Below are positions 1 through 63,324 of a stretch of DNA of 63,324 nt, piece by piece. The position numbers and the translations under genes were made by a program. The stretch comes from Octopus bimaculoides. Taxonomy: Eukaryota. The notes beneath the pieces were generated by a model. It ran no database searches and was not told the origin of the DNA. It saw nothing but the letters and a program-made list of their open reading frames with translations. How positions within the stretch are numbered: position 1 is the stretch's first letter; every line of letters starts with the position of its first letter. The stretch is from assembly GCF_001194135.2 (NCBI RefSeq), contig NC_069004.1, forward strand, positions 17,137,711 through 17,201,034, in the 5' to 3' direction.

Positions 1-630
1 GTGTTATCTCTACGAGTCACCCGAGGGAAACATAACACATGAGTTGCGATGTCACTGGTGCCAAGCTGTTTCAGCCTTTGCCTTTCCCTTGGATAACATC
101 AGTGGCATGGAGAAGGGAGATTGGTATGCATGGGCGACTGCCAGCCTTTCATAAACAACTTTGCCCGAACTTGAGCCTCTGAGGGTAACTTTCTAGGTGC
201 AGTCCCATGGTCATTCATGACCGAAAGGGGTCTTTACCCTTTACCCTCTTTTGTGACAACTGACATAGATGGGCAGATGGATCATACATTTTGTTTGGAA
301 GATGAAAACATCTACTCTATGAAGACTGCAGCTGACAATACCACCATCACTCCTACTACGACAACATGGGTGTAGCCAGGATTTCAGTTGATGGGGTTTT
401 CAATTTTTAAAACAGATCTACCATTTGTCACCTAATTTGCAAAAGAACAATAAAATTAAAATAAATGCTTCATAATAATTACATTTGCATGAAGCTTTGA
501 AGTGGAGGGAAATTTGTCTGAACCTGTCAAACCACCTCACTTGGTTAAGAGGACAGGGTAGCCTGTACTACAGCTTCTGCTTTGGTAAGATTCTCTTAAT
601 ATTTATTAATAATTCATTCTTTGTTTTCAG

Positions 631-716
631 ACTCCTCAACTGGTGAATTCTTCAAAGGTAGAGAAATATAATGCCATTGCAGCTTCTGTCAATCATACGG
701 TGATGGTAACTGAAAG
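631..716 (+). CDS. IBTK: IBTK exon (RCC1 repeat), TPQLVNSSKVEKYNAIAASVNHTVMVTE
   Basis: ttttcag acceptor; AG|gttagt donor; phase 2 end joins 2658; RCC1 motif IAAxxxHT. Confidence 0.88.
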
Positions 717-2168
717 GTTAGTTCTTTCCACATTTATTTCAGTACTCTCACTAACCATAACCCCCCCCACACACACACACACACACGTATACCTGTGAGT
801 GTGTGTGTTTAAACGGCTATATAATGATGTACACACATTTCTTCTTTGTTTCTAATGTGCAGTCAAATTAGCATGAGAACTTCCTAATGGACATTTCACA
901 ATTTGTTGATTGTTCCTCTGAGAAAACATGCTCATCTCCTTCACCAACCAATAGCATAACTGCTATGTATAGCAGTAGGCAATTAAGCTACTAGCATGGC
1001 AGATGGTTTAATTGACATATTTGTCAATGCTATTTGTTTGAAAAAGAGATGAGTATATCAACATCTTCTCTGAGGAACAATCAATAGATTGTGAGGTGGT
1101 CCATCACTCAACTCCTATACCTTCTTTTCTCCACACGTGAAAAGCAAGGAAGAGATGTGTGTACATTCCTATGTAGTTCTTTATCACAACAAATGGTTTT
1201 TATAATTTTATTTATTTCAGTATTTATGATTCATACTCTGTGTGTGTGTGTGTGTCAAGGATCAACATCAGAAACAAAAGTTGGGTCTACAAGTACGACC
1301 CTGGGATGAAGCAACAGTCATCACAATTGAAGAAGGCAGCTCGGTCAAGACAGAAGGCAATGTATAATACATTTAACCTCTCTGCAATCTCTCGCACAGT
1401 TATATGACAATCAGATTCAATTATGACTTTGATTCAGTCATCATCAACTTCAGTAGGTCGACCAGAACGTTGGTCATCTTTGAATGAAAAATCTCCAGAA
1501 CAGATTTCTTAAAACCATTTTTGACATGTGCATTCTGTTAAGCAATCAACATCATAAACTTCACATATCTCTTTGTGAGCCTCAGCAGCTTTCTTGCCTT
1601 TATGGAAATAAAAAAGCAAAATACGGCAAAAATGTTCATTTTTGCACTCCACGTTAAAATTGACACTGAACTAATAGCTGTAAACAAAATCATGTGCAAT
1701 TTGCTTCTAAAGTAAGCTAAAAGTAACAGCTATCAAATGTCAAAAGAAAAAAATCATAAGTCATTCAAAAAAAATCATAACTCTGTTTGAAAAAACGAAA
1801 TTACTTTCTTGCCAACCCATACACTCTCGGAGTGGTTGGCGTTAGAAACTCTGCCAGATCAGATTGGAGCCTGGTGCAGCCATCTGGTTCGCCAGTCCTC
1901 AGTCACACCAGCCAACCCATGCCAGCATGGAAAGCGGAGGTTAAACGATGATGATGGTGATGAAATTTCATAAGACTGTTATCATGTAAACTTGATTATT
2001 TACCAATTTTTTTAGCATCACCATCTTCACATGTTTTTCCTTTCATCTGCATTTGGGAAGACTTCTATATAAAAAAAAAATGAAACCACGTGCTTTATAA
2101 TAAAGCAGTTACATGTGTTTTATTCTGAAATACAAATGCATAGTTGTACATGCATACATACATACATA

Positions 2169-2219
<51 letters not shown>

Positions 2220-5200
2220 ATTTTCCCTAAGTAAATACATACTGACATCCATACATCCATATACACCCCTGAACAGAGAGAGAGAGAGAGAGAGAGTCTA
2301 GAATATTTAAGAGAATAAAACACTGAGTGAAATTAATTCAGAATTAATGAGAAACATCAACTTCGAAAGCAACAACAATAATTAGAATTGATTTCACTAC
2401 AAGGAAGTGACCAAAATATCAATGACTGATATTATTTTGAATGTTTCAGCTGGTATGGGGAAGAACTGTGAACATGTTTTAGTCTTAATAGAATAGACTT
2501 CATTGAAAAGATTCCATTCAAAGAAAAACTTCATTGTACTAAAGTAGGAGAATCATTATGGAACTACAGTATACTAAATGATGTGGAAATTTGTGTTATT
2601 AATTTATTTGGAATTGGTAGTGTTGCTTACAATATTTACTTTTGTTTCTGTTCACAGAGGCAAAGTACATTCTTGTGGTTCAAATGAACATTTCCAGCTG
2701 GGGCAAAAACCTGTGCCTGCAAATTGCCTTATTCCTACACTTGTTTGTTTGAAAACCTCTCGTGTGATTGGAGCCTGTACAGGCCAGTACCATACTGTTG
2801 TCTTCACCCATGATGCTATCTATGCTGCTGGTTTCAATGGAGGACAGTTAGGTAAGTTTGAAAGGAGGACAATTGACTAAGTTTTGATAGGTTGATGGAG
2901 AAGTTGACTATGTTTTAATAAGGTGGAGCAAAAGGCAGATTTAAGTACAAGCATCCCTCAACTTAAATCAGCAATTGGTTCCAATGTGACTAACCTTAAA
3001 AAATAATGTAACACAAAAGTACATTTAAAAGAATTAGCTTATATCTGTTTGAATGAATAATTTGTACATACTTTCATATGTATTTTACTTGATTTTCCAC
3101 CTCAGTATTGGACTTTAAGTGTTTTTTAAGTTTATATGCTTTAAGTATTCAGATTTACTCTGTTAAATATAGTGTTTGTTTATTTATATTGTTTTGAATT
3201 AATCATGCATTATCTCATAGCTTTGAGATTTCAATGAAATGATTGTTTAGTTTTTGAATGTCATTGTATGATTGAGGTGAGAAACTGGATCCGGTCAGCT
3301 TCAGCATGAAACAGGTTAAATATTTTGGCCGGATATGGCCAGTTTGAATGCTAAATGGTTAAATATGTTTGCAGAGACTGATTTAAGGTTGAATAAATTG
3401 ACTGAAATGGAAGTTTATTTTTTCCTATTAATTTCTTAAAAAAATAAAATATGTTTGAAAATGACAAGTTGAAATTATGTAAGTTGAGGTATGCTTGTAT
3501 TTTGATTTTAATGGGGAACAATTGACTATTTTAATGGGTATTAACTGAGTGACTTTCAATGGCAGGAGAGGCAATTAGTTAATTTTTAATGATAAACAAT
3601 TGATGGGGTGACAATTTGGTAAGTTTTAATGGATGAGGTGAATAATTAAAATAGCTGTGTAGATTTTAATGAGATACAATTTGCCATGTTTTAACACATT
3701 ACAACTGAATAAGTTTTGTTATGAAAGCAATGGCTTTGTTTCAATAAAAAGAAATATTTTGGGTAAGTCTTAATGGGGTATAGTTGGGTATATTTTACCA
3801 AAAGACATTTAGATAAGTTTTCTTTACTGTTATTTTTGTTTTGCTTTCTGCTTTAACTGGAGACACTCTGTGCATTGTATACATGCAATGGCATAGACAA
3901 AATGGTATAGATAGGGTGTAGATACAGTGGCACTAAAGCAGATGCAGGAATATAAATGCATCAGTAAAAATATAAAGGTAAAACTTAAGTACAGAGTTGA
4001 GCTCAGCACAAAAGTAAGTACCAGGTTGTTCCTATCTTTTAAGTGAGTACCAAGTTGTGACCAGTTTATAAGTGAGGACCGAATTGTGCGTGCTTAGTGA
4101 GTATGTGATGATCAAGTTGAGCCCATCACTACACAACTATGTCCAGTAAATAACCATTTCTGTTCAGTGTCAGGGGAACAGATAAAACATTATTTGGTGT
4201 AGTATGTTATCACTCTGCTTTCTTCAATTCTGTGTTCTCTTATCTTTGAGGTCTTTAAAACCTCCAGACCACATTGTGTCTTCCTAGTTCACTATTTTTG
4301 TGCCTGGCCTGGAAAAACATTGATTCTGCATCCTCTCGACCAAGTGGCCCAGCAAAATTTTCACTATTTTTATGATGAGTCATCAAGAAACATCAGTATA
4401 GCCTATGACCACTGACTACTTCTAAGTCCTATGTCCTCTTCTCTTGTCGTGGAGGTCCAGCAAAATAGCAAATCTCATTGTGTCTCCCCTGTCTACTATA
4501 TATATATATATATATATATATTTCTTTTGTTGTATTCAGTCAGCAGGAAGCACTATTGGTCCAACATACAAATACCCCATTCTCCATCATTTCTATGTCT
4601 ACTCTTCTCATTTTTGTAGCCTGACAAAACACACCAAATCTAATTGCATTTCCCAATTTTTTTCCATGACAGGTCCACTGAAAGGAGAACATTATCAGAA
4701 GCAATTCTATCTAATACTTGATCTCTTAAAACTTGACCAAACAGTCAAGTGTGTTGAAAGTTCTGATGCGGCAACTGTCTGCCTCTCTAAAAATGGGCAT
4801 GTTTATGTTTTCCATGAATTTCTGTCTCGGAAAATCACATCAGAGTAAGTGATTATACATCAGTTTGGTGTTATTATTTGTTGTTGTTGTTGTAGCTGCT
4901 GCTGTTGCTGCTGTTGTACTGAATCTTCTGAATGATGGTCATCTATGCTAAATGGAATACCTACTTACAAAAGCATTCCAGCTGTGACCATTTTAATTTG
5001 GATTCCATTGTTCAAAGGGTTCTCTTTCGGTGGCAGTAGTATTCTGATTCAAAGGAATTTATCTGCTATTTCTAGCAATTTGAGGCTGCATTCCTAGCTT
5101 GTACAGGCTCTGCTCAAGTAGCCATATCATCAAAGTTGTTCCAGCCATGATCATCCTGTCTGACTATTTGACTTAGTGTTTCAAGGACTACATTATCCAA

Positions 5201-8200
5201 TGAGACTTCATTTTAAAAACTATCACATGCAATTTAGAGGAGGTTTAACTGCTGTATATATTGAAAGGTTTGTTGCTGTTTGACTTCAAGTCAGCCTTGA
5301 ATGAGCAAACCTATGATTAAAGTTGTTCCAGCCATGACCATCCCTTTAGTGTATCCAGCACTACATTATTTAATGTCCTTTTTTTCGTGTGATTTGAGGG
5401 AGGTTTTATTGCTATTTAGCCCCAGGCCAGTCTTCACCAAGCAAACTGATGAGCAAAGATGTTTCATTAATGACCATCCAATATTTTTTGAGCATATTTA
5501 GGGTTACTTCATCTAATTTAAAGGGTAAAGATACGAAGTAATATCCACATTTCACCACCATTACCACATGTCTCACCATGTGGTAATGTGTCTCACTATC
5601 GTCACCACATATCTCACCACTGTTGCCACATGTCTCAACACGATTGCCACATGTCACTATACCATTGCCATTATTGGTTTCAGAATTTGGCACAAGATCA
5701 GGGAGTTCAGGGAGGGGACATGTCGATATCATCAACTCCAGTACTCAGCTAGTACTTATATTATCAGCCCCAAAAGATTGAAAAGCAAAGCTGGCTTTGA
5801 CAGAATTTGAACTCAGAACATAAAGATGGGTGGAATGCTGCTAAGCATTTTACCCTGTATGTTAATGATTCTGCAAGCTCACCACCTATTGCCATTATTG
5901 TCACATGTCACTGTATTCTTGCCACTTGTCACCATTTCCACATCAACCAGTAATTCCATGCTTCTGTTATATTATAGTTTGAACCTTGCCACGAGAATCA
6001 CTTTGATTGGAGGAACCCTGAGCTTGGAACATTTAAATACATCCTCATCTTCATCCAGTTCCAGTTTGTTTCCAAATTCTCACCTTGTTATTCTAATATT
6101 TTGTAAAAGTCAAAAAAGGGTAAAACATTTTATTTCTTTTTTATTCTTCTTCAACTCTTTCACCTAATTCAGTTGTTGCACTTTTGAAGGGTTTACATGA
6201 TCATATCAACCCTAGTATTATTTAAAATCAGATACTTATTTTATGAATATCTGTTTGTCAAACTGTTAGGTTACAAACAATACTGCTTAATTAAGCTGTA
6301 TAAAAACAAATACATGCACACATATTAACATCACTATCATCCTTTTAATGTCTTCTTTTCTATACCCACAAGATATTGGTCAGTCCAACACTATGACTAG
6401 AAACACATACTCAAAGTGTCATGCTATAGGACTCAGCTACAAACTATGTGCTTGTGAAGTAAACTTAAATGCTTTAAAGTATTTAGTTAAAGCTCTTTAT
6501 GCTCTGAATTCATATCCCTCTGAGATTCATTTTATCTTTTATTATCCCAGAAAGGGACAGTGAAGTACTAGAGTTTATAAAATTAGCTGCCCCTCCCCTC
6601 AGATTTGAGACTTTTTGCTTAAGTTAGATATATGGCAGACATGACACTTGAGCATCTCTTGTTATTGTTTAACCCTGGGTCAGCCATGATCAAGTACATT
6701 ATGATGAAAAAATTTTCTCACCATGATCATCCCGTCTGTTTTCAGATAATAGGTTATCCTAGACTACAGTATCCAACCTAATTGAAAGTGAGACTGAAAG
6801 TAGACTTGGCTGCTGTTTCTAACAGATTGAGGCAACTTTGAAGATCACCTCTCTTTTGTCAGTGTTGTTTCTGAGTCAACCCTGACCGAGCAAACATATG
6901 AACTAATGTGCTCCAGTCATGCTCATCTCATCTTTTTGGTCATGTATATAACTATATTAAATGATGAATACTTCCTATATTGAAGACAATTAGATGTGAG
7001 CTGAGAGATTTGTTTTCTATTTCTATATGAAGCAACTACTGTTATGTAACATTGATGATAACAGCAACAAGAGTTTTTTTTTTCCATTCTCTCTGCTTTT
7101 CAGGTTTGTATCTGGTGGTCAAATACTCCCGTCATAAAATACTGTCGGTTTGATTTGTGTGATTTCAATGTGATGGATATATGTTTGAGTAAGTGCAATA
7201 TTGGTATTGTCACAACTAAAGGAGAAACTTATATTGGCAAGTGGAAAAAAACACAAGTGACTTCCAAAGAAAAATGTGAGTACTATTGTGCCATGCAAGT
7301 TTTTGTAGCACTCTTCTGTTTCCACTCTTCTGCCTGATCTTGTGATTCTTTTGCAGGTTGGCATTGAGCACTGCTCATGCATCTGGCCATTATTTTGTGT
7401 TTCTGCATTGATATGAGGAGGAGCATTTGTTGGACTGGTATTAGGTACCAGTCTCTTCGGAGGTGTGGGTTCACATCCCACTGCTTCCACCATATTGTGT
7501 CATGCAGGTACTACAATAATGCGATGCAGAGTGGTTGGTTGTTTATTTGACTATTGTTACGCCAGCCACCGAGCTGGCCCGCCTTTTATCTGTGACAGCG
7601 TATTTAACAATGGGAAACTAAGTACATTTAGTTTCGTATCATTACAACAAGTACTGCAGCAAATGAATTTTATTTATCTTTTTCTTGTTATTGTTTCATT
7701 TTTTCTTTTTGCTGCATTTTAAAATACTTTGAAAAAATTTCGTCGCATCATCTCACTTCACCTTCCACTTTCTGATACCACCTATAATGGGTTGGTTAAT
7801 TCTCAATAATCCTGCTAGATTTTTACATGATGAAGAAGAAAAAGATGAAATGGGGTCCCCTTTTATGAATAGATATACCTTCCTATCATTGATTCATAAT
7901 ATGCTATTATCAGCACTGCCATCATTGTAGAAGCAATTCACTGCTGTAAGCAGTAAACAGAGTCAGTAGTGTGAATTTGATGAGTGCTTCACTTAATTTC
8001 CATTGCTCAACTCAGTTCTTTCTGCAAGTGAAGCCTGGAGAGGTGTGGGTTCCCTGCAAGCTTGTTTACTCTTCAAACTGCTTTGATGGAAATTTTTGAA
8101 AGGACCTCAAAATGACACAGAAGTTTAAGGGTTTCACCTAATGTGAGCCACTGAACCTTCTTGAAAAAATCTGGAAGGAATGTGAAAGCGGAGAAAGGAA

Positions 8201-9953
8201 AGTTGGGTGTTAAGTATATTTACCCAGGCAAGAAAGTATGTCAGAGAAAACTGAAATGCCTTTGGGGAGAAGTATATTAGGAATGATTGAGGCACACTTA
8301 TCCATTGTACTGATGACAAGAAAGAAGCATGGAAGTGCTGTTGTTATGAGAGGTTGCTGATTGAGGAGAGTGTGTATGGGAGAATGAATGTTGACCCACC
8401 AGTGGGACTGGAAATACAAATGGACAGCAGTATGGTAGATAGAGTGATTAAAGAATGGAAGGAATACTGCTGACCCATCAGAGATTTTTGCCAAGATACT
8501 CAGAATATCTGGTCTGGTAGGATACATGCTGGTTACCCAAATAGTTAACCAGGAAGGTGTTGTACCCAATGAGTGGTGTAATAGCATCACTGCTATAAGG
8601 ACAAACTAAATGCTTTAGAGTGAGAAAATTACATATGCATCAAATTGTTGAACCAGGTTATGAAGGTCACAGTAGCACAATAATCTGGATCAGAACTAGT
8701 CTGACTGAGATGCAGTTCAGCTTTTGTGCCCAGGAAAAGTACCACAGATACAAATGCCTTCTTCCTCATGTAGCAAAGTACTTCTAAGTACATTTAGTAT
8801 TTGTTGACTTGAAGGCTTTTGACAGGATATGCCGTGCTTAGTAATATGAGGATCACTAAGGAAACAAGGTACACAAATGGTTTGTGAGGGCTTCACAAAC
8901 TATGTACAAAGATGCTGTGATTAAAGTTAGAGTTAGAATGAGTCCAGTGATGAATTTAGTGTGATGGTAGAAGTCCGTCAAAGTTCATTCCTCAAGTGTC
9001 TCTTATTCATCTTAGTCCTGCAAAGCTGTCCTTGAGAACTTCTATATGTGGATGATCAAGTTCTTCTAGCTGAATCTATAGCAGAGTTAGAGAAGAAATT
9101 CCAGCCATGGATGGAAAAAAAGATAGAACTGAGAGGCCTCAAAGTAAACTTAGCCGAGAGTAAAGTTAGTAAACGGAAAAGAAGGTAAGACCCTGGTACC
9201 ACCAGAGAAATGGCCTGGCTCGATATTTACTGAAGTATTTAGCAAGGCTGCAATGACATAATGGTTTATGGCTCTCACCATCATAACCTACCAAATCATC
9301 CTGACATTGATGTGGGGTGGGGTATATATGGCGTTATCCAAGTTAGCTCCACTCAAGCAAGACTTATTGTCATCTCCACTTAGGTATTATTTTGAAAAGA
9401 TCGATCAAACATAACATGAGTAACTCACTAGAGAAATGGCCTTGCTCGATATGCAGAAAAGGAGTAGGTAGTAACTATGCCCAGAATAAGCTATGGACAC
9501 AACGTGGTGAAGTGGAATCACAGGTAGACTAACAGAGAAAGCAGGCTTTCTATGTGGCAGATGCACTGAGGCAGCATGCACTAAGAACAGGCAAGATATA
9601 GACTCTCTTAAATGCCTGACTGGCTTACTGGAAGTTGTGGATAGGTTCTGTTACCTAGGTGACATAATAGGCAGTGCAGGTGGAAGTATATTACCTAGGG
9701 TAAGAAGTGATTGGACAAAGACAGGGACTATTACTTCTACTGGCAACAAAGGCATTCTCTCTCAAAGTGAAGAGCATCATACAAATGATGTTTGAAAAAT
9801 ATGTTTGGCAGGGAGAAATGTTACTTTGCTTGGAAACAGATGAGGGTGGGTAACAGGAAGGGCATTCAGTCATAGAAAATCTGCCTCAACAAATTCTGTC
9901 TGATGCATTCAAACATAAAAAATTAAACATTAAAACGATGACAACCATCATCA

Positions 9954-9987
<34 letters not shown>

Positions 9988-9998
9988 GTGTGTATGTG

Positions 9999-10032
<34 letters not shown>

Positions 10033-12621
10033 CATGTATTGTGTTTGAATCAGTTCTAGTTAGCCCTGTCCAAGTAAATTCTGTTCAGCTGCTCTCAGGT
10101 GTAATGAAGTGGTAGGTTCATTAAAACATGAGATGAAATACTTTGTAGTATTTGTTCTGACTCTGATTTCAAATCTCACCAGGTCAAGTTTGCCTTTCAG
10201 GGATAAAATAAAGAACCAGCCTATAACTACTGTAATTCATTTTAATGCAATTGTCTAATATACTTTCTACTTCGTTTTATCCTGAAAGGAGGAAAAGTAA
10301 GGTAGACCTAAGCAGAGAGTTGGAAAAGATACAAGGAGCCATTTTGTCCTATGCTCTAATGCCAACCAATTTGTACACCTAATGCAGTGGGTTGTTTTAA
10401 TTAAGGTGTGATTTGACTATTTTTACCCAGTTGAGCATCCACGTAGCACTTTCTTTTGGAAAGTTAAAGAGTCCAGCAAACTTATTTATTCCTTATTGTT
10501 TACTGACTTCAATATCAAATGTTTAAGGAGGGCTGCAATGACATAATGGTTTATGGCTCTCACCACCATAACCTGCCAAATCATCCTGACATTGATGTGG
10601 GAGAGGTATATATAGTGTTGTTAAGCAGGCTACATTCAAGTTAGCCCCACTCAAGCAAGACTTATTATAGTATTGAAAATATTGATCAACACCTACATGA
10701 GTAGCTAACCATGACCAATGCCCCAGATGTGTCCTTCAATGAGTTCGGGAGTACTGGGAGTACTGGAATTGTGAAAGACATTGTGTGGGGTGTAATGTGG
10801 TATGAGGGACAAGTTGTATGGAATGTAGTTTTGTAGTGAGTACATGTCTTGGGTGTAGTGTGGTAGTGATAACATGTATGCAGTGTAGTATGGTATTGGG
10901 TATTTGTTGTGTAGTGTAGTAGTTAATGTGGACTGGAATGTAGTAGTAAAGACATTGTATGGAGTGTAGTGTTGTTGTGTAGTAGATTTGTGAAGGTATG
11001 TGTAAGTGTACTGTAGTTGTGTGATTAGTAACAGTGACTTGGTGTGCGAGGTATAGTATGATAGTAAGAACATGCTGTATGGAGTATAGCATGGTAATGA
11101 GGATAGAGTGTTGGGGTATAGCTGCTTGTTGGTAGTGGTGGAGGAGGTGGAGGAAAATATTTCCATTATATATACAAAATATTTCTCCTCTATTGTCTAT
11201 CAAACATTTCTCACATGATTTATGCCAATATTTTTACCAGAACATCTTTCAAATAACTTCATCCAATATTCATTGTTCTACCAAGGAAGGAGGAATTTCA
11301 ACCATGTTTCGTGGTCTGCTACCACAACAGCTCCTTTATAGGATCCAGTTAGCTCAAGACATCATCAGGAGGAACCACGTCCGGTTTCGGCCTCTACCAA
11401 GTCTCTACTAATACTTATATCTATATTTCTATTATGATATCTACCAACCAATGGTTTGTCATATCTAACAATATTTCTATCAATACTTCTACATATAATT
11501 TTTGCAGCTCCTCTGAAGGAGACTCGGGTTCCATCCAAAGGCAGTTCCCTGAAGAAAATCATGACTGAACATCTTCACATGAAGCGCCTTCCTTACATCC
11601 ATCGAGCTACACATCTTGCCATAAGCCATGATGAGAAGAACTTTGTTGTAACCCAAACTGATCCTTTTGCAAGGTTTCTAATAACCCTTCTTTTTATGCC
11701 TCAGCATTTTTTCTTTCAGCCATGATGGTGATAGAAGAATTACTTGTACATATATATTAAGTTAAGAAATTTGCACATTGTGGGAGCAATTTGTTTTTAC
11801 AGCTGGGCACCACTCCTACCATCAGTTACTGCGTTGTTATGTAAAAGTATGCCTTTGGTTGCAATCCTCTGGCTATAATTAAATGCATTTTGGGGTCATT
11901 TTTAGCCAGGTCTTTCAGCACCATTTTTGTCTAAATTCCATTTTTAGGCAAAAAAAACCCAAAAAAAAACATGAGTAGTGTGTATGGCAACTTTGAATAA
12001 TCTTTTTGATTCATAAGGCCACCAGCACAACCAGAATCTCAGGATTAATTCAGGAATGTTCAGCTTGCAAAAACAATAGCATTCAGCAGACAATTAATCG
12101 ATGATTACTCTAAGAATTGAAGACATCATATTTGAAAGCCTTGTAACATATTCAATTACCTCCTGACTAATGGCCATGACTTCAATACCAGGTAACAAGT
12201 ACAGGCTTGAACATTATGAATAAATGTGAATGTTGATGTGTAATACAACTAAAGGCTAATAATATTTCTATATATCACATGATGCAATATCACAAAAAAA
12301 AAAAAAAAATCAATATTAGTTCAAAGCTGGGATCCTTTTTTTATTCTTGAGAAAGGTGTGAACATTACCCATTTCCCTTTATCAACCCTCCCCCAATAAA
12401 TTTCATGTTTTCTGCTTAAGAAAATATTCTAACATAGAAAATATAGTCTCTAATATGCACAGGCATGGGTGTGTGGTAAAAAGTTTACTTTCCAAGCCAT
12501 GTGGTTTCAGGTTCAATCCCACTGCATGGCACCATGGGCAAGTGCCTTTTACTATTGTCCTAGACCTACCAAAGCCTTGTGAGTGGATTTGGAAGATGGA
12601 AACTGAAAGAAGCTTGTTATG

Positions 12622-12665
<44 letters not shown>

Positions 12666-14269
12666 TACATATGTGTGTGTGTGTGCGTATATATGTATGT
12701 ATGTACATAAATGTATATATCTTTGTGGTTGTCCCCTACCATAACTGGTGTTGGTTTGTTTATGCCCCCATAATTTAGCAGTTCAGCATGAGAGAAAAGA
12801 AATAAGTCCTGGGGTTGATTCTTTTCATTAAAACTCTTTAAAGCGGTGCCCCAACATGGCCACACTCCAATGACTGAGACAAGTAAACAATAAAAGATAA
12901 TCACCAGNNNNNNNNNNTCACCAGCATCATCTATATCTTTTTTCCATGCTGGCATGGATTGGACTGGTTGTTATGAACCAAGTCATTTCTTATTTAAAGT
13001 TAATGACTTCCAAGATAGGTCAGAGAATATATCTCACTTCTATGTTCCATTTTTGGCATATTTTCCAATGGTAGGGTGGCTTTCTCATCACCTACCAATT
13101 TGTAATGGATGCAGTTTATCAGGGTACCATCTTCAAGAATTTTAGTCTTTCATGTTGATTCCTGCACATATCTCGCTCTTGTAGTTATTTCATCAATTTC
13201 TATTTATTGAATCACTAAGTTATGCTTCAAGCATAAAGGGATGCAACTTGACACTGGTTTGCACAGTAAACACACACACACACTCACACACACTCACACA
13301 CACACACACTCACACACACACACACACACACATACACACACACACACACACACACATTGTGTAGCAAGATAAGGAATTATATGATTCACCTCATAGTTGT
13401 TTGGTTTGACCACCACATAAACATACACTGCACCGCAAAAGAAACGCGAGTCATTTGGCCACTCTGCGGCTACTTTAGAAGACAATTATCCATGGAACTT
13501 GACTGGANNNNNNNNNNNNNNNNNNNNNNNNNNNNNNNNNNNNNNNNNNNNNNNNNNNNNNNNNNNNNNNNNNNNNNNNNNNNNNNNNNNNNNNNNNNNN
13601 NNNNNNNNNNNNNNNNNNNNNNNNNNNNNNNNNNNNNNNNNNNNNNNNNNNNNNNNNNNNNNNNNNNNNNNNNNNNNNNNNNNNNNNNNNNNNNNNNNNN
13701 NNNNNNNNNNNNNNNNNNNNNNNNNNNNNNNNNNNNNNNNNNNNNNNNNNNNNNNNNNNNNNNNNNNNNNNNNNNNNNNNNNNNNNNNNNNNNNNNNNNN
13801 NNNNNNNNNNNNNNNNNNNNNNNNNNNNNNNNNNNNNNNNNNNNNNNNNNNNNNNNNNNNNNNNNNNNNNNNNNNNNNNNNNNNNNNNNNNNNNNNNNNN
13901 NNNNNNNNNNNNNNNNNNNNNNNNNNNNNNNNNNNNNNNNNNNNNNNNNNNNNNNNNNNNNNNNNNNNNNNNNNNNNNNNNNNNNNNNNNNNNNNNNNNN
14001 NNNNNNNNNNNNNNNNNNNNNNNNNNNNNNNNNNNNNNNNNNNNNNNNNNNNNNNNNNNNNNNNNNNNNNNNNNNNNNNNNNNNNNNNNNNNNNNNNNNN
14101 NNNNNNNNNNNNNNNNNNNNNNNNNNNNNNNNNNNNNNNNNNNNNNNNNNNNNNNNNNNACAATGGACACGAGTTAGAATACGAACAATAATAAATGAAT
14201 GAAGAATGAATACAGAGTGCATGTGTTTATTTGGCAAAAAAAATAATAATAACCGTCCCAAAATACAAC

Positions 14270-14305
<36 letters not shown>

Positions 14306-26806: not shown

Positions 26807-29800
26807 TTCCTATTCTCTTTCTTATATTTAGCTTGTACCTTGAGGGTATGCCCTATCCATTCTCCCTCTATGTTTCCTGCTGAGGAAGCCATGTACCTTC
26901 TCTTCAGTAAGACTCATGTTCTTGTCCTTCCATCATGTTTTCATCTTCCTCAGTCTTGCAAGTTCTTGGTTATCTCACTAGTGCTGGTGCTGTGAAAAAG
27001 GTGCCTGGTATACAGGAAGGGCATCCTGGAGTATGATGCAGTCTTCTGGCTGATTGATTCCTGCCAAACTGTTCAATCCATGACGAGGACATACACAATA
27101 CACAATATACACACACACACATACACACATACATATATACTTATACAGTTGACATGTATGCAGCAACTTTTACAGTACTGTACAATCAATGAAAGCCTCT
27201 TCATCTCTGTTCTCTATTTTCTCTATAGACATCTGCTAGTACTTTAACGTTATCATTTCCAGCTGATGTTCTGGAAATTTTCCTATGGTACCTCTACACT
27301 AATGATATACCCAATTTAAAAGGTAAGTTAATCGTTGGGTTGTTGTTGTTGTTGTTGTTGTTGCTGTTGTTATTTAGCTTTTAGTCAGTCCAAGTTAAGC
27401 ATACTTGTCTGTGACTAAATTCATTCCTCCCATGACCATTCCATCTTTTTCCAATGTGGAGGTAACACAGAATCACATTATCCAATGTGTTCTTTTTTTA
27501 AGACAGTCAGGTGTGGTTTAAGGTAGATCTGGCTGCTATTTCTAGCAGGTCTTGTGTGACAGAATTTCTTTCTTTGACAGTTGTTGTAATTGTTGTTGTT
27601 CTTTGTGGTTAGTTTTGTTATTTACAAATACAATATGAAGTGTATAGGCACAGGTGTGGCTTTGTTGTAAGAAGCTTGTTTCCTAACCACATGGTTCCGG
27701 GTTCAGTCCCACTGCATGGCACCTTGGGCAAATGTCTTCTACTATAGCCTCAGGCTGACCAAAGCCTTATGAGTGGATTTTGTAGATGGAAACTGAAAGA
27801 AGCCCATCGTATATATGTGTGAGTGTGTGTTTGTGTGTTTGTGTTTGTCCCCTCATCACTGCTTGACAACCAATGTTGGTGTGTTTAACTTAGCGATTCG
27901 GCAAAAGCAAATGATAGAATAAGGATTAGGCTTGCAAAAAATAAGTCCTGGGGTCGATTTGTTCAACTAAAACTCTTCAAGGTTGTTCTCCAGCAAAACT
28001 GCAGTCAAATGACTGAAACAAATAAAAGAATGGAAAAAACCTCATATTGTTTTCTTTTAATCTCTTTTACTCGTTTCAGTCATTAGACTGCATCCATGCT
28101 GGGACATTGTTTTGAAGGATTCCAATCAGTCAAAATGCCCTGAGTACTTATTTTTTAATTATTTGTCTTAAGGATCTCTGTTGAGCCACAAGCACTGGTT
28201 TTTTTCGAGTAGTCATGCGAAACAGTCTGCTGGACTTTCTGAGTGGCACACCTAACAAAAATTACTTTGAACCAGTTTTTTTGTAGTGCAGCTTCCCTGA
28301 TGATGAGCCATGTCTCGTGTAGTTCACTTCTTGGAAAAGGTTGCCTGTGCCTGATCTAGAGGGTCAACAAAAGGACCAACATGGAAACAGAACTGTCTTA
28401 GCAACATTATAGGCCTTCGGACAAATCAGTCACTGGGCCCTATGTGTATATATTTATTGTAATGAGCAAACCACAACATATATAGGTCAGAATACGGCCC
28501 CTAGACTAATGAGGTCCCTTGGCAACTGCCCAGTGAGTCCATGGCATAAGATGGCACTATATGGAAATACACACACACACACACTAAGTCCACTCTGTAA
28601 TCAACATAAGTATTTATTCAAAAGGAACAACTGGTCAACAATATTGGATGTAAACAAAGTTGAAGGTATTTCATAGGAGTTTTCCTTCTCCTGGAGAGTT
28701 GTCTAAATAAAAACCAGGGGCCTCACACTCCCAGCTGTTAAATAGGTGTCCACTCTACTGAGTTCATCTACCCTTTGACAGGTTTTGGTTTTTGTCCTGC
28801 ATAATATCCGACAAAAACCATCCTCCTTACAAGGCAATTGTTTAGTAGAATTCCTGGTTTAGTTGCAGACGTTCCAACCTTGCAACATACATACACGTGT
28901 GTCTGCATGCTCACCTACACGCACACACACACACAGGATCATGCATCCATTCATTCATTGAGACACTTGTGTATGATATAAGAGATTATACTTGATCTTT
29001 GATTACTCATTTTATATTCTAGATTGTATCTTACTGCAGGAAATTCTAGCAAAAGCTGAAGAAACTTTGCTTGTTGATCTAAAACACCTCTGTGAAATCC
29101 AAATTATCAGAGCAAGTAAGTCCATTTTTTGTCTTTTTTTTAATAGTTACCTCATTTTGCTGTTAAATTAATGTGTAAGTGGCTGAGTATTCCATTGTCA
29201 AGTACAATGTAACACTATGTGGTGACAAGGTCGAATCTTTTGAATTAGTTTTCATTCACACAATTTCACTCACAAGGTATAGTTTTATCTGAGATTATAG
29301 AAGATAACATTTTCCCATATATATGATATACAAGGTGATATCAAAAAGTTCTCAGGCTAGTTCTGTAGCATGCCAACAGATGGCAGCACATGGTTGTGTG
29401 CACAGTGAGAGCTAGCAGTGACCTTCATGAGGCAGTGTGCTGAATAACATCACTGTGTTTACTTCACAAATTGTGAAATGTGTTTGTGTGATCATGCGTA
29501 TGCTGTAGTCTGTAATTTTGTCATGGACAGGAAGAAAGAGCAAAGAACCAACATGAAATTTTACGTTACTTGAGACATTGAGCATGCTTTGGCAAGCTTA
29601 TGGCAATAAGACAATGGGTCGTACACAATGCTTCGAGTGACATGGGTGCTTCAAAAACAGAACATCCCTGGAAGACAACGAGCAATCTGGAAGACCTGTC
29701 ATGAGTCACCCCTGGAAGTGTGGTAGTGTGCATCGAGAATTCATCTGCAACATTTTAAAGCATTGAAGGGAGGTCATTCGGTAAAAGTGACCAGATCTGT

Positions 29801-32800
29801 GGAGTGTGAAGAATTGGATTCTTCACAGATAATGCACTCTGTCACCCAGCTCTCCTCACTTGTGAGTTTCTTGCGAAAAACAACATGGATTTGCTTCCAC
29901 ACCTGCCCTATTCACTAGATTTAGCAACTGCAGACTTCCATCTCTAACGCTCTAACCTAAGATGAGAATGCAGCTCAAAGGTCACCGTTTTAACATCATT
30001 GTCAAGATCCAGAGAGAATTGAAGAAGATCCTTGACTTGCTTGTGGAAAATGAGTTCCAGGCTAGATTCCAAAAGTGGCAAGAACACTGGGAGTGGCAAG
30101 AACACTGTGCAAGATGACTATTTCGAAGGAGATGATGTTAAAACCTTGGCAAATAAGTTATTTTTTATTAAACATAAACTAGTCTGAAAACCTTTTGATA
30201 CCATCTCGTATTGGTATGCGTACACATATATATATAATACAAATATATATATACATACATATATATATGAAGGCCTGGCAGTTAGGATGTTGCACCCATG
30301 ATTGCAAGATCATGATTTTAATTCCTGGACCAGGTGATGCATCGTGTTCTTAAGCAAAACACTCCATCTCATATTGCTCTGTGATCACTTTGACACCTGG
30401 CGTGTGGTATAACATGAACCTGTTTAAACAATGTCAATTTCCCATATATATATGTTGTGTTGCCAATATTTATGATGGTACTTTTTTACACTATAATCGT
30501 ATAGTAACAATAAAACATAATGAAGCACGGTAACAACAACGTAACAATCCAACAAACTCTCCATGAACTATACACGAACCAATAAACGATATTCCAACAA
30601 ACTACCAAACGACACCTATGACTTCCTGTGATTAACACCTGCTCTTTCTGACCTCTCACTCAGACTGCTACTATTTATAGTTGTTCGGTCAAGTCTTTTC
30701 TCACTGGGGATGTCATAACTCGCCACATCTCACCTTTTGAGATTTTGATTTCCGTAGGAAATGAAAATTATTTTATCATTTTTTGTTTTCTTTTTCTTTC
30801 TAACACACCTCCCTTTCTGAAATTTTGCTTCCCTAGGGAGTTCAGTATCTTTTCCACTTAGGAATTATTTCTAAATGTTCAGTCTGTTTATGTTTTCTGT
30901 TACTTCTAGATCAGTCTCTTTCAGTGCTTGCACATCAAACATATCGTAAAATACTTCCATTAGAATTTCCTTCCTTTCTACTGTATGTCTGGTTTTTAAT
31001 TGATTTAAGTCGTGTTTATGCTCCCATCATTGGCCTTTTATTAAATACATCATGTTTTCAATTCTTTTAGTCACTACACCATCCTACCAACTCTCTTCAA
31101 TGTTCTTGTATACTTTGAAATGGACTTTGTCTCCAACTTCATTTAGTTGAATTTTTTGTATTTTCTCTATACGTTTTCTCCTTTGGCAACAATTTGTCAA
31201 AGATAGATTTAATCCTTTGAGTAAACATTAGCTCTGCAGGTGACTGAACTGGTACTTGAATTGGGCATTATTCTGTACACCCTTAAGAATTTAGTTAGCA
31301 CTTCTTCATTTCCTAACTTGTTCCTTGCTTTTTTTTAGCACTCACTTGAAAGTATCTATGAATTGCTCTGCTTGCCCATTTGACCTCAGGTGGTAGGCAA
31401 ATGTGTTTGATTGCTTGCATTTTGCAGAATTTCTTGAACTCATATCCTGTAAATTGTGTTCCATTGTCCGATAGTATGGTGTCCGGAACACTGTATCGAA
31501 CAAAATGTTTGTGCAGGAATTTTATTGTTGCCTTCAAAGTAGGTTGACTGCCCCTACATACTTCCGGCCACTTGGTAAAGATATCGACAATGATCAAGTA
31601 GTACATACCTTTCACTGGTCTATGTAGTCTATATGCACCCTGGACCATGGACTATCTGCCTCAGGCTACGATTGGTATTTCACCAGTAATGCCTTGGCTG
31701 CTAGCACACAATCTCTATTGGAGCTTGGTTGGGAAATGATGTCACATCCACCATATATCCCTGACCTTGCACCATTAGATTACCATTTATTTTGAAGTTT
31801 GCAAAATTCTTTGAATGGTAAAACTTTCAATAATGATGATGGTCTGAAATTGCACTTGCTTCAGTTTTTGGCTGAAGCAAGTGCGATTTCAGATTATCAT
31901 CATTATTGAAAGTTTTACCATTTACAGAAGTTGTATGAGCATGGAATCGGGAAGTTGCCAGAAATATGTCAAAATGTCATCGAGCAAAATGGAAAATATA
32001 TAAGTGATTAAAGTGCATTCTTTGTATGAAAAATATGACTTTTATTTCACACTAAAAAACCAAAATTACTTTCTTCTTTCTTTATTGCCCACAAGGGGCT
32101 AAATATAAAGGGGACAAACAAGGACAGACAAAGGGATTAAGTCGATTACATCGACCCCAGTGCATAACTGGTACTTAATTTATCGACCCTGAGAGGATGA
32201 AAGGCAAAGTCAACCTCGGCGGAATTTGAACACAGAGCGTCACGGCAGACGAAATACCGCTAAGCATTTCGCCCAGCGTGCTGATGTTTCTGCCAGCTCT
32301 TCGCCTTTCTTGCCAACCTAATATATATATATAGGTGCTGGAGTGGCTATGTGGTAAAGAGTTTTTTTCCCAATCACATGGTTCCAGGTTCAGTCACACT
32401 GCATTCCACCTGTGTCAACTTAGTCATTCATCTTTCTGAGTCAAGATAAAATATAATGCAAGTCTGATTCCAGGGTCAGTGTCAATGACCATATTTCCCA
32501 CATCAATATGTTTGGCTTGGTGCCAGTATTAGAAACTGATGCTTAATTACTAACCCAAGGGTCAGGTTTACACTCCCTCCCCATCCTGCTCCCTTCTATG
32601 TTTACTCAGCTGGTAATGAATCTCAAAAATATCTTTTTTCTCCTTTGCCAGTAAATATGAATAATATTTTTGACCTTCTGCGATTTGCCATGATATACAG
32701 TGCTGAGAATCTTCAAAAGACATGTCTTCAAGGGATCTGTGATAATATTACTCATTTTCTGGAATTAAGGTAAGTTGTTACATTAAGAAATTTGTATAGA

Positions 32801-35514
32801 ATTTATTTTGTGGGTGGATCAGCTTTGGGTTCAGAAGTCAAATAATTTTTGCAACACTTGTATTGTGTGTGTATGTGTGTGTGGTTACAGGCATGGCTGT
32901 AGACACAGTCATGTCTTTGTGGTAAGAAGTTTGCTCCCCAACCACATGGTTCTGGGTTCAGTCCCATTTAGGCTAAATGTTGCTTCTAATTTAGCTGAAA
33001 AATTCTTTTAGGCTTTAGATAAACATATCTCTAAATCTAGCCCATATCATAAAATTTTTAATTGGCACACAGTTAAACTAGCATACTCTACAATACCCAA
33101 CATTGCTGAATATATAGGTCATTCGGAGTTTTCTCTCTTTAGTCAAGATCCAGATTATCTTTGCAATTTTGGCTGGTTATTCTCGATATTGCTCCAATCT
33201 GGCCAGACCCAAGGAAAAACTAAGCATTAGATTCCTTGGAAGAAAGCAGCAAATGTATACAAAAGACAAGGACAGAAAAAAACGAACAATGTTACATAAA
33301 TACAGTAATACAAATACAGTAAGAATAATAACAGGACAAACCAACAGATGTCAGGTCATCCCATAAGTTCTGTCCGAATTTTGAATAAAGAAAGCAAGTG
33401 ATCAAATGTTATATTTAATTGAAATTTAATCATCAATGTACTTTCCCTGATTATCTATGACTTCCTTCCATCTATTTACAAGCTTTTTAATCCCATCAAT
33501 GTAAAACTCTTTTGGTTTCAAAGCGAAGAACTCTGAAATGTCNNNNNNNNNNNNNNNNNNNNNNNNNNNNNNNNNNNNNNNNNNNNNNNNNNNNNNNNNN
33601 NNNNNNNNNNNNNNNNNNNNNNNNNNNNNNNNNNNNNNNNNNNNNNNNNNNNNNNNNNNNNNNNNNNNNNNNNNNNNNNNNNNNNNNNNNNNNNNNNNNN
33701 NNNNNNNNNNNNNNNNNNNNNNNNNNNNNNNNNNNNNNNNNNNNNNNNNNNNNNNNNNNNNNNNNNNNNNNNNNNNNNNNNNNNNNNNNNNNNNNNNNNN
33801 NNNNNNNNNNNNNNNNNNNNNNNNNNNNNNNNNNNNNNNNNNNNNNNNNNNNNNNNNNNNNNNNNNNNNNNNNNNNNNNNNNNNNNNNNNNNNNNNNNNN
33901 NNNNNNNNNNNNNNNNNNNNNNNNNNNNNNNNNNNNNNNNNNNNNNNNNNNNNNNNNNNNNNNNNNNNNNNNNNNNNNNNNNNNNNNNNNNNNNNNNNNN
34001 NNNNNNNNNNNNNNNNNNNNNNNNNNNNNNNNNNNNNNNNNNNNNNNNNNNNNNNNNNNNNNNNNNNNNNNNNNNNNNNNNNNNNNNNNNNNNNNNNNNN
34101 NNNNNNNNNNNNNNNNNNNNNNNNNNNNNNNNNNNNNNNNNNNNNNNNNNNNNNNNNNNNNNNNNNNNNNNNNNNNNNNNNNNNNNNNNNNNNNNNNNNN
34201 NNNNNNNNNNNNNNNNNNNNNNNNNNNNNNNNNNNNNNNNNNNNNNNNNNNNNNNNNNNNNNNNNNNNNNNNNNNNNNNNNNNNNNNNNNNNNNNNNNNN
34301 NNNNNNNNNNNNNNNNNNNNNNNNNNNNNNNNNNNNNNNNNNNNNNNNNNNNNNNNNNNNNNNNNNNNNNNNNNNNNNNNNNCTGCAAGTTCTTTCATTC
34401 AAGCATTCTTTCCCATAAACTGAGTGTATGTTTTGAGTCGCTTCGGCTGCAGAGTTTCCATTTTTTGTACTCATAAAGCATTATGTGCCTTAAATGCTCT
34501 TTGGATACTTCCATGTTAGAAAGGGTTTTAATCAAAGAAATTTTAATTCTATTATTCTGTAAAATAATATTTAATTAGTTTAAATGTAAACAAATGCATA
34601 AAAATCATTTTTAATTACATTAGACATTCTAAAATACTATTAAATTTCATTCAATTTTAAAAAAGGTAAAATCGGACAGAACTTATAGGATGACCTGATA
34701 TATATAGATATATATAGGTACAGGCATGGTTGTGTGGTAAAAAGCTTGCTTCCCAATCATATGGTTCTGGTTTCTGTCCCACTGCATAGCACCCTAGACA
34801 AGTATCTTTTACTATAACCTTGGGTAGACCAAAGCCTTGTGAGTGGATTTGGTTGATGGAAACTGAAAGAAGCCCATCATATATATATATATATGTCTAT
34901 ATGTGTGTATTGGTGTTTATCCCCACCACCATCGCTTGACTATGGATGTTGATGTGTTTATATCCCCGTAACTTAGCGGTTCAGCAAAAGGGACCGATAG
35001 AATAAGTACTAGGCTTACAAAGAATAAATCCTGGGGTCAATTTCTTTGACTAAAGGCACTGCTCCAGCATGTCAAATGACTGAAACAAGTAAAAGAATAA
35101 AAGAGTAAAAATAAAAGAATATATATATATATAAAGGATAAAGACCCCCTTCGGTCATGAATGACCATGGGATTGCACCTAGAAAATTACCCTCAGGCAA
35201 AGTTGTTTATGAAGGACCAGCAGTTGCCCATGCACACCAGCCTCCCTTCTCTACACCTCTGATGTTATCCAAGGGAAAGGCAAACGCTGAAACACCTTGG
35301 CACCAGTGATATTGCAACCATTTCTACAGCTGAAAGAACTGGAGCAATGTGAAATGAAGTATCTTCCTCAAGAACATACCACACAGCTTTGTCTTAGAAT
35401 CGAACTCACTACCTCCTGATTATGAGCCCAGTGCTCTAACCACTGAGCCATGCACCTTCACATATCTGTGTGTGTGTGTGTGTGTGTATATATCTGTATT
35501 TATCTATCTATCTA

Positions 35515-35575
<61 letters not shown>

Positions 35576-38500
35576 CTGTATTAATAAATGTATTAAAATT
35601 ATCTTCCTTTGAGAGAACTCAAATCCATGTGGTTGAGAATTAAACTCCTTACCACATAGCCATTCTTACTCATCGTAAAAATTTAGTAACAAACTACCAT
35701 GAAAATATCTCCTATATAACATCTTTTTATAGAATAGAATCACACTCATCAAATCCCTGTACAGAATTATAATTCTCTAATTGTTGCATCCCTTATCAGA
35801 ATGACAATTCTCCGTTAATAACATGTTCTTATCCTTTTACAGATTGCTTGATCCAATTGAAGAAGAAGTAATGTATGAGATTTCCAAGTTTTATAAGGCA
35901 AATGTAAGAATTCATCAAATTTACTTCTTCACTCCAACATGAATTTCATTGAATTTAGGCTCAGACAAGGCTCTGTGGTAAGAAGTTTGCTTCCCAACCA
36001 TGCAGTCTTGAGTTCAGTTCCATTTTGCACTATCACTATCACAAGAAGGTTGACAGAGAATATAGTCTTTGTGTGTGTGGAAAATGTGCAGGAACAATAA
36101 ACACTAAAAATGTGCAGACAATAGACTCCCTCAAATGCTCGGAGGGATCATTAGAAGCAGTTGATAGCTTCTATTACCTAAGACTAAGTTAGCAGTGATA
36201 GAGGAAGTTCTGATAGTGTGGTTGCTAGAATAAGAACAGGCTGAGAAAAGTTCAGAGAGTTTCTGCCTTTGTTGGTAATTAAGGGCCTCTCCCTCAGAGT
36301 GAAAGGCAGATTGTATGATGCCTGTGTATGCACAGCTATGTTACATGGCAGTGAAAAATGGGCTTCGACTATAGAGGACTTGTGAAGGCTTGAAAGAAAT
36401 GAAGCTAGCATGCTCAGTTGGATAGTTAATGTCAGTGTGTATGCACGATGGAGTGTAAATGATTTAAGAGGAAAACTGAGTACAAGAGACATCAGATGTC
36501 GTGTGCAAGAGAGAAGACTGCACTGGTTTGGTTATGCGATGCGTATGAATGAGGACAGCTGTGTAAAGAAGTGCTAAAATGTAATTGTGGAATGTACCTG
36601 TAGAAGGGGTAGTACACCCAAGAAGACATGGGACAAAGTGGTGAGAAAGGATCTTCAGACACTGGGCTTCACTGAGAAAATGAAAAGGGACTGGGAGTTG
36701 TGGCAATTTGCTGTACTTGATAAGACACGTTAAGATAAGAAAACCAAAAATGTGGCACCCTAGTCGTAATACCAACTTGAACTTCTAACTTGTCTCTTGA
36801 GGTCTCTGGGTGAGACTTGGAACCGACTTGTACAAATACAAAGCAAAAGCCAAACATATACAGGGGTTGGACAAAATAATGGAAGCACCTTCAAATTTAT
36901 TTTAATATTGGGTAGGATCACCTTTGGCAGTAATTACAGCTTGAATTCTACAAGGTATGGACTTGTACAAAGTTTGAATTGTTTCCAAAGGAATTTTTGT
37001 CCATTCTTCAGCTAAAACAGTCTCCAGTTCTTGTAGTGATGATGAGGGAGGATATCGACTCCTTACTTGTTTTTCTAAAATGCACCATAAATGTTCAATA
37101 ATATTGAGATCTGGGGACTATGGAGGCAAGATAAGATGTTCAACTTCACTAGAATGTTCCTTGTGCCATTCAGTAATAACTTTAGCTGTGTGAATTGGTG
37201 TGTTATCATCCTGAAAGATTGCATTTCCCTCCGGAAACAGTTCTGCAACCATAGGAATTTGATCAGATAAAATGCTTAGACAGTCTTGACTATTAATTCT
37301 GCCATGAAGGGAAATCATTGGACTGGTGGATTTCCAAGATATAGCCCACCAGATCATCACAGATCCTCCTCCATATTTAACAGTTGGAAGAAGGCAGTCT
37401 GGGTCAAATGCTTCTTTTGGCTATCTCCACACATATACTCGGCCAGTGGTCAGAAATAAGGTAATGGATGACTTGTCTGAGAAAATAACTTTCTTCCACT
37501 ACTCTAGGGACCATTTCTGTAGGTTTTTACTCCACTCTAAATGCTTTGCAACATTTGTTTTTGAAAGTAGTGGTTTTCTCATTGCAGCCCTCCTGTGAAA
37601 TCTGGCTTTGTCAGCTTCCGGCGAACAGATTTTGTGGAAACTGGGTTCTCGAGGTGGTCATTAAGCTCTGCAGTAATTTTGGGAGCTGTACTTTTGTGAT
37701 CCTTTCTAACAATTCGTGTAAGAGTTTGATGGTCCCTATCTGAAAGTTTTGGTTTCCTCCTGGAGTTTTGTTTCGACAAGGAGGTTTTTCCCTCTTTCTC
37801 AAAGGTTGTCATTACTTTCGAGACAGTACTTCTTGATACACCAAACATTTCGGCTGTTTTCATTATGCTAGCGCCTGCCACACAAACACCAACAATTTGA
37901 CCACTTTGAAAGTCCGATAGATCTGTCATTTTAATAAATTTTAATTATCTTTTTCTGATGATATCTGAAAAGAAACAGCAATTTTATCAAAACATATTAA
38001 GCAACACTAATAATAAATCAAGAAACATAAAAATAAACAAGCTTTTGACGGTTTTATAGATATTTCAAAATTATGATACTATGATGCTAGGTGTTTCCAT
38101 TATTTTGTCCAACCCCTGTATATATATACCCAGGCTTATTCCCCATTTTATTTTTTAGGAGTGGGTAGCCACAACAAGACACCCATCAAGCATTCCGTTC
38201 CTTTTCCCAGCTCAAAGCCAAACAGATGATGATGACGATTTGTTTTTCTTTCTAATTTTGGCACAAGGCCAGCAATTTTAGGGTTAGTTGGGTAAAGGAG
38301 TTAGTTGATTACATTGACTCCCCGCTGATATTTGATTGGTACTTTATTGACCTCAAAAGAAGATGAAAAGTAAAGTTGACGTTGGTAGTATTTGAATTCA
38401 GAAAGTAAAGAACTTGAAGAAATGCCATAAAGCATTTTGTCCAACAGGCTAAGGATTCTGACATCTGATTTAGGCACAAGGCCAGCAATTTCTTTGGGAA

Positions 38501-40843
38501 GGAGACTAATAGATCCCATTGATCCCAGGACTTGGCTGATGCTTCATTTTATCAACCCTTGCGGGTGGGCGAACATTTTTTTTTCTGACACTCTGATGAT
38601 TTTGTCTGATCCCAGGTTTCTCACTAGACATCAAGGCTTTAAATTTTGGAGAGGAGAAACAATTGATTGCATTGACCCCCGTAGGTGACTGGAAGAAAGG
38701 TAAACTTATCTTTGGTGTGATCTGAATACAAAATGCTGGTGGACATAAACAATACCACAAGGTATTTTGACCATGATTCCATCAATTTGTGCAGTCCAGA
38801 TTTTTTAAATTCACATGAGCCCAAAACATTTAGAGAAATGTAAATACAATCATCACTTGCAAGTGACTATGACTTGGTAACACATACCGTGCTATCACTA
38901 ATTGTTTTCGGTGCTTATGTAGTAACAAGCATACATAGACACTCTCTCAGTCCCCCACCACTGACCCAGCTGAGCACCCTACAATGAGGAGAGAAGGTTG
39001 TTCCAGCATTTAGTACACATTACAGTAATGTGAGATGAAATGCCTGGCTCAGAGCAAAACTTACCATTTGGTTCATAACTTTATGATCATGTCTAGTCAC
39101 CTTTGTCTAGTGAATGCAACACAACTAAGTATATTAACCTCACTACTTGACCATTATAGATTTTTTCTTTTTTCCTTGTCACCAAATCTTTTACTATTTA
39201 TTTCTTTTGTAGTCAAAATGTGTGAGACATCGAGTGATCACACCATTTAGTGAAGGCCCTGACAGACAATACCTGGAACAACTTGCTAAAGACTTTACCA
39301 GCAGTAAACAAGTCAACCCAAAACCTCAAGCCACACCTGTGATCAAGAACAAAATTGGAAGGCGCCGTAGTCGTCATAAAAGTTTTTCCTTCAGTGAATT
39401 AAAGACTCCTGAAGCTGTACATAACAATGGATCTCCGCCAAAAGACAGTCTTGTGAATAATAATAATGATGATGATGATGATGACAATAATGCTAATAAT
39501 AACAGCAACAACAGTAAATATGATAACAATAATGCTGAACATATGCAAAATGAGGTATTTTTTCAAAATGATCTTTATCTTTATCTAAATTTATTAAGCA
39601 TAATATCAGTATAAATATTCAAACATTTTCTATTGCTAAAAGTGAGGTTAATAATCAGAAAAATTATTATTTTATTATTTTAGAAGTATGTCAGTCTACA
39701 TGCTGGAACATTTTATCTTGTTCCTCTAATAAAGGGTTTCCTGAATAAGACCTCTTCTAAAGAATTCATTATGGTTCTTATATATTCTTTCTAAATTCAC
39801 AGGCTGGTGCTTTAAATCAAAGTTTTACAGAATCTACAAGCTGTCAGAAGCCAGTAGTTATTCGTGACAAAGACAATCCTTGGAGCTTAATTTTGTCACC
39901 TGTGAAAGTTCCTGACAAAAGTCAAACAGGCTCTACTCGAACTCCTCCACAACCTCTACCACATTCGCCACCACAAACTGTGATAAGTCTGACCAACATC
40001 ATGGCGGAACAACAAAGTCAATTGCCGCAGCAAAAGTAATTACAATCTCTTACATCACATTATGTTTTAAGGATGAGTGTTTGTTTGTTTGCGAGGTGGG
40101 GTTGTTTGTTTTGCTTTTTTCATTTAGTCTGAAGTCTAACTGAGTATCTTTGCTTTATTGGTTAAAGAATCATATTTGGATAGAGTAAACAAATGGGAGT
40201 GATGAATATCTCTGATATATTGGTCAAGGTATCACTCCTAGAATATTGGTTTAATAGGAAGAATTAGTGTTTATGGTTTATTACTCAGAGCATCACATCA
40301 GGCATATTCAATAAGCAGGAGCATCTATGGTGCATTAGTCAATTAGTTAGAATATCACTTGGAATGTTTGACAAATGAGAGTGACTAATTATAGTTTCTT
40401 CGTGAGAGTAGTACACTTGGAATATTAATCAAATGAGAACATTTATAACTTAGTAATCAATCAGAGATTTCAATTTCACATTTTGAATATTTGCTAGATT
40501 AGAGTGGGAGTATCTCTGGATGAAGAGCCCTAACATTTTGGTTAAGACCCCTCTTTAGATAATAATAAGATTCCAGAATAAGCTCTTCTCAAGGTACACA
40601 AAACTTGGAGGTTTATTCTTTTATTCTTTTACTTGTTTCAATCATTTAACTGTGACCATCCTGGAGCTCTGCTTTGAAGAGTTTTAGTTGAACAAATCAA
40701 CCCCAGGATTTATTTCTTAAGCCTAGTACTTATTCTATCGGTCTCCTTTGCTGAAATGGTAAGTTACAGGGATGTAAACACAACACCACTGATTGTCAAG
40801 TGGTGATGAGGGAGAAACAGACATAAAGACACATGTACACAAG

Positions 40844-40877
<34 letters not shown>

Positions 40878-43800
40878 TATATATAAATATCCGAGTTTGT
40901 ATGATTGTGTATAGAATAATATATTAATCATTGAAATTCCAACTTAGTCTGATTTTCACGTTTTATTATTTAATAAAACATGAAAATCAGACTAAGTTAG
41001 AATTTCATTGATTAATATATATATATATGTACGATGGGCTTCTTTCAGTTTCCTATTTCTTTATTGCCCACAAGGGGCTAAACATAGAGGGGACAAACAA
41101 GGACAGACAAAGGGATTAAGTCGATTACATCAACTCCAGTGTGTAACTGGTACTTAATTTATCGACCCCGAAAGGATGAAAGGCAAAGTCGACCTCGGCG
41201 GAATTTGAACTCAGAACGTAACAGCAGACGAAATATCGCTAGGCATTTCGCCCGACGTGCTAATGTTTCTGCCAGCTCGCCACCTTCTTTCAGTTTCCGT
41301 CTAACAGATCCACTCACAAGGCTTTGGTCAGCCCACGACTATAATAGAAGACACTTGCCCCAGGTGAAACTGGAACCACACAGCCATGTCCATATATATT
41401 TTTTACAAAATGAAATAGGAAGTTCTGATGCTGATGTTGATATTAATTAAAGGCATAAGTAATGTAAAAGAAATAAAAAGTTAGATACAATAATACTTTG
41501 GCAAGTCTTAGTATTGATTTGAGTATTGTTTGCATATACTAGCTTCATTTTTCTCTAGTCTGTGTGTGTTGATAATGTTTGATATTGCTTCATTATTTTT
41601 AGGGAGGTAAAGAGTCGGTGCCAGAATCTAAAAGCAGCAAAGTCTGGAAGCCATGAAAATAATAAAAATACTTTCAGGTAAGAATTTCAAATTTTAGTGC
41701 TGGAATTATGTATATAAATCATATAAATATGTGAACTGACTCCAAACTGTCTATGATGTTTGATATAAACATGTGGACTAATACATTAATGTATGACAGA
41801 TCGTATAAACATGTTGCATTTCTGAAATATAAATTTAGACTGACATAATATAGCTGATATATCATATAAACATGTGTGGTAATGTAGTGTTGTGTTGCAT
41901 ATATCATAAAAACATGTGAACTGACATATAAACATGTGGGCTGATTTACAGAACAGTGTTTATGTCACCATACACAAAATTAATGGAACACTATCTGAAT
42001 TGTTTACTTTTTAACTTCCTGTTTTAAAGAAAGTCTGTATCATAGAATAAATTTGTTGTACGACACAAGCTTCCATCGAAATTTCATGTTAGTTTATGTT
42101 ACAAACACCTGATTAATAATGTCGATTATTTTAGTTAATTATTCAATATTTTAAAAAGTAATTGAAACAAAGGCAGTATATTTCAACAGAAATATGGTAA
42201 CAAAAGGATTAAGTTTAAAAATTAAAGTTTCTATTGGTTCCAATCCACTACTGTATACTCATCCAGAAAAAAAACACACACCTGATGACATTCATAGAAC
42301 AGACCAACTAAAGCATGATATCAGTATAAATATTCAAGCATTTTATATTGCTAAAGATGAGGTTAATAATCAGAAAAAATATTTTATTATTTTAACTCTT
42401 TGATAGGGAAATAGCTAAAACTAAAAATTGCCTAAAGATCCATAATGATTTTAGCATACATGTTTGTATGATTACAGCTTATATAGTAGTATGTCAGTCC
42501 ACATGCTGGAACATTTTATTTTGTTCCCCTGTAATAAAAGGTTTCCTGAATAAGACCTCTTCTTAAGAATTCATTATCATTCTTATATATTTTTTTCTAA
42601 ATTCACAGGCTGGTGCTTTAAACCAAAGTTTTACAGAATCTATATACTCATTCTTCACTTCAGCTTTATTATTATTCTTATTTTAGTGTCTTTTGTCTGT
42701 AATTTCCTATCCTGTTTAGTCCATGGACTAAACAGGACAGGAGACACATAGGATGGAGAGCCACCCAAGAGGTCACAGGATGGGTGATGAAAGATTTCAG
42801 ACAAAGTACACTAAAACACGAATAACAAGAGCACACAGAGAGTGCAAACCTCTGCCAAGGCAACACCAATGTCCTCTCAACAATTAGCCAGAAATGATTT
42901 TTAAAATGAGAATATCTAAAATCATCTCGACTGCTCTCACAAACGAGAATACTAAAAATGAACCTGACTGCTCTCAAAAATTAAGTAAAAAAACAGGAAA
43001 AATAATCCAGAATCCTTGTCCAGTGCCGGATCGATCGCAAAATCTGATCAGTTTGTACTAGTTCCATCCGAATCCATCCAGCGGTTCTTGTGATATCTTG
43101 TCCATGGACAAACAAACAAACGAACAAACACAACTGAAAACAATACCTTCACCTTAGTGAAGGCGAAGGTAATAATAAAGCTGAAGTGGTTAATCGGCAG
43201 AGAAAAAAGACCATCCTGAAATATAGCAATACTTGAAGACTGTCATGTATTTAATGAAAGAAAAGCTATTCCCCATGTATACAAGTATGTGTATGTGTGT
43301 GTGTGTGCATGCATGTATTACAGTTAAAAAGTAAACAGTTCAGATAGTGTTCCATTAATTTTGTGTATGGTGACATAAACACTGTTCTGTAAATCAGCCC
43401 ACATGTTTATATGTCAGTAACACTAGTGTGTCAGTTCACATGTTTTATGATATATGCTACATGACACTGCATTACCAAACGTGTTTATATGATATATCAG
43501 CTATACTGTGTTTAAATATTTATATATCAGAAACACAGCATGTTTAAATGGTGACAATGATATATATATATATATGTGTGTGTGTGAGAAAGTTGGTGTG
43601 TGAAAGCACGTGGTTGGATGCATAAAATTCAAAATCAAATCTGACTTTACTTGTACCTCAGAAAACCTTATTTATGTCATAAAATGCTCGGGCTGCCACA
43701 AAAACTACATAGGGTCCACAGGATTATCGCTCACACACGGATGCACTCTGCATCGACAGCAGATTGCATTCCCAGAATACAGAATGATACCCCTTAGTGA

Positions 43801-46800
43801 ACATATTGAAAAATGTGCAAAANNNNNNNNNNNNNNNNNNNNNNNNNNNNNNNNNNNNNNNNNNNNNNNNNNNNNNNNNNNNNNNNNNNNNNNNNNNNNN
43901 NNNNNNNNNNNNNNNNNNNNNNNNNNNNNNNNNNNNNNNNNNNNNNNNNNNNNNNNNNNNNNNNNNNNNNNNNNNNNNNNNNNNNNNNNNNNNNNNNNNN
44001 NNNNNNNNNNNNNNNNNNNNNNNNNNNNNNNNNNNNNNNNNNNNNNNNNNNNNNNNNNNNNNNNNNNNNNNNNNNNNNNNNNNNNNNNNNNNNNNNNNNN
44101 NNNNNNNNNNNNNNNNNNNNNNNNNNNNNNNNNNNNNNNNNNNNNNNNNNNNNNNNNNNNNNNNNNNNNNNNNNNNNNNNNNNNNNNNNNNNNNNNNNNN
44201 NNNNNNNNNNNNNNNNNNNNNNNNNNNNNNNNNNNNNNNNNNNNNNNNNNNNNNNNNNNNNNNNNNNNNNNNNNNNNNNNNNNNNNNNNNNNNNNNNNNN
44301 NNNNNNNNNNNNNNNNNNNNNNNNNNNNNNNNNNNNNNNNNNNNNNNNNNNNNNNNNNNNNNNNNNNNNNNNNNNNNNNNNNNNNNNNNNNNNNNNNNNN
44401 NNNNNNNNNNNNNNNNNNNNNNNNNNNNNNNNNNNNNNNNNNNNNNNNNNNNNNNNNNNNNNNNNNNNNNNNNNNNNNNNNNNNNNNNNNNNNNNNNAGT
44501 ATATATTTAAAACATTATGTTAGAAAAATGTTATAAAATTTTGAGTATAGAAACATTGTATTTGGAGAAAAAGCCAGTTTCATATTGACTTTCCTGCTAA
44601 TGGACTGATTATATCCACAAGGAAGTGGCTCAGTGGATGACATGTTGAACCTCTACAGCTCACTATAGCTCTTAATGGAATATCATCCTTGTGAATCTTA
44701 GGGAGACCGTACATGTGTGGTAGTTTACTGTAGTGTTGAGTCAGTTGTCTGTACTTCATTGGTGTGAAGTGATCCTTGTTCTTGATCAAGATCTGTGACA
44801 ACTTCCTCTCTATTTTCAAAGTTGGGTCTTTCTTTTCTTTGCTGTAGCTACCATCACTTATAAGACTTGCCAATTTTTCGGAGTAGTCAGACTTGTTCAT
44901 CACCACTGTAGCATTTCCCTTGTCCGCCAGAAGTATTACGATGGAATTGTCACTCTGTTGTCTTTTGATAGCGAACATTTCTTCCTTGGTGATGTTTGGT
45001 TTGGGAAGTTTCACTTTTTCTAGTACTTGTCTCACTTTCCACCTTAGTTCATCTCCCTGGGCTTTTGGTATCTTTATGGCCATCTCTTCAGTAGGGGCTA
45101 TTATGTCCAAGTATGAATGCGCTTGATGGTTGTTGCAAAGTTGAGACCTTTGTTCAGTACTGCTTCTTCAGAACTTTCTAGGTGTCAGCTACTTACATTA
45201 ATTACTGCTTCAAAGGTGGGTGACAGATTTCAGTCTTCATTCTCTGACTTTTGAGTTTCATAAACTTCTTAATCTGGCGTGTCTTCACCACTTGAAATTC
45301 TTTCATGTATGACTTTTCTAGAAGACTACTTTCTCTGTTAACCTTCCTGTAATACCACTGCACCTCTTATGTATCCATAACCTGCACTGGGTATACTCAT
45401 TGCTGACCCTCACCTTACTGACAGCATCCCTGTACATGGCTTGTACAACCCTCACCAACCACTCATCTACCCCTAGCTTCCATATTGCCCACCAGATAAG
45501 TCTCCATGTCAACAAAAGCCAAATACAGAGGTTTATTATTAGTTAGATGTTTCTCCTAAAGTTGCTTCACCAGGAAGATAGCATCAGTAGTGCTTCTTCC
45601 TGGCATAGAACCAAACTGCATCTCATCTAGATTAATTCTCTTCCTAATTAATTGAGCTATGACCCTTTCTGTAACTTTCATCACCTAGTCCAGCAATTTG
45701 ATACCTCTGTAATTATTTCTGACTAAGACGTCACCTTTACATTTGTAGCAGTTGACTATAATGCTGTTACATCAGTCGTTGAGAATGATTCCCTTCTGGT
45801 CAACCTGATTAATAGTACAGGTGACTAAGCCACGTCCTACTCTGCCAGATATTTTAAGCATCTCAGTAGTGATTCCTGATGAGCCAGGGACTTTCCTTAT
45901 CTTCATATTCTTAATCTACCAAGCTACTGTTGATCTGGATAGTTGATCCTTCTGTTGGGTCTACATTAAGCAGACACTCCTTCTCTCATGCATTCTCTAC
46001 ATTTAGCAGTGGCATTTCCAAGCCTCTTTCTTTGCAGAATCACGAACTGCAAGTGAACCATCATCCATGCACACACACACAGCAATCCAAAACACCTCAA
46101 ACCTCTCTGGTCCTTGTGCTACAGAACATTGGCAAACTTCTTCCTTTCTGCTTCTCCTGTGGCTAAGTATACCTGTCTCCTAGCTTCCCTTCTAGCTACC
46201 TGATTTAGTTTTCTGCTACCACCACCCTTCCAGCCCTGTTTCTTTGCTTTAATGGCATTGTCATCTACTCTGTTCCATCACCATGTCACCCTAGTCTGGT
46301 TGGGACTTTGCACCAGCCACAAATTTGGGTTGTGGCTCTCAGTAAGTTGTCTCTTAGGAACCTCCAGTTGTCTTCTGTGTTACATGTCTATAAATCCTCT
46401 TCCTTCTTGTGAAATGCTTCAATTAGGACATCTCCAAATCTCTGACTATTCAAAGAATCCTTAAGCTTCGAAATCCTTCTTTTCCAGACTGCTCTACTTG
46501 GAATCCTTTTAACCTGCAGTCTGAAATCACTATTGACTAACCTATGCTAAGAGGTACATTCTTTACTAGGAAAGGTCTGTGCATTTATGAGCAACCATGC
46601 ATCTCGCTTTCTGGTGAGAATGTGGTCAATCTGGCTAACATGGACACCAGATTGATAGGTTATCAGGTGACTGGCAGGCTTTCCAAATCTGGTGTTGAAG
46701 ATCATAAGGTTTTATTTTGTATCACAGAGCTCCAGTAGCCTTGTTCCCTCCTCATTGCTGGAACTAACTTCATGGCCACCATGCACAATGTGGAAGACAC

Positions 46801-46863
46801 CCAAGTGCTACTCAACATTTCCATTGAAGTCACCAATCATGTATACACACACACACACACACG

Positions 46864-46909
<46 letters not shown>

Positions 46910-47784
46910 AGAAACGTTAGCACGCCGGGCGAAATGCTTAACGGTATTTCGTCTGCCGCTACGTTCTGAGGTCGACTTTGCCTTTCNNNNNNNNNNAGTT
47001 CAAATTCCGCCGAGGTTTGACTTTGCCTTTCATCCTTTCGGGGTCGATTAAATAAGTACCAGTTACGCACTGGGGTCGGTATTATCGACTTAATCCGTTT
47101 GTCTGTCCTTGTTTGTCCCCTCTGTGTGTAGCCCCTTGTGGGTAGTAAAGAAATAACACACCACACATATTTACTTATGTATATTTATTTTTTTATTGTA
47201 GTTGGGGCTTAACAAGTTGTAGAAAACAGAAACTTTCAGAGGGATCTAGCACAATGGAAGCTACATCTCCCACCAGTCCTCCTCCTCCTCCAGTAATTAG
47301 TCCCTGGCAGATAAAGAAAAATCAAGTCAAACCTGATACTAATCTTCAACTGACTGACATTGTGAAAGACGAGCTAGAGAAATCACAGAACCTTTCCAGA
47401 ACCCGTAATAAAACCCTCCATTACATTCAGGTAAATATTTCTGTTACCTTTCATTTATTAATTTGGCCAAAGTCAGTTTCAAGTCTAAAGAATTGGTACA
47501 GCCATATTTGTAAAATAAAGAATTGTTTGTGTGCCATGAAGCACAACGAGCAAGGTTTCCTTCATATTTTTAGAAGTTGCTGCAAACAAAAGCTTGTGTT
47601 TTATCTTTTACTTGTTTCAGTCATTAGACTGTAGCCATGCTGGAGCACTACCTTGAAGAATTTTTAGTTGTACAAATTGATCTTAGTATTCTTATAAGCC
47701 TTGTACTTATTCTATCACTCTCTAAGTTACAGGGACATATACAAACCAACACTGATTGTCAAGCAGTGATTGGGGATAAACAAA

Positions 47785-47820
<36 letters not shown>

Positions 47821-48562
47821 TACAATAGGCTTCTTTCTGTTTCCGTCTATCAAATCCATTCACAAGGCTTTGGTTGGCCCAAGCTATAGTAGAAGACGCT
47901 TTCCCAAGGTACCATGCAGGGAAACTGAACCTGGAACCATGTACTTGGGAAACAAACTTCTTACCACACAGCCCCATGTAAATTATTTGACAAATGTTGA
48001 TGTGCACTGAAACATCATCATCATTTAATGTCTGCTTTTCCATTCTTGCATGGGAGTAAGACAGAATTTGTTGAGGCAGATTTTCTACAACCAGATGCCC
48101 TTCTTGTTGCTAACCTTCACCTGTTTCCAAGTAAGGTAATATTTCCCTGTGGCCAGACATGTTTTCTACAGAAGATTAGAAATGAACGTCAATTGTAGGA
48201 CAGTGACTGATCATTTATAATTATCACATGATGCCATGACAAGGGTACACACAAATAGAAACACATGCACAATGTGTATGTATTGCCCCGGGATTGGCTC
48301 TTGTGCGGGTGGTACAATAAAATACACCATTTTGAGCATGGTCGTTTGCCAGTACCGCCTGACTGGCCTTCGTGCGGGTGACACGTAAAAGCACCCACTA
48401 CACTCTCTGAGTGGTTGGCGTTAGGAAGGGCATCCAGCTGTAGAAACTCTGCCAAATCAGATTGGAGCCTGGTGTAGCCATCTGGTTTCACCAGTCCTCA
48501 GTCAAATCGTCCAACCCATGCTAGCATGGAAAGCGGACGTTAAACGATGATGATGATGATGA

Positions 48563-48617
<55 letters not shown>

Positions 48618-51244
48618 AGGGAACAGTGAAAATGTCTGTGAAGAAATGAGAATTTTATTGAAAGACTAAATCAAATAAAAACCTGATAAGCAATGTTCTT
48701 TCTCATTTTTAGAAGTTGATGCACACAAAATCATATGTTGCCTCAGACAAATATGCAAATGCATGTAAACACTCATTGTAATTCTTTCAAGAGAATTCTC
48801 ATTTCTTCAAAGAAAGGTCATTCTTCAGACATTACAACTCACTATTCTTCATGGCATAAAAGCCCAGCTTATTTTTCAAATTTTATCAGCTTTTATCAGC
48901 ACATTGAAAATAATGATTTATTTTATCAGTTGGCAGATATAAGCACCAATCAGCAAACTATTTGTTAAAATTATAAGCAAAGGCCAATGGCTTGTTTAGG
49001 CTCAAAGGCCTGGGTATGTCTGGTGAGACATGATATGCTGAAACGACTGTGTTCCAGAATCCCTTGCACCAAGAAACAGAGCATGTTACAAACACACTGT
49101 CGTCATAAAAGGGAGAACTTTTTCTCCTATGACATATACAATAGTCAGTTGTATATCTTGTGCTTGAATCTGCTTGGACATATTAAGAATAAATATGCAA
49201 TTATTATTTTTTTAATATTGTTTTTTACTTTTGTTTTCATTTCATGCTTATGCAGACCATTGCTGTTTTCCTGGGACTTTTGTTCTTTCAATTTTACTGT
49301 AATTGGTAACTCTTTTGATACCAACTCACTTGCGACTGCCTCTGGTCCTTATTTAAAAATATTCATATTCAAATTAAATCTTCATATAGTTTTATGTAAG
49401 AATTTTTTACTAGGTTCCAAACATAGAAGTTTACTAAACTAATCCAAATTCATTCCCCAAATTAATTGAAATATACAGTCCAATCCATGCCAGCATTGAA
49501 AATGGACATTAAATGGAGAGGAAGAGGAGAAACAGAATGATGATGGTGGTGGTGGTGGTGGCGGCAGCACCTTCTTTCATTTTCCATCAACCAAATCCAC
49601 TCACAAGTCTTTGGTCAACTTAAAGTTACAATGGAAGACACTTGCCCAGGGTGCCATGCAGTGGGACTGAACCCAAGACTTCATGATTGGGAAGCAAACT
49701 TCTCAACCACACATCCACATCTGCACCAAGGATGCTTTATACTGAATGTATAATTATTAATTAATAATCCATTCAGTGTAATAAATGTTATTAACTTAGC
49801 AATTATATAAAAAAAAAAAGCCCTTTTATGTGTATATTAGTTTCTGTTGTCCACTAGTTGTAAAACATGTGTGAACATACAGATGCACCCTGCATAGAAG
49901 AGGGTGCAGTGAAGATGAGTGTTGACATTTCAGGCAAAGCTGTTCTGGAAAGAAATGTAAATTATATTGGAATGCTGTAGATCAAATAAAACGTGTCTGT
50001 GTGCCATGAAGCAAGATAAACAATGTTCCTTCTGATATTTAGTAGTTGGTGCTCACGAAACCTTATCTAAGAAGTTCTGTAAAATAAAGGATAATAACTG
50101 CTGCCCTTTCTGACCCAATGATAAAAATAAATAAATCTAAATTCTCTCCTACCCTTCTGAACCTTTATAGATTTCGATTTTGGAGTTATTCCCCCTGTCT
50201 TTGAAAACACTTAATCACTAATGCTATCAAGGTCTTTTTTTCTTTATATTTTTGTTGGATCTATTTTAAAACGGGGGCCACATTTTTCATTAATGTTTTA
50301 CGTAGTGTTTTTGGTACGGAAAGACTTTCAAACTTCGTATACTTATCTATTTTGTGTTATAGAACAGAAAAATATTTTTGTATTCGAATTTATTTCATGT
50401 AAAAAATTGTCTTATTTCGATAATTTCAACCAATCACTGACAAGTATTCAGTTGTTTACATTTACCCCTTTNNNNNNNNNNNNNNNNNNNNNNNNNNNNN
50501 NNNNNNNNNNNNNNNNNNNNNNNNNNNNNNNNNNAGGGTTAGAGTTAGGGTTAGGGTTAGGGTTAATTGTTTCAGAATCGTTTGTTTATGTAGTCGGCAC
50601 TTAATGTATATCGGCTGAATGGACGTCAGTGATTGGTTGAAATTACAGAAATACGACAACTTTAACATGGAATAATTTATGGATTTCTTTTTTTTTTTAA
50701 GAAGACTAAGAGAAAAAGATGTTTTATATGACACATTCTACCAGTGTTCCAAGTTTCAAAGTGTTTCGTTAATGAAAAATGTGGCCCCCATTTTAAAAAA
50801 GATCCTTTTTGTTTTCTTACTTGTTTCCTTTGTTTTCTACTTGTTTCAGTCATTGGACTGCAGCCATGCTGGGGCACCACTTTGCAGGGTTAAGTTGAAC
50901 AATTCTATATCAAGCACTTAATTTTTTTTAAGTCTGATATTTAGTTGTGTTTCTTTCTATTCTTATTTTGAATCCTACCAAGGTGGCCTCAGTTATATAA
51001 GTACCCAGCAAGAAATGGTGGTTGGTTCTAATAATAGACTGTATCCATTCTTCTAAAATGTGAGTGTGTACATGCAGAAAATTAATGTATGTTGGATTTG
51101 TCTATTTTGCAGATTGAAGAGAAAGCAATAACAGACCTCATGGCATACTACATAGACCAGGTATCTTTTGACGAAACCATCAGCATCGAGAGGGAATATG
51201 TCCATATAGAACAGCCATTGTGGAATGTAAACCGCAAACTCTGA
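631..51244 (+). CDS. IBTK: IBTK (inhibitor of Bruton tyrosine kinase)-like gene, 3' portion. 18 visible coding exons; 5' exons upstream of the window; one internal exon not visible
   Basis: Manually spliced exons translate to RCC1-repeat, BTB1, BTB2, BACK-like and C-terminal segments collinear with human IBTK as I recall it (e.g. HTVVFT..IYAAGFNGGQLG; AHRYIL; LQFIYTNTCDLL; CHKCVLIARSEYF; RVITPFSEGPD; IQIEEKAITDL..PLWN). All introns are GT-AG and phases match except across 11674-19259. Confidence 0.95.
1258..1362 (+). mobile_element. mariner transposase fragment
   Basis: translates as KSWVYKYDPGMKQQSSQLKKAARS (first catalytic-Asp region of mariner). Confidence 0.65.
1365..1822 (-). mobile_element. 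mariner 5' fragment with left TIR and HTH-coding remnant
   Basis: minus strand KNEHFCRILLFYFHKGKKAAEAHKEICEVY...DDQRSGRPTEVD, with a stop; TIR-like tatgggttggcaagaaagtaat. Confidence 0.85.
2658..2851 (+). CDS. IBTK: IBTK exon (RCC1 repeats), GKVHSCGSNEHFQLG...YAAGFNGGQL
   Basis: ttcacag acceptor; G|gtaagt donor; RCC1 motifs; lies in ORF 2578..2880. Confidence 0.95.
4673..4844 (+). CDS. IBTK: IBTK exon, GPLKGEHY...VESSDAATVCLSKNGHVYVFHEFLSRKITS
   Basis: gacag acceptor; GA|gtaagt donor; resembles human ASDGATVCVTTRGDIY. Confidence 0.92.
5978..6119 (+). CDS. IBTK: IBTK exon, LNLATRITLIGGTL...HLVILIFCKSQKR
   Basis: attatag acceptor; AGG|gtaaaa donor; supplies the required phase 2 to phase 0 link; resembles human LNLKKVLVSGG..ICIL. 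Confidence 0.8.
7104..7275 (+). CDS. IBTK: IBTK exon, VCIWWSNTPVIKYCRFD...IVTTKGETYIGKW
   Basis: cttttcag acceptor; T|gtgagt donor; resembles human VFCWRS..KQCRW..SDIALN..FVTQDGEGFRGRW. Confidence 0.88.
7435..7492 (+). pseudogene. 5'-truncated tRNA-Leu(TAG) copy (positions 27-76) ending in CCA
   Basis: Anticodon arm ctggt/accag with loop attaggt; long variable arm tctcttcggaggt; T arm gtggg/cccac; then tgcttcc-a-cca. No D arm or 5' acceptor strand. Confidence 0.8.
8010..9900 (+). mobile_element. Decayed RTE-clade LINE (RT and C-terminal region)
   Basis: frameshifted remnants ELLYVDDQVLLAESIAELEKKFQPW and ITGRLTEKAGFLCGRC; ends in the same tail as other RTE copies. Confidence 0.8.
10770..11125. 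repeat. Degenerate minisatellite (ttgtatggagtgtagtgtggta-like units)
   Basis: recurring tgtatggagtgtag / gtgtagtg units; produces the Y/T/H-rich spurious ORFs. Confidence 0.7.
11508..11673 (+). CDS. IBTK: IBTK exon, ...LHMKRLPYIHRATHLAISHDEKNFVVTQTDPFA
   Basis: tttgcag acceptor; AG|gtttct donor; resembles human IRLEKLTFAHRAVSVSTDPSGCNFAILQSDP. Confidence 0.88.
13508..14159. other. Assembly gap. Other large gaps: 15122-15674, 33543-34382, 43823-44497, 50472-50534
   Basis: N runs. Confidence 1.
14306..14537 (+). mobile_element. tRNA-derived SINE family A (central domain resembling Deu/Nin type), near-complete copy. Others at about 22248-22457(-), 32077-32306(-), 41055-41285(-), 46909-47155(+), 61750-61890(+)
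   Basis: A-box tggcagaaacgttag, B-box gagttcaaattcc; shared core gcctttcatcctttcggggtcgat..aagtaccag across copies. Confidence 0.85.
18670..18900 (-). mobile_element. RTE-like LINE endonuclease 5' fragment interrupted by telomere-like repeat
   Basis: minus strand WEVTTLTDKEQELMEE...NLDEGWKL..S.V / AQVRVGIFTSP resembles APE domain N-terminus. Confidence 0.6.
18704..18739. repeat. Interstitial telomere-type repeat (AGGGTT)6
   Basis: six perfect hexamers read directly. Confidence 0.95.
19260..19609 (+). CDS. IBTK: IBTK exon (BTB1), SGCKSWFAHRYIL...LQFIYTNTCDLL...DPIALLVQLAKKLELNELVQ
   Basis: long polypyrimidine tract + ccag acceptor; AG|gtttgt donor; BTB motifs. Confidence 0.93.
22538..22633 (+). 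CDS. IBTK: IBTK exon, LDNVCLYENKVYFKKKVRRLSFSEPKFDRSA
   Basis: poly-T + gaag acceptor; TT|gtaagt donor; resembles human RLDGVRFENEKI. Confidence 0.88.
23410..23990 (+). mobile_element. RTE (BovB-like) LINE 3' fragment
   Basis: LLYLCEAW..LERFHQRCLRHI..RLRWTGYLIRMKDSRIPKQMLYGEL, followed by CNVCSRVCLSRAGLISH. Confidence 0.88.
25598..25789 (-). mobile_element. RTE LINE 3' tail. Other copies at about 1815-1960, 48281-48561, 51730-52150, 54740-54920 (+)
   Basis: shared ggaagggcatccagctgtagaaac..gcatggaaagcggacgttaaac(gat)n terminus. Confidence 0.8.
25950..26073 (+). CDS. IBTK: IBTK exon (BTB2), SALSDVTIKCSDSKDQFKCHKCVLIARSEYFRSMFSCVWRE
   Basis: ggccag acceptor (the only phase-compatible AG); GAG|gtaagt donor; canonical BTB start. 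Confidence 0.93.
27229..27322 (+). CDS. IBTK: IBTK exon (BTB2), TSASTLTLSFPADVLEIFLWYLYTNDIPNLK
   Basis: ctctatag acceptor; G|gtaagt donor; BTB YLYT motif. Confidence 0.92.
27645..28030 (+). mobile_element. tRNA-derived SINE family B (CORE-like). Others at about 12460-12900, 26270-26620, 34718-35110, 57430-57780 (+); 40615-41390, 47600-47975, 55250-55620, 55875-56270, 58600-58975, 62395-62620 (-)
   Basis: head ggctgtgtggtaagaagcttg..gggttcagtccca; ccttgggcaa; internal CA/TA microsatellite; tail gactgaaacaagtaaaaga. Confidence 0.85.
29023..29115 (+). CDS. IBTK: IBTK exon, CILLQEILAKAEETLLVDLKHLCEIQIIRA
   Basis: tattctag acceptor; A|gtaagt donor; BTB C-terminal L..LCE motif. Confidence 0.9.
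29329..30210 (+). mobile_element. Internally deleted, decayed mariner with both TIRs
   Basis: TIRs tacaaggtgatatcaaaaagttctcaggctag / ctagtctgaaaaccttttgataccatctcgta; remnants EQRTNMKF, RTQCFE, SLEDNEQSGRP, HLPYSLDLATADF. Confidence 0.88.
30453..31790 (-). mobile_element. Ty3/Gypsy remnant: integrase fragment, polypurine tract and probable 3' LTR (about 30453-30727)
   Basis: ORF 31313..31648 YLIIVDIFTKWPEV..PDTILSDNGTQF; minus strand aaaaggtgaga (PPT) immediately before TGTGG at 30727. Confidence 0.8.
31800..32070 (+). mobile_element. mariner 3' fragment containing a fold-back duplication
   Basis: LNGKTFNNDDGLKLHLLQFLAE ... QKLYEHGIGKLPEICQNVIEQNGKYISD*. Confidence 0.85.
32652..32769 (+). 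CDS. IBTK: IBTK exon (BACK-like), NMNNIFDLLRFAMIYSAENLQKTCLQGICDNITHFLEL
   Basis: tttgccag acceptor; AG|gtaagt donor; resembles human NAAMLLEFAAMYSAKQLKLSCLQFI. Confidence 0.92.
33351..34698 (-). mobile_element. Full-length-sized mariner (1348 bp, centre in N gap), frameshifted
   Basis: near-identical about 31-bp TIRs tcaggtcatcc(c/t)ataagttctgtccga; MEVSKEHLRHIMLYEYKK, +1 frameshift, GNSAAEATQNIHSVYG; C-terminus FYIDGIKKLVNRWKEVIDNQGKYIDD*. Confidence 0.92.
35133..35460 (-). mobile_element. tRNA-derived SINE family C; its 3' part is also at 1-245 (+)
   Basis: minus-strand head tggctcagtggttagagc..gagttcgatt; tail ggtcattcatgaccgaagggggtcttt(t)a(t)cc shared with 1-245. Confidence 0.75.
35843..35903 (+). 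CDS. IBTK: IBTK exon, LLDPIEEEVMYEISKFYKAN
   Basis: ttttacag acceptor; AAT|gtaaga donor; resembles human SLDVLSDGVLKDLSEFYRK. Confidence 0.88.
36190..36735 (+). mobile_element. RTE LINE 3' fragment
   Basis: KGRLYDACVCTAMLHGSEKW and RRLHWFGYAMRM remnants; RGSTPKKTWDKVVRKDL. Confidence 0.8.
36861..38118 (-). mobile_element. Tc1-like transposon, complete ends, degraded transposase
   Basis: about 29-bp TIRs caggggttggacaaaataatggaa, TA on both sides; ORFs 37579..37929 (HTH) and 37118..37360 (FQDDNTPIH). Confidence 0.95.
39213..39554 (+). CDS. IBTK: IBTK exon, SKCVRHRVITPFSEGPD...poly-N/D...HMQNE
   Basis: ttttgtag acceptor; GAG|gtattt donor; RVITPxxxGPD motif; ORF 39222..39614. Confidence 0.9.
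39803..40035 (+). CDS. IBTK: IBTK exon, AGALNQSFTES...PPQTVISLTNIMAEQQSQLPQQ
   Basis: ttcacag acceptor; AA|gtaatt donor; open frame; resembles human PPVVDLRTIMEIE. Confidence 0.85.
41603..41677 (+). CDS. IBTK: IBTK exon, EVKSRCQNLKAAKSGSHENNKNTF
   Basis: tttttag acceptor; AG|gtaaga donor; open and phase 2/2 compatible; weak homology (disordered region). Confidence 0.75.
42900..43176 (+). mobile_element. Helentron-associated (HINE/DINE-like) non-autonomous element, tentative
   Basis: (acaa)n microsatellite followed by hairpin ccttca-ccttag-tgaagg and a taataat terminus; class assignment is inference. Confidence 0.4.
43600..43822 (+). mobile_element. Penelope-like element GIY-YIG endonuclease fragment
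   Basis: FTCTSENLIYVIKCSGCHKNYIGST..H..H. Confidence 0.88.
44540..45300 (-). mobile_element. Penelope-like element N-terminal/RT fragment
   Basis: ORF 44580..45110 LLADKGNATVVMNKSDY..PHMYGLPKIHKDDIPLRAIVS. Confidence 0.9.
45310..46790 (-). mobile_element. Decayed, internally deleted RTE LINE
   Basis: WKLGVDEWLVRVVQAMYRDAVSKVRV joined to LWIHKRCSGITGRLTEKVVF; endonuclease-linker remnants upstream. Confidence 0.8.
47202..47430 (+). CDS. IBTK: IBTK exon, WGLTSCRK...SPPPPPVISPW...LTDIVKDELEKSQNLSRTRNKTLHYIQ
   Basis: attgtag acceptor; CAG|gtaaat donor; resembles human FASIVEEELQQEAALIRSREKPLALIQ. Confidence 0.92.
50258..50804. mobile_element. Palindromic MITE-like element with central TTAGGG-type repeat
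   Basis: outer IR ttttaaaa(c/t)gggggccacatttttcattaa; inner IR taatttcaaccaatcactgac (50421-50441 / 50625-50645). Confidence 0.65.
51113..51244 (+). CDS. IBTK: IBTK last coding exon, IEEKAITDLMAYY...EQPLWNVNRKL*
   Basis: ttttgcag acceptor; TGA at 51242-51244; resembles human C-terminus IEEHAIQDLLVFY...VPMWN. Confidence 0.93.
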   Translation: MEEKAITDLMAYYIDQVSFDETISIEREYVHIEQPLWNVNRKL

Positions 51245-54085
51245 TATAACGAGACTCTTCTTTCCTGCCCTCCTCACTCATAGCTATTAGCTGTGAGAAA
51301 TATAAACTACATGTGTGTGTGTACGTATGTATGTGTGTGTATTGACAAACCATGTGTGCAATGACAAAATAAGACAACCTCAATATTGTTGGTAATTGAA
51401 GACTAAATTTATTAAATGACGCAAGTAAGCATTCTACATCTGTGTCATTTTATATATATGATGTTATATTAGCTATAATCAACACTAATCCTTCATGACA
51501 AAGTATAGTAGGGATATCAACTTCAAAATGAACCTGGATCAAGTAAAGTGTATAAAAGTGCAACATATGCTTTTCATTTTTACTTATGAGATGAGTTGCT
51601 GCCATTAAATTAGCTAAAGGCTTAGCAAAAATGTTAATGACTATATATATATTTATTTATGTGTGTGTATGTGTAAATAAGACAACCTCAATATTGTTGG
51701 TAATTGAAGACTAAATTTATTAAATATATGTATAGTGCCAGTGGAGCGCTAACAGCACCGTCCGAGCGTGATCCAGAGTGACTGTCTGGCTTCCGTGCCA
51801 GTGGCACATAAAAAGCACCATTTGAGCATGATTGTTACCAGCGTCGCGTTACTGGCACTTGTACTGGTGGCATGTGAAAAATCATTCAAGCGAGGTCGTT
51901 GCCAGTGCCACTGGACTGGCTCCTGTGCAGGTGGCACGTAAAAAAACACCATTTGAGTGTGGCCGTTGCCAGTACCGACTGACTGATTCTCGTGCCGGTG
52001 GCACGTAAAAGCACCCACTACACTCTCAGAGTGGTTGGTGTTAGGAAGGGCATCCAGCTGTAGAAACTCTGCCAGATCAGATTGGCGTCTGGTGCAGCCA
52101 TCTGGTTTGCCAGTCCTCTGTCAAATCGTCCAACGATGATGATGATGTTGATGTATATATGAGATTAAATAAATGACAAGAGAACAGGAATTATGTAATC
52201 ATCTTCGTTAGCTTACAACTGTTTCTGCATTTTATAGCAGAAACAGCTGTAAGCTGATGAAGCTGTTCTTTTGTCATTTATTCAATTTCATATTACACAC
52301 TGGACTTGCATTACACTTCATTTTGAAGCATATGTATATTGAGTTCTAACACTAGATTATTAATATTGCTATACCTAAGTAAAACCTTAAAACATATTTT
52401 TTCCTATAGTTTCAGCTGAGAGCTGCGGCCATGCTGATGCACCACCGTTTACATATTTATATATATATGTATATATAATATATGTATGTAACTCTTTAGA
52501 CTAATGGGTATACATCAATTGGTGTGTTGAGTAAAGCATGTTCACAGTTTGTATTGCCTGGGGTCATCCACGGTTGGGGTATATATCTGCTGAATCTACA
52601 TCAGGAAGTCCACAGTGTTAGCTGAGATAATGATAACTGATGAAGGAAGCAGAGGATAGATTTAGCAGGAGCCTTTATTCAGTTCAATGATTGTTTTGAC
52701 TCATCCTGAAACTGTCTGTTATGGGTTGGATTTTGTGCATCTAATTGTGTTGCATCAATCTATGCAGTTTGTATCTCATCAGGTATATTTAGCGGGACAT
52801 CCCCTTCTTTATGTATTCATATGCATATACATAGGAGAAATTACAATAAACACAAGTCTGTATCATTTGTTCCTGTGTACATGTGACCATTGTGGTTGTT
52901 TGAAGCTCTGCATTGGATATTCTAAATGCAATTTGATGTTTAACCACAATGGACCTTTCTAACTAAATTCAATAAAGTGTTCCCCAGTGATCCGTTGTGG
53001 TTAAGTATCTTGAAACATCAAATGCAGAGTTCCAAACAACACAAGGGTGAAATGTATGTAGGAATAGATTATATAAGCTTGTGCTTATTATAATTTCTTC
53101 TACATTTGCTCTGTATGTCACAACTAGCATACTGCTAAGTATGTTAGTAGCTTAACCACTATACTGGAAGCAGACTGGATGATGGTAATCTACATGGAGC
53201 TCTAAACTTAATGGTAACTGTCTTACATCTATTTCTACACACAAGATACACTATGTATATACATAGACGTGTGTGTATATTTTGCCAAAGAATTGTTTTA
53301 AAATGTACTACTTTTATTATGTTTTAAATTTACCTTCCACCATACAGATGTAACATTTGCCCTTAATATCTAAGGAAAGCGTTTGAAATAGCATCTGATT
53401 TAATCCTCCATTCTCATTAAATGTTGAATCTAACATGGCAAAATTTTCTTAGACTTTATAAATAAACAATTCCCTGTTAACCAGCATTACAAAACAAAAT
53501 TTTTACAGAAATGACATAAAGGAAGTTATTGTTGCATTGTCAATAGGAAAAACTAAACGACATGTAACAGAACTAAATCAACAAAAGTAAATTGCACACT
53601 CTTTAAGCTTGTCATGAAATACTAAAGCAATGATATATGGATCAAAGATTTCTTCTGAAAAAATTAAACCCAGAGACAGAGCATAAAAATTACACTGAAA
53701 CACTGATGGATACATTTAAAATATGATAATGTCACAGTACAGAAAAATAGAAAAATATTTTTTCTTCAGTAATTAACAATTTCTGTAAGTATTTAAATAT
53801 CTTAAGAAGGTAATTCATCTTGATTAATGAATAAGTAAAAACAGAATTACTATACTCCCTTACACTGTTTTCTTGATGCAGCTGCAGGCAGAAGTTGATA
53901 TCCCTATTTTACTTTGAATTGTTAGTGCTAAAACCATTCTTGGTTGTTCATTTGATGACTGCTGCCAGAAGACACCTCTTCTGCTGTATGAGACTACAAT
54001 TAATGTTGACCATAATTATTATAACAAAATAAATATATCACCTTTCTATACATAATTGAGTTCACTTGTTTATGACAATACATTA

Positions 54086-54122
54086 TATATGTATATATAT
54101 ATATATTATATATATATATATA

Positions 54123-54205
<83 letters not shown>

Positions 54206-54228
54206 CATGCATACATACATACACACAC

Positions 54229-54262
<34 letters not shown>
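54086..54262. repeat. Long (TA)n/(CA)n microsatellite (one of dozens in the window)
   Basis: read directly. Confidence 0.95.
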
Positions 54263-54263
<1 letters not shown>

Positions 54264-57200
54264 GAATTTGTGTGTCTGTGTGTAAACAATAAAACTACTT
54301 GTTTTAATTGTAAATGTTACTTGTGGTTGAGTGTTTGCCTAAGTATGTGTCTTTGCGTACACACATTACTGTATATGTATGTGTACTCGTGGTTGTTTAT
54401 ATATTTCTTCCCCCTTGTACACTCTTACAAACCCCCACCCACACACCCTTCTAGCGTCTCTGTCCCCAATCACTACTACTCACTTTGTACCCTGAAGTGC
54501 TACCTGAATACCTCATCACCACTACATTTCTCTTTGGAGATATTACGGATTCATTCTCACTCTCTCCCTTAAATATGAGTAACCTGATATACCTCCTCCT
54601 CTTCAACAAGCTCTAGCTCTACCCTAACCTCTCTTCTCTTACACTTTAACCCCCATAAGGATGCACTCCCACCCCCCTTCTCAGGATTTGCAGACTTGCA
54701 AGCTGCATGGTGGGTGATCTCAACAGTGTTGGTGACATGAAAGAAGGACCCAGTACGTACTGTAAAGTGGTTGGTGTTAGGAAGGGCTTCCAGTTGTAGA
54801 AATCATAGCAAGACAAACACTGGAACATGGTGTAGTCTTTAGACCCATGGGATCCTTGTCAAACTGTCCAGAATGGAACATGGATGTTAAATGATAAAGA
54901 TGATGATGATGATGATGATAACTGTATTTGCTGGCATATAAGATACACTTTTTATTTTTATTTTTAAATGTATTCAAAAATGTCCTTGCATCTAACATGA
55001 CCATTTTACAGATTGGAAACCAAGCATCATAGGCTACAAATCTGGGTGAGCATAAGTCTGCAAGGTACAATAACTGTTACTTCTAATAATATATCAAAAG
55101 CAAGCAAATATATATCATAGTCTGTTAGCACAGACTTACAAAAAATTGCTTATATTACATCAGCTGTTATGTGGGGGAAGCCACATCATCTCATTGTACC
55201 TCCTTTCAGCATACATAACTCACACCTGCATAATTTAATGGCTTCATTGCCTTAATCTTTTACTCGTTTCAGTCATTAGACTGTGACCATGCTGGGGCAC
55301 CACCTTGAAGAAGCTTAGTTGAACGAATCAACCCCAGTACTTTTTTTCTTAAGCCTGGTACTTATTCTGTCAGTCTCTTTTGCCAAACTGCTAGGTTACG
55401 GGGACGTAAACACACACCAACACTGTTTGTCAAGCAGTGATAGGCGGGGGGGGGGGAACTCAGACACAAAGACACACACGACAGACTTCTTTCAGTTTCT
55501 GTCTACCAAATCCACTCTAAAGATTCAAGGCTATTGTGCAAGACACTTACTTGCCCAGGTGTTATGCAGTGGGACTGGCCCCAGAACCATGTGGTTGAGA
55601 AGCAAACTGCCATACAACCACACCTAAGAAACAATTTTTTAATTTTCTGAATTAAAAATTCTCCTAGAAAGCTAAAAAGCCATGAGTGGATGGCAACAAA
55701 ACCATAGTGATAATGTGACAACCCTGATATCCAATCATGGTTACACAAAATATTGCAGCCAGAAATACAATTTTTACAGCCTGTTTGGCAATTCTCTTGA
55801 CCAAAATATGAACAACTATGCAAGTGATCTGAAAGAAGTTAAACTTGAAATATGGTAATCATATAATGTAGTTTACTCTTTTACCTGTTTCAGTCATTTG
55901 ACTGTGGCCATGCTGAAGCACCTCCTTTAGTCGAGCAAAGCAACCCCAGGACTTATTCTTTGGAAGCCTAGTACTTATTCTATCGGTCTCTTTTGCCAAA
56001 CCGCTAAGTTATGGGGACCTAGACACACCAGCATCGGTTGTCAAGCAATGTTGGGGGGACAAACACAGACACACATACAAACACACGCACATACATATAT
56101 AAATAAATATATACGACGGGCTTCTTTCAGTTTCTGTCTACCAAATCCACTCACAAGGCTTTGGTCGGCCTGAGGCTACAGTAGAAGACACTTGCCCAAG
56201 GTGCCACGCAGTGGGACTGAACCCAGGACCATGTGGTTTGTAAGCAAGCTACTTACCACACAGCCACTCCTATGATAAATTTATTGTTTCATACTTTATT
56301 CCAACACACTATCAAAATAAGTCATATATTTTCCCCTAACAAAACCAATTCAAAATATCTTTCGGTATGTGTATGATGAAACATACTAAATTTGTCTTTT
56401 TCCACAAAATATACTTGTAAAATATGAGTGCATCTTATTCATTAGCATTTGTTTTTGTCTGTATGTTTGTGTGTGTATGCATGCATACATTTGTTTGTGG
56501 CTATTTATATGTAGATCTGTTTATTGTTGTGCTAAATTAAGTTTAAGCAACATCTTCTCGTCTCTCTTTCCATATTTTATTTCATTTTTGTTCCTGATGA
56601 AGGACAGGTGTCTGAATCATTGAATTTTCCTCTCTTCTTTTCTGCGTAAAAATTATTTTGCATGTATTCTTGTTTGTTGTCTTTTATTTCTGAAACATTT
56701 TTTCAGATATGTTTATTTACTTATATGTTTGTGCATATTTTTATATATGTATAGGTGCAAGCATGGCTGTGTGATTAAGAAGTTTGCTTTGAGTTCAATT
56801 ACATGATATTTGAGTTCAATTGCATGATATTCAGCAAGTGTCATCTACAACAGCTTCTTGCTGAGAAATGTCTTGTGAATGAAATTTGGTTGATGAAAAT
56901 TCAATTCTGTGACAGGAAGAGCATCATGCTTTAAAATTCAACATGAAATTGTTCCCAATCAACACATACAAACACAAGAAAACAGTCATTGAATGAATGA
57001 AAGAATAATTGCCAATATTGTCAGAGTATAGGAGAAAATACTTTGTGATATTTTGTTCTGATTCTTTATGCTCTGAGTTCAAATTCTATTAAGGTCAACT
57101 TTGATGTTCATCCCTTCAGGGTTGATAAAATAAAGTAGCAGTCTCAAGCAGTGGATTGGAAGGATTGTTTGAATGTGGGATGAGATGCCTAGTGGTATTT

Positions 57201-60107
57201 TGTCCAGCTTTTTGTGTTCTGAGTTCTTGGTTGGTAAAGTTACTCCTTCATCTGGTCCTTGGGTGCTTCAAGTAGAGTCTAATGCAAGCGTTCAGCCCAT
57301 GTCTCCAATTTGGGGATAACATGCTCCTACCAGTCTCACAGAACCACCAGAATAACAGGGATACAATTGTTACCCTCCCCCACCTAACTATAGCTGTAAA
57401 AAAAATATTAAAAAAAAAAGACTCAAACAGGTACAGGTGTGACTGTGGTAAGAAGTTTGCATTCTAGCCATGCAGTCTTGGATTCAGTCCCACTGCATAG
57501 CACCCTGGGTAAGTATCTTCTACTATAGCCCTGAACTGACCAAAGTGACCCAAACCTTGTGAGTAGATTTGGTGGGCAAAAGCTGAAAGAAGCTGGTTTT
57601 TTGTGTGTGTATGTATGCATATACTATGTTTGTGTTTGTCCTTCATCACCAATGTTGGTTTCATTTTGTCCCCATAGCTTAGCAGTTTGGCAAAAGGGAC
57701 TGATAGCATAAGTACCAGGTTTAAAAAAGTAAGTGCTGGGGTTGATTCATTCAAATAAAAATTTGGCAAGGCAGTGCCTTGTATATATAGATCTGCTGAG
57801 CGAGACATGTCGCACGATTTGCAAACAACAGATTGGACTGTGCAGATAGAGAGTGGTAGCCAAGAGATTGGAAAAGGCAACTGAGAAGGGGTCTCTACAG
57901 TGATAGGAAGACAAATTAGTAAAATAATTTGGGCCAAGATGGCTGAGAATGGTGCGATCAAGAAAGAATTGGAAACACATTGTGACCAATAATGTATAAG
58001 AACTTCTGATAGTTTAGTCAATACAGGTGAAAAATCCTTTAATCTTTTACTTGTTTCAATCCCTTCGCTGAAACTGTTCGCCTTGTGCCTAAATTTGAAA
58101 CCAGCATTATACAGACTTCAGTATTATATATACATCAATATTATACATGCATCAGTATTATATATCTGTCAACTACTAACTGGAATAAATTAAAACTCAT
58201 TAAAATTAAATATTTCCAGAAAGGAAATCAAAGAGGTCAGTGGTGGGAGGAGGGGTTTAAATTGAAATTCATTATTTCAGTCATTCGTCTATGGCCATGC
58301 TGGGGCACTGCTTTGAAAGGTTTAGCTCAACAAATCAACCCCAGGAATACTTACTTTTAAGCCTGATACTTATTCAAGTGGTTTCGTTTTGCCAAACTAC
58401 TAGATTACAGAGAGGTAAACAAACCAACTTTGGTTGTCAAGCAGTGATGGGACACAAACTCAAAGGTACACAGTTGTTTACATATCCAAGGTGAACATAA
58501 AATCTGGAGACAGGTGAAAATGCTTATTTTCAATAATTCTATTCAACAACATCAATGAATAACACTTTCAACAATGGGTTTATCCAAGACACTGTGTGTT
58601 TTATCTTTCATCTTTTTACTTGTTTCAGTCATTAGACTGTGGCCAAGCTGGGGCACCACCTTAAAGAATGTTTAGTCGAATGAACTGACCCCAGAACTTA
58701 TTCTCTTCTTTAAGCTTGATACTTTTATTTGTCACTTTTGCCAATTTGCTAAGTTACAGGAAACACACCAGCACTGGTTGTCAAGTAGTGGTGGGGGACA
58801 AACACACACACATACATATGTATGTATATACAACATGCTTCTTTCAGTGGTGTCTGTCTACCAAATCCACTCACAAGGCTTTAGTCAGCTCAAGACAATT
58901 ACCCAAAGTTTCATGAAGTGGGACTGAATTAGGAACCATGTGATTGGGAATCAAGCTTGTTACCATACAGTCACATCCTAGAAGAGAGGAAAGTTCTAGA
59001 AAGTCAGGAGGCATGAGATGAATATATTTATTTCACCAGTTGATATCCATAAGATTATGATCTCCATTACACTCCTCTGTATTGGTTTACTCTGTGGTTT
59101 ATAACCTGGTCCACTGGAGAAGCTTTTTTGTGATTACCACTGGATTAGATAAATCCATATATTGCACCTTAAATTTTGATTACACACACACACAAGCACA
59201 AAACAAGGTGGAAAAAATAGTACTCAAATACCAAAGGTAGAGTAATATACTTTTTGTTAAAGCTGCAGAAAGTTTTCATCACAACTGTCCAACGAATAGG
59301 CTCTCACAGCCTCTTCTACAGCAACTACAATGGCCTCTTCACCTCTGAATTTGCCATATATGTTCCCACCTCTAATTACACAATCTTTAAAATGAAGGAC
59401 ATGTATAATGTGACCATTTGTACATCTGTCTCGGAAAAGGTTTTGAGGCCATGAATAGGATACCTTTCATAATATGCCACTTGTGTGGAATGTATTTAGT
59501 CAGTGCTGATGCAATGTTGTACAATGAAGTACTCCTTGATCAATTGTTATATAGAATCTGTTGATTCACTATAAAGTGCTACAACTCCATCCAATGTTGT
59601 AAGGTACTGCTTGAAATAATATTGTGAAGTCCTCGACAATCCCATCTTAGGAAGAATTTCCTTTAATGTGGAGTTCTGAGATATATTTTAATCCAGTAGA
59701 ATATGCATGTGATACGTGTATCAATCTGGTATTGTAAAATAATCCTTTTAGTTTGGCATTGTGTGGATATTAGCATTCCATAATCCAGTTGTGAGACATG
59801 ATTTTCACTGATTCTTCTTCTCCAGCTTCTGTCTTCTGAATTTTTGGTATTTTGGTGACAAATACTGTGTTAAACTCACCAAAATATACATGGATAACTC
59901 TATTATGGACAAGAGCATGTTTGCTAAACAATCTTTTTCACATTATTTTCTAAAAATATAATCAAACATTTTATGAATATGAACTGAAAATTTCATACAA
60001 AATCAGTGAATCCTTACAATAAAAAAGGTGAGAGAAGAAGGGTCAAAGCAGGGATAAGAAAGAGAAAAAAGGCAAGTGAATTTCCAGGACCTCAAAAAAT
60101 TGTTACT

Positions 60108-61115
60108 TTATCTTTCCTTCCCCATTACTGGATCAATAGTGAGTAAACCACATGCAATCAGTTTGTTAATCTTTTTGCGGATTTCTGGATCTTTCATATA
60201 CATTGCCATAGAGTTTGGATTATTTTGCATGTCATAAAGTATTTTGCTTATTTCTGGTTCACTTAGAATCGCTCTCAATTCAGGGTTTCTCTGTATACGT
60301 CTTTGGACAACCTCTGGTGCAGTTGTGTCCAGTCCAGCTTCTTCAGAACTGATCTTGTATCCTTTTAAAGCTTCCTCACAGTTACTGTCAATATCTAAGG
60401 CCTTTTCATATTCTAGATGGGCTTTTGAAAAGGCCCTCATCTTCTGAAATAGCTTGCCCTTGATAAGATAGGCTTGAATGTATGTAGGATCAATCCTAGA
60501 ACAGGATTCTGCATCTTGCAATGATAGTGTATACTCTTGCATCTTCAGGTAGCAGAGAGCTCGGTTGTAATGTCGTCTGACATCGTTAGGACTTCTCTTA
60601 ATTGCCTCAGTATAATGATTGAGAGCGTTGTTGTAATCTTTCTCTTTGAAACACTGGTTTCCCTTTTGATTTTCTTCTTCAGAAATATCAAAATTGATGT
60701 AAGCATTTTTACGTTGTTCTTCTAGGTCCAGTTCCATCTTCTGAGCAATTTTTATCACTGCAGGATTTCTGTCTTCTATAATGGAATAGTCATAAAACTT
60801 CAGGGAATTCTCTAAATCGTTCAGTTTTTCATATGCTTTAGCCAAACGGTAATATGTTTTTGCTAAAGTTTTTCTTTCAACTTTATTTTTGGGGTCCAGC
60901 TTCAAAGCATTTGTACAGAGTTCTACACATTCCTGGTATTTTCCTTGATCAAGAAACACTGCTGCCTTGTTATTAATTACTGTTATATTATTAGGATCAT
61001 ACTCCAAAGCAATCTCGTAATGTTTCAGGGCTTTGTTAAAATTCTTTGCCTTGTATTCATCATTACCTTTAATTTTTTCTTCTTCACACAATCTGCTCTG
61101 TTCTTTGTTATCCAT
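60108..61115 (-). CDS. STIP1: Intronless STIP1/HOP-like co-chaperone, TPR2A-TPR2B-DP2 only (335 aa); probable retrogene
   Basis: Uninterrupted ORF aligning without gaps over TPR2A-TPR2B to human STIP1 from about residue 216 (EKxxGNDxYK, AYIN, YTEAIKR, DP2-like tail). acaATGg start with an in-frame TGA 2 codons upstream. Paralogue rather than orthologue. Confidence 0.9.
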   Translation of the reverse strand: MDNKEQSRLCEEEKIKGNDEYKAKNFNKALKHYEIALEYDPNNITVINNKAAVFLDQGKYQECVELCTNALKLDPKNKVERKTLAKTYYRLAKAYEKLNDLENSLKFYDYSIIEDRNPAVIKIAQKMELDLEEQRKNAYINFDISEEENQKGNQCFKEKDYNNALNHYTEAIKRSPNDVRRHYNRALCYLKMQEYTLSLQDAESCSRIDPTYIQAYLIKGKLFQKMRAFSKAHLEYEKALDIDSNCEEALKGYKISSEEAGLDTTAPEVVQRRIQRNPELRAILSEPEISKILYDMQNNPNSMAMYMKDPEIRKKINKLIACGLLTIDPVMGKER

Positions 61116-62886
61116 TGTTCAGAGATGAAAGGTTTTCCTCCAAATTAAACAAACTCAAACGAATATAAGAGTCATTGGAAGGTTATTCCAATAAAAATTT
61201 ACAACTGAAGTCAGTCTGTGAAGAAACATATAATATATTTATCACTTTGAAGACATTAAGTAAAATATTTTGCTTTTAACAGATGAAGATGACTGTTAGT
61301 GAGTTGCGTTGAATTTTTGGTGTGAAAAACACCTCAATAACTCCAGCAGAATAATTTAACAACCAATCAACAAAATTATTTCATTCACTAGTTGGTTTAT
61401 GATATAGCTAGATAGCTAGATAATATAGCTAATATAGCTAATATAGCTAATATAGCTAGATAGCATTAATGACTGCAAACTGCAGCCTGCAGCAGACCGG
61501 GGGATCAATGAAACACACAATATGTTGCTATGACAAGGTTAAGTCCACGTAATGAGATTTCTCTAGATTGATGTTGAGTAAAAGAAGGAAATAGGGTTGA
61601 GTGTGGGCAGATTAGTGAAATCCACAATTAGGCTAATAGCATTTAATATGCCAGGGATTTAACTTAATTACAATACTTCAATAGTATACACAATTCAGTA
61701 TTGTACATTATTCACTAATATACATACTTCAATATTATACACACTTCAAAGGCAGCGAGCTGATGGAATTGTTAGTATACTGGGTAAAATGCTCAATGGC
61801 GTTTCATCTTAGTTCAAATTTCACCAAAGTCAACTTTGCCTTTCATCCTTTTGAGGTCAACAATAGAGTACCAGTTGAGCACTGGGGTGAATACCACTCT
61901 TGGATACCACTCAGTAACTGCACAGACTCACCTGTTGTGTGCGAATCTTGTGACATGTCTGGCCCAGCAGAATTATATATAGTCTGGTGTAGTCTTGGGC
62001 CTGGCCAGCTCATGTCAAACTGTCCTACCCATGCCAGCATGAAAAACATACATTAAACGATGGTGATGATGATACACACACACACACACACACCATATTC
62101 ACACATCTTAATATATCTTTTATCATTTACTTGTTTCAATCATTGGACTGCAGCCATGTTGGGGTCACGCTCTGAAGGGTTTTAGTTGAATGACTCGACC
62201 CCCAGTACTATTTTTTAAAGCCTGGTACTTATTCTCTTGGTCTCTTTTGCCAAACGACTAAGCTGTGGGGATGTAAATTGCTGGTCCTGTGCCAAAATTT
62301 GAAGCCAATATTATACACACTGCAGTATTATACATACTTCAATAGTATACATACTTTGCCTGGGTTTATCCAAGACACTGTGTGTTTTATCTTTCATCTT
62401 TTTACTTGTTTCAGTCATTAGACTGTGGCCAAGCTGGGGCACCACCTTAAAGAATGTTTAGTCGAATGAACTGACCCCAGTATTTATTTTTCTTTAAGCC
62501 TGGTACTTATTCTACTGGTCTCTTTTGCTGAACTGCTAAGTTACAGGAACATGAACATACCAACACTGGTTATCAAGTGGTGGGTGGGGTGGGGTTTGGT
62601 GAGGGGGTCAAACACACAGATGTATACATACGTCACGAGGGGGAGGGGGAGCGCTAAGCGGTGATAAGTGAAATTGCAATGTTATTATCAGTCCAAATAT
62701 ACTTGATGCACATTTGAACTGGGGAACAAGCTACTTACTGTCTCTTTGTCACAGACAGTATATCTACCTTGACTGTGAGATGTTAGCATTTCACAGTAGT
62801 TACCTCCTCATTGGTCACAGACACTAAGCAGACAACACCGAGCTGAATTAAGAGATTATCTTTCTTATGCTTTTCCAGTCACTGTA

Positions 62887-62971
62887 CGATGACTGTCAGC
62901 GCTACACGATGACTGTCAGCGCTACACGATGACTGTCAGCGCTACACGATGACTGTCAGCGCTACACGATG
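62887..62971. repeat. Perfect 20-bp tandem repeat (cgatgactgtcagcgctaca) x4.25
   Basis: read directly. Confidence 0.95.
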
Positions 62972-63324
62972 GCTCACTGTAAGTAAATTATGGAAGGGGA
63001 GCACTAAGCAGTGGTAAGTGGAATTGCTATGTTATTATCAGTCTGAATAAGCATGATGCATGTTCAAACTGGGGAACAAGCTACTCACTGTGTTTTGTCA
63101 TGGATAATATATCTTGCTTGTTGACAAATGAGGTGTATATACCTAAATCATCTCGCAGTGCCATCTACCTAGACTGTGAGATGTTAACATTTTGGAGTAT
63201 AGTCTGGTGTAGTCTTGGGCCTGTCCAGCTCATGTCAAACTGTCCTACCCATGCCAGCATGAAAAACATACATTAAACGATGGTGATGATGATACACACA
63301 CACACACACACCATATTCACACAT

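What the first reader, a model, noticed from the sequence alone, without database searches (positions are those of the whole stretch)
60108..61115. Intronless half-HOP: Hsp90 clamp intact, Hsp70 (TPR2B) clamp selectively erased
Seen: an intact 335-aa single-exon ORF with TPR2A-TPR2B-DP2 and no TPR1/DP1. It aligns gap-free to human STIP1 at an offset of 215. All five TPR2A carboxylate-clamp residues are kept (K14/N18/N49/K86/R90 = K229/N233/N264/K301/R305). In TPR2B all three basic residues are replaced (N149, Q214, I218 = K364, K429, R433) while both Asn (N153, N184) remain. The inter-TPR linker (AYIN; YTEAIKR) is conserved. Established: TPR2A binds the Hsp90 MEEVD, TPR1 and TPR2B bind the Hsp70 EEVD, and TPR2A-TPR2B suffices to inhibit Hsp90 ATPase. 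Inference: this retrogene has lost both Hsp70 sites and could be an Hsp90-only modulator or a competitive antagonist of HOP, i.e. a lineage-specific co-chaperone. Random decay would not be expected to hit only these positions while leaving the frame open.
Basis: partly seen in the sequence, partly recalled or inferred. Interest (0 to 1): 0.82.

Follow-up and report, generated by a model that had tools for sequence, protein, structure and literature searches.

The report
Octopus intronless mini-HOP co-chaperone gene
Octopuses and the paper nautilus share a conserved, single-exon, shortened copy of the Hsp70/Hsp90-organising co-chaperone HOP that keeps its Hsp90-tail binding site but has lost the charged residues of its second tail-binding groove, so it probably acts on Hsp90 without holding Hsp70 in the usual way.

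Summary
Window 60108-61115 (-) is an intact 335-aa ORF in Octopus bimaculoides. It aligns gap-free to human STIP1 222-542 (TPR2A-TPR2B-DP2). The TPR2A carboxylate clamp is intact. The three basic clamp residues of TPR2B are replaced: K364N, K429Q, R433I.

It is a real gene, not decay. 335-aa single-exon orthologues sit at the same locus, next to an IBTK-like gene, in O. sinensis, O. vulgaris, an unnamed octopod and Argonauta hians. There are no indels, dN/dS is about 0.15, and the clamp substitutions are shared by all. Among 332 other HOPs examined, none lacks all three basic residues.

A gastropod STIP1 has at least 7 introns in this region, which supports origin by retroposition.

- The change is not selective. 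About 30% of canonically invariant positions differ in every domain, including the DP2-Hsp90 interface.
- The TPR1-less architecture has precedents in C. elegans, mites and Perkinsus.

The canonical octopus STIP1 could not be retrieved, and there is no expression or binding evidence. The gene is already annotated as "STIP1-like" but appears unstudied. I rate it a new variant of a known kind, of moderate interest.

The parts
60108..61115 (-). Complete single-exon CDS (335 codons plus TAA) of the octopod mini-HOP (STIP1-like).
   Evidence: ORF listed. It is identical to the protein called at O. bimaculoides CM046624.1. Orthologues were found. dN/dS is about 0.15.
60705..61115 (-). TPR2A domain (aa 1-137). 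The carboxylate clamp K14/N18/N49/K86/R90 is intact, which predicts an Hsp90 MEEVD docking site.
   Evidence: Alignment to 7kw7_E and 1elr. Clamp columns checked. The AF2 model matches 2nc9 and 3fwv at TM 0.88-0.92.
60330..60704 (-). Linker (AYIN) plus TPR2B domain (aa 138-262). Clamp Asn N153/N184 are kept. The basic residues are replaced by N149, Q214 and I218. The groove also carries Y183, L187 and L190.
   Evidence: This domain has the lowest dN/dS of the three (0.11-0.13). The model matches C. elegans TPR2B (4gco) at TM 0.92.
60111..60329 (-). DP2 domain and C-terminal tail (aa 263-335).
   Evidence: Pfam PF17830, E 9.1e-19. Four of five client-pocket residues are kept. Three of five Hsp90-contact residues are changed.
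61119..61121 (-). In-frame TGA two codons upstream of the start ATG. It closes the frame to any upstream coding exon.
   Evidence: Sequence. The TGA is conserved in O. bimaculoides, O. sinensis, O. vulgaris and the SRR11869391 octopod.
61170..61290 (-). Conserved non-coding block at -55 to -175 from the ATG. It is probably 5'UTR or core promoter. It contains a splice-acceptor-like tttcttcacag at about -111 to -101. This is inference only.
   Evidence: Sliding identity is 97-100% between O. bimaculoides and O. sinensis and 80-92% against the third octopod, compared with 35-90% further upstream. Sequence.
59471..60064 (-). Conserved block downstream of the stop codon, a probable 3'UTR. Two ATTAAA hexamers lie at 59687-59692 and 59662-59667.
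   Evidence: 92-100% identity between O. bimaculoides and O. sinensis, against about 86-88% in neutral flanks. Hexamers found.

Best explanation
This is a functional, octopod-conserved, intronless paralogue of the co-chaperone HOP/STIP1, a 'mini-HOP'.

Origin (inferred): it most likely arose by retroposition of a 5'-truncated STIP1 mRNA before Octopus and Argonauta diverged. It acquired a start codon in the linker just before TPR2A. It then diverged quickly and has since been held under purifying selection.

Mechanism (inferred from family knowledge):
- TPR2A, with a complete two-carboxylate clamp, docks on the C-terminal MEEVD of Hsp90.
- The rigid TPR2A-TPR2B unit sits on the Hsp90 middle domain, as in Sti1/Hop, and restrains the ATPase cycle.
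- DP2 retains most of its client-cradling pocket.
- The protein has no TPR1. Its TPR2B groove has lost all three positive charges and gained bulkier hydrophobic residues, so it cannot capture the Hsp70 EEVD tail in the canonical way.
- It would therefore act on Hsp90 without bridging Hsp70. It could be an Hsp90 brake or adaptor, or a competitor of canonical HOP and other TPR co-chaperones for the MEEVD tail.

Shown here: gene integrity, conservation, synteny, selection, fold and residue states.
Inferred: retroposition, Hsp90 binding, loss of Hsp70-tail binding and physiological role.
For: Identity and architecture:
- Gap-free alignment to human STIP1 222-542, E 2.4e-93.
- Pfam TPR repeats plus STI1-HOP_DP.
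- AF2 model with mean pLDDT 94. Its best PDB matches are Hop in the Hsp90-Hsp70-Hop-GR complex (7kw7_E) and yeast Sti1 TPR2A-TPR2B (3uq3_A; TMt 0.88, rmsd 2.6 A over 256 columns).

Conservation:
- 335-aa single-exon orthologues in O. sinensis, O. vulgaris, a third octopod (Logan SRR11869391) and Argonauta hians.
- In the four genome assemblies, all lie 4-9 kb from a convergent Ank-RCC1-BTB gene. The third octopod is a 2.7-kb contig that does not reach that gene.

Selection:
- NG86 dN/dS is 0.15 for three Octopus-clade pairs. The bootstrap interval is 0.09-0.25.
- TPR2B has the lowest ratio, 0.11-0.13.
- Octopus versus Argonauta has pS 0.8 (saturated) and dN 0.17, with no indel.
- The CDS is more conserved than its flanks.

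Clamp:
- The TPR2A clamp is kept (K/R, N, N, K, R).
- TPR2B is N, N, N, Q, I/V in all six sequences, against near-invariant K, N, N, K, R in 180 canonical HOPs.
- No other HOP among 152 diverse representatives lacks all three basic residues.
- Other TPR1-less HOPs keep the clamp.

Retroposition:
- Haliotis STIP1 spans 31.4 kb with at least 7 introns between aa 234 and 528.
- The octopod ORF starts about 9 codons upstream of the first of these intron positions and reads through all of them.

Background from the literature:
- TPR2A-TPR2B suffices for Hsp90 ATPase inhibition. TPR2A-TPR2B-DP2 is the minimal functional module (PMC8629791).
- In the loading complex, TPR2A holds the Hsp90 EEVD and TPR2B holds the Hsp70 EEVD (PMC9138868).
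Against: - No expression data could be obtained. The only Logan contig is collinear with genomic flanks and may be DNA.
- The canonical octopus STIP1 was not found in three protein searches. The 'paralogue with a parent' part is therefore unproven.
- No poly(A) remnant was found. Target-site duplications were not looked for. Both are expected to be erased at this age.
- About 30% of canonically invariant positions are changed in every domain. These include TPR2A pocket residues F270L/I and E271D and DP2-Hsp90 contacts D501E, A503E and L506K. Hsp90 engagement may therefore also differ from canonical HOP.
- HOP also contacts the Hsp70 NBD outside the EEVD groove, so some Hsp70 association cannot be excluded.
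- TPR2B binds both chaperone tails weakly in canonical HOP. Calling it 'the Hsp70 clamp' is a simplification.
Confidence: 0.6

Rival explanations
1. Neofunctionalised adaptor. The TPR2B groove is not dead. It has been rebuilt to bind a new, non-acidic and more hydrophobic ligand. The protein would then tether an octopod-specific partner or client to Hsp90 through TPR2A.
For: - TPR2B is the most constrained domain, with dN/dS 0.11-0.13 and zero non-synonymous differences between O. bimaculoides and O. sinensis.
- The groove changes are coordinated and fixed in all six sequences: K364N, S398Y/H, A402L/V, T405L, K429Q, R433I/V.
- The two clamp Asn are retained.
Against: - No candidate ligand is known.
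- Constraint on TPR2B could equally reflect its structural role, or its contact with the Hsp90 middle domain (PMC8629791).
- Bulky groove residues could simply fill the groove.
Confidence: 0.2
2. Sole HOP of octopods. The canonical STIP1 was lost and this truncated gene is the only HOP, as in C. elegans. It would then not be a modulator acting alongside a full-length HOP.
For: - No named cephalopod canonical STIP1 appeared in any of three searches. Chiton, gastropod, bivalve, brachiopod, annelid and nemertean proteins did appear.
- O. vulgaris annotators named this protein plainly 'stress-induced-phosphoprotein 1'.
Against: - Absence from the lists is therefore weak evidence.
- HOP is nearly universal in eukaryotes.
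- The very long branch (about 42% identity to every canonical HOP, against 50-60% among phyla) fits a released duplicate better than a sole orthologue.
Confidence: 0.12
3. Last exon of a longer, mis-annotated gene. Upstream exons beyond the window would supply TPR1/DP1.
For: - Only 2.2 kb lies upstream within the window.
- A splice-acceptor-like motif lies at about -100.
- In Argonauta the frame is open for 50 codons upstream of the ATG.
Against: - An in-frame TGA two codons before the ATG is conserved in four Octopus-clade taxa.
- The ATG has a good Kozak context and is conserved in both lineages.
- No TPR1/DP1-like coding sequence lies within 10 kb upstream in four genomes.
- Four independent annotations call a 335-aa single-exon product.
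- The open frame upstream in Argonauta is (TC)n low-complexity sequence.
Confidence: 0.04
4. Processed pseudogene whose frame is open by chance.
For: - It is intronless and 5'-truncated relative to HOP.
- Many invariant HOP residues are changed.
- There is no expression evidence.
Against: - 335 codons are intact, with no indel, in five lineages whose synonymous sites are saturated (pS 0.8).
- dN/dS is 0.15, with an upper bootstrap bound of 0.25.
- The CDS is more conserved than its flanks.
- The protein is predicted to fold confidently, with pLDDT 94.
Confidence: 0.02

Closest known systems
Canonical HOP/STIP1/Sti1 (human STIP1, PDB 7KW7 chain E and 1ELR; yeast Sti1 TPR2A-TPR2B, PDB 3UQ3)
   Same: - Collinear, gap-free TPR2A-linker-TPR2B-DP2.
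- Complete TPR2A two-carboxylate clamp.
- Same predicted rigid TPR2A-TPR2B arrangement (3uq3 TMt 0.88).
- DP2 Pfam domain present and client pocket mostly kept.
   Different: - No TPR1 and no DP1.
- The three basic residues of the TPR2B clamp are replaced and the groove is made more hydrophobic.
- Three of five DP2-Hsp90 contact residues are changed.
- Only about 42% identical to any canonical HOP.
- The CDS is intronless, whereas a gastropod STIP1 has at least 12 coding exons over 31 kb.
C. elegans STI-1 / CeHop (non-canonical HOP lacking TPR1 and DP1; PDB 4GCN, 4GCO)
   Same: A natural TPR2A-TPR2B-DP2-only HOP of about 320-335 aa. It shows that this module alone can be a working co-chaperone (PMC8629791).
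   Different: - CeHop keeps the full TPR2B clamp (K, N, N, K, R). It binds Hsc70 or Hsp90 competitively.
- It is the worm's only HOP (from my own knowledge).
- The octopod protein has lost the TPR2B basic residues. Whether it coexists with a canonical HOP is unknown.
Other short HOPs found here: Dermatophagoides (P0042, 325 aa), Perkinsus (P0129, 335 aa), Fonticula alba (P0020, 339 aa), and unnamed P0017 and P0150
   Same: They have the same truncated TPR2A-TPR2B-DP2 architecture. The architecture has therefore arisen repeatedly.
   Different: All keep basic residues at the three TPR2B clamp positions. None is closely related to the octopod protein (29-39% identity).
Laboratory TPR clamp point mutants of Hop/Sti1 (single Lys/Arg/Asn-to-Ala changes in TPR1, TPR2A or TPR2B)
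   Same: Removing one clamp residue abolishes EEVD-peptide binding in the mutated domain. This comes from established knowledge and the mutagenesis cited in PMC7524759. The octopod TPR2B resembles a natural triple mutant.
   Different: The octopod changes are natural. They are fixed across a divergence deep enough to saturate synonymous sites, come with further groove remodelling, and are under purifying selection.

Membership tests
HOP/STI1 co-chaperone family | TPR2A domain with a two-carboxylate clamp (K229, N233, N264, K301, R305) | tested here: met
   The residues are K/R14, N18, N49, K86 and R90 in all six octopod sequences.
HOP/STI1 co-chaperone family | TPR2B domain directly following TPR2A through a rigid linker helix | tested here: met
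   The alignment is gap-free and includes AYIN. The AF2 model superposes on yeast TPR2A-TPR2B (3uq3) at TMt 0.88, rmsd 2.6 A. This rests on a prediction, not an experimental structure.
HOP/STI1 co-chaperone family | TPR2B two-carboxylate clamp (K364, N368, N399, K429, R433) | tested here: not met
   The residues are N149, N153, N184, Q214 and I/V218. All three basic residues are replaced in all six sequences. This combination is unique among 332 other HOPs examined.
HOP/STI1 co-chaperone family | C-terminal DP2 (STI1/HOP DP) domain | tested here: met
   Pfam PF17830, residues 268-320, E 9.1e-19, 67.6 bits against a cut-off of 29.1.
HOP/STI1 co-chaperone family | N-terminal TPR1-DP1 module (present in most HOPs, absent in C. 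elegans) | tested here: not met
   The protein starts 13 residues before the first clamp Lys. There is an in-frame stop upstream. No TPR1/DP1 coding sequence lies in the window or within 10 kb upstream in four genomes.
HOP/STI1 co-chaperone family | Physical binding of Hsp90 MEEVD and Hsp70 EEVD; inhibition of Hsp90 ATPase | not testable with these tools
   This needs recombinant protein and peptide-binding or ATPase assays.
Processed retrogene (retrocopy of a multi-exon parent) | CDS lacks all introns that the parent gene has in the same region | tested here: inconclusive
   The octopod CDS is one uninterrupted exon in five lineages. Haliotis STIP1 has at least 7 introns in the homologous region, and the octopod ORF crosses the first intron position. 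The octopus parent gene itself was not retrieved.
Processed retrogene (retrocopy of a multi-exon parent) | Poly(A) remnant and target-site duplications at the insertion | tested here: not met
   No A-rich tract lies within 2 kb of the stop codon in the Octopus clade. The 128-nt direct repeats flanking the gene are copies of a dispersed repeat, not target-site duplications. Short target-site duplications were not searched for directly. Erasure is expected at this age, so this does not argue strongly against retroposition.
C. elegans-type non-canonical HOP | TPR2A-TPR2B-DP2 only, with both TPR grooves able to bind EEVD tails, and the sole HOP of the genome | tested here: not met
   The architecture matches. 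However, the TPR2B clamp is lost, whereas C. elegans has K, N, N, K, R. Whether it is the sole HOP was not determined.

The most novel reading that the evidence does not exclude
Octopods have evolved a private Hsp90 adaptor. It keeps HOP's Hsp90-docking TPR2A and client-cradling DP2. Its TPR2B groove has been converted from an acidic-tail (EEVD) clamp into a strongly constrained, uncharged and hydrophobic pocket that recruits a new, non-Hsp70 partner to Hsp90. This would be a natural re-wiring of the Hsp70-Hsp90 relay. It would be more striking still if octopods turn out to lack a canonical HOP.
Probability: 0.2. Interest if true: 0.7.

Novelty: new variant of a known kind. Interest (0 to 1): 0.45.

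Why it matters
HOP is the textbook bridge that hands clients from Hsp70 to Hsp90. Which of its three EEVD-binding grooves matters, and when, is still debated.

This protein is a natural HOP module that has been held by purifying selection across an octopod divergence deep enough to saturate synonymous sites. It keeps the Hsp90 groove but lacks TPR1 and lacks every positive charge of the TPR2B groove. That makes it an evolutionary 'separation-of-function mutant'.

It could show what TPR2A-TPR2B-DP2 does on Hsp90 when Hsp70-tail capture is removed. It might also reveal a new ligand for a re-purposed TPR groove.

It adds a lineage-specific co-chaperone to the list of cephalopod gene novelties. 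It is also a clean example of an old retrogene kept by selection.

The practical impact is modest until expression and binding are shown.

Tried and rejected
1. Finding the parent octopus STIP1.
- None listed a named cephalopod canonical HOP.
- Listings are capped at 120 hits and the word index is incomplete, so absence cannot be concluded.

2. Exhaustive phmmer against 1.84 billion cluster representatives.
- Only the Argonauta-represented cluster is close, at 541 bits.
- The next hits are canonical HOPs at 297 bits or less.
- No squid or Nautilus mini-HOP was seen. Relatives above 50% identity would be hidden inside that cluster.

3. Unnamed lophotrochozoan-like HOP transcripts as possible cephalopod parents.
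- P0304 was the NJ sister of the half-HOPs in only 25% of bootstraps.
- Its GC3 is 0.11, against 0.33-0.43 for the octopod CDS, so it is not an octopus sequence.
- P0251 and P0381 come from runs SRR24204647 and SRR30276804. Their organisms could not be identified.

4. Literature.
- No paper on cephalopod HOP/STIP1 was found.
- An apparent match to the run accession was a different accession.

5. Expression evidence.
- The Logan contig from SRR11869391 is collinear with genomic flanks. It cannot be told apart from genomic DNA.

6. Phylogenetic placement.
- Half-HOP monophyly was recovered in 300/300 bootstraps.
- The sister group is unresolved among mostly lophotrochozoan taxa, and long-branch effects are likely.

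7. Other scans.
- Rfam and tRNA scans of the window found nothing.
- Upstream similarity in Argonauta seen by tblastn is (TC)n low-complexity sequence, not a coding remnant.
Full report
**1. The observation**

The ORF listing reports one long ORF at window 60108-61115 on the minus strand. It is 335 aa long, starts with ATG and ends with TAA.

phmmer against all PDB chains puts human STIP1 (7kw7_E) first, at E 2.4e-93. Query residues 7-327 align to STIP1 222-542 without a gap, so the offset is 215. Pfam finds multiple TPR repeats and the STI1/HOP DP domain at residues 268-320 (67.6 bits, cut-off 29.1).

I re-derived the clamp mapping in an alignment of 180 canonical metazoan HOPs. The alignment is numbered on a frog STIP1 whose 15 clamp residues carry human numbers.
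- TPR2A: K14, N18, N49, K86, R90 correspond to K229, N233, N264, K301, R305.
- TPR2B: N149, N153, N184, Q214, I218 correspond to K364, N368, N399, K429, R433.

One small slip: HYTEAIKR lies in TPR2B, not in the linker.

**2. Source and orthologues**

The protein is encoded on Octopus bimaculoides chromosome record CM046624.1 (GCA_001194135.2). Its 90% cluster holds three more sequences:
- O. vulgaris CAI9740067.1;
- O. sinensis XP_036368749.1 ('stress-induced-phosphoprotein 1-like');
- a Logan contig from run SRR11869391, which represents a third Octopus-clade taxon (93% aa identity).

Argonauta hians has a 335-aa orthologue at 73% identity. It sits on two contigs that share the same context and are probably haplotigs.

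In all four genome annotations the gene range equals the CDS (1008 nt), so the coding sequence is one exon. In each case the neighbour 4-9 kb beyond the 3' end is a convergent Ank-RCC1-BTB (IBTK-like) gene. The locus is therefore orthologous across Octopus and Argonauta.

**3. Gene or relic?**

All six sequences are exactly 335 codons long, with no indel.

Nei-Gojobori dN/dS is 0.15 for O. bimaculoides versus O. sinensis, for O. bimaculoides versus the third octopod, and for O. sinensis versus the third octopod. The codon-bootstrap 95% range is 0.09-0.25. Against Argonauta, synonymous sites are saturated (pS 0.80) while dN is only 0.17.

By domain, TPR2B has the lowest ratio (0.11-0.13). It shows no non-synonymous change between O. 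bimaculoides and O. sinensis.

The CDS is the best-conserved stretch of the locus. AlphaFold2 with an 81-sequence alignment gives mean pLDDT 94. Foldseek returns Hop from the Hsp90-Hsp70-Hop-GR complex and yeast Sti1 TPR2A-TPR2B (TMt 0.88, rmsd 2.6 A) as the best matches.

A pseudogene is excluded for practical purposes.

**4. Is the 335-aa model complete?**

In the four Octopus-clade sequences, an in-frame TGA lies two codons upstream of the ATG (window 61119-61121). The ATG has A at -3 and G at +4 in both lineages.

tBLASTn with six canonical HOPs finds no TPR1/DP1-like coding sequence elsewhere in the 63-kb window, or within 10 kb upstream in four genomes. In Argonauta the frame is open upstream, but through (TC)n low-complexity sequence.

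A conserved non-coding block at -175 to -55 contains an acceptor-like tttcttcacag. A non-coding 5' exon is therefore possible, but upstream coding exons are not. A block about 600 nt long after the stop codon is 92-100% conserved between Octopus species. It carries two ATTAAA hexamers and is a probable 3'UTR.

**5. Origin**

The Haliotis asinina STIP1 gene spans 31.4 kb. tBLASTn maps at least ten coding pieces, with intron positions near aa 234/235, 277, 311, 351, 380-384, 437-440, 472 and 528.

The octopod ORF begins about nine codons upstream of the first of these positions and runs through all of them without interruption. The copy therefore does not begin at an exon boundary, yet it lacks every intron. 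This is the signature of a 5'-truncated processed copy, not a genomic partial duplication.

No poly(A) remnant survives. That is expected after a divergence deep enough to saturate synonymous sites.

The parent octopus gene was not retrieved (see section 9). Retroposition is therefore well supported but not proven.

**6. How unusual is the clamp pattern, and is it 'selective'?**

Among 180 canonical metazoan HOPs:
- position 364 is K in 178;
- position 429 is K or R in all 180;
- position 433 is R in 179.

Among 152 further representatives from across eukaryotes, K364 is replaced by N in about ten lineages and position 429 is acidic in three. None lacks all three basic residues, and position 433 is always K or R.

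Other TPR1-less HOPs all keep a basic TPR2B clamp. These are C. elegans STI-1 (4gco), Dermatophagoides, Perkinsus, Fonticula and two unnamed proteins. The octopod pattern (N, Q, I/V), fixed in all six sequences, is therefore unique in this sample and older than the Octopus-Argonauta split.

Of the positions at least 95% conserved in canonical HOPs, the numbers changed in all half-HOPs are:
- 9 of 30 in TPR2A;
- 11 of 40 in TPR2B;
- 10 of 27 in DP2.

With about 30% of conserved sites changed, keeping 5/5 in one clamp (p about 0.17) or losing at least 3/5 in the other (p about 0.16) is not significant taken alone.

The changed sites include:
- TPR2A pocket residues F270L/I and E271D, and the invariant GRENR loop;
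- further TPR2B groove residues S398Y/H, A402L/V and T405L;
- three of the five DP2 residues that contact Hsp90 in the loading complex, D501E, A503E and L506K. Four of five client-pocket residues are kept (residue list from PMC9138868).

The picture is a burst of divergence over the whole protein. The protein is about 42% identical to every canonical HOP, whereas canonical HOPs of different phyla share 50-60% identity. That burst was followed by strong constraint.

**7. Mechanism**

Established background:
- TPR2A binds the Hsp90 MEEVD through the carboxylate clamp (PMC7524759).
- TPR2A-TPR2B is the minimal segment for full inhibition of the Hsp90 ATPase. TPR2B sits at the Hsp90 middle domain.
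- TPR2A-TPR2B-DP2 is the minimal functional module. C. elegans Hop lacks TPR1 and is functional (PMC8629791).
- In the Hsp90-Hsp70-Hop-GR complex, TPR2A and TPR2B hold the EEVD tails of Hsp90 and Hsp70 respectively, and DP2 cradles the client (PMC9138868).
- TPR2B binds either tail, weakly.

On that basis, the most likely working model is as follows. TPR2A docks on Hsp90. The rigid TPR2A-TPR2B unit and DP2 engage Hsp90 and perhaps a client. There is no canonical capture of the Hsp70 tail, because TPR1 is absent and TPR2B has no positive charge left. The protein would then act as an Hsp70-uncoupled Hsp90 co-chaperone, or as a competitor for the MEEVD tail.

The strong constraint on TPR2B, and the coordinated shift of its groove to uncharged and bulkier residues, leave room for a more novel reading. 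The groove may now bind something else.

All functional steps are inference. Nothing here measures binding or expression.

**8. Comparison with known proteins and novelty**

The protein belongs to the HOP/STI1 family by sequence, domain order and predicted fold. It fails two family features: TPR1-DP1 and the TPR2B clamp.

The first failure has precedents in C. elegans and in other short HOPs found here. The second does not, in this sample.

The gene is already annotated as STIP1 or STIP1-like in three genomes. No paper on cephalopod HOP was found. I therefore class it as a new variant of a known kind, of moderate interest.

**9. Limits**

The canonical octopus STIP1 was not found. Three capped protein searches and the exhaustive representative search returned no named cephalopod canonical HOP and no decapodiform mini-HOP. 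Because of listing caps and clustering, this cannot be read as absence.

It remains open whether the mini-HOP coexists with a full HOP, how old it is beyond the Octopus-Argonauta node, and where it is expressed.

NJ bootstrapping recovers the half-HOP clade in 300/300 replicates. Its sister group is unresolved among mostly lophotrochozoan sequences.

Noticed in passing
window ~1-51244 (+ strand; 3' end near 51244): A large multi-exon gene encodes an Ank-RCC1-BTB (IBTK-like) protein of about 1195 aa. It converges on the mini-HOP gene. The pairing is conserved in O. sinensis, O. vulgaris and Argonauta hians.
   Followed up: partly
window 58575-58702 and 62361-62488; also 57641-57760 versus 62180-62577 (inverted): 128-nt direct repeats, 98% identical, lie on either side of the mini-HOP gene, together with inverted copies. 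They look like young dispersed-repeat (SINE/MITE-like) copies, not insertion-site duplications.
   Followed up: partly
window 61978-62091 and 63198-63311: Two 99%-identical 114-nt copies of another dispersed element. Mechanical ORFs across them share the peptide ...WCSLGP.QLMSNCPTHASMKNIH.
   Followed up: no
window 62886-62971: A perfect minisatellite: the 20-nt unit ACGATGACTGTCAGCGCTAC repeated 4.3 times at 100% identity. It is flanked by 105-nt direct repeats at 62642-62746 and 62992-63096.
   Followed up: no
window 61402-61458; 58102-58162, 61677-61749, 62306-62356: A 9-nt microsatellite (ATATAGCTA, 6 copies) lies about 290 nt upstream of the ATG. Three arrays of a related 17-nt unit (CAGTATTATACATACAT-like) are scattered around the gene.
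   Followed up: no
L002 and L006 (Argonauta hians contigs BAAFZT010000077.1 and BAAFZT010000099.1): Argonauta carries the gene on two contigs with the same neighbours. The copies differ at 5 nucleotides (4 non-synonymous, 1 synonymous). They are probably haplotigs, not a duplication.
   Followed up: partly
proteins P0042 (Dermatophagoides), P0129 (Perkinsus), P0020 (Fonticula), P0017, P0150: TPR1/DP1-less HOPs of 325-347 aa occur in house-dust mites, Perkinsus, Fonticula and unnamed metagenomic eukaryotes. All have a basic TPR2B clamp. The truncated architecture has arisen repeatedly.
   Followed up: partly
proteins P0093, P0105, P0106, P0127 (from the representative search): A few other HOP-like proteins show partial clamp loss. 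P0093, P0105 and P0106 have an acidic residue at the K429 position. P0127 (505 aa, a 29-member Logan cluster) shows N,N,D,K,Y at the TPR2A clamp. These may be real variants or alignment artefacts.
   Followed up: no
window 12001-18000, 33001-36000, 42001-45000: These stretches have markedly low G+C (0.25-0.29, against about 0.37 elsewhere). They presumably lie in introns of the IBTK-like gene.
   Followed up: no
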